This document shows positions 1 through 64,000 of a stretch of 64,000 nucleotides of DNA, one piece after another. A program made the translations under genes and the position numbers. The notes beneath the pieces are model-generated. The model did not search any database. It had not been told where the DNA came from and saw only the letters and a list, made by a program, of their open reading frames with translations. Each line of letters starts with the position of its first letter. Within the stretch, counting starts at the first letter, position 1. The DNA is from Squalus acanthias. Lineage: Eukaryota. The stretch lies in assembly GCA_030390025.1 (NCBI GenBank), contig CM059432.1:82524001-82588000 (forward strand). Reading direction: 5' to 3'.

Positions 1-202
1 GGCATTATAGAGGCAATTTCGTGCTTGTTAAGGGCCTTAACAGCCTATCCCACCTCTTAGAGGCGGGACGGAGTCGGGACCAGCAGACACGATTTAATGA
101 AAATTGCATGGAGGCGAGCTTGTGCCTGCCCGCCAGTTTTCGCAATTTTAACCCCCCACACGCCTCCAAACCCACCTCCACAGGTCAATGAAAATCCACC
201 CC
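1..202. mobile_element. Right terminus of a PIF/Harbinger-like element running off the window start
   Basis: Ends in CGCCTCCAAACCCACCTCC...AAAATCCACCCC, resembling the terminus of the Harbinger element ending at 21649 (CGCCTCCAAACCTGCCTCC...AAAATCGAGCCC). Confidence 0.5.
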
Positions 203-603
203 TCAGTGTTGCTAAGACCAGGTGAACCATTTTGAAAATTAAAAGATCCACCACATGGAGTGCAATTGATCACAGGGCAACTGATCCGCTCTCCTCTACC
301 AGCACTTCATGTGGGATTTGTCAGATACTTTTCCCTTGCCAGGTGTAGGATGCTCCTTTAAGCTGCTGTAGGGACCAGAGTCTTGCAGCAGCAGAGATTT
401 TCCACTCCACCCACCAGTGGACTCTGCTGCAAACCAGAATCCCCTGCAGGAGCCTGCCAAAAAAGGATTAAAAGCAGCAGACAGAAGAACGTCACACGAG
501 CAGGTCAAGTGTTCATCTGCTGATATCACCGACAGTAATTTTGAGACTCATCTGCTTCTCTGCAATGTCAACATGACATTGATATGTGTGTGCTCAATAC
601 ATT

Positions 604-1367
604 GGCCCAAAACTTCGGCTGAATACGGGAGAGTACGAACTGTGTACTCTCGCGCATTCGGTCCCGAAGTGACGGTTTCCTGCATGCACTGCGCATGCGC
701 GGGAAACCGGCACTTCCGATATTGCTAAGGGGGCGGTTCCTAAGTGAACTGCGTGCGCACTACAGGCTGTGCGCACGCAGCGCACTTAGGTTTTTTTTCA
801 GGTTTCAACGCGAGGGTAAGTATTGAAGATTTTACACATGAAGAAAGGAGGCGTAAGACCCCCTTTTAACAAGGTAAGTAGTTAATTAAGTATTATTTTA
901 AAAATTTTCAACAGGTTTATCTTTTTTAGAGACTTTAAAGAAAGGTAAGTTTATTTTTATAACTTTTAAAAAGAATTTAAATTTTTTCAAAAATTTTAAT
1001 TTTTGTTTAAAGTGGTTAATTTATTTAACTATAGTTACTTTATTAATGTGATGGGTTTTTTTAAAATTTATTTGAGGTTTAGCTGTTCTTTTGGGGGCAA
1101 TTTGTATTCATAGCTTTGACAGCTCTTCCTGTCAAAGCTATGAATGAAAGATGGTGTGCTGCCATTGGCTCTCCATTGTCCACCTGATCCCAGAGGTCGC
1201 ATCGAACTAACTGCGCCTCTGGGACACGCACACACTGCGCGCCGGCACCAGGGAGAGGCCCGGGACCCGAAGTTCGTGTGGGCCCGAAACATAAAGGCAG
1301 GCGCGGTAGGTAAGATCGTGCCGGATCCTTACCCCCGCGGCAACCATCGAAGTCTAATTTCTGGGCC
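604..1367. mobile_element. 764-bp non-autonomous DNA transposon (Harbinger/PHIS-like MITE), copy 1
   Basis: TIR GGCCCAAAACTT...AATTTCTGGGCC; ATT flanks at 601-603 and 1368-1370; near-identical second copy at 3609-4372. Confidence 0.85.
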
Positions 1368-1970
1368 ATTGTTTCCCCAAAACCTACCAAGCTAAGTTAT
1401 ACTGCCACAGTGTGTAGAGGATATGGAATGAAGACTGCTGCTGTGTACTGATACCAGGTTCAGTAGTGTGTGGTTTCAGGAACAAAGTAGCATGCCTTTT
1501 GGCAGCTTGTGACAAACTTGGGCAAAGGGCTGACTTTGCTGTATAATGCAAGATCACCTAACTACCGCCTTAGCCCTGGAAATTAGGCGTATAAAGCTCA
1601 GTCAATTCAATCTTGATTCTGCTCATATTTACTAGTTTCTGTTTTTTCTACTTCAATTCTGTGGACCTGGAGGTTTAGAGAGTGTTGGTCTGGACCATGC
1701 TATCTCATTGGTGCATCAATTCTAAATTGAACACCAAGATCTGTTAGTATCAGCAACTTAAAATATATGTAAATTAATGGGAGCACTGATTTAAATCAAA
1801 TTTGCAAGTCCCAGCAGCAACAATGGGCCTCACAGACATCAGGTACAGGTCAGAAAACCGGGCACCTGCTTTTGCATTCCAATTCATGGGACAGCCGATA
1901 TTCCAAGAGGTGATTTGATAGCAAAAGGTGAGGATATGCTATTGACATGCATGGCATTATTTCAATATTT

Positions 1971-2860
1971 ACAACTTGCATTTATACTGCACCTTTAACA
2001 TAAAAATACATTCCACGGTGCTTCACAGAAGCTAAGGAAAGAAACTGATGCCGAAGCAAAGAAGGAGATATTAGGACTGACCAAATGCTTGGCCAAAGAC
2101 CTGAGATTTAATGAGAGTCTTAAACAAAAGTGAGGTAGAAAGGTAGAGGTTATGGGGTGAATTCCAGATCATGGGTCTTCGGTGGCTAAATACACAGCTA
2201 CAAATGGTGGGGTAAAGGGACAAGGATTCACAAAAGGCCAGATTCAGAAGGAGAGAGTTTGGGAGGGCTTGGGATGGATGAAGTTAGAGATGGAATGACG
2301 AAACAATGGAGGAATTCAAATACAAGGATGAGAATTTTCAATCTGAGGCATTTGGGGAGTGGGGCCAGTGTAGATCAGTGAGGGCAGGGGTGATGGGTGA
2401 GCAGAAGTTGGTGTAGGATAGGATACAAACAGCAGAGTTTTGGATGAGCTGAAGTTTATGGAGGATAGGAGGCCATTCAAGAGAGCATTGAGGGTGAAAT
2501 CCAACTTAAGCACGGCCGCAAAATGGGCGGTAGCAGATCAGCCACCATTTGATTTTCCTGCCTATTACCGGGGGGTATAACAGATGACCGATCCACTACC
2601 ACCCATTTTGTGCCCTCGCCAAAGTTGAATTTTACCCCCATTGAGTCTGGAGGTGACAAAGGCATAAATGAGGGTTTCAGCAGCATTGGGCTAAGCCAAG
2701 AATAGAGGCAGGGAATGTTAAAGAGGTGGATGCAGGCGGTCTTGTAATAGAAAGGATATGGGTTCAGAAGCTCGATTCAGGGTCAAATAGCATGCCATGG
2801 CTGTGAATTGTCTGGTTCAGCCTGAGATAGTGGCTGAGAAGGGATAGAGCCAGTGGCAAG
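1971..2860 (-). mobile_element. Degraded L2-clade LINE 3' fragment
   Basis: Starts with ACAACTTGCATTTATA, the reverse complement of the L2-type TATAAATGCAAGTTGT end also seen near 24260; purine-rich plus strand; interrupted by the MITE at 2490-2639. Confidence 0.6.
2490..2639. mobile_element. 150-bp palindromic Harbinger-like MITE
   Basis: TIR GAGGGTGAAATCCAACTT / AAGTTGAATTTTACCCCC; ATT duplicated at 2487-2489 and 2640-2642. Confidence 0.75.
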
Positions 2861-3608
2861 AGTCCAGAGTGGACAATGCCAGGCTGACCAGATACAAGTT
2901 CTAGAGATACAGCTAACATCGACACTCTCCCAGGACCAAGTCACCATGAAAGGAGAGAACATCTCAGTCCCATTGACCCTTTTGTACTACAGGAGAGCTA
3001 ACTACCTCTTGTGATGCTGGCCCTTAGGTTGTACCTTGGAGAAGTACTAGAACAGTAGAAAGAAAAGCATGTTTAGTCACCCATGGTTTTAGGGAAGGTT
3101 GGTTTGTGTTCACTTCTGAGTACCTTGTAATATTGGAGAATGTGCACTTGGTTCATACTCAAGTTATTCATGTGAACTATAGTAATACAGGAAAGGATAC
3201 ACTTATGTCGTGCTCAGAAAATGGGGCTACAGAGTTATAGCTCCAGCTCTGCTGCTGAACCTGCCACTAACCAGGCTGTAAAATAGGAGGAGCCTTGCAA
3301 AATCACCCTCATAATCCCACAATGAAACATAGTTGCAGAGCGAAGAGAAAGCCCGATTCAACATCTCTTGTTGCATGCAAAAGTTATACATACAGCAGTC
3401 AGCAGAGAGATGGAGAGTATGATCTCAATAAATTCAGTCAATACAATTGCAAACTTACTGATTAAAAAATACAGGAACAACTTAATACTGAAATATCTGT
3501 ATTTCATCCCTCACTATCCAGTATTCCATGGGACACTAAGGTTAAACAAGATAATGCACATTTGCTAATGGTAGGAAAATGTTATCTTAGCCTTTAAAAC
3601 ATTATAAT

Positions 3609-4372
3609 GGCCCAGAAATTCGTCCGAATACGGGAGAGTACGCACTGTGTACTCACCCATATTCGGTCCCGAAGTGCCGCTTTCCTGCATGCACTGCGCA
3701 TGCGCGGGAAACCGGCACTTCCGATATTGCGAAGGGGGCGGTTCCTAAGTGAACCGCGTGCGCACTACAGGCTGTGCGCACGCAGCACACTTAGGTTTTT
3801 TTTCAGGTTTGAACGCGCAGGTAAGTGTTGAAGATTTTACACATGAAAAAAGCAGGCGTAAGACCCCCTTTTAACAAGGTAAGTAGTTAATTAAGTATTA
3901 TTTTAGAAATTTTTCAACAGGTTTATCTTTTTTAGAGACTTTAAAGAAAGGTAAGTTTATTTTTATAACTTTTAAAAGAATTTAAATTTTTTCAAAAATT
4001 TTAATTTTTGTTTAAAGTGGTTAATTTATTTAACTATAGTTATTTTATTAATGTGATGGGTTTTTTTTAAATTTAATTGAGGTTTAGCTGTTCTTTTGGG
4101 GGCAATTTGTATTCATAGTTTTGACAGCTCTTCCTGTCAAAGCTATGAATGAAAGATGGTGTGCTGCCATTGGCTCTAACTGGCTCACGTGATCCCAGAG
4201 GTCTCATCGAACTAACTGCGCCTCTGGGACACGCACACACTGCGCGCCGGCACCAGGGAGAGGCCCAGGAACTGAAGTTCGTGTGGGCCAAAACCATAAA
4301 GGCAGGCGCGGAGTGCGATATCGCGGGGGATCCTTACCCCCGCGGCAACCATCGAAGTCCAATTTCTGGGCC
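3609..4372. mobile_element. 764-bp non-autonomous DNA transposon (Harbinger/PHIS-like MITE), copy 2
   Basis: Perfect 12-bp TIR GGCCCAGAAATT / AATTTCTGGGCC; flanks AAT/ATT; same length and orientation as 604-1367. Confidence 0.85.
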
Positions 4373-5602
4373 ATTGAGTATTTACCGAAGATATCTTTGG
4401 TGTTTTATCTATGCAGGTCCCTCGAGCAGGTCCAAAGGACATTTGCTCATGTTAGCACAATCAATACAAATGTAACATTCACATGATTTTCCTTCATTGC
4501 CCTGACAGCAATTGTGGGTTACAACTAAATTGTTAAAATTGTCAGACAGCATCAAGTGTCACTGCCCTTACTGAGAATAACTAGTTCATCTGGCTTGTCA
4601 CAGTTATGCATGTCAGCAGCATAGATTGAATCCCAGCCAAATACTTTGCAGGGTGATGGCGCTACATATAACCCGACTTTTGACCAGAAAAGTAAGGACA
4701 TATTCATTTTCAAAATATAATAATATGGGCAATATGTCAATGAAATAACCAAAAGGGAAGAACTTGCGGTCCAAATACATAAATACAAGTAACAGTATGC
4801 AGAGTACAGCAGAGGGAAAATAATATCCAATTCCAAACATTTCCTGCCAGTACATGATGTTCTAGAATTTATTCCTCTGTTAAATCTGTCCTCATACAAA
4901 GAAAGCTGCATATTACAATCACAGTAACAAGATGGGATATCAGCAGCAATTGCTAAGATGATGCTTTACAGTTAATGATTAGAATTTCTGGGGGGAGAGG
5001 AGGGGTTCTCCCGTCGTATCTTCGGCGGAAACTCCGGAGAAATTGCACCAATGGCAGTTTAGATTGTTTCTCCATCGCTTTTCCGGGTATAGTGGATCAT
5101 CAACTGCACCCAAGTTGCAATTCAGGCCCCTGTACACAATCCTGTGCCCTGTATGACCAGCAAAGATTTTGTTTTAATCTCAATGTGAGCATGTTATGTA
5201 GCCGCCAGCACAGAATATTGCAGGGCAATGCATCCTTGCCCAGAATCTCTCACAATGCCTTCATTTTAAGGCTTTCTCCATCTTTGCTTACATCTGCAGC
5301 AGTTATGTTTCTAGTTCTCTTTGCCCCTCTAATTACCTTTCTAACATATTTCTCCATGTTCTTATATTCATCTAAGAGAACCTTTTCCCCTTTCTCCACA
5401 AAGGATTTGTAGAGATCAATTTTTTCACATCTGTTTTATTTATTAATCCATTTAGGGCCACTCCTATTTAGTTTTTGGGATGTATTTATCCTGCATGCTC
5501 ACCATTATGCCTTTAAAACCCTGCAGTGTTGTTGAACAACCTTCCCCAATCAACTTTCGTAAGTTGCTCCCCCGTTTTGAAATTAGCCTTTTGAAAGATA
5601 TA

Positions 5603-6493
5603 GGGGGAAAAATTCAGTTGGTTGCGCCTCCTGTTAGCGCCTTTAGAGGGCGCTAATGGGGCGCAAAGCAGCTAGCGCCCGGGCGCAGCGATGTTTGCGC
5701 CGCTCGCGAACTTAACTAGACATTTTGCGGCGGCGCTAAACTTTATCGCCGCGATCTCCTGCGCCGGCAGATCATGAAGTCACTCGAGTGCACAACGCCC
5801 CGGTATCGCCCCGGAGCGGATATTGAGTGGCGCCCCCTGCCTTACCGCCTGACGCTAGCAACGACAGGTTGAGGGGAGCGTTCTGCAGTCATGAAGGGAA
5901 AGGGGGAGCGCTATTTAAAGGTGACCGCTTCCTGCCTTTTATTGTTGGTGCCATTTTTGAACTACGCATTCTGAGAGAGAGGGAGAGACTTCTGGAGAGA
6001 TTCAACGTTGTGTGAAGGAGTTTTGGGTACTGAGCAGCACTTTGCAGGTTCATTTTGATTTGCCATTCCTTGTATCGATTTAGCAGAGACTGTGGGGGCT
6101 GCACTCTGAGCTCTTTGCCTGGTACTCTCCATTGTTCTTTCCAGCACATTTGATGTTCAGGTCTCTCCAGGCCGAGATTCAAGGCTGCAATGAGCAGGAT
6201 GTGGATGGAAAGCAAGATTAACCATCCCCTTTAAGAACTGGCCCGTGCCATTGTGTGTGTGTTCCATTGCTGACTGACATTACATGAGCTTCGCCAGCGC
6301 TCTGAGGTAGCGCCTCGCTCCTCGGCCTTTGCGCCTTAAGACAGGTGTGAAGCGCCTGATTTAGCGTTGCAATCACCTCCAGGGGCGATAAAAGTCAAGT
6401 TTGCAGTCGGTGGCGATAATTAGCGGCAGGCGCTAATTTTTGCGCCCGGACGATATTTGCGCCCCAAACGGGGCGCGACTGAATTTTTCCCCC
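5603..6493. mobile_element. Non-autonomous PIF/Harbinger element
   Basis: 16-bp TIR GGGGGAAAAATTCAGT / ACTGAATTTTTCCCCC; ATA TSD at 5600-5602 and 6494-6496; GCGCC-rich subterminal repeats. Confidence 0.85.
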
Positions 6494-6496
6494 ATA

Positions 6497-7162
6497 GGGA
6501 GCAAAATTGGGTCACGGCCCCTTTGGGGTGCTAACTTCGCCACGGCACTACTTTTAGCGTCCTGAAAAAATTCGTGCCCCCGCGCCCAAAATTCACTGGG
6601 AGCGCCCCAAGAGAGAGGCGGGGCGCTTGCCCCACCTCCCTCTTGGGGCGCTACGAGTGAATATCGCAGCGCTACGTGCCGCAGCACCGCAGTACTGCAG
6701 GCCTTCCTCCCCTTATTAAAGGGGAGAGGCCTAGCGCAGCGCAACCCGGGACCCAGCTTGGCCACCAGGGATCGGAGTGCCGGCAAAAGAGCCCGGGGAG
6801 AAGGGGGGCTGCACAGGAGGCCAGGGACGGCAACATGGGCAGGTGCTGGCAGGCGGCCAGCAACAAAAATGGCCATCCGGCACCTCCCCTTTAATTTGCG
6901 CCGCCCCGGCCGCAGGTAGGCCCCCTTGACCCTGCCAGACATAGCGTCCAGCGGTAAGTCATGGGGCGCTACCGAAGATCGCGGCCGGGGCACGAGTGGG
7001 GCGCTGCGCACGGCGATGACGTCATCGCCGGAGGTGCAGCGCCGCGGGGCTCTAACAGTTACCGCCGCTGCTAACCTCTCGCTGAATTTCGCGGGAGGCT
7101 CTAGCGGCGTCATGCCCGGGCGCTAGTTGCTTTACGCCCTGTTAGCGCCCTCTTGTTCCCCC
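6497..7162. mobile_element. Second GC-rich Harbinger-like non-autonomous element, in tandem with 5603-6493
   Basis: Begins GGGAGCAAAATTGG right after the shared ATA and ends TTCCCCC followed by ATA (7163-7165); right TIR partly lost; many GGGGCGC/GCGCCC repeats. Confidence 0.7.
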
Positions 7163-7412
7163 ATAAACCTCACTCTCAGTCTTTGGAACTTCTGAATGCC
7201 AGATCATACTGACTTTAATCATTCTGTAGTCAATGACCACACTTGACATTTTTTTGTAATTATTCTGGATCATTTATGAATATCAGGTTAAGATGAGCAC
7301 TATCTCTTGTGGCTTCTCTAACTCACTGGACCATGAAGGCAGTCAATTGAGTTTTGCTAATTTATATAAGGTTGATTAAAGTCACCCATTAAATTAACTT
7401 TGCTCTTCTGAT

Positions 7413-7868
7413 ATAGAATCATAGAATGGTTACAGCACAGAAGGAGGACATTCAGCCCGTCGAGCCCGTGCCAACTCTCTGCAAGAGCACTTCAGCTTGT
7501 CCCACTCCCCTGCTCTTTCCCCGTAGCCCTGCAATTTTTTTTCCTTCAGGTACTTATCCAATTCCCTTTTGAAAGCCACAATTGAGTCTGCCTCCACCAC
7601 CCTTTTAGGCATTGCATTCCAGATCCTAACCACTCACTGTGTAAAAAAGTTTTTCCTCATGTCGCCTTTGGTTCTTTTGCCAATCACTTTAAATCGGTGT
7701 CCTCTGGTTCTCGACCCTTCCGCCAATGGGAACAGTTTCTCTCTATCTACTCTGTCTTGACCCCTCATGATTTTGAACACCTCTATCAAATCTCCTCTCA
7801 ACCTTCTCTGCTCTAAGGAGAACAACCCCAGCTTCTCTTGTCTATCCATGTAACTGAAGTCCCTCACT
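7413..7868 (-). mobile_element. CR1 (HER1-like) LINE 3' fragment
   Basis: Peptide LGLFSLEQRRLRGDLIEVFKIM...RTRGH...FFTQ; (TTCTATGA)n tail. Confidence 0.9.
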
Positions 7869-8190
7869 CCTATATATCTTTCCTATCTCAAAATCGAGCA
7901 AACTATCTTTCTTCTTGAGCTTGAGCTGACCTGGAGGTCTACAGCACATCCCTAGTGAATCCTTGGATTTTTTCATGTTAGAGGTGTCTACCAAGAGTAG
8001 TTCATGGCACATCTGTCTACCTCCCACTATAACAACTTCTTTTACATTCCAGGTATCTCTCACATATATGGTTACACCACCTCCTTTTCTGTCCACTCAA
8101 TCTTTTCTGAACATTCTATATCCCAATTATTGTATTCAATCCCACCCTCTGCAATTAGCCATGTTTCTGATATTCCTACTCAGTCATAAT

Positions 8191-8431
8191 GGAGAGTAAA
8201 ATTGGACAGGGTGTAAATGTATTTCCCTGTAAAATTGGACGGGGTGTAAAACATTGTCCGCCTCGTTCCTGCCAAGTGGAAAGATTAAAATAGGGGCTGT
8301 AGTTCCCTGCTGTAGGTCTCCAGATCCATCATATTGAAGTCAATGGAAATAAAAATAGGGAGAGATGTATAACGGGCGGCTGATCCAATATTGCCCGTTT
8401 TACACTATTGCCCAAAGCCAAAATTACCCCC
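8191..8431. mobile_element. Harbinger-like MITE
   Basis: Imperfect TIR GGAGAGTAAAATTGG / CCAAAATTACCCCC; flanks AAT/ATT; body resembles 25804-25982. Confidence 0.55.
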
Positions 8432-8646
8432 ATTATTTCTAATACTTCCTTCTTAACTCATCCTCTTATTCTCTCCAATCACTTCATGTCACTACCAACA
8501 CATACACTCCTTCCCCATTTGCCCCAACTTGAAACTCCTTTCCACACACAATCCAACCACATGACTCCAGCCAAGCAATCACTTAAACTCTCTTCCAACT
8601 CAATCACTCAGATCATATGAAATAGTAAACTCAAAATATTGCTTAA

Positions 8647-9355
8647 TTTTTTTTTTTAATTCGTTATTTTTAATTCATTCTTGGGATATTAACATCACTG
8701 GCAAAGTCGGCATTTATTGCCCATCCCTAGTTGCCCTTGAGAAGGTGGTAGTGGGCCTTCTTCTTGAACCACTGCTGTCCATGTAGTGAAGGTACTCCAA
8801 CAATGCTGTTAGGTAGGGAGTGATATATGTCCAAGTCAGAATAGTGTGTGACTTGGAGGGGAACTTGGAGGTGATGGTGTTCCCATGCTCCCACAGTGTT
8901 GTTGGGTAAGGAGTTCCAGGATTTTGACCCAGCGACGATGAGGGAACAGCAATATATATCAAAATCAGGATGGTGTATGACCTGGAGGGGAACTTGGAGG
9001 TGATGGTGTTTCCATGCGCCTTCTATGATGGAGGTCGCGGGTTTGGGAGGTGCTGCTGAAGAAACCTTGGCGACTTTCTGCAGTGCATCCTGTAGATAGC
9101 ACACACTACAGCCACGGTATGCCAGTGGTTGAGTCAACTGGATGTTGAAGCTGGTCAATGGGGTGCCAAGCAAGCAGACTGCTTTGTCCTGGATGGTGTT
9201 GAGCTTCTTGAGCCTTGTTGGAGCAGCACCCATCCAGGCAAGTGGAAAATATTCCATCACACTCCTGACTTGTGCCTTGTGGAGAGCTACTCGCTGCAAT
9301 ATACCCAGCCTCTGACCTGCGATAGTAGCCACAGCATTTATGTGGCTGGTCCAGG
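8647..9355 (-). mobile_element. 3' fragment of the tRNA-headed CR1/L2-group LINE family, with a small internal duplication
   Basis: Peptide AGQRLGIL...KAQVRSVMEY; 3' end GGGCAACTAGGGATGGGCAATAAATGC...polyA matches 37974-41035. Confidence 0.8.
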
Positions 9356-10566
9356 AAAACCAGGAAAGTGGAGCAGAGGTTATAAATGTATATTAGTGAA
9401 AAATATTTTTAGAATAGATATTAGAAAGAGTGATAAATGATTGGAACAATCTGCAGGCTCAGTAAAGCAAGACCATTAGCGGCATTCAAAGTGAGGCTGC
9501 ATGCTATGATGGAAGAGTCAATGCAATAGAAACCGAATGGCATCTCAGCTTTGACTTTTCTTATGTTCTGTAAGTCATACTTATTTGTACAAATGAGGCC
9601 CTACATTAGAGCCCATACTAAATATGCTTTAGGTGCAATTTGGATGGAACCCTGATCTTCTAGGTTTCCATCCTTCAGAAGTTGCCCCACAAATTGCATT
9701 CCAGTGGGTGCACACGAGTTTCTTAGGCTTGCTCCCAGTACACCACTGACTGACCTTGAGGCAAGTCTGAAGGTGTTCCACTCAGCTTGCACTTAATATG
9801 CCCCTAAAATAAAGAAAACAAAGATAATCGATCCCTGAGGAACATTCAATTCTTGTCCCTACCTCAGATTTGGGGAAGGTCCCATTATTGAAAGTCTTTC
9901 CAATTTAAATGACATAGGCTTCCCATAGTTGTGGGTAAGCCCTTAAGAGAATTCCCTCCTCAAAGTGGAAAAGCTGGTTCCCGGCCAAGAACCAGCTTTT
10001 GAGGTACGGCAACGGAATTCTCTGAATGGCCTCCTCCATGGTTTTGCGGAAGGCCCTGCTATCTAAACTGCAAAATGTTTCATAAAGGGCCTTCCCCAAT
10101 GTTGTGGGAAGGCCCTTTAATGAAATCTGCCCTGTAGTTCAATAGCCAATTCCTGAGACAAAAGGGTAAAAGACTGCCTTCCCCAAGTCATTGAGAAGCC
10201 CTTTGAGGAATCGCTGCATTCAAAAGCTGGTTCTCCATTAATGCCAGGAACTAGTTTTTGAAGTGCAGCCTGGGTCAGGCAGGCTGCCAATCAGGCCAGA
10301 GGGCATTTAGGACCCATAGGCTAGGCTATGGGGAAGGTGAGGAGCAGGGATGAATGGAGCAGGTTAGAGACCGGAGAGCAATCCAAGGAACCAGCAATGG
10401 GCTGAGGAGGACAAAGAACACAGTGCTGGGAGGAAAGCATGGAGCCATGCCACAGTACCAGCAGTGGTGAAAGACCTGCAACTGCAGCATGACATCTTAT
10501 GGTTTTAGATTTAAATTCCTATTTTAAATGTTTACATAGGCAGTTTCAATTATAATAATTGTTGAT

Positions 10567-10805
10567 TAGTGGAGGAGAAGCATCCAGGAAGGCGCCGAAT
10601 ACCTCGAGTCTCTTCGCCAGGAGCAAGCGGAAGCCAAGCGCAAGCAGCGCGAAGAGCACGTCAATCCACCCGCCCCTTCAACCACCGTCTGCCCCACCTG
10701 TGACAGAGACTGTAGGTCCCGCATTGGACTCATCAGTCACCTGAGAACTCATTTTTAATGTGGAAGCAAGTCATCCTCGGTCCCGAGGGACTGCCTAAGA
10801 GAGAG
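10567..10805 (+). mobile_element. RTE-clade LINE 3' end
   Basis: Same 3' sequence as the RTE at 57300-58359 (CPTCDRDCRSRIGLISHLRTH; GACTGCCTAAGA tail); 10-bp TSD AATTGTTGAT at 10557-10566 and 10806-10815. Confidence 0.85.
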
Positions 10806-10920
10806 AATTGTTGATAGAAGCATTACCAAAATTTGTAACAACAGGAAGTTTGACAGGAGGTCCATGCATATGCAAGATTTTAATAATATACAGATATATA
10901 TCCAGTATTTATTTTACCCA

Positions 10921-13278
10921 GTATGTAGCAAGCCCAACAAGAGAGGGGGCGGTTCTGGACCTAGTTTTAGGGAATGAAGCTGGGTAGGTGGAAAAGGTAT
11001 CAGTGGGAGAGCATATTGGTGGTAGTGATCATAATTCAGTTAGATTTAGGGTAGTTATGGAAAAGGACAAGGATAGACCAGGAATAAAAGTTCTCAATTG
11101 GGGAAAAGCAAATTATACTAAGCTGAGATGTGATTTAGCCAAAGTGAACTGGTGACAGAAACTTGAAGGTAAATCAGTGTCAGAGCAGTGGGAGGTATTC
11201 AAGGAGGAGATAGTGAGGGTTCAGAGCAAGTATGTTCCCTTAAAGAAAAAGGGTGGGCCTAACAAATCTAGAGCCCATTGGATGTCAAGGGGCATACAGG
11301 GTAGGATAAAGAAAAACAGGGAAGCTTATGACAGATACCGTGGGCTCAATACTGCAGAAACCCTAGAGTATTATAGAAAGTGCAGGGGTGAAATTAAAAA
11401 GGAAATTAGGAAAGCAAAGAGAGGGCATAAAAAAATATTAGCAAGTACAATCAAGGAAAACTCAAAGATGTTTTATAAATACATTAAGAGCAAGAGGATA
11501 ACTAAAGTAAGAGTAGGGCCTATTAGGGACCGTAAAGGTAACCTGTGTGTGGAGGCAGAAGACATGGGTATGGTTCTCAATGAATACTTTGCGTCTGTTT
11601 TCACAAAAAGAGAGGGACGAAGCAGACATTGCAATCAGGGAGGAGGAGTGTGAAATATTAGATGAAATAAACATAGTGAAAGAGGAAGTATTAAGGGGTT
11701 TAGCATCTTTGAAAGTGGATAAATCCCCAGGCCCAGATGTAATGTATCCCAGACTGTTAAGAGAAGTAAGGAGGAAATAGCAGAGGCTCTGACCATCATT
11801 TTCCAATCCTCTCTGGCTACAGGTGTGGTGCCAGAGGACTGGAGGACTGGTAACGTGGTACCTTTGTTTAAAAAGGGAGAAAGGGATAGACCGAGTAATT
11901 GCAGGCCCGTCAGCCTAACCTCGGTGGTGGGAAAATTATTGGAAAAAATTCTGAGGGACAGGATTAATCTTTATTTAGAAAGCTACGGATTAATCAGGGA
12001 CAGTCAGCATGAATTTGTTATGGGAAGGTCGTGTCTGACTAACTTGATTGAATTTTTTGAGGAGGTAACAAGGAGGGTCGATGAGGGTAGTTCATTTGAT
12101 GTAGTCTATATGGATTTTAGCAAGGGTTTTGATAAGGTTCCACATGGCAGACTGGTCATGAAAGTAAAAGCCCATGGGATCCAAGGCAAAGTGGCAAGTT
12201 GGTTCCAAAATTGACTCAGTGGCAGGAAACAAAGGGTAATGGTCGAAGGGTGTTTTTGTGACTGGAAGGCTGTTTCCAGTGGGGTTCCGCAGGGCTCATT
12301 ACTGGATCCTTTGCTTTTTGTGGTATATATCAATGATTTGGACTTGACTGTAGGAAGTATGATTAAGAAGTTTGCAGATGATACAAAAATTGGCCGTGTG
12401 GTTGATAATGAAGAAGAAAGCTATAGACTGCAGGAAGCTATCAATGGACTGGTCTGGTGGGCAGAACAGTGGCAAATGGAATTCAATCAGGAGAAGTGTG
12501 AGGTAATGCACAAGGCAAGGGAATACACAATAAATGGTAGGACACTGAGAAGTGCAGAGGATCAAAGGGACCTTGGAGTGCATGTCCACAGATCTCTGAA
12601 GGTAGCAGGACAGGTAGATAAGGTGGTTAAGAAGGCATATGGGATACTTGCCTTTATTAGCCGAGACATAGAATATAAGAGCAGGGAGGTTATACTTGAA
12701 CTGTATAAAACACTAATTAGGCCGCAGCTGGAATACTGCGTGCAGTTCTAGTCAACACATTACAGGAAGGATGTGATTGCACTAGAGAGGGTGCAGAGGA
12801 GATTTACAAGGATGTTGCCTGGGCTGGGGAATTTTAGCTATGAGGAAAGATTGTCTAGACTGGGGTTGTTTTCTTTGGAAGAGAGGAGGCTGAGGAGCAA
12901 CCTAATTGAGGTGTATAAAATTATGAGGGGTCTAGCTAGAGTGGATTGGAAGGACTTATTTCCCTTAGCAGAAGGGTCAATAACCAGGGGGCATAGATTT
13001 AAAGTAATTGGTAGGAGGTTTAGAGGGGATTTGAGGAGAATTTTTTTTACCCAGAGGGTGGTGGGGTTCTCGAACTCACTGCCTGAAAGGGTGATAGAGG
13101 CAGAGACCCTCATCACATTTAAAAAGTACTTGGATATGCACTTGAAGTGCCGTAACCTACAAGGCTACGGACCAAGTGCTGAAAAGTGGGATTAGGGTTG
13201 TTAGCTCTTTGTCGGCCGGCACGGACAAGATGGGCCGAATGGCCTCCTTCTGTGCTGTAAATTTCTATGATTCTATGA
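10921..13278 (+). mobile_element. 5'-truncated, degraded CR1 (HER1-like) LINE
   Basis: RT motifs [13 protein letters not shown] and KFADD; stops and frameshifts; TTCTATGATTCTATG tail. Confidence 0.95.
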
Positions 13279-13769
13279 TATCTGCTTTTAGTCTCTTTCC
13301 AACTGTATCGTGGATTCTCCTTCATTGTGCATTTCCATTTTTTTGTTTTCTCCCCTCTTGCCAGCTCTAGGGTGTAGTTCCATAGAGGAAAGTAGCCCTA
13401 CATTACAACTTCGCCAAGTTGTTGATCATCATGAATAATCCTAAACATTACAGCCTGGATATTTGGATGAGAGTTACAAAACAATACCTCGCAAAAAATC
13501 CAGGCTTGATTTTCGTAGGCAAATCGACTTTACAGAACATCACAGCCCAATCCTGTCCTCACCCGTATCCATACATTTTGCACATTTCAGCAAAGACTGC
13601 TGGATAGAGATCAGGAGCAGCATTTTCCTGGCTGAGATTTTCTACTCCTGAGCCCAACCAATTATAGAGGTCCTAACATTGACCTGACTGAAATCAGCTA
13701 TCTCAACACAGACCAAGGATTGAACATGGATGGGGCAGTTACTCACTGAGGCAACAAGAAAGCCACTGT

Positions 13770-14004
13770 GTAATAGGGGTTACGGGGAGCGGGCAGGAAA
13801 TTGGACATGAGGCTGAGTTCGGATCGGTCGAGGCCCTGTGGGTGGCGGAGCGGGCCCAGGGGCTGAGTGGCCGGGTCCTGCTCCTACTTCTTGTGTTCTT
13901 TAGATTTGAGGTGAGGATCAGATCAGCCATGATCTTATTGAATGGCGGAGCAGGCTCGAAGGGCCGATTGGCCTACTCCTGCTCCTATTTCTTATGTTCT
14001 TATG
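13770..14004 (+). mobile_element. CR1 3' UTR/tail fragment
   Basis: GATCAGCCATGATCTTATTGAATGGCGGAGCAGGCTCG...TTCTTATGTTCTTATG, shared with the CR1 ends at 16681 and 36315. Confidence 0.8.
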
Positions 14005-17000
14005 TAATTCTAACTTTCATATTGTACATATCTAAATAATGCTACAGGATTGATAATAAAATGAACTGAACCATTCCTGAAATAACGTATCAAGTCCCAT
14101 AGACTCATCTGCATCTTTTTATTGATGTTACTCATTTGGAGCATAAATAATAAATTGAAAATATAGAAAACTTAAAGTAAGAATGTTCCATTTGGTTCTT
14201 TGTAGGCTTTACATGAGAAGTATTAAAGGTATATAAATCCAAGTAATTAGAGTTGGATGTAAAGCTAAATTAATAACTTACATACCCATTGTTATATAAG
14301 TCTTCAGAGAAAATCAAATCTTTAATTATTTTCTCCTTTATGAATGATATCATAACTATTCTGCCAATTCCCACTGAACAAAATGCAGTCTTTCATATTA
14401 TTTCTAACTCTTTTACACCTAAGAATTTAGAGAAGCTGTAAAGTAGCAGAAAGAATTGGCCATTATTATGTTATAAAGAGTTAGGGCAAATAGCAGGTCA
14501 TGTGTAGGCAGTCAGAAGAGTTATAGCACTGCATCAGAATGAAATTTATGAGTTTGTTTATGAGTTGACAAGTTGAAACAGTTTGATCTCAGTACCCACC
14601 CACTACATCACATATGCTATATCACATGTTACTATAAAAATCCTTCAATCACCTCCTTTATGAAAACAAAGAAAAATTGTATTTATAAATCCAGCTACTC
14701 GGATGGACCAGAACAAGATAGCACAGTGTATCAGAACACTTTCTTTCCAAGTCCAAATCCAGCCCAGAATGATTGTATTAAAACTGCCCCCGCCCCACCG
14801 ACGCTGTGGTTAAATGTACCATTTAATGTGGCACTGAGACACGACTGTGAGGTTGCTAAATTTGCAGCTTAAAAGAACTAGTGGTTCCCAAGTACTGAAT
14901 ACACCTTTGTTATCTCCATGCTGGATTTCTCCAAAACTCCAAAACTGTGTTCCAAGCTCTGCACTGCACAAACCCCAACCCATTCAAAACTACCCTACCC
15001 ATGTCATATCCCATCCTAAGTTCAACTCCCCTACGATCTCTAGCCTCGATGACTTCCACTGGATCCTAATCCCCCAGTGCACTGAATTCGAAGTCCTTGT
15101 CATTGTTTACAACATCCTCCATGGTTTTACCCCATCCCACCTCTGCATCTTGCTCCAGCCCCCTCGCTCTACTCTTCCAGCTCTGGACTGGTTTACATTC
15201 AACCCTTCAGCCATGTTGGCGCACATTCTGGAACTCCCTTCCTGCACCTCTCCAACTTGCTACCTCTCTTCACATCTTCAAATTCCTCTTTAAAGCCTAT
15301 GGGGGCAAAATTGGGCTTGGTAGCGCCCATTCTTTTGAGCGCTACAAGGTCCGTTAAGGTTCCAAAATGGCATTCGCGGCGCTCACACGCACTTCTGACG
15401 TGAAGTGCACTGGACACCATATTGGTAAACGGGTTAGCGCACGTGCACCTAATGTCCGCCGGAAGTATGCAGAGCAGGCAGATCATGATGTCAATCATTG
15501 TGCAATGCTGATTTGACGCCAGCGCTGCCATTTTGGAGCTCCACACTCCATCCTTTACACTCTCTTAACCTCCCACAGCTGAACACGCATTCAACAGCAT
15601 GAAGGACCCCCACCAGTGCTATTTAAAGTAATCATCAACCATTACAGGTTAGGTGTTCGATTATTTCTTCTGGCTTTTGCTGAAATTCTATGTATTTTGG
15701 GTGCTTTTCTATACCTGTTAAAAGTTTCAATAATCTACAGGGAGTGGTCCAGTTGGTGCTGAAGTACTTTTTTGGTGACTTAAAGTTTGTGCACAAACCA
15801 ATTGCTTCCAGACATGGGTGGCCCAGTAGGGCATCCTCTTGGCATTCAGCATGGCTGAGAGAATAAGCAGAGGCCACCCAGAGCAGGACAAGCTGTTAGA
15901 AGAGGGAGGAGGAGGAGGAGGAGGGGGAGAAGGGCTCTGAGCAAGAGGCCATATCTGCAGAGAGTCTTTAGGGAACAGATCTGTTGGAGAACAGATTGCT
16001 GGAGTGCTGCGATGCCCTGGAAGCCTATTGCACACTGGTATCCAGAGCCATGATGGCAGCAATCTGAGATTGCATGACAGCAGTCTGAACTTCCACTTCA
16101 GCACTCAGACGTTGGGTGAACGCTGCTTGTGCTGCAATGGAAGCTGAGACATCAGCCATCAGACACTGCATCATGGTTGGCTCCATAGGTGCGTTGATGG
16201 AGGTGGAAAGGATGGGCTCCAAGCTCTGTGCAAAGCCCTGTGCCAAGTTAGTGCCGTACTCGTCCATGCTTCTTGACATTGAGCGCAGGCTTTCCAATGC
16301 ACCAAGCATTTGGCTGTGTACACCCATCAGCTTTCTTCTGTAGCCTGGCCCATCAAAGTCATCATCTGAGTCCTCTGCAGCAGAACTAGTGTGTAACCTC
16401 GTCCTCCGGTGAGCTGGCACCTGCAATATCCTTTCCCCCTGCCCTGGCTGCAGTGCACTTGTGTCCAGTGTCTCACCATGTGCAGATCACACAACTATCC
16501 TATCTAAATTATGCGCAGTGTCAGTATCTGAACTGGGGGCTGCGATGGTGAAATCGAGTGATGGTGTGTCTTCATCTTCACTGTCTTCTTGCTCTTCCTC
16601 CACTGCCTGGACAGGTTGCAGTTCATGGGTATCTGAAAGGAAAAAGGGACAAGGGTAGGGTTGTGGTGAGGGGAGAGGAGCATAAGAACATAAGAAATAG
16701 GAGCAAGAGTAGGCCATTTCGCCACTCGAGCCTGCTCCGCTATTCTATAAGATCATGGCTGATCTTCTATCTCAACTCCACTTTCCTGCACTATCCCCAT
16801 ATCCCTTGATTCCCTAATATCCAAAAATCTATCGATCTCTGTCTTGAATATACTCAACGACTAAGATTCCACAACCCTCTGGGGTAGAGAATTCCAAAGA
16901 TTCGCCACCCTCTGAGTGAAGAAATTTCTCCTCATCTCAGTCCTAAATGGTCGACCCCTTATTCTGAGACTGTGACCCCTGGTTCTAGACTCCCCAGCCA

Positions 17001-18405
17001 GGGGAAACATCCTCCCTGCATCTACCCTGTCAAGCCCTGTAAGAATTCTATATGTTTCAATGAGATCACCTCTCATTCTTCTAAACTCGAGAGAATATAG
17101 GCCTAGTCTACTCAATCTCTCCTCATAGGACAATCCCCCCATCCCAGAAATCAGTCTGGTGAACCTTCGTTGCCCTCCCTCTATGGCAAGTATATCCTTC
17201 CTTAGGTAAGGAGACCAAATCTGTACACATACTCCAAGTGTGGTCTCACCAGGGCCCTATATAATTGCAGTAAGATGTCTTTACTCTTATACTCAAATCC
17301 TCTTGTAATAAAGGCCAACATACCATTTGCTTCCCTAATTGCTTGCTGTACCTGCATATTAATTTTCAGTGATTCGTGTACAAGGACACCCAGGTCCCTC
17401 TAAACACCAACATTTCCCAATCTCTCACCATTTAAAAAATACTCTTGCTTTTCTATTTTTCCTACCAAAGTGGATAACTTCACATTTATCCACATAATAT
17501 TCCATTTGCCATGTTCTTGCCCACTCACTTAGCTTGTCTATATCCCCTTGAAGCCTCCTTGCATCCTCCTCACCACTTATATTCCCACCCAGCTTTGTAT
17601 TATCAGCAAACTTGGATATATTTCATTTGGTCCCCTCATCCAAATCATTGATATAGATTGTGAATAGCTGAGGCCCAAGCAATGATCCTTGAGGTACCCC
17701 ACTAGTTACAGCCTGCCAACCCGAAAATTACCCGTTTATTCCTACTCTCTGTGTTCTCTCCATTAACCAATCCTCAATCCATGCTACTATATTACCCCCA
17801 ATCCCATGAGCCCTAATTTTGTGTAATAACCTCTTGTGTGGCGCCTTATCGAATGCCTTCTGAAAATCCAAATACACCACATCCACTGGTTCTCCCTTAT
17901 CTATTCTGCTAGTTACAACCTCAAAAATCTCCAACAGATTTGTCAAACACGATTTCCCTTTCATAAATCCGTGTTGACTCCGCCCAATCCTATTATTATT
18001 TTCTAAGTGTCCTGTTACCACGTCTTTAATAATAGATTCCAGCATTTTCACTACTACTGATGTCAGGCTAACTGGTCTGTAGTTCCTCGCTTTCTCTCTC
18101 CCTCCTTTCTTAAATAGTGGGGTTACATTTGCTACCTTCCAATCTGCAGGAACCGTTCTAGAATCGATGGAATTTTGGAAAATGACAACCAATGCATCCA
18201 CTATCTCTGTAGCCACCTCTTTCAAAACGCTAGGATGTAGGCCATCAGGTCCAGGGGCTTTATTGGCTTTCAGTCCCATTAATTTCTCCAGTACTATTTT
18301 TTTACTAATACTAATTTCTTTCAGTTCCTCATTCTCGCTAGACCCTTGGTTCTCCACTATTTCCGGGAGGTTTTATGCGTCTTCTTCCGTGAAGACAGAC
18401 ACAAA

Positions 18406-21400
18406 GGACTCGATTTTTATTTCCGAGGCGGGTTGGAGTCGGGTTGCGTGGTGGGCAGGTTCCGGAGCCGCGTCCGGCGGGATCAGCTGATGATGTCCGA
18501 TTTTGATTTAATCAGCTTGTTGATTTCATTGGGGCGCGCTGGCCGGTCCAATGAGTGCGATCGGGTCGGCTGGCCGCCTCTGATGACATCATCATAGCAG
18601 CTGGCTTTAAAGCTGCCATTCAGCCTCAGCCTTTCTCTTCTGGATTCTAATACTCAGTGATATTGATCCATCCACAATGACTTCTTCCAGAGGCAAGGCA
18701 GCTCCTCGATTTAATGATGAGTCCCTCCATGCTCTTGTGGATGCTGTCAGAAGACGCAGGGAAATTCTCTTCCCTCCTGATGGCTGGAGGAAGCCTCCTC
18801 AGCAGACCAAGGCAGCCTGGCTGCGCATTGCTCAGGAGGTCAGCGCTAGGTCCATTTGTTCACGCTCATGGATCCGGTGCCGAAAAAGGTTTAATGATCT
18901 TGTGCGAACATCAAAAGTGAGTATCCCATCACACTTACCTTCAATCTGCTTCCCTTCTCTTCTCATCACCAGCACTCTGCGTTGTAAGTCTGCTCCTCCA
19001 CATACCATCTTACCCTTACTTCCCTTGCATCCTTTCCTATCCATCTCTGTCTCTGCACTGAATCACTTCAGCATCCTGCCTATGCACCCCTTAGACTCGC
19101 TCTCACTGTCATGCAGTGACAACTAACAACGCACAGGGAGCTAGCTTCCTCTTGGCACCTTACCCCATCTTCGTCTCCCTCAAAGCTTCTATGGTAGGGA
19201 TTATTCACACTCACTCCATCACTGTGGTTGAAACTCCGCTTGTGTCCCTCCTTGCAGGAAAAGATAGCCCACAATAAGAGGGAGAGAGCACTGACTGGAG
19301 GAGGTACACCTACCCTAGCAACATTGACAAGTGCTCAGGAGGCTGCATACGAAATTGCTGGAGGTGGCGAGGACCTGGAAGTGGGCGATGGAGAGACAGG
19401 CACACTAGAAGAAGCTGGTGACATAATAGAGTTTCATCCCTCTCATTAACATTTAGTGATCAACTGCAATGGCATATGATGTTCATAGAGAATTGCATTG
19501 TATCATCTGCTCAAAAGGATGTGTCTGCTACATCAGTATCAGATGTCTAAATCATGCCTTTACTCTCCCACAGTATCATCGACGCCCCCCTCCCCACGAT
19601 CCAGGACAAAGAGCCGACAACTCCTCAGAGGAACCTGAAGCCTCAGAGGGAGGAGCGTCACCAGGACTCAGCGCACCCAGCACCAGCGCAGCAACGCACA
19701 CCTCGGTGGGGCCCTCGCGAGTTAGAGTAGTGTTGCCACCTGGTCTATCACAGCGCACAAGTGAGCATCAGCAGATGGTGGAGACAGCGACAGCAGTGAA
19801 GAGTCCTCAGCGGAGGTCACAGCAATTTCCTAGCTCTGCTGAGCTGCATGTAGACGCTGTGCCTCTGCGGCCATCCAGAAAAAGAGCGTCTCATGATATA
19901 CAGGAACAAGTGCAGGTGTCTCTGGAAGGGTTTGCCTCCAGGGTTAGTGCGAGTGTGGATAGAATGGAGGAGTCCATCTCTAACATCAGCACTGCCGTGG
20001 TGGAGGCAATGGCACATGAACACACCACCATGGATAGGATGGCAACCTCCATGGATAGAATGGCACCCTCAGTGGAAAGGACGGCTACCGCCAAGGAGGA
20101 AATAAGTCACCAGAGTCAGGAAAACATGGTGACTGTTCAAAATAGAATGTCATCTCTGGAGGAGCGATGGGCAGCTATTGAGCAGAGAGACCAGAGCTTC
20201 ATGGACATCTTTGTGATGAGGACTGCCAGTGCAGATACGGGTCCTCATGGTCTCCCTGATGTGCAACAAGGTGCTCTCCAGCCACTTGCCAAAAATGAGG
20301 TGCAGCTGACCCATGAGAGGGATGTTGTTGGCAGGACACAAGGAAGTGTGGGTTCCTCTCAAAGTGCTCACACGACCATGCCACTGCGGAGCCCTCGGTC
20401 TGAGACCCACTTTGCGGAGACAACTGAGATGGCCGTTTCAGCCCCTGCACAGCCGCAGGAAGAGCAGACTGTTGAAGAGCCCTCCCAGGCTCCCAAATCC
20501 AGAGGATGCCCGCCAAAGGCGTCTAAGCAGGTGCAGCATCCTAGTCAGCAAGGTGCCTCTACATCTGCTGAAGCCACAGGGGAAGCACCATGTAGAAGCA
20601 CACGTAAGAGAAAGATTAAGCACCTATAGTCACAAGGGGACTCACGTGGGTGTTTTGTCTTTTTTTCCTGACTGTTCTTGGTTTATGATCTTTTTGTCAT
20701 GTGTAAAAGAAAAATTTTGGCAAACAGTTGATTGTGTGGCCTGTGTGTTCCGGGAAATGGCAAAAGTGCATTGAGGGCTCAGGGCGACTTGCTTTTGTAA
20801 CGCTGATGGTAAAAGTGATCGGAAATAACCAGGTATAGCAGAGATGATGTATGACGTTGGACAAATGTCGCTTACAATTACAGAGCCATATGGTAGCCAC
20901 CTATGGTTGAAGAGTAAGCTTATGCGAATGTGGCATGGCAGTGTGCATACCCTGCTTGACGGGCAACAGTGAACTGGAGGGATGCTGCATTGGTCACAAC
21001 AGGGCATGCAAGGCGCCCCTCGTCCTCCTCCTCCTCTTCCCAGGAAGATCTGCGCTGAGCCACGCGGCTGGTGCTCCTCCGATTATGAGGACCAGGATGA
21101 GAGAACATACATTTTTCCCATCCCCTTGCTAAAGATTTCATTTGAGGCAAGAAGCTTGCAAGTGCACAGTCGAAGTGGCCTGAAATTATTCCATTCAGGT
21201 CACACTGCAGATAGGTGTCGGCTTGAACAGTCACAAGGTCAGTAGATGTGCAAAATCGTATCCCATACCTACAACTGCAAAGTTGTTGCATTTGAATGAC
21301 AGCCATGTTTCAGGAGTGTTTTTAAAGCACTCCACCAATGAATACAAATCATGTCCTCCAGCAACTCGTCTCCTTGAACCTGGCCTGTTTCTGACAAGAC

Positions 21401-21649
21401 GGGAAACAGGAGCCAGAAGCACGAAAATTGGAAACCACTATCAAAATAGGATTAGCAAGGCAGTTAACAAGCTCTTAACTGCTTTAACTACCTGTCCCAC
21501 CGGTTCCAGTCGGGTCAGTTTGGGAGCGGCTGAACAGCCACTCACGAAAATCGGGTGGGGGCGGGTTGGGTGTCTGAAGCTATTTTTTCCGATTTTCGCT
21601 ACAGACCCGCCTCCAAACCTGCCTCCTCAGGGCTATTAAAATCGAGCCC
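18406..21649 (+). mobile_element. PIF/Harbinger element retaining its Myb/SANT-like gene, transposase almost entirely deleted
   Basis: TIR GGACTCGATTTT / AAAATCGAGCCC; AAA TSD at 18403-18405 and 21650-21652; only an acidic transposase-like C-terminal remnant on - near 20920-21050. Confidence 0.9.
18677..20629 (+). CDS. Harbinger Myb/SANT-like (MSANTD-type) protein, 3 exons: 18677-18916, 19258-19417, 19574-20629; probably one frameshift early in exon 3
   Basis: APRFNDESLHALVDAV...AWLRIAQEV...CRKRFNDL helix signature; GT-AG sites; 160-bp exon 2 as in the paralogous element; long open exon 3 with heptad-like repeats and a basic C-terminus (RSTRKRK). Confidence 0.75.
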
Positions 21650-22559
21650 AAAGTATTTGTTTAATTTCTCTGCCATTTCCTTATTCCCCATTATAATTTC
21701 TCCTGTCTCAGCCTGTAAGGGACCCACATTTACTTTCGCTAATCTTTTCCTTTTTACATACCTATAGAAGCTTTTACAGTCTGTTTTTATGTCTCTCGCC
21801 AGTTTATTCTCATATTCTAATTTCCCTTTCTTTACCAATTTCTTGGTCCTCCTTTGCTGAATTCTAAAATCCTCCCAATCCTCAGGCTTACTACGCTTTT
21901 TGGCAACATTATAAGCCTCTTCCTTTGATCTAATACTATCTTTAACTTCTCTTGTTAGCCACTTTTCCTGTGGGGTTTTTGTGCCTTAAAGGAATGTATA
22001 TTTGTTGTAAATTATGTATTAATTCTTTAAATGCTAGCCATTGCTTCTCTACTGTCATACCTTTTAATGTCATTTTCCAATCTACCTTAGCCAACTCGTC
22101 CCTCATACCTACATAGTTTGCTTTGTTTAGATTTAAGACCCTAGTTTCGGATTTAACTAAATCACTTTCAAACTCAATATAAAATTCTATCATATTATGG
22201 TCACTCTTCCCTGAAGGCCCCTTTACTACAAGGTTATTAATTAACCCTTTCTCGTTGCACAATACTCAATCTAAAATAGCCTGTTCCCTAGTTGGTTCCT
22301 CAACATGCTGATCTAGAAAACTATCTTGCATACATTCCATGAATTTGTCCTCCACACTACGACTGCAAATTTGGTTTGCCCAGTCTATATGTAGATTAAA
22401 GTCCCCCATGATTACTGTATTACCCTTGCTACATGCGCCTCTAATTTCCTGATTTATACTCTGCCCTACATTACAACTACTATTTGGGGGCCTAGAAACA
22501 ACTCCTACCAATGTTTTCTGCCCCTTGCTGTTTCTTAATTCCACCCAAACTGATTCTAA

Positions 22560-22665
22560 AGACGGGAGGAGGCTCGAATGGAGCATAAACACCAGCATGG
22601 ACTGGTTGGGCTGAATGGCCTGTTTCTGTGCCGTATATCCTATGTAATCCTATGTAATCTATGTA
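22560..22665 (+). mobile_element. Short CR1-type 3' tail inserted antisense into the CR1
   Basis: GGGCTGAATGGCCTGTTTCTGTG...CCTATGTAATCCTATGTAATCTATG interrupts the endonuclease-coding region. Confidence 0.7.
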
Positions 22666-24879
22666 CTTCTTGATTTTCGGAACTAAGATCCTTTCTCTCT
22701 ACTGTCTTTATCCCATCCTTTATTATCAGGGCTACCCCTCCTCCTTTTCCATTTCGCCTATCTCTTCCTGGAATATTTAGTTCCCAATCTTGGCCACATT
22801 GCAACCACGTCTCCGTAATGACACACCACCTGCACTGCCATCCTATATGACCTTGTTTTATTTAATTAAATTTAATTAAATTTGTAATTAGGTAACTTAG
22901 TTTACAGTGTAGTTTTTTGATGATGTACTTGATCTAGATTAAGTTATGGGTACTGAAATTAAATATCTACCTGTAACACAAAGCACTACAAGTAGTGTAG
23001 GCAAAAAGCAGCAACTCCTTCCCCCTCTTCTCCGAAATCCCAGAGAAAATAAGAAGTGCATGCTTACACCAACTTGTAAGTCAGAAGAGACTATGGGATG
23101 AGGGGGATGTGAGAAGGAGGATTAGGCATGAGGATACCATCATCTTCAATGGCTTCAGCCCCGTTGGTGGCCACGGCCTTAGCAATGGCCCTTCACACAA
23201 TGGCCAGCAACGCTGCCTCCATGGGGGTTAGAACATGCAGGCGTGCCTCTCCCCCTTCGGCTAGTTCCTGCTGCCTCTGGTTGTGTGCCACCTTCTCCTA
23301 CAAGAGAGAGTGAAGTGTTTCAGTGAGCGTCGTGCAATATGTTTGGGTAATGTGGCTGTTATGGTGGAATAGCTGGCAGTGTGTGCAAGCTGTGAGATGT
23401 GGATGTGAGACTTACAACAGTGCTAAGTGTGCAAGGGTGAGGTGAAGTATATGAATGTTATGTATGAGTCCTGATTGATAGAGATTCTTGGTAGGTGAGT
23501 GATGGGGGTGTGGTGAATTGAGCAGTGTCTGAGGCTAGTGGTGCAGTTGGTAGGATATGACATTTGAAGATGTATTCACTGACCTTGACCACTCGTGTGA
23601 GGTCATTAAACTTCTTGGGGCACTGCATCCAGGTACTTGGTGCTAAATTCCTAGTATTACCCTCCGTGGCTATCTGTTCCCACTGCCTTCTCATCGTGTC
23701 TCTGGAGGCCTCCTGCCCCCCTGAGGATACAGGCCATCTCTCCTCCTTTCCACCTCCTCTACCAAGACCTCCAATGCAGCGTCCAAAAACCTGGGTGTCC
23801 ACTCTCTCCCATGGTCAGTCATTCTTCGCTCTTTCCCAGGTCAGATTCAGTTGCAGAACTACTCCCACCACATTCTCCAGCCACAATGCACCTCCCCTTT
23901 AAGAGGTGCAGGCTAGCTTTAAGTATTGCAGGCTAGCTTTAAGTAGTGCAAGTTAGTAACGATATTGGGCCGCCTGCTGATGCGTGCAGCCAATGAACAG
24001 TGCAGGTAGCGCTGGCTGTACACAGAAATCATTATAATGAGCAGGCAGCACGAAGTTGGCATGCTGCCTGCATTACACTGAACGGGCGCAGGTTAATCGC
24101 GCATTGCGATCCCCACGCCCGTTTTCGGGGGCTATCCAATTTAACCCCCTACGTCTTTGACCATGCCTTTGATTACCTCCATTAAATTTCCTACTATTCC
24201 TCCTGTCATTCTTACTTCCGTGAAGTGCCTTGGGGTCTTTACTATGTTAAAGGCACTATATAAATGCAAGCTGTTGTTGAATTTACCATTCGTAATTTGG
24301 TGGATGAAGTGTTGCTACAAATGGTCTCAAAATTGGCAAGTAGCGATGGAAAAATGATCAGCATTACTGCTCCTGCAGCACTATTCAGTGACCCTTGCTG
24401 GAAGTCCACATATTTAGATGCTGGGTGAAGAGATATTTGGGCTCATATATGATGTCAAGTAGCTTGCCAGTACTCGCTATCCAGACACACACACGTGAAG
24501 ACTGGCATGATGTGTCAGTCTCATTCTTTTCAAAATGATGGAGCCCCTTACCTCCCTCACTTAGTCTTTGGTTCATCCTCCAATCTTCAGGCTTTTCAAA
24601 TCCAATCTTAGAGTCACCTAATCACTACTTCCTGATTTACCTCAGAATGTTTACGCAATATGGGCTTTGGTTTCTCAGTTTAAAAAAAGTGAAACTGCTT
24701 TGACCCATTTAACAGTAGGGTTTAGTCTACAGCACGAAACGAAGGGGCTGAAATTCCAACCCCACTTAGTTGTGGTTTTCGTGCCAGCAGTGTCACACCC
24801 ATAAGAAAGAAAGACTTGCATTTATGTAAAGTATCAGTGCCCTGACTGCTGGTGATAAGCAGGCTCAACAGTTTGTACA

Positions 24880-25275
24880 CAAGATATAAGATTGTGAGGG
24901 GGCTTGATCGGGTGGATGCGGGGAGGATGTTTCCACTGATGGGTGAGACTAGAACTAGGGGCATAATCTTAGAATAAGGGGCTGCCATTTCAAAACTGAG
25001 ATGAGGAGAAACTTCTTCACTCAGAGGGTAGTAAATCTATGGAATTTGCTACCTCAGAGAGCTGTGGAAGCTGCGACATTAAATAAATTTAAAACGGAGA
25101 TAGACAGTTTCCTAGCTGATAAGGGAATTAAGGGTTATGGGGAGCGGCAGCGGGCAGGGAAGTGGACGTGAGTCTAGGTTCGGATCAGCCATGATCCTAT
25201 TGAATGGCGGAGCAGGCCCGAGGGGCCATATGGCCTACTCCTGCTCCTACTTCTTATGTTCTTATGTTCTTATGT
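24880..25275 (+). mobile_element. CR1 3' fragment
   Basis: RTRGH and NFFTQR coding remnants; (TTCTTATG)3 tail. Confidence 0.9.
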
Positions 25276-25803
25276 AAGATGCAGCACCTGGGAGCAGACG
25301 GCTTGGCATTCAATTACCGGCTTCCAGTCGATCGGTGTGAATGTTTCTCAGGGAGAAGGGGGCTCCCACAATCGTACAACAATATACCAGTGTCAAGGCA
25401 GACAGACAGTGAAGACCTTCCATCAGCAAAAGAAGGAAAAGTGAATGATAAAGGTCAATTTTAACTTTTAGTCGGCTGGCCGGCAGCCCGCCCGTTCTGG
25501 TACCGAAGAGCCTGGAGCCGTTGTTGAGGCCCCAGCCTCATTTAAATAGAACTGCATCCCAATACAGCTGGCCGGATTCAGGCCAGTGCAATATCGGGAG
25601 GCCCAGAGGCTGCCCGGCTGGTATCAAGGCAAGTTCGGGGGGCGAGGGGGGGGGGGCGGGGGGAAGAGCCCAGAATGGCAGCAGCCCAGATTATTTTGTG
25701 GGGCCCGGAGGAGCATTCCTACTCTTTCATGGCTGCACAAAATAAATTAAAACTTACCTTTTTTTAGGGCCTCTTCAGTTCCAGTGGACTCCAGTTACAT
25801 TAT

Positions 25804-25982
25804 GGGGTAATTTTAAACTGACCCACCCGTCGAGAAACTGACAGGATCGGGTGGAACGTCAATATTACCCTCCATTGTCTTCAATGGAAAGTAAAATCGG
25901 GTGGGGTGGGGTGGGGTGTAAAACTAGCGTTGCACCCGATCTCATCAGTTTCCCGATGGGCAGATTAGGTTAAAATTGCCCC
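25804..25982. mobile_element. Palindromic Harbinger-like MITE
   Basis: TIR GGGGTAATTTTAA / TTAAAATTGCCCC with internally complementary arms; TSD ambiguous (TAT/ATA). Confidence 0.65.
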
Positions 25983-27866
25983 ATAGGAGTCCGCTGGAAT
26001 AACCAAGTAATTCCAAGGTCAAAAGGTTCAGAAGCCAAGGCAGCTAGGACAAAGACGCAGTTTGAAAGTCACAGAGTTTTTACTGGCACACAGCAGTGGC
26101 TTCGCATTCCTAGTGCAAAGCACAGGGACTTGTGAGACAAGAAAGTCCTGCCTTCATTTAAATATATTTTGTTAGTTTTGCTCTCCCAATCCTGATGAGA
26201 CAACAAAACCCTGGGAAATATGTTTCCAACGCACTTCTGGCACAAGGCCTGTGCTCCACAATTTCACCCCCTAAATTGCTAGGATGGAATGCTAAATGCC
26301 ACATAGCAGTGCGTGTTCTTTCTGTGATAGCTTTAGCTGAGTTCAAATGTCCTGTGTGTCAAGGGAATAAAACAATTCCCTTGGTATTGACAGAGCTACA
26401 AAATGTGCAATGAAGTACTTCCTAAAACAATCTAAGAATTAAAGCTGCTTTCATCCACCAAAAAAACATTAAAATTATACAACTTCCCCCCTCAAAAAGT
26501 GTATTTGCTCTCAAGGAGATAGTATGATCTAAACAAGTATTGCTGTTTATGTTGGAAACTATGAAACAAAAACAAGTTGGTTTGATTTGGCACAGGCTGC
26601 CATTAGCACTGAATCTCACTTTCCCCTCAGGCCCTATCAAAGGATTTTGTAGGAAGGATTAGAGCTGTATCTAAATCAAATGCTTGTGACCAACAGCTCC
26701 CACAGTAATGCCACTTAACCTTCCTCATTAATTATCAGTATTTTCCAGATGTCTCCTATTCTTCTGGTCACAACACGCTGTCATTGCTTCCTCAGGCCAC
26801 CTGAGTTACCATGACATTTTGTCCTGACAAGATTTTTGGACAATGCTCCGCCGATACAGGCAAAGAAGCTTGCAGGTTCGATCCCCAGTCTGAGTTTTAC
26901 CTGGGACACCGACCGGTACGCCTGCTGCAATTAACCTCAGTGCCTGTGTTTGGGGAAGATGAAAATGAGCCATGGCTCCACCTGGTGAAAGTATGCATGC
27001 ATGGGTGCTGAGCAAGGAACAGGCTCAACTGTGATGGCCATGTGACTGAATAGTCTGTGAACATTCAGCTACTTTTCAAATGCATAGAGCACTCTGTATT
27101 GTTGCCATGCTGATACATTGGTTCTGTGGGCCACTAAATGTGGCAAGCAACAAGCATCAATGCGACGCCCCTACCTGCTGTTTCTTCATGTCCACTCATA
27201 AGGTGGGGTTGGATGAGGTGATTAGGCAACACATATCATTTCTCAGATTCATCATTCTACCACATGTCTCTTTTTTTTCTGCTTTCAGGAAAAAGCTACA
27301 GAGAAGGTAGCAGGGCATGTAAACTGGAGAAGGTTCACTTCATGTAAGACCTTTGACTTTGATGAAGAGGGTGCTGGAGATTCTCGACCTGAAGGCAATG
27401 AAGGGATTGGAGGAACGAAGAGGTCAGAGGTCTATTCTCAAATCCATGGCAGGTATCATCCTTTATATCTCCATATTCACTCATTCATTCACTCCCTCAC
27501 ACATCTGAGTCTGAGTGAGCGGACTACCTGTGGGAGGAATGGAGTCGGAGACCGGGGATAAAGGCAGCACGGAGCAGAGACCTGGGAGTCTGAGCGAGCG
27601 GACTACCTGCAAGGGAGACAGTCGGCAAGCGACACAACAAAGGAATTATGTCAGAATTCAAAGGTGTCGCTGGCACAAGGGAGCTGAGAGGTGAGTATCG
27701 GGTGAGTATTTGTGGTAAGTTTTTTTTGTTCTGTTTTCAGTGTATTTCTGCTAAGTAGTTCATAGCCTATCTAACAGAGGGAGGTGCTGATTGGTGGGTA
27801 GCTGTTGAGTGTTTCTTGTTAAGTTTATTTCTGCTAAATTACCTCCATAGTCTGGTAAATAGAGGC

Positions 27867-28818
27867 ATGGTAGGGCAGCTCAGTCCCGTGATTTGCACAT
27901 CCTGTGCCATGTGGGATATCCTGGATGCTTCTTGCAGCCTGGACAACCACGTGTGCAGGAAGTGTCGCCAACTGCAGCAACTCGAGCTCCGGGTTTTGGA
28001 CCTTGAGCGGCAGCTGGAGTCACTACAGTGCATCCGCGAGGCTGAGAAATACTTGGAAAGCACGTTCTAGAAGTGGTCACCCCGCAGCCTCAGAATGTGC
28101 AGGCAGAGAGGGAATGGGTGACCACCAGACAGAGAAGGAGGACCAGGCAGGTAGGGCAGGAATTCCCAGAGTGCATCTCGCTCGCTAACCGGTTCACAGT
28201 TCTGAAAACTGGTGGGGGGTGATGGCTCCTCTGGGGAGAGCAGCCAGAGCCAAGGCCATGGCACCACAGGTGGCTCAGCTGCACAGCGGGGGGGGGAAGA
28301 AGAGTGGAAGAGCAATAGTGGTAGGGGATTCACTGGTATGGGGAACAGATAGGCGTTTCTGCAGACGCAGACGTGACTCCAGGATGGTATGTTGCCTCCC
28401 TGGTGCCAGGGTCAAGGATGTCACTGAGCGGCTGCAGGACACTCTGAGGAGGGAGGGTGAACAGCCAGAGGTCATTGTCCATATCGGTACCAACGACATA
28501 GGCAGAAAGAGGGATGAGGTCCTGCAGGCAGACTATAGGGAGCTAGGAAAGAGATTAAAAAGCAGGACCTCAAAGGTAGTAATCTCTGGATTACTCCCGG
28601 TGCCACGTGCTAGTGAGTACAGGAATAGGAGGATAGAACAGATGAATGCGTGGCTGGAGAGATGGTGCAGGAGGGAGGGCTTTAGATTCCTGAGGCATTG
28701 GGACCATTTCTGGGGATGGTGGGACATGTACAAGCAGGACGGGTTATACCTCAACAGAGCTGGGGCTAATATTCTCGCGGGGAGGTTTACTAGTGCTGTT
28801 GGGGAGGGTTTAAACTAG
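27867..28818 (+). pseudogene. CR1 ORF1: zinc-finger/leucine-zipper plus SGNH esterase-like domain, frameshifted
   Basis: CTSC...CRKC followed by LELRVLDLERQL; VVGDS, HIGTND and DGLYLN esterase-like blocks. Confidence 0.85.
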
Positions 28819-28845
28819 CTTGGCAGGGGGCACTAGCATGTAGGA

Positions 28846-30594
28846 GTGGAGGGGAGGAATGGGGTGTATGGAAACATAAAAGGGAACCCAAAAATCTTCT
28901 ACCGGCATGTAAACAGAAAGCGGGTAATAAGAGGCGGGGTGGGGCCTATTAGGGACAAAGAAGGTGATATATACTTAGAGGCACAGGGCAAGGCTAGAAT
29001 ACTCGATGAGTACTTTGTATCGGTGTTTACTAAGGAGGTGGATGCTGACAAAATATCGGTAGAAGTGGAAAAGGTAGAAGCAATGGAAGGCATGACAATT
29101 GATAGACAGGATGTACTAGAAAGACTGGGTATGCTTAGAGTGGATAAGTCGCCTGGTCCTGATGGCTTGCATCCCAGGTTGCTAAGGGAACTGGGGGAGG
29201 AGATAGCAGAAGGGCTTGCCATAATTTTCCAATCTTCCCTAGATGCGGGGGAGGTGCCTGAGGATTGGAAAGTGGCAAATGTGACGCCATTGTTCAAGAA
29301 AGGGTGTAAGGACAATCCTAGTAACTACAGGCCGGTCAGTTTAACATCAGTGGTAGGTAAAGTTTTAGAAACAATAATCAAGGAAGAAATAAATGTGCAC
29401 TTGGAGAGGTTTAAGCTAATTAAGGAGAGACAACACGGATTTGTAAAAGGCAGATCGTGTTTGACTAATCTAATTGAATTTTTTGATGAAGTAACAGGGA
29501 GGATTGATGAAGGGAATGCAATGGATGTTGTCTACATGGATTTTAGGAAGGCGTTTGACAAAGTACCACATAGAAGGCTGGTTAACAAAATTGAGGCTCA
29601 TGGAATAGGTGGATCAGTGGCAGCTTGGATAAGGAATTGGCTTAAGGACAGAAAACAGCGAGTTGTGGTAAATGGCTGTTTTTCAGACTGGAGGATGGTA
29701 GACAGTGGTGTTCCCCAAGGGTCAGTGCTGGGGCCACTGCTTTTGTTGATATATATAAATGACCTGGATATTGGAATACAGAGTAGAATTTCAAAATTTG
29801 CTGATGACACCAAACTTGGGGGTGTGGCAAACAGTGATGATGATACCAATTGACTGCAACAGGACATAGCAATGCTAGCAGAATGGGTAGACAAGTGGCA
29901 GATGGAATTTAATACAGAGAAGTGTGAGGTGATGCATTTTGGCAGAAGGAACAGGGAGAGGCAATATACACTTAATGGCACAGTTTTAAAGAGTGTGCAG
30001 GGACAGAAGGACCTGGGAGTTAATATGCTTAGGTCCCTGAAGGTGGTGGGACATATTAAGAGAGTGGTTAGCAAAGCATATGGGATCTTTGGCTTCATAA
30101 ATAGAGGTATTCAGTACAAAAGTAGAGAAGTTATGCTGAACCTTTATAAAGCGCTGGTTAGGCCACAACTGGAGTATTGCGTCCAGTTCTGGTCACCACA
30201 ATTTAGGAAGGATGTGAAGGAACTTGAGAGGGTGCAGAGGAGATTTACCAGAATGGTCCCAGGAATGGGGGATCTTAGCTACAAGGACAGGTTGAAGAAG
30301 CTGGATTTGTTTTCATTAGAGCAAAGGAGGTTGAGGGGTGATTTGATAGAGGTGTACAAGATTCTGACAGGTTTGGATAAGCTAGACGGGGAAAGGCTGT
30401 TCCCACTAGTTGGTGGTACAAGGACTAGGGGACACAGATTTAAGGTTTTGGGAAAGAGATACAGGGGGGATGTGAGGAAAAACTTTTTTACGCAGCGAGT
30501 GGTGAGGACCTGGAACTCGCTGACGACGGAAGTGGTGGAAGCGGAGACACTCAATGTTTTCAAGGGGAGATGGGATAGGCACTTGAGGAAATAA
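28846..30594 (+). pseudogene. CR1 ORF2 reverse transcriptase, one internal stop at 29851-29853
   Basis: [32 protein letters not shown] and KFADD motifs. Confidence 0.9.
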
Positions 30595-31295
30595 ACTTGC
30601 AGGGCTATGGGGATAGAGCGGGGGAATGGGACTGACTGGATTGCTCTACAGAGAGCTGAGACGGACTCAATGGGCCAAATGGCCGCCTTCTGTGCCGTTA
30701 TGACTCTATGACATAGGCATGTACTGCAATACTGCAGCATAACACACTTTTGCCAGGGAAGTGTTGTTTCAAGGGTGTCTTACTGACAGCATTCTAAAAT
30801 ATGCTCCTTTGCTGCCCTAGAGAAGCCCAATGTTATATTAATCTTAATGGACAAAAAATCATTAGGACAAGATCCACAATTTACCGATGCGTGTTCTTCA
30901 CGGACAAGGCTCTGCGTCAGGAGTACAATATCAGAAAATTGGCCCTATAACGATGGCTCAATCCTCTGTATACTGCACCAGATTCATAACTCCCTTGCAG
31001 AGAGGACAGATAGGAGGCGGTTTTCAAGTAGCACCTAAATGGGCACAAAGTGGCCAGGGTGTCTGCTATGCCTGCTCAAACACGCCGACGTGAGGTAGGT
31101 TCCACTTGAGCTGTGTGCATTTCCATAGTGAGAGGGAGCTGGTTGCGTTACTCATGCTTGTAATTGGCAGCTCACTCATTGGTGGGTGTGGGATATCCGG
31201 TAGGGCTCCCGCGATTTAAAGTAAACCTACACCTCTTATAGGGGAGGTGCATTTAGTGAATGGTGAATGACAGAGGTAGTGCCGCTGAAAGCAAA

Positions 31296-31410
31296 ATGTC
31301 TGCTGCTAAAGCCCCTCGTTTCTCGGACAGTGCCGTGGAAATCTTGGTGGAGGAGGTGACCAGGAGGAAGGAGGTGTTGTTCACTACAGATGGGTGCAGA
31401 GTCCCCTGCC
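31296..31410 (+). pseudogene. 5' part of a Harbinger Myb/SANT-like gene
   Basis: MSAAKAPRFSDSAVEILVEEVTRRKEVLF is homologous to 18677; truncated; convergent with the transposase at 36378-37450. Confidence 0.7.
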
Positions 31411-31471
31411 AGACTGTTGAGGCGCAGCCCCATGCAAGGGGCAGTGGACCCATGGGGGAGGCTCTTCCTGT

Positions 31472-32248
31472 CCTTTTTTTATTTAATTTTTTATTCATTT
31501 ATGAGATGTGGGTGTCGCTGGCAAGGCCAGCATTTATTGCCCATCCCTAATTGCCCTTGAGAAGGTGGTGGTGAGCCGCCTCTTGAAACGCTGCGGTCCG
31601 TGTGGTGAAGGTACTCCCACAGTGCTGTTAGGTGGGGAGTTCCAGGATTTTGACCCAGCGACGTTGAAGCATCGGCGATATACTTCTAAGTCAGGATGGT
31701 GTGTGACTTGGAGGGGAACTTGGAGGTGGTGGTGTTCCCATGCCTCTGCTGCCCTTGTCCTTCTAGGTGGAAGAGGTCACGGGTTTGGGAGGTGCTGCCG
31801 AAGAAGCCTTGGTGAGTTGCTGCAGTGCATCTTGTAGATGGTACACACTGCAGCCACGGTACACCGGTGGTGGAGGGAGTGAATGTTTAAGGTGGTGGAT
31901 GGGGTGCCAATCAAGCGGGCTGCTTTGTCCTGGATGGTGTCGAGCTTCTTGAGTGTTGTTGGAGCTGCACTCATCCAGGCAAGTGGAGAGTATTCCATCA
32001 CATGCCTTACTTGTGCCTTGTAGATGGTGGAAAGGCTTTGGGGAGTCAGGAGGTGAGATACTCTCCGCAGAATACCTAGCCTCTGACCTGCTCTTGTTGC
32101 CACAGTATTTATGTGCCTGGTCCAGTTAAGTTTCTGGTCAATGGTGACCTCCAGGATGTTGATGGGGGATTCGGTGATGGTAATACCGTTGAATGTCAAG
32201 GGGAGGTGGTTAGACTCTCGCTTGTTGGAGATAGTCATTGCCTGGCAC
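31472..32248 (-). mobile_element. 3' fragment of the tRNA-headed LINE family
   Basis: Closely similar to 37974-38550, including the polyA-terminated tail. Confidence 0.85.
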
Positions 32249-32309
32249 GTTTTTGATTTGATTTGATTGAAAGTCCCATGCTAGTGTTTGGGTTAAGTGC
32301 AGTCCTAAG

Positions 32310-35300
32310 AATAACCTTGTAGTAAAGGAGCCTCTGGGGAATAGTGATCATAATATGATAGAATTTTATGTTGAGTTTGAGAGTGATTTAGTTAAGTCCG
32401 AAACTAGGGTCCTAAACCTGAACAAAGCAAACTACGTAGGTATTACAGGTGAGTTGGCTAAGGTAGGTTGGGAAACTAGATTAAAAGCAATGGCAAACAT
32501 TTAAAGAAATAATTCATAATTCGCAACGAATATACATTCCCTTAAGGAATAAAAACACCATGGGAAAAATGGTCCAACCCTGGCGACCAAGAGAAATTAA
32601 AGATAGTGTTAGATTAAAGGAAGAGGCTTATAATGTTGCCAAAAATAGTAAGCCTGAGGATTGGGAGGATTTTAGAATTCAGCAAAGGAGGACCAAGAAA
32701 TTCATAAAGAAAGGGAAAATAGAACGAGAGTAAACTAGCGAGAGTCATAAAAACAGACTGTAAAAGTTTCTATAGGTATGTAAGAAGGAAAAGATTAGCA
32801 AAAGTAAGCGTAGGTCCCTTATAGGCTGAGACAGGAGAAATTATAATGGGGAATAAGGAAATGGCAGGGAAATTAAACAAATACTTTGGGGGCAATTTTA
32901 CCAGCACTCAGAGTGCAGGTTTGGAGGCGGGTCCGCCATCAAAATCACAAAGGGTCTGTCATCCCTGAACAGACCCGACACCAATTTAGATACTTAAAAG
33001 CTTGTTAAAAGGTAGTTAAGCAGAATTTTCCCATGTACTTACCATTTTACCAGGTTTTTAACGAGGTTCCCAGAGAGCGGGGATCACGTCAGGTAAGTAT
33101 GTCGGGTTCTCAATGACTCTCCATTGCTGTGAATAGGTGACAGCTGCAAAAGTGGTATAAAACCTACCATTTCACAACTGTTCACTTCCCAATCTTTGAA
33201 GCTGGAGCCTTCAGGATTTGGAACCCACTTTTGAGGTTTATGCAGTTTAGAAGTGTTTGGAGTAAACTCTCTATCCAGTGTCACCTCCTTGGAGCAACCT
33301 CTCTCACCATTGACAGATCGCTTCTGTCATCTCAACTTCAGCTGCCATCTATTCCAGCAACATCGGTGCCCTTGAAAAAAATCTCACCTTGGTCCTCCGA
33401 ATCCCACCATGATCAGCCCCAACACGAACATCACCAGGCACACCAGCACCACCAACAACAATACCAACCTTCTCCGCAATCACCTGATGCTGCACACGAC
33501 ACAAGGCATCAGCACCCAACCACACTGCTGCCCAGGATGCCAGCGATGGCCTCACCATGGCCAGATTTACTTCACTTGACACTGTACACCCTGGCTGCCA
33601 CATGATGCGCCAGGTTGGCACCCGCCCACACCAGCACCATAAAGCATCCCTACAAAGTCCAAGCCATTCCTTTCATACTCGTCACCGTTGAGGGGGCGGA
33701 GGGTACCCTTATGTCTCACAATTCACTGCAATTCACTAAGCCACTTCCAACGGTGCACACAAATCTGTCCAAGAACGCAAAGTGTTGAAAATAAAGATTT
33801 CAATGTTTGACAGCACATTACCAGAAACTTCAAATGAACATTGGCTAAACCACCCAAGTACCTACTCTTGTGTGTTCTTAGTTGGTATGCTTGCAGTAGG
33901 ATGAGAGTGAGTGTGAGGGGTGGCTAGTGAGATGAGGAAGTGATAATGTAGATAGAGAGGGATGGGTGGAGGTGCAAGGTAAGTTGGTGTGAGTAAAGAT
34001 TTGCAGGTATAGGGTAGGGAAGGCAGACTGATGGGGATGTGATGAATGGCACAGCAGGATGAGGCTGAATGTAGCTTTGCAGTAACCTTTTGTGATCTAC
34101 TGAGATCATTGAAAGGTTTGCGCCACTGCAGCCAGGTCCTCCTGACAACATTCCTGCTTGTGCCCTCCTGTGCAATATGCAACCAGGCTGCGTTGGTCTC
34201 CTGGGGAGGTCTCTTCCGCCCATTGGAAGGGAAGAGAACCTCCCTGCGTATTGTGACTCCCTCCATAAGCATATGGAGCAAGTCATGGGAGAGTCTGGGT
34301 GCAGCCCTGCACCTTTGTGCAGTACTTGTCAGTGTTTGCAGCACCTCAATGCTGTAGAACACTCACAGCACAACTGTCAATATGATTCTGGACATGGCCC
34401 CTTTAAGGAAACCGACTGATCATGCGTCATCAAATGACTTAATCAGACCCGCTTCCTTTTAATTAGCCGGGAACCTTGCAGGGCGGGCTTAACAAGCCCT
34501 ATCGATGGAAAACTCTTCTCACAGAGTGGGATGGAGCCGGGAGCGGGGTCGCCGTCTGGCACCTATCTCGGCCGCACTTAGCCTGCCTCAGTAGGCGAAA
34601 TCACGGCCTTTTTGTCTGTCTTCACGGAAGAAGAAGCAAAAAACCTCCCGGAAATAGTGCAGAACAAGGGTCCAGCGAAAATGAGGAACTGAAAGAAACT
34701 AATATTAGTGAAAAAATTTATGGGACTGAAAGCCGATAAATCCCCTGGACCTGATGGCCTTCATCCTAGTGTTTTAAAAGAGATGGCTATAGAGATAGTG
34801 GATGCATTGGCTGTCATTTTCCAAAATTCCATAAATTCTAGAACGGTTCCTGCGGATTGGAAGGTAGCAAATGTAACCCCACTATTTAAGAAAGGAGGGA
34901 GAGAGAAAACAGGGAGCTACAGACCAATTAGCCTGACATCAGTAGTAGGGAAAATGCTAGAATCTATTAAGGACGTGGTAACAGGGCACTTGAAAATAAT
35001 AATAGGATTGGGCAGAGTCAACACGGATTTATGAAAGGGAAATCGTGTTTGACAAATCTGTTGGAGTTTTTTGAGGTTGTAACTTGCAGGATAGATAAGG
35101 GGGAACCAGTGGATGTGGTGTATTTGGATTTTCAGAAGGCATTCGCTAAGGTGCCACACAAGAGTTTATTAAGCAAAATTAGGGCTCATGGGATTGGGGT
35201 AATATACTAGCATGGATTGAGTATTGGTTAACGGACAGAAAACTGAGAGTAGGAATAAATGGGTCATTTTTGGGTTGGCAGGCTGTGACGACTGAGGTAC

Positions 35301-36315
35301 CGCAAGGATCAGTGTTTGGGCCTCAGTTATTCACAATCTATATCAATGATTTGGATGAGGGGACCAAATGTAATATATCCAAGTTTGCTGATAATACAAA
35401 GCTGGGTGGGAATGTAAGTTGTGAGGAGGATGCAAAGAGGTTTCAAAGGGATATAGACAAGCTAAGTGAGTGAGCAAGAACATGGCAAATGGAATATAAT
35501 GTGGAGAAATGTGAAGTTATCCACTTTGGTAGGAAAAATAGAAAAGCAGAGTATTTTTTAAACGGTGAGAGATTGGGAAATGTTGGTGTTCAGAAGGACC
35601 TGAGTGTCCTTGTACACGAATCACAGAAAGTTAACATGCAGGTACAGCAAGCAATTAGGAAAGCAAATGGAATGTTGGCCATTATTACATGAGGATTTGA
35701 GTATAAGAGTAAAGATGTCTTACTGCAAATATATAGGGCCCTGGTGAGACCACACCTGGAGTATTGTGTACAGTTTTAGTCTCCTTACCTAAGGAAGGCT
35801 ATACTTGCCATAGAGGGAGTGCAACGAAGGTTCACCAGACTGATTTCTGGGATGGGGGGATTGTCCTATGAGGAGAGATTGAGTAGACTAGGCCTATATT
35901 CTCTAGAGTTTAGAAAAATGAGAGGTGATCTCATTGAAACATACAAACTTCTTACAGAACTTGACCGGGTAAATGCAGGGAGGATGTTTCCCCTGGCTGG
36001 GGAGTCTAGAACCAGGGGTCACAGTCTCAGAATAAGGGGTCGGCCATTTAGGACTGAGTTGAGGAGAAATTTCTTCACTCAGAGGGTTGTGAATCTTTGG
36101 CATTCTCTACCCTAGAGGGCTGTGGATGCTCAGTCGTTGAGTACATTCAAGACAGAGATCGATAGATTTTTGGATATTAAGGGAATCAAGGGATATGGGG
36201 ATAGTGCAGGAAACTGGAGTTGAGGTAGAAGATCAGCCATGATCTTATTGAATGGCGGAGCAGGCTCGAGGGGCCGAATAGCCTACTCCTGCTCCTATTT
36301 CTTATGTTCTTATGT
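32310..36315 (+). mobile_element. CR1 LINE (same subfamily as 16681-22828), split by the Harbinger at 32888-34608
   Basis: SDHN EN remnant, RT motifs and TTCTTATGTTCTTATG tail; high similarity to the minus-strand copy. Confidence 0.95.
32888..34608 (-). mobile_element. 1.7-kb non-autonomous Harbinger element carrying Myb-like exon 1
   Basis: TTT TSD at 32885-32887 and 34609-34611; imperfect TIR GGGGGCAATTTT / GAAATCACGGCC; APRLSHDLLHML...WLQWRKPFNDL on -; core shared with 54230-55909. Confidence 0.85.
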
Positions 36316-36377
36316 GGAACTGCCATTGGGAATGAGTGTTGCCGCAAGGAATAGGAATTATTTAGCTGAAGTGCTCC

Positions 36378-37450
36378 TCAATGACGTGCTGTAGAAGCGT
36401 TCTTGCGGCTGGCAGGACCCTGTTCTTCCACGTCATCCTCTGTATCTTCCTGTTCTTCATGCTCCTCTACCTCCCTGTCTTCCTCTGTAGGTAACTCCAT
36501 GGGTTGGCCACTTTGCATGGCAAAGTTGTGCAGCATGCAGCACAAAACGGTGATCCCAGAGATTCTCTTGGGGCTGTACTGCAGGCCACCTTCTGACCTA
36601 TCCTGGCAGCAGATGCATTGCTTGAGAATGCCAATGGTTTGCTCTATCAGGGCTCGGGTGAATACATGGCTATGATTGTATCTCATCTCAGCATCTGTGC
36701 ATGGGTTCCTGACAGGTGTTATGAGCCCTGTCTGCAGGAGATAGCCCTTGTCTCCAAGTAGTCAGATTTTATCCAGATGGTGTGGATAAAAGAAATGCAG
36801 AATTGACAACTGGTGCAGAATGAAGGTATCATGACATCTGCCAGGATACTTGGCACAGACCTGTATGATGCATGCATGTCATCTCACACCAACTACAATT
36901 TCAGCAAGTGTTCGCATCTTTCCAGGGTCTTTTGTTGGGAGCATGTACGGCTATGTGTGTACAGGCAATGATGCCCTGCACCTTGGGGAAGTCTGCAATC
37001 CTGGCAAATCCCATGCTTCTGTCATCCTGCCTCGTAGCCTTCATAGGGAAGGGGATGAATTTGTTGGCTCTGGTGAACAGCGTATCAGTCACCTGCTTGA
37101 TACAGGCATGCACAGAAGATTGTCTAATGTTGCTAATGTTACCTGCTGCAGCCTGGAATGACACCAATGTATAAAAATTAAGGGCCAGTTACTTTAAGAG
37201 CCACAGGCAAGGACGACTGTGACCTGGTGCTGGGCTACAGTTGGTGCTGCAGCAGGCGACATAGTTCTGTGATAGCCTCCCTGTTAGAACAAAGCCTCCT
37301 CACACATTGCTCCTCACTGAACAGCAGGTATGAAGTTCTTGAACTCTCTAATGGGGTAAGGCCTATTGCGAGCTCCTTCCTTCTGCCAATTCTCTCTGCA
37401 GCTGCAAGTCTCTTGGCTCTTGCCTGCTGCTCCTCCTCCTCTTTCAGCTA
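36378..37450 (-). pseudogene. HARBI1-like Harbinger DDE transposase, disabled
   Basis: GIIACTHIAV (first catalytic D position altered), CHDTFIL, LLGDKGY, YNHSHVFTRALIEQTIGILKQ and CCMLHNF, plus an acidic tail; stops and frameshifts. Confidence 0.9.
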
Positions 37451-37973
37451 CAATGGCACAACAATCACTACATGCTGTGCAAACCCCTAGCCCATATTTT
37501 TAATAGCTCACTGCACTCTGGAACGGTTCCCGTAGACTGGAAGGAGGCTGATGTAGTCCCCACCTTGAAAAAAGGTGACAAGACGGACCTGGGTAACTAT
37601 AGGCCCATTAGTCTGACATCAGTAACAGGGAAGATGCTTGAGGAAATCATTAGTGATGCAATATATGATTGCTTGGATAGAGAGGGTCATATTAGGGACA
37701 CCCAACATGGTTTCATAAAACAGTCATGTCTTACAGATCTGATTGTAATTTTTAAAATGTCACCAAGATGGTGGATGAGGGAAGTCCAGTCGGGATTGTC
37801 TACTTAGACTTCCAAAAAAAACCTTTGATAAGGTACTGCACAAGAGACTTCTCTACAAGATTGAAGCCTCTGGTATTATTGGTAATATATTGAGCTGGAT
37901 TGAGAACTGGCTGGAAGGACTTAGGCAAAAAGTAGTTATAGATGGATTTGGATCAGTTTGGAGACCAGTGGTG

Positions 37974-40900
37974 TTTTTTTTATTCGTTCATGGGATGTGG
38001 GCGTCACTGGCAAGGCCAGCATTTATTGCCCATCCCTAATTGCCCTTGAGAAGGTAGTGGTGAGCCGCCTTCTTGAACCGCTTCAGTCCGTAGTCCGTGT
38101 GGTGAAGGTACTCCAATAGAGCAGTTCCAGTATTTTGACCCAGCGACGATATACTTCCAAGTCAGGATGATGTGTGACTTGGAGGGGAACTTGGAGGTGG
38201 TGGAGTTCCCGTGTGCCTTCTGCCCTTGTCCTTCTAGGTGGTAGAGGTCGCGGGTTTGGGAGGTGCTGACGAAGAAGCCTTGGTGAGTTGCTGCTATGCA
38301 CACTCCTTACTTGTGCCTTGTAGATGGTGGAAAGGCTTTGGGGAGTCAGGAGGTGAGACACTCGCCACAGAATACCTAGCCTCTGACCTGCTCTTGCTGC
38401 CACAGTATTTATGTGGCTGGTCCAGTTAAGTTTCTGGTCAATGGTGACCCCCAGGATATTGATGGTGGGGGATTCGGCGATGGTAATGCCGTTGAATGTC
38501 AAGGGGAGGTGGTTAGAGTCTCGCTTGTTGGAGATAGTCATTGCCTGGCACTTCTGTGGTGCAAATGTTACCTGCCACTTATCAACCCAAACCTAAATGT
38601 CATCCAGGTCTTGCTGCATGCGGGCATGGGCTGCATCATAATTTGAGGAGTTGCGAATGGCACTGAACACTGTGCAGTCATCAGCGAACATCACCACTTC
38701 TGACTTTATGATGGAGGGAAGGTCATTGATGAAGCAGCTGAAGATGGTTGGGCCTAGGACACTGCCCTGAGGAACTCCTGCAGCGATGTCCTGGGGCTGT
38801 GATGATTGACCTCCAACCACCACAACCATCTTCCTTTGTGCTAAGTATGACTCCAGCCAGTGCAGAGTTTTTCCCCCCGATTCCCATTGACTTCAGTTTT
38901 ACTATGGCTCCTTGATGCCACACTCAGTCAAATGCTGTCTTGATGTCAAGGGCAGTCACTCTCACCTCACCTCTGGAATTAAGCTCTTTTGTCCATGTTT
39001 GGAACAAGGCTGTAATGAGGTCTGGAGCTGAGTGGTCCTGGAGGAACCCAAACTGAGCATCACTTACTGGTGAGTAAGTGCTGCTTGATAGCACTGTCGA
39101 CGACACCTTCCATCACTTTGCTGATGGTTGAGAGTAAACTGATGGGGCGGTAATTGATCAGATTGGATTTGTCCTGCTTTTTGTGGACAGGACATACATG
39201 GGCAGTTTTCCACATTGTTGGATAGATGCCAGTGTTATAGCTGTTCTGGAACAGGTTGGCTAGAGGCTAGTTCTGGAGCACAAGTCTTCAGCATGACAGC
39301 CAGGATGTTGTCGGGGCCCACCGCCTTTGCTGTATCCAGTACGCACAGCCATTTCTTGATATCACATGGAGTGAATCGAATTGGCTGAAGACTGGCTTCT
39401 GTGGTGGTGGGGACCTCAGGAGGAGGCCGATATGGATCATCCACTCGGCACTTCTGGCTGAAGAGGTTGCAAATGCTTCGGCTTTGTCTTTTGCACTCAC
39501 GTGCTGGGCTCCACCATCATTGAGGATAGGGATATTCATGGAATCTCCTCCTCCCGTTAGTTGTTTAATGGTCCACCACCATTCACGACTCGATGTGGCA
39601 GGACTGCAGAGCTTTGATCTGATCCGTTGATTATGGGATCGCTTAGCTCTGTCTATAGCATGCTGCTTCCACTTTTTAGCATGCATGTAGTCCTGTGTTG
39701 CAGCTTCCCCAGGTTTTAGGTACGCCTGGTGCTGCTCCTGACATGCTCTTCTACGCTCCTTATTGAACCAGGGTTGGTCCCTTGGCTTGATGGTAATGGT
39801 AGAGTGAGGGATATGCCGGGCCATGAGGTTACAGATTGTGGTGGAATACAATTCTGCTGCTGTTGATAGCCCACAGCGCTTCATGGATGCCCAGTTTTGA
39901 GCTGCTAGATCTCATCTGAATCTATCCCATTTAGCACGGTGGTAGTGCCACACAACATGATGGAGGATGTCCTCAGTGTGAAGATGGGACTTTGTCTTCA
40001 CAATGACTGTGCGGTGGTCACTGCTACCAATGCTGTCATGGACAGATGCATCTGCGACAGGTAGATTGGTGAGGACGAGGTCAAGTAGGTTTTTCCCTCG
40101 TGTTGGTTCTCTCACCACCTGTCGCAGGCCCAGACAGGCAGCTATGTCCTTCAGGACTCAGTCAGTAGTGGTGCTACCGAGCCACTCTTGGTGATGGACA
40201 TTGAAGTCCCCCACCCAGAGTACGTTCTGTGCCCTTGCTACTCTCAGTACTTCTTCCAAGTGGTGTTCAACATGGAGGAGTACTGATTCATCAGCTGAGG
40301 GAGGGCAGTAGGTGGTAATCAGCAAGAGGTTTCCTTGCCCATGCTTGACCTGAAGCCATGAGACTTCATGGGGTCCGGAGTCAATGTTGAGGACTCCCAG
40401 GGCCACTCCTTCCCGACTATATACCACTGTGCCACCACCCCTGGTGGGTCTGTCCTGCCGGTGGGACAGGACATACACAGGGATGGTGATGGAAGAGTTT
40501 GGGACATTGGCTTAAAGGTATGATTCTGTGAGTATGAATATGTCAGGCTGTTGCTTGATTAGTCTGTGGGACAGCTCTCCCAATTTTGGCACAAGTCCCC
40601 AGATGTTGGTGAGGAGGACTTTGCAGGGTCGACTGGGTGTGCCGTTGTCGTGTTCGTAGCCGGTGCCGAGTGGTCCGTCTGGTTTTCTTCTTATTGTTTT
40701 TCGTAGCGGTTTATTACAACTGAGTGTTTTTCTAGGCCATTTCAGAGGGCAGTTAAGAGTCAAACCTCATTGCTGTGGGTCTGGAGTCACATATAGGCCA
40801 AACCGGGTAAGGACGGCAGATTTCCTAAAGGTCATTAGTGAACCAGATGGGTTTTTAATGACAATCCGATAGTTTCAAGGTCACCATTACTGATACTAGC

Positions 40901-41035
40901 TTTTTATTCCAGATTTATTTAATTAACTGAATTTAAATTCCCCAGCTGCCGTGGTGGGATTTGAACTCACGTCTCTGGATCATTAGTCCAGGCCTCTGGA
41001 TTATTAGTTCAGTAACATTACCGCTATGCTACCGA
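37974..41035 (-). mobile_element. Apparently full-length CR1/L2-group LINE with tRNA-like 5' head, single EN-RT ORF (degraded) and polyA tail
   Basis: APE motifs (LLTNIWGL, LTESYL, VGDFNVHH, SSDH); RT motifs ([15 protein letters not shown]); A/B boxes at the 5' end; 3' AATAAAAAAAA. Confidence 0.9.
40957..41031 (-). promoter_or_regulatory. tRNA-type internal Pol III promoter (A box and B box)
   Basis: A box TAGCATAGCGG (41031-41021) and B box GTTCAAATCC (40966-40957) on the minus strand. Confidence 0.7.
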
Positions 41036-41629
41036 TCCCACAGGAATCATTGCTGAGACCGTTGCTCTTTATTATTTTTAATTAATGGTCTAGATGTAGG
41101 TGTTGGGGACACGATCTGCAAATTTGCAGATGATACTAATATCTGTGCGAGTGTTAGGACTGCAGATGATGCTCGAAGGCTTCAGGTTGATTCTGATGTA
41201 CTGGGAGATTGGCCTCATGACTGGGAAATTATGTTTAATTTAGAAATGTGCAATATTATGCATGTGGGAAGGGTGAATGTTCAACATACACACACCCTTC
41301 AGGGAAAAGCATTAAAGCAGGTGGCGAAAGAAAGAAATCTGGGCATTCTAGTGCAAACATCTCTAAAGGTACATAAGCAATGCCATGAAGTGATAGCTAG
41401 AACGAAGAGAGTGTTGGCATGCATTCATCGGACAATTGATTATAAGACGAGGCATACTATTTTGTCCTTGCACAAGACCTTGGTCAGGCCTCACTTGGAA
41501 TACTGTTTTGGTCTCATCACATGGTGGGTGATATAGAGGTTCTGGACAGGGTGTAGAGGAGGGCCACTAGACGAATTCCCATTATAAAGCAATAGTTATC
41601 AAGATAGGCTAAAAGAGTTGGGACTCTAC

Positions 41630-41792
41630 CAATGTTCCCTGTAATTTTTGGGGGGCCGCATGGCCCCTTTAACAGACTATGCGGCCCACTCAAAAGTCCA
41701 CGCATGTGCGTTTTCCTCAATTTAAAAGCTGGCTCACCGGCTGCGCGGCACCCCGGAGTGCTGCACAGCCACTCAGCGTAAAGGGAACGTTG
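41630..41792. mobile_element. hAT-type MITE
   Basis: TIR CAATGTTCCCT / AGGGAACGTTG; perfect 8-bp TSD GACTCTAC at 41622-41629 and 41793-41800. Confidence 0.9.
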
Positions 41793-41926
41793 GACTCTAC
41801 ACTTTAGGGTGATCTAATAGAGATTTATAAGATGATGAAGGGAATAGACTGCATTCCAATTGACAGTTTGTTCCAATTAAATAGATTAGGGAGGACCAGG
41901 GGTCACAATTTTAATTTGTACCAGGC

Positions 41927-43668
41927 CAAGTACTTTGGTTCGGTGTTTACTGTGGAGGACACACACAACCTGCCGGAAATAAAAGGGGTCAGAGGATCTG
42001 GTAAGAGGGAGGAGCTGAGGGAAATCCTTATTAGTCGGGAAAAGGTATTGGGAAAATTGATGGGACTGAAGGCTGAAAAATCCCCGGGGCCTGATGGTCT
42101 GCATCCCAGAGTACTTAAGGAGGTGGCCTTGGAAATAGTGGATGCATTGACGATCATTTTCCAACATTCCTTAGACTCTGGATCAGTTCCGATGGAGTGG
42201 AGGGTGGCCAATGTAACCCCTCTTTTTAAAAAAGGAGGGAGGGAGAAAGCAGGGAATTATAGACCGGTCAGCCTGACATCGGTTGTGGGTAAAATGATGG
42301 AAGCAATTATTAAAGATGTCATAACAGACCATTTGGAAAGTGGCGACATGATAGGTCCAAGTCAGCATGGATTTGTGAAAGGGAAATCATGCTTGACAAA
42401 TCTTCTGGAATTTTTTGAGGATGTTTCGAATAGGGTGGACAGGGGGGAACCAGTAGATGTGGTGTATTTGGACTTTCAGAAGGCCTTCGACAAGGTTCCA
42501 CACAAGAGATTGGTGAGCAAAGTTAAAGCACATGGGATTGGGGGTAATGTGTTGACGTGGATTGAGAACTGGTTGGCACACAGGAAACAAAGAGTAGGAG
42601 TAAATGGGTACTTTTCAGAATGGCAGGCAGTGACCAGCGGGGTACCGCAGGGTTCGGTGCTGGGACCCCAGCTGTTTACATTATATATTAATGATTTGGA
42701 CGAAGGGATTAAATGTAATATCTCCAAATTTGCGGATGACACTAAATTGGGAGGCAGTGTGAACAATGAGGAGGATGCTAGGAGGCTACAGAGTGACTTG
42801 GACAGGTTGGGTGAATGGGCAAATGTATGGCAGATGAAGTACAATGTGGATAAATGTGAGGTTATCCACTTTGGTGGTAAAAATAGAGAGGCGGACTATT
42901 ACCTGAATGGTGGCAGATTAGGGAAAGGGGAGGTGCAACGAGACCTGGGCGTCATGGTACATCAGTCATTGAAGGTGGGAATGCAAGTGCAGCAGGCAGT
43001 CAAGAAAGCAAACGGAATGATGGCCTTCATAGTAAGGGGATTTGAGTACAGGAGTAGGGAGGTGATGCTGCAGTTGTACAGGGCCTTGGTGAGGCCACAC
43101 CTGGAGTATTGTGCGCAGTTTTGGTCTCCTAACTTAAGGAAGGACATTCTTGCTATTGAGGGAGTGCAGCGAAGGTTCACTAGATTGATTCCTGGGATGG
43201 CCGGACTGACATATCAAGAAAGATTGGGTCAACTGAACTTGTATCCTCTGGAGTTCAGAAGAATGAGGGGGGATCTTATAGAGACATTTAAAATCCTGAC
43301 TGGTTTAGACAAATTAGATGCGGGCAGAATGTTCCCAATGGTAGGGAAAACTAGAACCAGGGGTCACAGTCTAAGGATTAAGGGGAAGCCATTTAGGACT
43401 GAGCTGAGGAGGAACTTCTTCACCCAGAGAGTGGTGAATCTATGGAATTCTCTTCCACAGAAGGTTGTTGAGGCCAGTTCGCTAAATATATTCAAAAGGG
43501 AGTTAGATATAACACTCACAACTAGGGGGATCAAGGGGTATGGCGAGAAAGCAGGAATGGGGTACTGAGGTAGCATGTTCAGCCATGAACGCATTGAATG
43601 GCGGTGCAGGCTCAAAGGACCGAATGGTCTACTCCTGTACCTATTTTCTATGTTTCTATGTTTCTATG
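41927..43668 (+). mobile_element. Young 5'-truncated CR1 with an uninterrupted RT reading frame
   Basis: Open from KYFGSVFT to the stop at 43568 with all RT motifs intact; (TTTCTATG)3 tail. Confidence 0.95.
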
Positions 43669-43946
43669 ATATAGGTTAGATGTCAGGAGGTGGTTCTTTT
43701 CCCAGCGAATAGTGGACCTATGGAATAGGCTGCTGTTTCGTGCGGTGGACGCCAACTTGCTGAATGCCTTCAAGCAAGAGCTGGAAAGGTTTCTGGCTGG
43801 TGTGGCCATCACCTCTTACAAAAGGTAGGTACTGAAGGAAATTCAGTGGACTAGTGAGCTCCTGGACTAGTTTTGATCGCCTTGATAGGTCGGAGAGGAA
43901 TTTCCCAGAATTTTTTCCCCCAAACTGGCCTGGCTTTTTATCTGTT

Positions 43947-44080
43947 CAGACGAAGGGTCATCAACCTGAAACGTTAACTCTGTTTCTCTCTCCACAGATG
44001 CTACCTAATCTGCTGAGTATTTCCAGCATTTTCTGTTTTTATTTCAGATTTCCAGCATCCGCAGTATTTTGCTTTTGTAT
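43947..44080 (+). mobile_element. Short Penelope-type repeat with a hammerhead-like motif
   Basis: 17-bp TSD CTGGCTTTTTATCTGTT at 43930-43946 and 44081-44097; GACGA-AGGGTCATCAACCT-GAAACGTT core. Confidence 0.7.
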
Positions 44081-44967
44081 CTGGCTTTTTATCTGTTTTT
44101 TTGCCTCTCCCAGGAGATCACGTGGTTTTGGGTGGAGTGTATATGTTGTGATACACAAGGTATCACAATTGTGTGGGATAGGCTGGATGGACCAGAGGGT
44201 CTTTACCTGTCCGTCATTATTTGTATGTTCGTAAAACAAAGCAGATTCTGTTAAAAGAATTGTAAGAGAAATGAGTGGATTGGATTGTTTCCCTTCAATT
44301 TTCTCCCCCTTTCTCTCCCCTCTGCTTCTGAAAGCATCGACTTTTGGTGAAATACTGGTCCACAGGTGCTGATACCTTAACACGTGGCTAGTTCAAGATA
44401 AATAAAACTCTGTGCATTGAGGTATACTTTTTTTTTAATGTACAGCACCACAGCACCAAAACAGACAACACACCAGACCATGAGATGCCAAGTAACAACC
44501 AGTTCAAAGGTTAATGCAGAGACTTTTTTTTTAAGACATCTGGGACTGATGCAATAGCTGTGCCAAAATCCTATCACTGCCATGGCAATTAGCATTTACT
44601 TGCACATGAAGCTGGTAAACTTGCACATAAGTTATTTCAACATTGACAAGTTTGATGGAAATACAAACTGTATTCTATTGATGTGATTTATATCATCAGG
44701 ATAGTTATAAATCAAAATGGCACTTACGAAACATGTTCATGACCTTCAAAATTGGCAAAGATTCCACTTTCTCCTCCAGTTCCACATTATGATGGGAGTG
44801 AAACAAAAACATAAATCAACTTTGTTGTGCTTCTGGTGGAAACTAGTGCTCCCAAAATCATTGAAGCACTGTGTATGATTTTGGACACTGACTCAGGGAA
44901 GTTATAAACTAACTTCTCTCCCACTAGTGCTTTCTGGCTGTAAAATACAACCACATCTGTCTCCTCT

Positions 44968-45428
44968 ATCAGCTGTGGCTCAGTTGGTAGCACTCTCGCC
45001 TCTGAGTCAGAAGGTTGTGGGTTCATAGTCCCACTCCAGAGATTTGAGCACAAAAATCTAGGCTGACACTTCAGTGCAGTGCTGCACTGTTGCAGATGCT
45101 GTCTTTCAGATGAGACATTAGACCGAGGCCCCGTCTGCTCTCCCAGGTGGCGTAAAAGATCCCATGGCCAATATTTCAAAGAAGAGCAGGGGAGTTATCC
45201 CTGGTGTCCTGGCCAATATTTATTCCTCAATCAGCATAACAAAAACAGATTATCTGGTCATTATCACATTGCTGTTTGTGGGAGCTTGCTGTGTGCAAAT
45301 TGGCTGCCGCATTTCCTACATTAGAACAGTGACTGCACTTCAAAAGTACTTCATTGGCTGTAAAGCGATTTGGGATGTCCGGTGGTCGTGAAAAGCACTA
45401 TAGAAATGCAAGTCTTTCTTTCTTTTTT
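44968..45428 (+). mobile_element. tRNA-derived Deu-domain SINE (SacSINE1/AmnSINE1-like)
   Basis: A box TGGCTCAGTTGG; B-box-like GGTTCATAGTCC; Deu-like body (GACCGAGGCCCCGTCTG...AAAGATCCCATGGC); L2-like tail AAATGCAAGTCTTTCTT. Confidence 0.8.
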
Positions 45429-48301
45429 CTCTGTTCTTTCAAGTATTTAAACAGGGTTTAACTTAGAAAATATCTGCCAAGACACATTTCATCCTCACCA
45501 CCATCAAGCTTTTTGAGTTAAATGCTAGTACTACCTCCGATTGGTGGAGGATTTTCCAGTTATGTTTCATTCTGATCCATGTGTCGTGCATCACTCTTCG
45601 GACATTATAGTTTTCGCACTTTGTTTATTAATCCGTAGAAATTTTCAACAAATCAGCTACTGTTATTGTCATCTTTTAAACTGGATCAGTGTTGTTAAAG
45701 CCCATTTCCGACCCTCGCACTCTACAGGAACCAAGAAGCAGTATAAGAACCAATACACTGGATGCTGTATGCACTATACTAAATATACTGAAAGGCGAAG
45801 TAGTGTGAACAACTGGTACAGGAAGAAAGTATCTATGAGTATTGCTCAGTTAGTCATTCACTGATCAACCATAGTGTATCAATAAACTCAAATAATTCTT
45901 TAAAACCTGATGGAGTAATGAAACAATTACTATACCCCTACCCAAACAAAGGAATGGGGACCCCCTAACATGCATTCATATTTTTTGTGTTTTATTAACT
46001 GTTTAGTTGCAATGACCACAAATATGCATTTAATGTGTATCTAGGCAGCAGAGCTAGTTTGTTCACTGAGCTGTTATCCTTATTGCTCGTAATGCATACC
46101 ATAATTCCAAAGCAAACATATTTTCTCATGTAAATCCAAGCTGCTTTCATTAATGTTTGCTCCCACCATCTATGTTTTGTCTAAATATTCTACTAATATG
46201 TAATGGTAATTTCGCTGACCTAGTTTAGAATTAGTACAATGCTAGTGATAGACAGTCCTCTGTGCCCTGGGAAAGGACTGAGTTTTGGACTATCTGTACC
46301 AAAAGCAATCTAGGACTCTCTGAGTCATGGTTATTAATTTACATGGCTTTGCCCACTCAGGCTTGAGAGATTTATCAGCTGTTGTGAGCATCTATGTTCC
46401 ACAAAGACTTACACCTGCAGCTGTTCAGTCTCTCACAGAGAAGAGGAAACAAAATATTAATTTTTCACAGCTACAAGAAGAATAGCGTCTTCTCTGTCAC
46501 AGTTTATAATTGAAGTGGAAAATTATGATTGTGCTGAAACACATAAAATAACTGTTGCTTAGATAAAGGGAAATATTGAATTATTTGTGGCTTTACTGTT
46601 TCTGCCAATAGCATGAAAGTAGCTGATGTATTTCACTGTTACCAACAGTTATATATGTCACTTGGTTTTATAAGCATACACACTGAGATGAATTCAATAC
46701 CTTAAAGAGAAAAGGCATTGAAATTTATCCATACTACATCTTCCATACTGAATTTAGCATGACATGTGTTCTTGCTGTGATATTACAAAGTCCTACCAGT
46801 TAGATTTCCCTGACCTGTATAAGAGGATAACATCTATTTTTGTATTTTCTGTTGGCAGTCTGCACCAAGGGCAGAAAGCACTTCACATCAATACAGTTCA
46901 ACAACTGAATTTGTTATATACCATGAAAGGAAAGTAATTCAACAATCTGAATGTGAAAACTAGTCACACAAAATGTGCAAACAATGAAGTTTCAATACAA
47001 AAAATATCTATTATTAAAAAGGTTTCACAAACGGTTTCAACAGGGCTAGTGTTACATTTATCGCTGCTGAAACATTTGCTCTCACAGGCAGACATAAGTG
47101 AAGGCAGTCCTTCAGCAGCCTCATAAATTATTTGCATGGCGGTTGAAAATTAGACCTTTGAAATTCTTTGGGAGTTAAAGTTACAAGTAGCTCTGTTTAG
47201 AGTGTGTACCAAAATCACAAATTACTGCCTTTTTTTAATTTTGCCAACTATTTTTTTTAAAGTCTTCTCAAGCTACTTACCTTTGCCCATCTCAGAAAGT
47301 AGGCAGGCAGCCTTTTCCAAGGTATCTGTCAATGTTACTTTGTTGCTATGTTGCCATGAAGTGCAGTAAAGCCCTCTAGGGTATCTTCCCCCACTCCCCC
47401 AATAGTATTGCTGCAGCATCCCTGATAGTATTGTGGTACTGTGTGAAGAAATTGCCGCCATGCATTGCAATTGTGCTATATGAAATATTCTATTGTAATA
47501 CCAATGGGTTGTATTACCACATTAATTTTTTAATCTTCTGCGTGCACTACTTACTCTAATGTAATAGACTGTAACATTCACAAGCAAAAGTCCCTCAGTG
47601 TTACAGAATTTACCAAGAATGTGTTACAGTGTGTGAAGCAAAACCTATGAATATTATTGCATAGTCAAGGTCATTTCTGGAATATACCAGGCAATATGTA
47701 ACTTTTGATAATCAGAATATCACAGTCAATAATTATATCCTTTTTATTGCAAAATCACTATCAGTGTTGCACCACGCTCAGCCAATTCAATGAGTACCTC
47801 AAGGAACAGTTATACTCAGTGTTAAATCACAGGGAAGCATGTTCAACTATTGAAAGGAATGGATAGTATTTAATGTATTTGTGCTACTGTACACTCCTGG
47901 CAGATTTTTTTTAGTACAGTATCTTGTCAAGTATATTATTTTGGTAATCTAAGCATACTTGCATTCAATTTCTATTCATGATAACAGAACATTTTTAAAC
48001 TACCGAAATTTCCAGCCTTATGGTAATAATTTAACTACAGTTAAAATAGTGGTACCAGATTTCAAAGCCATGATGATCAAGTGCACATAATTATAGGGAG
48101 GTATTATGTGTATTAACGGATCATCGGGGCCAATGGCCTGTTATTCTGCAAATAATTCAATCTTAAGTCACAATCTTCAAATCAAAAATAAAATCGGCAG
48201 TAAAACACACAGATTCATCAAGTGGAACTTCTACAAGTATTACTTCTTTTACTTCTACAATAGAATATTAAGATATGATGAATAGAGGATACAACAAATT
48301 T

Positions 48302-49705
48302 CATAGAGCCATAGAGTTATACAGCACAGAAAGAGGCCCTTCGGCCCATCGTGTCCGCGCCGGCCATCAAGCCCTGTCTATTCTAATCCATTTTCCAGCA
48401 GTTAGTCCATAGCCTTGTATGCTATGGCGTTTCAAGTGCTCATCTAAATGCTTCTAGAATGTTGTGAGGGTTCCTGCCTCTACCACCCTTTCAGGCAGTG
48501 AGTTCCAGTTTCCAACCACCCTCTGGGTGAAAAAGTTTTTCCTCAAATCCCCTCTAAACCTCCTGCCCCTTACCTTGAAACTATGCCCCCTGGTTATTGA
48601 CCCCTCTACTAAGGGGAAAAGTTCCTTTCTATCTACCCTATCTATGCCCCTCATAATTTTGTACACCTCAATCAGGTCCCCCCTCAGCCTTCTCTGCTCT
48701 AAGGAAAACAACCCCAGCCTGTCCAGTCTCTCTTCATAGCTGAAGCGCTTCAGCCCAGGTAACATCCTGGTGAATCTCCTCTTTGCACCCTCTGCAATGC
48801 AATCACATCCTTCCTATAGTGTGGCGACCAGAACTGCACACAGTATTCCAGCTGTAGCCTAACTAGCGTTTTGTACAGCTCCATCATAACCTCCCTGCTC
48901 TTATATTCTATGCCTCGGCTAATGAAGGCAAGTATCCCATATGCCTTTTTAACCACCTTATCTACGTGTCCTGCTGCCTTCAGGGATCTATGTACATGCA
49001 CACCAAGGTCCCTCTGATCCTCTGTCCTTCCTAGGGTCCTACCATTCATTGTGTATTCCCTTGCCTTGTTAGTCCTCCCAAAATGCATCACCTCACACTT
49101 TTCAGGGTTAAATTCCATTTGCCACTGTTCTGCCCATCTAACCAACCCGTCTATATCGTCCTGTAGCCTGAGGCTTCCCTCCTCGCTATTTACCACTCCA
49201 CCAATTTTCGTGTCATCTGCGAACTTACTGATCATACCTCCTACATTCATATCTAAATCATTAATGTACACTACAAACAGCAAAGGACCCAGCACCGATC
49301 CCTGCGGTACACCACTGGACACAGGCTTCCAGTCACAAAAACAACCTTCGACCATCACCCTCTGCCTCCTGCCACTAAGGCAATTTTGGATCCAATGTGC
49401 CAAGTTGCCCTGGATCCCATAGGCTCTTACCTTCTTGACCAGTCTCCCATGCGAGACTTTGTCAAAAGCCTTACTGAAGTCCATGTAGACCACATCAACT
49501 GCACTACCCTCATCCACACACCTAGTCACCCCCTCGAAAAATTCAATCAAATTGTTCAGACATGATCTCCCCCTGACAAAGCCATGCTGACTATCCTTGA
49601 TTAATCCTTGCTTCTCTAAGTGGAGACTAATTCAGTCCCTCAAATTTTTTCCAATAATTTCCTACCACTGATGTTAGGCTCACTGGCCTGTAATTCCCTG
49701 GTTCA
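48302..49705 (-). mobile_element. CR1 (HER1-like) LINE 3' part
   Basis: RT motifs [10 protein letters not shown] and KFADD; CTCTATG tail. Confidence 0.95.
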
Positions 49706-49876
49706 GTAGCAATACCTCAAAGCAAATTTAGTGCATAAGTGATAAGAAGGCACTGTTAACTGGATTCACTTGAAACCTGTTTATCTCAGCACTCTGCCAA
49801 ATGGGAATGGCCATGTGCTGTATGTGGCCAAACTAAAAACATTTTTGACAAATTGGGTTTAGGATTTAGTTGCATA

Positions 49877-50560
49877 AGGTGTCCACAGATCCTTAAAGGT
49901 AGCAGGACAGGTCGATAAAGTAGTTAAAAAGGCATACGGAATGCTTTCCTTTATTAGCCGAGGCAAAGAATATAAGAGCAGGGCAGTTATGCTAGATCTG
50001 TATAAAACACTAGTTAGGCCACAGCTGTGCAGTTCTGATAACCACATTACAGGAAGGATGTGATTGCACTGGAGAGGGTGCAGAGGAGATTTACGAGGAT
50101 GTTGCCAGGACTGGAAAACTTTAGTTATGAGGAAAGATTGGATAGGGTGGGATTGTTTTCCTTGGAACAAAGGAGGCTGCAGGAAGATTTAATTGAGATG
50201 TATAAAATTATGAGGGGCCTAGATAGAGTGGATATGAAGGATCTATTTCCCTTAGCAGAGGGGTCAAGAACTAGGGGGCATAGATTTAAAGTAGTTGGCA
50301 GAAGGATTAGAGGGGAGATGAGGAAAAATAATTCACCCAGAGAGTGGTAGGGAGTCTGGAACTCACTGCCCGAAAGGGTGGTAGAGGCAGAAACCCTCAT
50401 CATATTTAAAAAGTACTTGGATATGCACTTGAAGAGCCATAACCTACAGGGCTACAGACCGAGTGCTGGAAGGTGGGATTCGGCTGGATAGCTCTTTTCC
50501 GACCAGCACGGACAGGATGAGCCGAATGGCCTCCTTCTGTGTCATAATTTTTCTATGATT
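49877..50560 (+). mobile_element. CR1 3' fragment
   Basis: ALERVQRRFTRMLPGL peptide; TTCTATG tail. Confidence 0.9.
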
Positions 50561-50678
50561 AATCAAAGGCACGAACCAGTAGGTTATCCTCCACAGCACA
50601 ACTTATTGGAGCATTCTTACTCTGATCTACTTTGAGAACTTGAAGTTGGCCGATGGCTGCTGTACATTTGTCACTTAC

Positions 50679-51573
50679 CCAAGTATAGAGATGCGTTCTC
50701 TGTTTTGACATTATCGTCCAGGTAGGTGGGCCCCAGGGTGTAAATGGGTGTGGAGCCCACGCCTATGAGGAACTGGGCGCAGACAAAAAGAGCCACATAG
50801 AGCGAGTGTTGATGGCTGGAAGAGTCCTTGTTGGCACAGCCGGAATCCGAGTCTCTGCCCCCGGTGCCATTGCCGGCGCTGCACAGCCCCTGGTTGGAGG
50901 CGGACCTGTTCAACTCCTGGATCTGATGCGGGGGGGAGATGAAATGCGGCAGGGTGAACAGAGCGGCTCCGACTGCGATGAAAAGACCGCCCACGGCCAA
51001 CCAGCGGGGTCTGCGCCCTCGACCCCCGAAGTAACTGATAAAAACCACCACCAGCAAGCTGCCGATGTCGAAGCAGCTGACCAGGAGCCCGGACTCGGAG
51101 CTCTTCAGGTTGTACCTCCTCTCCATGGTGGTGATGACGCTGCTGAGGTAGCCGGACACCATGAGGGACTGGATGAAAGTCAGGCAACACATGCAGAGGA
51201 GGAAACACCTGGAGTCGCCGAGCACCAGCCCCGGGCAGCGGCTGCCCAGCCGGCCGGCACAGGCAGGTCGGGGCGACCAACAGCCCGGCTGGGCGGCTGA
51301 GGGCGGCGAGCCGCCTCCTGAGCCCGATTTCCAGCTCCTGGGCACCGGCTGCCCGCTGCTCGGCGAGGCTGTGGAGGAAAACGCTGCCGCCGAGGTGCTC
51401 TTGGTGGGAGTCAGCTCCGATTCCCGGGCTCCCGGCGACGACAAGTCCCAACCATTTAAAGCGGGCAAACTTTTGCATTTGAAATGCTCGCCCGGCTGCT
51501 GTGTAGCGGCGGCCGCCGACTGCTGCTGGCCGCTGATGTTAGCAGCACCTTCCAGGACTGAGTTTGAAGCCAT
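50679..51573 (-). CDS. SLCO5A1: Solute carrier organic anion transporter family member 5A1 (OATP5A1), first coding exon
   Basis: [52 protein letters not shown]...YFGGRGRRP...[16 protein letters not shown]...SLYL matches OATP5A1 as recalled; Kozak CCACCATGG; phase-1 donor G|GTAAGT at 50679/50678; no downstream exon recognised in the window. Confidence 0.93.
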
Positions 51574-52400
51574 GGTGGTGGTGATGATGATGGTGATCCG
51601 CGATCAGAGAGTTCACTCCTCCCGAAATAATTGCATTCAAATCCAAAACAGTGCTGCCCCGGTTAACGGGAGCGAAGGGCTAGGAAGTGCCCGGGACTGC
51701 CGGGCGCGCTGACTGACAGCTCCAGGGACCAGCAGAGTGTCTGCAGGGACATCGCGCGGGAGCGCTCCTCACACCGCCAGCACCAGCACCAGCCGCTCTC
51801 GCCAGAACAACCCTCTCAAGGCGCCGGCCGCAGCATTTGCACAGATGTCGGTGGACAGGACGTGCGAGGGAGGCTGTGCAACTGGCGCGGTGTCCATAAC
51901 CTCTGCGGGAACCAGCAGTGCTCCCGCCGGCGAGAGCCAGCATTAACCACACTCACTCACTCACTCACACACTCAGTGATCCAGGGGGGGTGGGGGAAGC
52001 CGGCCCCCGCCGCCAGCAAGTGCAGTCTGGCGATTGTAGTCTTCGCAGCACTTGTCAGTTCTGAGGGAGGAAGAAATGCCTCTGACCGCTGGTCGATGCA
52101 CGCACCACACAGGAGCTGGACAAGAATGGCGCCCTGCTTTTTATTTATTACTATTTATAATGATTTCGGGTTTCTGTGGCGCTGTTGCTGGCCGGATGCT
52201 AAGCATCAGTCAACTACATTTCCCAGAACCGTGCGCGTCCCGCCGGCCACAAGGTCGCCAACAGTCCGGCTCCGCGAGTCTATATTTGTCTTTAAATATG
52301 TTTTCATAATCCAAGCACATTTCTCCACCAGTGTACTCATTCAGCCTGTGAATAACCAGGGGCGACCGCCAGCGTTCCAGCTAAAATGTCCACGAGCGCA
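50750..52400. promoter_or_regulatory. CpG island over the SLCO5A1 start and upstream region
   Basis: High GC and CpG density in TE-free sequence, contrasting with CpG-poor flanks. Confidence 0.7.
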
Positions 52401-53326
52401 GTTAAGTCTGGTGCTTTTTGATATTAATAAACATCAAGGAATCATTGCACAGCACAGACCAAAGCTATGGCATTGGTAAAGCAAATGAAAAAAAAACACC
52501 CAACCGCACTCAGTCAACCCATGGGTAGGAAGGCTGGAACCTATCTTGAAATCTAGCTGAAAATAATTCAGGCATCATGACATTCCTTCCCAAAATAACA
52601 ATCACTATTATTTAACCATTACATAGCCGTTCGACAAAATTAAGAAAAGCTTTTAAAACCGTGACTGAAAATGTTCCGCTCCCAACTCCTACTTCAGGGA
52701 TATTAGTGCGACCATAACTGGTACTCGCCAGTGGTCAGATACAACCGGATTTTACCGGAAACAAGATCATGGATTTAACAGCTATTAGCTGTGGCTCCAT
52801 TAATATTTACGGTTCACTTTGAAACAAGTCATGGAATGCTCTTAGCAGCTTTTTAAATTGAGAAACCCAAGATGAAGGACCAAGGCTCATAGTGCAGGGC
52901 ACCACTAATGCTGAAAAGAGCGAAAGAGATTGGCTGGGATTTTGCGTTGAGAATGAAGGTGAGACTATCAGCGCTCACTGTTATTATGGAGTAAATCGGA
53001 CAGCAACTTCCAGAGTTCACACATGCGCAGTTAAACCAGAAGTTGCAGGCCGAGTTAGCCTGCTCCTCCACTGGCTGCACTGTAACAGTCCTTGCCGATA
53101 GACTCAGCATTGAAATCCATGTAAGGGTGTGAAGTTGCGGTACTTACCCGCTGGTTACCCACTAAACATGCCAGAGAAAGTTAGGGCTGGTGCATTCAGA
53201 TGTAAGTGAATTTTTAACAGCGTGATAAGTCATAATTACTGTCAAACAACCTCTCTGGCCCTGAAAGTGTAATTTTACAAGTGTGGAGTCTCATTCCTTC
53301 AGAATTTAATTGGTGTTGGAGATTTT

Positions 53327-53691
53327 AATTGAGGTGTATAAAATTATGAGGGGCCTAGGTCGAGTGGATGGAAAGGACCTATTTCCCTTAGCAGAGAGGT
53401 CAGTAAACGGGGCATAGATTTAAAGTAATTGGTAGAAGGATTAGAGGGGAGTTGAGAACTTTTTTCATCCAGAGGATGGTTGGGGTCTGGCACTCACTGT
53501 CTGAATGGGTGGTAGAGGCAGAAACCCTCATCACATTTAAAAAGTACTTGGATATGCACTTGAAGTGCCGTAAGCTACAAGGGTACGGACCAAGAGCTGG
53601 AAAAGTGGGATTAGGCTAGATAGATCTTTTTTGGCCAGCACAGACACAATGGTTGAATGGCCTCCTTCTGTGCCATAAATTTCTATGATTT
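53327..53691 (+). mobile_element. CR1 3' fragment
   Basis: Same 3' end as 12900-13278. Confidence 0.9.
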
Positions 53692-54229
53692 CAACACAGT
53701 GGGATGTAGAGAGGAGGAAGAGCACACAGGATGTCATAGTTACAGCTTGCGGGGGGGGGGGGGGGGACAAGAGAGGAGCAAGGACGACAGTATCAATAAA
53801 ATAGAAGTTTGAGTGCTTCCCAGATGACCAAGTGTGTAAAGGCACTACCCAGTGTAGCACTGAACTATACCAACCGGAAGCTGGCTGCCATTTGCTGAAT
53901 TTGCTGATCTCAGCTGGAGAGGTGCTGCAATTGGGTTCAGTTCCACTGCATTAGGGAAGGGAAAAATAAACCAGGTTTCAGTTCATAATTGTTACCCTGT
54001 GACTCATGCTGGAAAATGTGTGTTTATTGACATCGGATGTGGACAAAATCAGGATCAGCTATGATGCCCTCAAGTACTGAGTAGTGCACAGTTATCCTCC
54101 AGATTCATAAATAAATCACTTTGACAACATACTATGGACTATACCCCAGCAAAAGTCAGCATTCCAAGAGAGTAGGAGACAATAAGATGAGGAAAAGAAG
54201 AGAGATGTAGGTATCTTCCTTGACATAAT

Positions 54230-55909
54230 GGGTTGAATTTTGCGGGGGGTCAGCGGGCACGATCGATGGTGGGTCAGGCGGGAAAATGTTTTTTTGACTG
54301 CAGGTCGGGACCCCGCTGTCAACCCGCCGCCACGCACCTTTCCCAAATGTCGGGTCTGCCAGCGCTGAGCAAACCCAACACGCAGTGGCGGGGGAGGCAA
54401 TTGAAATCAACAAGCCACTTAACAACTTTTTCCCAACTTTTTGATTTTGACAGGTTTCCCACTGTGCCTAGACCTTGTCAGTGAAGCTGAGGTGGGAGGT
54501 GACTTGCCATTCTTTCAGTTGATGAGTTGACAGCTTCAAATGTCAAGTCAAAGCTCCCAGCTGAATCAGATACCTTCCCTTAGCCACTAGCTTCTCTATA
54601 CTGCATTTCTACTACAGATTCACCACGCTGCAAGTCTTTACACAAGTCTCCATCCAGTCTGACCTCATTACCTCTCCCACCATTGACAGATCGCTTCTGT
54701 CATCTCTACTTCACCTGCCATCTATTCCATCAGCACCGGTGCCCTTGAAACTATCTCACCTTGGTCCTCAGAATCCCACCACAATCAGCCCCAACACCAG
54801 CAGCACCAACAACACCAACCTTCTCCGCAATCACCTGATGCTGCACAGGACATAGGGCATCAACACCCGAGCACATTACTGCCCGGGATGGCCTCACCAT
54901 GGCCAGATTTACTTCACTTGATGCTGTACACCCTGGCTGCCACACGATGCGCCAGGTTGGCACCAACCCACACCAACACCATAAAGCATCCCTACAATGC
55001 GCAAGCCATTCCTTTCACACTCCTCACCAGTGCAGGGGATACCGTTATGTCTCACTATTCACTGTAACTCATTAAGCCACTTCCTAAGGTGCACACAAAT
55101 CTGTCCAAGAACGCAAAGTGTTGAAAATAAAGGTTTCAATGTTTGACAGCACATTATCAGAAACTTTACATGAACATTGCACAAAATATCCAAGTGCCTA
55201 CCCTTGTGCTTTGCTAGTTGGTATGATTGCACTAGGATGAGGGTGAGTGTGAGGGGTGGCTGGTGAGATGGGGAAGTGATAATGTAGATAGAGAGGGATG
55301 GGTGGAGGTGCAAGATAAGTTGGTGTGAGTAAGGATATGCAGGAGTAGGGTAGGGAAGGCAGAGTGATGGGGATGTGATGAGTGGCACAGCAGGATGAGG
55401 TTGAGTGTGGCTTTGTACTAACATTTCGTGATCTACTGATATCATTGAAAGGTTTGCGCCACTGCAGTCTGGTCCTCCTGACAACATCACTGCTTGTGTC
55501 TTCCTGTGCAATGTACAACCAGGCTGGGGAGGTCTCTTCTGCCCATTGGAAGGGAAGAGAACCTCCCTGCATGCTGTGGAGGGAGTCATGGGAGAGCCTG
55601 GGTGCAGCCGTGCACCTCTGTGCAGTGCTTGTCAATGTTTGCAGTACCTCAATGCTGTAGAACACTGAAAGCACAAATGTTAAAATCAATTTGCGCATGG
55701 TCCCTTTAAGGAAACTGGCTGACGACGCATCATCAAATGACGTCATCAGACCCACTTCCTTCAATTGGCCGGCAAACGCGCTGGGCAGGCTTAACAAGCC
55801 CAATCAGGGGAAAATCATTTTGGACAGCAGGCTGGAGCCGGCAGCGAGGCCGGGACCCGTCACTAATGTCGTCCGCCACAGACCCGCCGAGGTTGGTAAA
55901 ATCCAGCCC
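54230..55909 (-). mobile_element. 1.7-kb non-autonomous Harbinger element with Myb-like exon 1
   Basis: TIR GGGTTGAATTTT / AAAATCCAGCCC; TSD AAT/AAC; core homologous to 32888-34608. Confidence 0.85.
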
Positions 55910-57044
55910 AACATTCCTGTGGTCCCAGCAGTTCAGGAACCATTTTTCCACACCGCTGAATTGTACAGCTGAAGCATCTCTGTCTGCATTCATCTTTATA
56001 ACCCTTAGTCCCCTTCCAAACCAGATACTCATCCAGTTCTTTGGTGCAATCAGCGTTTTTAAAAATAATATTGCAAGGATTATCCTTCTCCTTGCATTAA
56101 TGAATCGTATGAATAGCAGAAGACCCAGAAAAAGATCCCTCCATTAATTTTAAACAATCTCATACATACTTACCACATTTAATGTAAAAAGACTGCTCAC
56201 TATAAAGTCATATACAAGTGCATAACCAAACAAAATATGCTTCCACAATTACTTTAACATTTAAAGGCAATATGTTTATTTTAACATAATTTCAGTGGAC
56301 CGTTATTTAGAAGAGCTTGTTTTAAAATTACAGGTTTGTTTTAAATTTATTATGGGTAATATGGGCCATGGTCCCTCATCTTTTAAAATTAGAAATTGAT
56401 ACCCATATCTGGCTCCCTGTACACTGAATCAACTGCAGTGACAAATATGACTATTAGCTGTTAAACCACCAACCATGTCAAACAGGAATACAGCTATAAG
56501 TGGTGTGGTCATGCCTTTCATTAAATTATTCACCTTTCATTTCATTTAACCACAGTAATTTTTCTCAATGTTTCCTATTCCTTGAATCACAAAGTCTCAG
56601 GTTCACCCATGGGTCTGTGCTACTTTAACTGATCTCGGCCAAGGTGTTGGGGCACTACAATTGGCCATGATGCTCTAGCATGAGTCAATGCCTATAGGAG
56701 AGAATGGGAGAAAATTGGACAAAGGGAAAATAAACAATTCCATATTATTTGTGCTCTATCTCTGTGGGCTCAGTTGCATAGAAAATTTTATCAAACAAAT
56801 ATAAGCAGATATAATAGAAAGGTGTCAAAATAGAAACCATAGATGCTATTAAATTAACTGCCATAAGTCAATATTAAAGCAATTATTCACAAGTCAATGT
56901 TAAATATGAAACTTTAATATGATCTGCTAGATTCTGAACTGCTAAATACACCTCAGCACTTCTTAATTAATTCTCCTTTGTTTTGCAGAAGGAAGGCCAA
57001 TATCAGGGTGTGTTACAGTTTTGATACTTTTGCATCTGTGTTGT

Positions 57045-58578
57045 ATCAGCTGTGGTCAGTTGGTAGCACTCTCGCCTCTGAGTTCAGAGGTTGTGGGTTC
57101 AAGTCCCACTCCAGAGACTTAAGCACAAAAATCTAGGCTGACACTTCAGTGTACTGCTGAGGGAGTGTCGGAGTTGCCATCTTTTGGATGAGAAGTTAAA
57201 CCGAGATCCTGTCTGCTCTCTCAGGTGGATGTAAAAGATCCCATGGCACTATTTCGAAGAAGAGCAGGGGAGTTATTCTTGGTGTCCTGGCCAATATTTC
57301 TCTTCTTCTTCTTAGGCAGTCCCTCGGAACCGAGGATGACTTGCTTCCACATTAAAAATGGGTTCTCAGGTGACTGATGAGCCCAATGCGGGACCTACAG
57401 TCTCTGTCACAGGTGGGGCAGACGGTGGTTGAAAGGGCGGGTGAGTGGGGTGCTTGGGTTGATGTGCGCTCCTTCCGCTGTTTGCGCTTGGTTTCTGCTT
57501 GCTCCCGGCGAAGAGACTCGAGGTGTTCGACGCCTTCCCAGATGCTTCTCCTCCACTTTGTGCGGTCTTGATCCAGGGATTCCCAGGTGTCAATGGGGAT
57601 GTTGCACCTTTTCAAGGAGATTTTGAGGGTGTCCTTGAAGCATTTCCTCTGCCCACCTGGGGATCTCTTGCCGTGTCAGAGCTCCGAGTAGAGCGCTTGT
57701 TTTGGGAGTCTCGTATCGGGCATGCGGACGATGTGACCCATCCATCGGAGCTGATCGAGCGTGGTCAAAGCTTCAATGCTGGGGATGTTGGCCTGAGCAA
57801 GAATACTGACGTTGGTGTGCCTATCCTGCCAATGGATTTGCAGGATCTTGCGGAGGCAGCGTTGGTGGTATCTCTCCAGTGCTTTGAGGTGCCTGCTGTA
57901 CATGGTTCATGTCTCTGAGGCATACAGCTGGGCAGGTATCACTGCTGCTCTGTAGACCATGAGCTTAGTGCCCGGTTTGAGGTCCTGGTCTTCAAACACT
58001 CTCTTCCTCAGGCGACCGAAGGCTGCACTGGCACACTGAAGGCGGTGTTGGACTTCGTCATTGATGTCTGCCCTTGTTGACAGTAGGCTCCCGAGGTATG
58101 GAAAGTGGTCCACGTTGTCCAAGGCCTTGTCGTGGATTTTGATAATCGGGGGCCAGTACTGTGTGGCGGGGGCAGGTTGGTAGAGGACCTTTGTCTTACG
58201 GATGTTTAGTGTAAGGCCTATGCTCTCATATGCTTCGGTGAAGGTGTTGATGATGGTTTGGAGTTCGACCTCCGAGGGAGCGCAGACGCAAGCGTCGTCT
58301 GCATAATATAATTCGACGACAGAGGATGGGACGACCTTGGATCTGGACTGGAGGCGACGTGGCCAATATTTATCCCTCAATCAACATCACAAAAAAAAGA
58401 TAATCTGGTCATTATCATATTGCTGTTTGTGGGACCTTGCTGTGTGCAAATTGGCTGCTGCGTTTCCTACATTACAACAGTGACTACACTCCAAAAGTAC
58501 TTAGTTGGCTGTGAAGCACTTTGGGACGCCCTGAGGTCATGAAAGGCGCTCTATAAATGCAAGTCTTTCATTCTTTCT
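57045..58578 (+). mobile_element. Deu-domain SINE split by an RTE insertion
   Basis: Same family as 44968-45428; B box GGTTCAAGTCC; halves at 57045-57299 and 58360-58578. Confidence 0.85.
57300..58359 (-). mobile_element. 5'-truncated RTE-clade LINE
   Basis: ELYYADD...GLTLNIRKTKVL peptide; C-terminal CPTC...HLRTH; (AAG)n tail; 12-bp TSD TGGCCAATATTT at 57288-57299 and 58360-58371. Confidence 0.92.
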
Positions 58579-59627
58579 ATTGTGATTTCACACCTTAGAC
58601 TGGCACACAGCCCATTGCCTTCAATTACCAATCCCCTGCTCACCACAATGTTTTATTTTTAAGACAGAAGGAAAGAAAAAGTATGGAACTTTGCATAGTT
58701 TGTAAATGATAGATGGTGGTTGTGGTTGCTTGTTATTTTTAGATATGAACATCATCCATTGTGTGTAATGGAGGCAGATTTTGTCTTTTGCACCATGCTG
58801 TAAATAATTGCCTGGAATGAGTGCAGAGAGAAATATTAGGAAGGCCTGCCAGTAATGGAACCTGTTCGATTTTCCATCTATTTAAATTGATGGATGCAAA
58901 ATCAAGTGGACTCCATTTCATGCAAATAATCTTTCTTGCCTGATTTTCCTCTTTGCACAAGACCAGGAGAGGAAAATCTGCAAAAGCGGTCAGTCTACCT
59001 CATTCCAGGAATGAACTCTATAGTGCCTATTTTCCAAAAATGCACAGACACAAGCATTTAGTGCACTTGTACAACACTCCTATGTGGGCTGTTTTTAGGT
59101 AGGCATTACTTAGTTTGTTTTAATTAGGTTAATGTCTATCTAAAAATAGAACACAGAGCAATGCCATATAAGCATTCATCCCTGGGCTTTGCCAATCAGA
59201 AAGTATACCCTTACCCTACTGTATGCCTACATAAAAACAATCACTGCACTTGTGTAATTCATTATCTGAAGCACTTTGAGACATTTTGAGATGATAAGTT
59301 ACTATATAAATGTAGGTAGCATATTAATATTTCTCATGCACAGAGGTTATGTTGAAGGGCAGAAGCAAGTAGTGACATATCTAACTATACTGGTGCAATA
59401 GGGAAGAGAGCCAAACTAAATTCTGTTTCCAAACTGGGCCAGTTGGGTTAGTACAACCACTTTCTAAATTTAGGATCAGGTTGATCTGTTGCTTAACAAA
59501 AAAGGCACTAACATTGCACAGTGATAAATTAACTACATCATATACAGACTGACCATCCCACTCTAACTTCCCTTGTTATAATAGTCAGTGAGTGTCTCTC
59601 ATCTATGGCCAAAGCAACAATCTTTGT

Positions 59628-59760
59628 TTTGATGAAGGGTCTGCACCCAAAGCATTAACCTGATTTTTCTCTAATTCAGATACTGATGGGCATGCTGTGT
59701 ATTTCCAGCATTTTCTATTTTTATTTCTCATTTCCAGCATTTGCAGTTTTTTCTTTTTAT
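59628..59760 (+). mobile_element. Degraded copy of the short Penelope-type repeat
   Basis: TGATGAAGGGTC...TATTTCCAGCATTTTCTATTTTTATTTC, similar to 43947-44080. Confidence 0.6.
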
Positions 59761-60199
59761 CTGCAACAAACCTAAATGCCTTTTTTCAGTTTTTCCAAAA
59801 GATGGGTATTTTTAATTTTCCCTTTTTGCACTGTTACACTGATTTTGACATCAGTACTGTACCTGCATTAGACCAATACAGAGCCCGCACTGCTGAATTA
59901 TTCTGCTGGTTCCCCAGCACCCCTAAAACCTCTGCGTAAGTGTGTTTATAAGCATGTGCAGGTGTATTCAATGGCTGCATGCTGGTTGAAGTTTTGGTAT
60001 CAGTGAAAAGCCATTGGGAAGGTTTGCTTTATGCTAGTCTTAAATAATTAACTGTAAAAGTTCTCAGACAACCAAATGGACTGGCTGGAAGCCTTTAAAG
60101 TTTGCTTCACACCAGTTGCCATTAAGATACACCCAGTGTGACTTTGCTCTCCAGTTATACTTCAACATTTGCATTGATTTGGTCCATTCAGGACCAGAT

Positions 60200-60455
60200 A
60201 CTTAGTGCAGGACTGAGGGAGTGCTGCATTGTTCGAGGTGCCGTCTTTCAGAAGAGATGTTAAACTGAGGCCCCATATGCTTGTTCAGGAAGATGTAAAA
60301 GATCCCATGGCAACATCAGTCGGAGTTCTCATGGTGTTCTGGTCAACATTCTGCCCTCAACCAAAAACAAATGTTCTGATCATTCATTAATTTGATATTG
60401 TGGGAACTTGTGCGAATTGGCTGCTGCTGTATTTCCCTGCATAACAACGGCAACT
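60200..60455 (+). mobile_element. Degraded Deu-domain SINE fragment
   Basis: GAGGGAGTGCTGCA...TAAAAGATCCCATGGC body; cut by the next element. Confidence 0.7.
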
Positions 60456-61148
60456 GAGGGGGGAATTTTTCGGGGGGGCAGCGGGTGCGTTTGGTGGCGG
60501 GTCGGCTGGGAAATTATTTTTTTTGACAGTGGGTAGGGAACCTGCTGTCAACCCGCCGCCACACTAGTTTCCCAGATGTCGGGCCTGTCATCGCTGAACA
60601 GACCCGACACCAAGTGACAGGGGAGGCAATTTAGATTATTAAGAGCTTGTTAACAGGCACTTAAAAACTATTTTAAGCTCACCTTTAGATTTTAAGACTT
60701 CACCCACGGCTTCCTCGCTGCTCGGGGATCACGTTAGGTAAGCAGGCCAGGAGTTGGGTCAGCGTGGGATGATTTCTTAACTTGACAGCTGCAAATCTTT
60801 TATAAAAGGTCCATTTCATAGCTGTTCACTTTCCAAGCTCAGAAGCTGTTGCTCACTGCATTTGGAAGACAGATGTAGCTTTATGCAGCTTGCAAATGTT
60901 TGGAGCAAATTCTGAATCCACTCTCACCTCATTGAAACAACCTCTCCCACCACTGACAGATCGCTTCTGTCATCTAAACCTCACCTGCCATCTATTCCAT
61001 CAGCACCGGTGCCCCTGAAACTATCTCACCTTGGTCCTCAGAATCCCACCACGATCAGCCACAACACAAACACAAACATTCTCCGCAGTCAGCTGGTGCT
61101 GCACAGGACGCAGGGCATCAGCACCCGACCACATTGCTGCCCGGGACG
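60456..61148 (-). mobile_element. Truncated third copy of the 1.7-kb Harbinger family
   Basis: GGGGGGAATTTTT terminus; TGACAGATCGCTTCTGTCA core shared with ~33310 and ~54685; ends at a CR1. Confidence 0.75.
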
Positions 61149-61159
61149 ATTGGAAAAAA

Positions 61160-62670
61160 AAACGATAGAGAAGATTGGAAAATTATGGCAAGCCCTTCCG
61201 CTATCTCCTCCCCCAATTCCCTTAGCAATCTGGGATGCAAGCCATCAGGACCAGGCGACTTATCCACTCTAAGCATACCCAGTCTTTCTCGTACATCCTG
61301 TCTATCAATTTTCACCCCTTCCATTGCTTCTACCTTTTCCACTGCTACCAATATTTTGTATTCTAGCCTTACCCTGCGCCTCTAAGCATATAACACCTTC
61401 TTTGTCGCTAATAGACCCCACCCCGCCTCTTACTACCCGCTTACTGTTTACATGCCGGTCGAAGATTTTTGGGTTCCCTTTTATGTTAACTGCCATTCTA
61501 CTCTCATATTCTCTCTTTGCCAATCTTATTTTCATCTTCACTTCCCCTCTCAACTTATTGTATTTGGTCTGGCTCTCCCTTGAAGAATTCACCTGACATG
61601 CATCATACACCCTCTTTTTTTGTTTCATCATCTTCACTATCTCCCTCGTCATCCAAGGAGCCCTTGCTTTGGTTCCCTTACCCTTCCCTCTTGTTGGAAT
61701 GTACCTAGCCTGTACTTGGAACATCTCCTCCTTAAAGATCACCCATTGTTCCATTGCAGTTTTTCCTGTCAGTCTTTGGTTCCATTTTACCCTGGCTAGA
61801 TCCTTTTGCATCCCATTGAAGTTAGCCCTATTCCAGTTTAGAATTTCCACTCTAGACTGTTCCTTGCTCCTCTCCATTGCTAATCTAAATCTTATGATAC
61901 GATGATCACTCGTACCCAAGTGTTCTCCCACAGACAATTGGTCGACCTGGCCCACCTCATTCCCCAGCACCAGATCCAGCAATGCCCCCTTCCTAGTTGG
62001 GCCAACAACATATTGGTCAAAGAAATTCTCCTGAACACATTTCAGCAATTCCTCCCCCTCCTTTCCCTTTACCCTAGCATTATCCCAATCGATATTGGGT
62101 AATTAAAGTCCCCCAATATTACCACTCTATAGCTCTTGCATATCTCTGCGATTTCCCTGCAGATTTGCTCCTCTACCTCCCTCTCACTATATGGAGGCCT
62201 ATAGAATACCCCCAATAGTGTGATCATACCCTTTTTGCTCCTCAACTCTAACCAAATGGATTCTGTCCTTGTCCCCTCAAGAATATCCTCCCTTTCCAAC
62301 ATTACAATGTCTTCCTTAATCAGCACTGCCACCCCACCTCCCTTTTTTCCTTCCCTATCTTTTCTGAACACCTTGTACCCTTGAATATTAAGTGCCCAGT
62401 CCTCACCATTTTTAAGCCACGTTTCCGTTATTGCCACAACATCATATTGCCACACGGCTAATTGTGCTTGTAGCTCACCAACCCTATTCACCACACTTTG
62501 TGCGTTTACATACATGCATTCTAAATCCATTTTTGAATTTTTCGTAGTCTTTCTTAGTCTGCTCCTATCTAATATGGTACTACTTCCCCCTCTAGTACTA
62601 CTTTCTTCTCTAGTACTATCCAACACACTCACACTTTCATGCACCTTGTTCCTCTTTTCTACTCCTATAT
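61160..62670 (-). mobile_element. CR1 ORF2 5' part (endonuclease and linker)
   Basis: YVNAQS, ITETW, ILGDFN and SDHR motifs; same subfamily as 27500-30712. Confidence 0.92.
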
Positions 62671-63530
62671 GCTGGTGGTTGAGAATGTTACACATTCCCT
62701 ACAACTAAGCTTTCAGAAGCCTGATTTTCTTTTCCAATACTGCCTCTTTTTCCTTTCCTCTCTTGAAAGTGCTGCCTCTTATGGTTCCATGAGTGCCGAC
62801 AGCCCTCAGATTCCTAACTGTGCCCTCATCTAATGTCCACATACTTACAGGAGCGATCAAGAGTGGAAACTCTGATTGATTTTGTCGTCTCTAATCCAGG
62901 TGTGATGATGCCAATTACAGCAAGGATTCTCAACCTTTTTGCTTCTGAGGCCCCCCCGCCACCCCCCACCCCCCACCCCGTGTTATAAAAGTTCTACGAA
63001 CTCCCTGTAACACAGCACAAGTATCTTTTTTGTATTAAAATTAGTTATACAATTAAACATATCTATTTATTATTATTTTTGTTTGACTTAATGTGAAACA
63101 TTACACATTACGTAAAAATGGAACATATTAACTTTTGCGCTATCAGCATGTAATAAGCACACCAACCAGGGATGGGCATAAATGCCAGCCTTGCCCACAT
63201 CCCAAGAATCAAAATATATATTAAAAATATCCCAGCCCTCACCTATAAGTGAGTAAAGCATAATACCCCAACCTCAAATGGGCGAATATATCATCAGATA
63301 CCCCACATGGACAAGCAAAGCATCAGATACCCCAGGTGGGTGAACAAAGGATCAGATACCCCAACCCCTTTTGAAGAAATGTTGCCTGCTCTTCCTGTAG
63401 ATGTTGACTGGCCTGCTGTTTTCCAGTATGTGTACTGTTGAAGTCATTTGCTTTTTACCTCCCTATGAAGGGGACGCTTTGGTAAGACATATTGTGAACC
63501 TGTACCACATTCATTCCCAGTTCTAGGGAG

Positions 63531-63693
63531 CAATGTTCCCATTAAGCTGCACGGCTGCACAGCGGTCTAGAGCTCCCGCGCAGCTGTCTCACCAGCTTTT
63601 AAATAGAAAAACCGCGCATGCGTGGAAATTTGAATGGGCCACGCAGCCTATTAAAGGGGCCGCACACCCAAAAAAAAATGAAAGCAAACATTG
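63531..63693. mobile_element. hAT-type MITE, inverted copy of 41630-41792
   Basis: CAATGTT...AACATTG ends; degenerate 8-bp TSD CTAGGGAG/CCTGGGAG; interior is the reverse complement of 41630-41792. Confidence 0.8.
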
Positions 63694-64000
63694 CCTGGGA
63701 GGCGCTGCACAATGAGTTGCCTGGCTCGACCTCCTGCCTCATGAGTCATTAGAGCGACCGCCTGCAGATCACTAATAGCGACCCCAGCACAGCCAGAATC
63801 TGGACAGGGGAAGGCAGAGCCTGTGGCAGAGGCCAGATGTGCGGGGGGTGGGGGCTGTGCGGGGTGAGGACCAGAATGCAACTCGTCCAGTTAACCGTCA
63901 ACATCACCTACCACCCCCAGAGGGGAATTGAGACTTACCTAGAAGTCGCAGCCTGTCTCCAGGTGAGTTGCTAGGACAATCCCCTCGCACCGCTGTCTGT

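What the first reader, a model, noticed from the sequence alone, without database searches (positions are those of the whole stretch)
18403..34611. Two different Harbinger elements inserted at the same nucleotide of two separate CR1 copies
Seen: in CR1 sense, both 18406-21649 and 32888-34608 sit in AAACAAATAC-TTT-[element]-TTT-(G/T)TGTCTGTCTTCAC, which is the Phe codon of KYFxSVFT. Both Myb genes are antisense to the CR1. The two CR1 hosts are one subfamily, but the inserts differ in length, TIR and interior, which argues against simple duplication. Inference: these are sequence-specific, orientation-biased DNA transposons using a very abundant LINE as a safe-harbour target. An alternative is that one CR1+Harbinger composite was copied and its interior later replaced; both inserts do share GCAGGTTTGGAGGCGGGTC at the same end.
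Basis: partly seen in the sequence, partly recalled or inferred. Interest (0 to 1): 0.82.

Follow-up and report, generated by a model that had tools for sequence, protein, structure and literature searches.

The report
Harbinger hot spot inside CR1 codon
Many different cut-and-paste (Harbinger-type) jumping genes have landed independently, in both directions, on the same base of a very common retrotransposon in this shark-like genome, likely because that spot is a near-ideal copy of the short landing motif they prefer everywhere rather than a chosen safe harbour.

Summary
There are 1,975 exact CR1-TTT-terminus junctions (control 1), and 34 of 100 listed copies of the site are occupied. Occupied CR1 copies are not one clade (p-AU 2e-10), so the insertions are independent. 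The safe-harbour and orientation readings fail. Only 25 of 641 ends of element 1's family sit here. Orientation is 13:12 and 44:44 in two families, and 33:18 in a mixed sample. Other repeat positions are hit as often. A motif learned from 127 other flanks (RGASWC-WWW-GWSTCY) ranks this codon first in 28 of 30 empty CR1 copies. It resembles the published 15-bp target of zebrafish Harbinger3_DR, with an unfixed A/T-rich core. This scan already reported such motif-driven hot spots elsewhere in this genome. New here: 15 of 200 junction triplets differ from TTT at 2-3 bases, against 0 of 100 empty sites. This likely reflects carry-over of the donor site's triplet.

The parts
18406..21649 (+). Element 1: non-autonomous Harbinger-type element, 12-bp terminal inverted repeats (11/12 matched), Myb gene kept, transposase core missing
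   Evidence: colinear with transposase-bearing copies L173/L189 except across their transposase region
18677..20629 (+). Myb/SANT gene of element 1; three exons predicted by eye from GT/AG sites (about 18677-18916, 19258-19417, 19574-20629)
   Evidence: PF13873 E 2.5e-9; ORFs; splice-like sites; splicing not tested
18403..18405 (-). 3-bp target duplication (TTT in CR1 sense), 3' side of host 1
21650..21652 (-). 3-bp target duplication (TTT in CR1 sense), 5' side of host 1
16681..22238 (-). CR1 host copy 1 (part shared with host 2), ORF2 interrupted at the Phe codon of KYFVSVFT
   Evidence: RVT_1 E 3e-15; 90.2% to host 2
32888..34608 (-). Element 2: non-autonomous Harbinger-type element of another family, imperfect termini (7/12 matched), Myb remnant at about 34329-34081 on the minus strand
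32885..32887 (+). 3-bp target duplication TTT, 5' side of host 2
34609..34611 (+). 3-bp target duplication TTT, 3' side of host 2
32310..36314 (+). CR1 host copy 2, ORF2 interrupted at the same codon
54230..55909 (-). Relative of element 2 (82% over 1287 bp) inserted away from the CR1 codon; flanks TGACAT-AAT and AAC, left arm fits the motif

Best explanation
Two non-autonomous Harbinger-type transposons sit at one CR1 nucleotide that about a third of this CR1 subfamily's copies also have occupied by unrelated inserts in both orientations, likely because the 15 bases around that codon are the best match in the CR1 to the palindromic target motif these elements prefer genome-wide. Shown: the hot spot, the independence of the insertions, the motif (half-site R-G/A-A-S-W-C, three A/T-rich central bases, mirror half-site) and that the motif ranks this codon first. 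Inferred from PIF/Harbinger biology: a dimeric transposase plus Myb protein, supplied in trans by 4.2-kb autonomous relatives with the same ends, reads the two half-sites and cuts with a 3-base stagger, so orientation is free. CR1 only supplies thousands of identical good sites. Inferred second step (about 0.7): the excised element carries 3-base overhangs from its old site, and at roughly one junction in nine these are kept in place of the target's triplet.
For: Hot spot: 1,975 left junctions, control 1; 1,554 right junctions; 34 of 100 listed sites occupied among 3,961. Independence: 16 clusters among 41 complete inserts, best pair 92%; tree of 39 occupied and 17 empty hosts needs 15 changes against 14.7 shuffled, one clade rejected at p-AU 2.4e-10. 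Motif: A at -7 84%, C at -4 70% in 129 collapsed flanks; same in a separate young family (142 flanks). The site ranks first in 28 of 30 empty copies. The better-scoring GTG variant makes up 79 of 100 occupied against 60 of 100 empty sites, p=0.005. Autonomous partners: L179 has a 417-aa open frame with PF13359 (E 5e-38) plus Myb. Triplets: 15/200 against 0/100, p=0.003; young family 11 of 61 mismatched against 2.4-4.8 expected, with 9 of 13 changes A<->T against a 10% background, p=6e-7.
Against: The mixed sample of 52 leans antisense, 33:18, p=0.049. The motif was trained on 127 flanks from two end types, and one training flank was a false terminus. Whether 34% occupancy exceeds what the motif alone predicts was not measured against equally scoring unique sites. 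The GTG/GTA contrast is confounded with CR1 subfamily age, and the two patterns fix different flanks. For carry-over: all changes pooled are not significant (35/200 against 11/100, p=0.17); the excess of A among changed bases at the CR1 site is not significant (p=0.10); nearest relatives did not carry the foreign triplet more than chance (3 against 3.1); three elements differ from TTT differently on both sides. Counts from search listings are by eye, from the first 100 rows (contig C1; C1-C9).
Confidence: 0.86

Rival explanations
1. The elements have evolved to home in on CR1 as a safe harbour, in a fixed orientation (first reader; Dada-like).
For: 34% occupancy; several of the largest hot spots are CR1 positions, 31 of 88 true ends; 33:18 lean in one sample.
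Against: 25 of 641 family ends at the site; 17 of 50 unbiased ends have a CR1 hit within 300 bases, close to the 22-34% CR1-group share reported for sharks and rays (PMC13343379); 13:12 and 44:44 orientation; a motif trained without the site predicts it; 0 of 142 flanks of the young family are at this codon.
Confidence: 0.05
2. One CR1+Harbinger composite was amplified and its interior later replaced.
For: Shared 19-mer at the same end of both inserts; hosts 90% identical.
Against: Occupied hosts are not a clade, and the two window hosts lie on different sides of a 100/99 branch; both orientations occur; the 19-mer is a clade-wide subterminal motif.
Confidence: 0.01
3. The motif sets the position, but selection raises occupancy, because inserts in dead LINE copies are harmless and are kept more often than inserts elsewhere.
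For: General expectation; occupancy is very high.
Against: The share of ends next to CR1 is about CR1's reported genome share. Not tested directly.
Confidence: 0.15
4. The mismatched triplets come from error-prone filling of the 3-base gaps after insertion, not from donor overhangs.
For: It gives the same one-sided, multi-base pattern; the parent-tracing test was blank.
Against: The changes are mostly A<->T, as expected if one A/T-rich triplet replaces another. mPing is reported to leave its donor with 3-base overhangs of the duplication (PMC4561436, PMC11254759).
Confidence: 0.25

Closest known systems
Harbinger3_DR / Harbinger3N_DR of zebrafish (Sinzelle et al. 2008, not held; seen as cited in passages of PMC3016246 and PMC2836001)
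   Same: Transposase plus Myb, 3-bp duplication, 15-bp palindromic target; its published half-sites (AAACAC / GTCTTT) fit the half-site found here.
   Different: The core is an unfixed A/T-rich triplet here (CWG 2 of 129) against CWG there. Protein relationship to Harbinger3_DR was not tested.
NuwaI / NuwaII groups of the PHIS superfamily (PMC4482050, results section read)
   Same: Termini start GG(G), two ORFs (DDE plus Myb/SANT), about 4.2-4.7 kb; NuwaII has C and G flanking the triplet (C at -4 in 70% here).
   Different: Neither CWG (2/129) nor TNA (19/129) nor TWA (13/129) describes the triplets.
TE-in-TE insertion hot spots in the human genome (PMC2836564, passages)
   Same: DNA transposons (MER1/hAT in MIR3) reuse single positions of another repeat in both orientations.
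   Different: Different superfamily. That paper says its hot spots were not fully predicted by known motifs; here the motif predicts the site. Per-site occupancy was not given in the passages read.
Dada target-specific DNA transposons (PMC3706591, passages)
   Same: DNA transposon found at one nucleotide of a multicopy sequence.
   Different: Dada copies are mostly in their target gene and lack terminal inverted repeats; here about 4% of a family is at the site, in both orientations.
Asymmetric duplications of piggyBac at non-TTAA sites (PMC8717057 passages, citing Li et al. 2013, not held) and donor TTA/TAA carried by mPing (PMC4561436, PMC11254759 passages)
   Same: Donor-derived overhang kept at one junction.
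   Different: Those are engineered assays. Here the signature is read from natural vertebrate Harbinger insertions, where the free core makes it visible.

Membership tests
PIF/Harbinger (PHIS) superfamily | DDE transposase of the PF13359 / HARBI1 type | tested here: met
   Absent from elements 1 and 2 but present in 7 complete or partial inserts with the same ends plus a fragment in L182; L179 PF13359 E 5e-38; closest proteins labelled HARBI1-like, from sharks and rays
PIF/Harbinger (PHIS) superfamily | Second ORF with Myb/SANT domain | tested here: met
   PF13873 in both elements
PIF/Harbinger (PHIS) superfamily | Short terminal inverted repeats starting with G | tested here: met
   element 2's are imperfect (7/12)
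PIF/Harbinger (PHIS) superfamily | 3-bp target duplication | tested here: met
   Known empty site has one TTT; 34 of 49 and 50 of 61 elements have identical triplets
PIF/Harbinger group in the narrow sense (Han et al. 2015) | TWA duplication | tested here: not met
   13 of 129
NuwaI | CWG duplication | tested here: not met
   2 of 129
NuwaII | C|TNA|G target | tested here: not met
   C at -4 in 70%, but TNA in only 19 of 129
Nuwa clade | Placement in the DDE-domain tree | not tested
   No reference Nuwa or Harbinger3_DR transposase was in hand
Target-specific DNA transposons (Dada-like) | Most copies in one multicopy target | tested here: not met
   25 of 641; 5 of 88; 0 of 142
Target-specific DNA transposons (Dada-like) | One orientation in the target | tested here: not met
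   13:12, 44:44, 33:18
CR1 LINE (host) | ORF2 reverse transcriptase and short-repeat 3' tail | tested here: met
   RVT_1; tail repeat family D12; the CR1 clade name rests on recall of these features, no tree against references

The most novel reading that the evidence does not exclude
Shark Harbingers form a PHIS lineage that reads only the two flanking half-sites and ignores the triplet it duplicates, and the thousands of insertions into one known CR1 triplet record the cutting chemistry in vivo: the element leaves with 3-base overhangs and writes its old site's triplet into about one junction in nine, making each jump a small mutagen and a tag of the donor site.
Probability: 0.6. Interest if true: 0.55.

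Novelty: new variant of a known kind. Interest (0 to 1): 0.36.

Why it matters
The hot spot is a clean, large example of a known rule (Harbinger's extended palindromic target), not a new targeting system. It has three uses. About a third of one CR1 subfamily is split at one codon, which affects repeat annotation and makes these insertions unsafe as shared-ancestry markers. The triplets fit none of the published PHIS duplication classes. And a known target with over a thousand natural insertions gives a direct read-out of junction repair that supports the staggered-cut model proposed from mPing. A young family with open transposase frames makes this testable.

Tried and rejected
Composite amplification: rejected. 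The shared 19-mer as a sign of interior replacement: rejected, it is clade-wide. Strong orientation bias: rejected; a mild lean is left open. Target mutated before insertion as the cause of odd triplets: rejected for multi-base cases, since 14 of 14 resolved have TTT on the other side (part paired by coordinates only). Tracing foreign triplets to nearest relatives: no signal, 3 against 3.1 expected (61 copies only). PDB sequence search with the transposase: no hit. The primary papers by Sinzelle 2008 and Li 2013 are not held. Nine literature searches found no report of shark Harbinger targets, of this CR1 site, or of mismatched Harbinger duplications; Repbase and most subscription papers were not searchable, and no supplements were opened. 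Rows dropped: 12 of 100 rows (false termini); 28 of 84 hosts with under 380 aligned bases; 19 of 80 loci without both ends; 13 of 52 inserts without a right junction; 4 of 29 rows and 12 of 100 not assigned to the site. Scripts ended in errors; 48 was rerun, and 77 had printed its results before failing.

Full report
Observation. The window is G000:C8:82524001-82588000 of a 3.7-Gb assembly. The hosts are 90.2% identical. The inserts share only a Myb stretch and a subterminal stretch. Both Myb genes (PF13873) are antisense to CR1.

What the inserts are. Neither encodes a transposase core. Among 52 other inserts at the same site, L171, L179, L196, L168, L177, L173 and L189 carry both a DDE transposase and a Myb gene facing each other; the complete ones are 2.6-4.3 kb. 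L179 has a 417-aa open frame, PF13359 E 5e-38. Its closest database proteins are HARBI1-like sequences of sharks and rays. Element 1 matches L173 and L189 on both sides of their transposase region, so it is read as a deletion derivative (inference).

The hot spot is real. CR1 flank + TTT + terminus start gives 1,975 exact matches, reversed control 1. The right junction gives 1,554 and the empty site 1,956. A pattern that fits empty and occupied sites equally gives 3,961 matches; 34 of the first 100 listed are occupied and one more is unclear (counted by eye).

The insertions are independent. The 41 complete inserts fall into 16 clusters at 80% identity and coverage; the closest pair is 92%. 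In a tree of 450-bp upstream CR1 flanks (39 occupied, 17 empty; 28 of 84 left out as too short) the label needs 15 changes against 14.7 for shuffles, and one clade is rejected at p-AU 2.4e-10. The 19-mer shared by the two inserts is in 35 of 52 inserts and 33 of 91 ends elsewhere.

Orientation. Element 1's family is 13 antisense to 12 sense (25 of 29 rows, assigned by a 10-base flank). A second family is 44:44, or 31:30 with an intact core. The mixed sample is 33 antisense, 18 sense, 1 unclear, p=0.049. Two antisense genes in the window are therefore unremarkable; a mild lean is not excluded.

Not CR1-specific. 25 of 641 ends of element 1's family are at this site. Of the 29 closest copies, 2 are here, both in the opposite orientation. 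An 82% relative of element 2 lies elsewhere in the window. For the commonest terminus (59,805 matches, control 108), 88 of 100 listed rows are true ends: 5 at this codon or its homologue, 14 at a CR1 codon reading EEDTKSLQRD, 6 at GFINRGIEYK, 6 in the CR1 tail and 6 at another repeat (by eye). 17 of 50 unbiased ends have a CR1 hit within 300 bases, near the 22-34% CR1-group share reported for sharks and rays (PMC13343379, passages).

The motif explains the site. 129 collapsed flanks give a half-site of A/G at -9, G/A at -8, A at -7 (84%), C/G at -6, A/T at -5, C at -4 (70%), then three A/T-rich bases. A separate young family gives the same. A matrix trained on 127 flanks without this site scores the codon 11.9 bits; none of about 64,000 window positions reaches 11, and the codon ranks first in 28 of 30 empty CR1 copies. 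The better variant GTG is enriched among occupied sites (79/100 against 60/100, p=0.005), though subfamily age may confound this. The published Harbinger3_DR target is AAACACCWGGTCTTT (PMC3016246, passages), and an extended target of 15 bp in vertebrates is described as a superfamily trait (PMC2836001, passages). The triplets here fit none of TWA (13/129), CWG (2/129), TNA (19/129) or ANT (20/129) of PMC4482050 (results section read).

A by-product: foreign triplets. Because the target is known to be TTT, junctions can be read directly. 15 of 100 left and 20 of 100 right junctions are not TTT, and 15 of these 200 differ at two or three bases. In 100 empty sites 11 differ, all at one base; p=0.003 for multi-base changes, p=0.17 for all changes. 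Of 29 elements with both sides resolved, 24 have TTT on the other side, 2 have the same variant twice and 3 differ on both sides (part paired by coordinates). In a young family (copies mostly 98-99% to their nearest relative) 11 of 61 duplications mismatch against 2.4-4.8 expected, and 9 of 13 changes are A<->T against 10% in the element body. Scaling by the genome-wide triplet mix gives about 0.12 per junction. mPing is proposed to excise by staggered cuts through the duplication, and donor TTA/TAA has been seen at new junctions (PMC4561436, PMC11254759, passages). piggyBac gives asymmetric duplications at non-canonical sites (PMC8717057, passages). Carry-over is therefore the likely cause (about 0.7). 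Error-prone gap filling is the rival, and tracing triplets to nearest relatives gave no signal.

Comparison and verdict. It works like Harbinger3_DR target choice and like the TE-in-TE hot spots of PMC2836564 (passages). It is not a Dada-type system (PMC3706591, passages). PMC9179366 (passages) found no Harbinger in elephant shark and asked for other cartilaginous fish to be checked. Nine searches found no paper on this site or on mismatched Harbinger duplications, within a library that lacks Repbase and most subscription papers. Earlier notes of this scan reached the same motif reading for satellites, CR1 tails and a Penelope repeat in this genome; a look-up for carry-over found nothing. I had reached the motif reading before those look-ups. 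Verdict: real and large hot spot, ordinary cause, relaxed core and a testable junction signature; new variant of a known kind; interest 0.36.

Noticed in passing
L201-L220, L307-L366 (G000, many contigs): Young Harbinger family of 4.1-4.4 kb with open transposase frames of 440-451 aa in many copies and nearest-copy identity mostly 98-99%; same flank motif, 0 of 142 flanks at the KYF codon; a candidate for reconstitution.
   Followed up: partly
rows; e.g. L239, L271, L279: A second CR1 codon (EEDTKSLQRD) holds 14 of 88 listed ends, more than the site studied; its occupancy was not measured.
   Followed up: partly
L221, L223-L226, L236, L237, L244, L245 (C1:0.2-4.4 Mb): A repeated unit, 98-99% identical and partly tandem at about 4.2 kb, contains a chance match to the terminus pattern; it looks like an LTR-retrotransposon protease region (by eye, not tested).
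   Followed up: no
L313, L321, L325 and flanks: In CR1 3' tails some young elements sit 8-10 bases from what looks like another element's terminus, i.e. neighbouring tail units appear to be hit in turn.
   Followed up: no
window 36378-36758 (-): Fragment of another Harbinger transposase (PF13359 E 8e-9), 56% identical to L179's, just after host 2's tail.
   Followed up: partly
window 60458-61146: Truncated further relative of element 2 (75%), cut by a CR1 copy.
   Followed up: no
window 50671-51603 (-): 310-aa open frame that reads like the first exon of an organic anion transporter (SLCO) host gene; name recalled, not tested.
   Followed up: no
window 595-1264 and 3600-4269: About 3-kb-spaced direct repeat, 92-95% identical.
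   Followed up: no
rows: 5 of 10 right junctions with multi-base foreign triplets are in the rarer GTA variant of the CR1 site, against 15 of 90 others; unexplained.
   Followed up: no

Follow-up and report, generated by a model that had tools for sequence, protein, structure and literature searches.

LINEs and SINEs are kept apart as coding elements transcribed by RNA polymerase II (Pol II) and non-coding elements that RNA polymerase III (Pol III) transcribes. According to PMC5786205, LINEs are normally Pol II transcripts while SINEs are stated to be unable to encode protein, and the SINE2 model adds a tRNA head to a non-coding derivative. Compact single-ORF elements of the CR1 group are known, so a missing ORF1 is not special (PMC6740152). 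Zenon of Lepidoptera is such an element, with a length of about 3.3 kb, a single endonuclease-reverse transcriptase (RT) ORF, an A tail and abundant internally deleted derivatives made of its 5' and 3' ends; the SIDE Persaeus, one of these, has no tRNA homology and no Pol III promoter (PMC6740152). R2 and L1Tc are single-ORF LINEs thought to be translated from uncapped RNA, and R2 is a site-specific Pol I co-transcript released by an HDV-like ribozyme that also yields SIDEs (PMC6765202). The T+ SINEs B2, Dip and Ves end in AATAAA, a variable T run and a short A tail (PMC8466645). In cartilaginous fish, the tRNA-headed SINEs of the pairs SacSINE1/L2-2_CM (PMC5499810) and HE1/HER1 (PMC3747384) are described as sharing a tail, and only a tail, with their LINE.

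The LINE family described here came to attention through one copy in a 64,000-nt stretch of the Squalus acanthias genome (the window). Its elements consist of a tRNA-like head, a body of about 240 nt, a single frame of 970 codons for endonuclease and RT, a 3' stem-loop and a short A tail. With a tRNA head in front of an ORF under selection, the family breaks the division outlined above, and the arrangement suggests that a protein-coding element may be transcribed by Pol III. The family resembles Zenon and Persaeus in all the respects listed, except that both the shark LINE and its derivative open with a tRNA head; Zenon was compared by description only. The shark derivatives of 440-490 nt have the head, body and LINE-type 3' tail of SINE2 elements, including those on bipartite RTE or Vingi LINEs, whereas in the shark a coding, selected LINE bears the head as well (PMC5786205). 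Under the Pol III reading the family would be like R2 in being made by a polymerase other than Pol II; unlike R2, its head gives no Rfam ribozyme match and is retained in the copies (PMC6765202). The likeness to T+ SINEs is a resemblance only, as the shark AATAAA lies inside the 3' stem-loop and most tails have a minimal T run (PMC8466645). SacSINE1/L2-2_CM and HE1/HER1 are set apart from the family by their description and not by sequence. A literature search lying outside Repbase, Dfam and subscription journals, where the family may be annotated, found no description of a protein-coding LINE with a tRNA head, nor did the passages of PMC4824008, PMC4494074 and PMC4016481; the SINE of the family may already figure in published supplements.

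Anatomy of the copy in the window

The initial annotation had described a minus-strand LINE that starts with an A box and a B box, reaches its AP endonuclease after about 400 nt with no room for ORF1, and ends with an RT and an A tail. All of these elements were located (Table 1). The A box was read at 41031-41021 and the B box at about 40966-40957, and the PCKV codons of the endonuclease start at 40628, 410 nt from the 5' end of the copy (41038). The FADD motif of the RT lies at 38688. The copy is dead: its frame is broken by 5 premature in-frame stops and by several frameshifts, and 171 nt are deleted near 38300. Amplification of the family, which had been claimed from fragments elsewhere in the window, was borne out by the three additional pieces in Table 1.

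Table 1 Position of the tRNA-headed LINE copy, its parts, its insertion target and its relatives within the window
Feature	Position	Strand	Basis or remark
Whole tRNA-headed LINE copy	37974..41038	-	decayed; 95.5% identity to family consensus
tRNA-derived head	40953..41038	-	sub-threshold Rfam tRNA match and shared 5' end at other loci
A box TAGCATAGCGG	41021..41031	-	read from sequence
Tandem duplication of anticodon-arm segment between A and B boxes, period 21 nt	40973..41012	-	sequence; taken by Rfam as an insertion
B box GTTCAAATCC	about 40957..40968	-	read from sequence
Conserved 5' body, common to SINE derivatives	40714..40952	-	upstream AUGs present, none reaching the ORF
Arg-rich N-terminal extension of ORF, without AUG	40629..40713	-	frameshifted in window copy; old-versus-young codon changes
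AP-type endonuclease domain, approximate boundaries	40000..40628	-	Pfam PF14529 and PF03372 on natural sister copies
Reverse transcriptase domain, approximate boundaries	38510..39200	-	Pfam PF00078, E 1e-28 on sister copy L009
Stop codon (38038-38036) and 3' UTR stem-loop	37982..38038	-	AATAAA (38027-38022) in internal loop
A8 tail, preceded by a single T in window copy	37974..37981	-	sequence
Older ordinary CR1, left part (insertion target)	37475..37973	+	
Older ordinary CR1, right part (insertion target)	41039..41536	+	about 3 codons lost at site
5'-truncated copy, same family	31487..32253	-	96.5% identity to consensus nt 2536-3301
5'-truncated copy, older subfamily	8664..9359	-	74-79% identity to consensus; tail of old type
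Isolated decayed tail fragment	about 63164..63215	+	motif search; missed by blastn

No target duplication was found around the window copy, which sits instead at a small target deletion. Its CR1 flanks rejoin as one RT frame with about 3 codons missing; therefore, head and body were inserted as a single unit. The same picture could arise if a SINE had reached the 5' end of this single LINE copy by insertion or template switching, and SINEs with the same head are abundant. The clean rejoining of the flanks speaks against such an accident, and it is already refuted by the same junction at dozens of loci whose flanks are unrelated, as well as in an older subfamily, so that we assign it a negligible probability.

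The tRNA-derived head is shared by the family

A first look at the 3.7 Gb genome yielded 32,380 candidates for the element and 5,210 for the head, of which 40 were scored in each search; neither figure is a copy number. A consensus built from 39 copies is 3306 nt long with a single 970-codon frame starting at nt 328. Among 29 loci picked by the head, 27 continue into the ORF and 2 are head-plus-tail deletions; 27 also begin sharply at nt 1-3 with unrelated flanks. The head-LINE junction thus recurs in independent copies, as the reading of the initial annotation requires. When 29 loci were picked by the endonuclease instead, 9 reached nt 1-3 (one via an insertion) and 20 were truncated, 13 within the 5' region and 7 at nt 352-552, and inspection of 30 flanking nt revealed no alternative shared 5' end among the 29. 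The tail was reached in 16 of 20 extended loci. Of these 20, 14 had been picked for looking long; of the unselected remainder, 4 of 6 were full length. Dispersed 5'-truncated copies with a common 3' end form a truncation series. Target-site duplications were not convincing in any of 16 full-length copies; they are often absent in the CR1/L2 group, and their lack is not counted against LINE membership. Contigs assembled from four sequencing runs contained head-to-tail joints in 4/4 cases, although such contigs show no start, strand or level of transcription.

The junction is old as well as family-wide. In the older subfamily the head is joined to the same ORF start: 15 of 21 copies recovered with a junction query were old-type, 10 reaching nt 60 or less, and three of the 15 resemble duplicates of one insertion. 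Three old-type loci (L263, L266 and L268; G000 C26, 6.7-7.5 Mb) have a common internal deletion from nt 770 to 1972, either through local duplication or as an amplified deletion derivative. The nearest among named proteins are exonised pieces found in Heptranchias, Pristiophorus, Heterodontus, Scyliorhinus and Rhincodon, which indicates that the family spans several shark orders. Pieces of the family ORF lie within annotated shark gene models (P0001, P0002, P0010, P0014, P0017, P0018, P0022, P0063 and P0067), where they are exonised or mis-annotated. Two old 3' fragments used as queries retrieved no close relatives, just matches of 71-84%; a scan of viral contigs gave no match, and an Atlas search returned generic RT clusters only.

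Similarity of the head to tRNA is weak by score. The Rfam tRNA match at 40953-41032 reaches 22.3 bits against a cut-off of 29 (E 0.04), and family heads score 22-26 bits, all under that cut-off. Rfam likewise yields no match to a ribozyme, such as the HDV-like one that heads R2, L1Tc and RTE elements. ARAGORN called no tRNA in the window, head included; nor did it find one in 40 metagenome loci with distant relatives (0/40), a weak result given that it misses the shark head too. The family 5' end lies 7 nt ahead of the A box, which matches the +1 position of a mature tRNA. One 21-nt unit of the anticodon-arm duplication is absent in some copies. Between the consensuses of the old and young subfamilies the B box is unchanged and the A box differs at two degenerate positions only, a comparison of limited power, since the first 100 nt hold no more than about a dozen differences. 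The fold of head plus body is not unusually stable (z -0.2).

By AP endonuclease and RT in one ORF, dispersed truncated copies and a selected ORF, the family belongs with LINEs. It also carries the tRNA-derived head with A and B boxes that marks SINE2 elements, of which the short non-coding form is seen only in its deletion derivatives. The 327 nt ahead of the frame hold no ORF1, so the ORF1-ORF2 order of canonical vertebrate CR1s is lacking; the upstream ORF is also absent in several distant relatives. A quick 79-row tree, which contained no labelled clade references, placed the family beside compact proteins of 900-990 aa and apart from ordinary shark CR1s, and the nearest named non-shark protein is from Branchiostoma (41%). 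From its motifs and this tree we take the family to be CR1 group, of an amphioxus or invertebrate-type lineage. It is a real and unusual LINE variant, for which the Pol III reading is plausible from its sequence.

Selection on the ORF and the missing start codon

To characterize the ORF, non-CpG variants were counted over 109 distinct copies. Variants common to at least 12% of copies comprised 31 nonsynonymous and 37 synonymous changes and 0 stops, as compared with 1456, 449 and 79, respectively, among private variants. This difference indicates that the source lineages needed the protein and that the ORF evolved under purifying selection.

The unusual initiation route envisaged by the initial annotation agrees with the codons observed. 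The first in-frame Met is residue 284, past the endonuclease, and no AUG stands in frame before the RT linker. Of the 35 codons ahead of the endonuclease, those from about nt 373 onward, at least, are coding: in the ORF frame, 9 of 15 N-terminal changes between old and young subfamilies are synonymous, three CGG/AGG swaps included, whereas the other two frames have 1 of 12 and 2 of 14 (P 0.013 for the ORF-frame excess). Several related proteins have a similar basic N-terminus that opens with a predicted Met. Within the family we found neither an AUG nor a conserved near-cognate codon with an open path into the ORF. The out-of-frame ATG at nt 357 was rejected as a start, since a large proportion of copies read ATA there and the old subfamily lacks it; the ACG at nt 337 is not conserved, and the conserved TTG just upstream of it is followed by TAA in the young subfamily. 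Because the nearest ATG is out of frame, polymorphic and missing in the old subfamily, ordinary cap-scanning fails with any polymerase. The lack of an AUG ahead of an N-terminus conserved as coding points to non-AUG initiation, and whichever polymerase makes the RNA, initiation is, on these codons, non-canonical. The 5' body was also considered as the seat of a structured entry site or a pseudoknot; this was rejected for want of excess stability, and no compensatory changes between the old and young 5' consensuses were seen by eye.

T runs on the sense strand

The initial annotation had reported no AAAA on the plus strand across the copy, hence no sense-strand TTTT (T4), and had read this as a purge of Pol III terminators. 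The gap is real: the plus strand is AAAA-free from 37932 to 41304, the longest such stretch in the window, the next longest measuring 1804 nt. On its sense strand the window copy has 0 T4 and 18 A4 runs, the family consensus 0 T4 and 7 TTT, and 109 copies (256 kb) contain 34 scattered T4 runs. In the old-subfamily consensus a single T4 is called, at a T/A boundary that is unstable and where 9 of 10 copies have T3. As proof of Pol III transcription, the T4 count was rejected. Expected T4 counts for the family consensus are 3.9 with a mononucleotide null (P 0.019), between 1.4 and 1.9 with dinucleotide and codon nulls (P 0.10-0.20) and 1.1 with a codon null conditioned on CpG (P 0.28), so that the lack of an internal terminator is not significant alone; in addition, an RTE copy without a tRNA head in the same genome is T4-free for 3217 nt. 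The old, family-wide head and the selected ORF speak for an autonomous SINE-LINE hybrid; the T4 argument is weaker than first put, and a T4 absence expected from composition, which the initial annotation had listed as refuting its reading, partly applies.

Avoidance of T runs survives in other statistics. TTT is the most depleted trinucleotide of the family. Under the CpG-conditioned codon null, which is the valid one since the initial codon-junction statistic (z -4.2) was inflated by CpG loss at codon junctions, T|T across codon junctions occurs 8 times against 17.8 expected (P 0.001), TTT 5 times against 9.4 (P 0.028) and windows with T at 4 of 5 positions once against 4.2 (P 0.044). Pooled shark control ORF sets (n=11) show no effect (odds ratio 0.96, against 0.42 for the family). 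Milder T avoidance occurs in three ordinary CR1 sets (P 0.013-0.03; odds ratios of 0.48 and 0.52 among them), and the odds ratio is as low as 0.46 in 1 of 21 distant relatives. Between 3 and 49 T4 runs occur in every one of the 21 distant relatives with long ORFs. The signal is real but moderate.

Other LINEs of the genome (40 fragments, 46 kb) carry 3.8 T4/kb with a TT observed/expected ratio of 1.12, compared with 0 T4 and 0.70 in the family. Ordinary CR1s had been described as rich in sense T runs, which is correct on average and does not extend to a CR1 endonuclease part at 61305-62698 (minus strand), whose roughly 1.4 kb hold no sense T4 (3.0 expected, P 0.013). The stretch at 28837-30591, apparently the RT part of the same CR1 family, has 12 T4. 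The Phe codons that the initial annotation had checked in the RT core, those of IFSCF and FADD, are indeed TTC; across the consensus, TTT makes up 3 of the 18 Phe codons. A compact T-poor LINE family without a tRNA head, presumably RTE-type by its motifs, occurs at L131:500-4100 (G000 C4 near 140.02 Mb) and at window 57304-58359 and makes a useful control. The RTE family overall has about one T4 per fragment, a TT observed/expected ratio of 0.99 and 12 T|T against 12.4.

These figures bear on a conventional reading in which Pol II would transcribe the LINE from an internal promoter in the 5' region, the captured tRNA head would be transcriptionally minor, composition or some other constraint on the RNA would account for the T-poverty, and the short forms would be SIDEs like Persaeus. 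The non-significant absence of T4 and the RTE control, nearly T4-free through composition, fit it, as do the normal use of Pol II by LINEs (PMC5786205) and the amplification, without a Pol III promoter, of a deletion derivative of Zenon, itself a 3.3 kb single-ORF CR1 (PMC6740152). It leaves unexplained the TT avoidance beyond codon use, of which the RTE control shows none, as well as the exact tRNA +1 start and the intact boxes in both subfamily waves; moreover, even a capped RNA would have no usable AUG. We consider Pol II transcription of this kind doubtful.

A model for transcription and translation

Early in shark evolution, an autonomous single-ORF LINE acquired a head derived from a tRNA, which became its own 5' end and has been kept since. 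The polymerase, cap status, initiation route and termination of the LINE RNA are inferred here from the DNA, and events would run as follows. TFIIIC and Pol III would use the internal A and B boxes and start at the first G of the head, and Pol III would read through the 3.3 kb T-run-poor body, stopping once it meets a T run, either at the 3' end or beyond it. The same uncapped RNA would be translated without an AUG, with entry into the frame at about nt 328-373, and the protein would bind the 3' stem-loop and insert the RNA via target-primed reverse transcription. Stem-loop binding at the 3' end and target-primed reverse transcription are established for stringent LINEs. Synthesis of the copied full-length RNA by Pol III is, in our judgment, probable. 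The complete proposal is put forward tentatively, with a little short of even confidence: Pol III would make a 3.3 kb mRNA from a promoter of tRNA type, translation of this uncapped mRNA would begin at a non-AUG codon, and the element would be an autonomous SINE-LINE, persistent across shark lineages, from which simple deletions repeatedly give SINEs. The translation of an uncapped, non-Pol II LINE RNA has a precedent in R2, which counts in its favor (PMC6765202), while the processivity of Pol III, held to restrict SINEs to 100-700 bp, counts against the Pol III reading (PMC10886601). The uncapped-translation proposal is also weakened by the 5' region, where no stable structure or covariation was found to serve as an entry site.

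Alternatively, Pol III may make the copied RNA, with a protein that is supplied by another transcript class (a processed RNA, or Pol II transcripts that read through from a host promoter or intron) and acts on the Pol III RNA via the 3' stem-loop. Such a division of labor would fit all the Pol III signs and avoid translation of a 5'-triphosphate RNA, and the protein plainly acts in trans on the SINE forms. Selection on the variants of amplifying lineages is simplest if the copied RNA supplies its own protein, and neither an AUG nor a splice route into the endonuclease frame is seen. We regard two RNA sources as improbable. With its selected ORF behind a tRNA head, the family lends itself to asking, in a natural system, whether Pol III is able to produce a long RNA that is translated, and how translation of a 970-residue protein begins when AUG is lacking.

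The 3' end was analyzed in the same manner. The tail of a sister copy folds with z -2.66, and 4 of 200 shuffles fold as well. Over 58 distinct tails, the T run before the A tail is 1-11 long, with 1-2 T in 48 of them; this variable run, judged without a control, is no more than suggestive of a terminator remnant. L098 and L111, two unrelated full-length copies, end in T10-11 followed by an identical 8 letters where an A tail would stand.

SINE derivatives and further observations

Head-plus-tail SINE forms are known for both the old and the young wave. An old SINE query retrieved 20 loci, every one of them of the head-plus-tail form and joined near nt 339 and 3194, and 17 of them are old-type with a consensus of 440 nt. 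When 20 loci were picked by the old head alone, 17 were head-plus-tail, 2 were old-type copies running into the endonuclease and 1 was a young LINE. Diagnostic letters are common to the old LINE and old SINE and, likewise, to the young LINE and young SINE, while young deletion derivatives differ in their breakpoints. The headed LINE thus appears to give rise to SINEs again and again. An internal deletion that spares head, body and tail would yield a SINE at once, because the promoter is already in place; the structure of these forms is observed, and its derivation from the LINE is the probable direction. This would be a direct route of SINE birth, one deletion from a headed LINE, taken in two subfamily waves. 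At L220:789-1290, an old-type head and body are followed by a different repeat, one resembling a Deu-type SINE, directly upstream of a truncated young LINE.

Several other features were also recorded. The window contains a large coding exon at 50671-51603 (minus strand) within a CpG-rich stretch, which we take to be from an organic-anion transporter of the SLCO type. Elsewhere in the genome, L133-L136 (G000 C6 near 80.0 Mb) consist of long tandem arrays of 5-8 kb together with simple repeats. Repeated ORF pieces at 18611-20629, 33862-34362 and 55059-55803 of the window, which we assume to carry a Myb/SANT-like motif, probably belong to a DNA-transposon family, and the plus strand is free of TTTT from 18505 to 20652.
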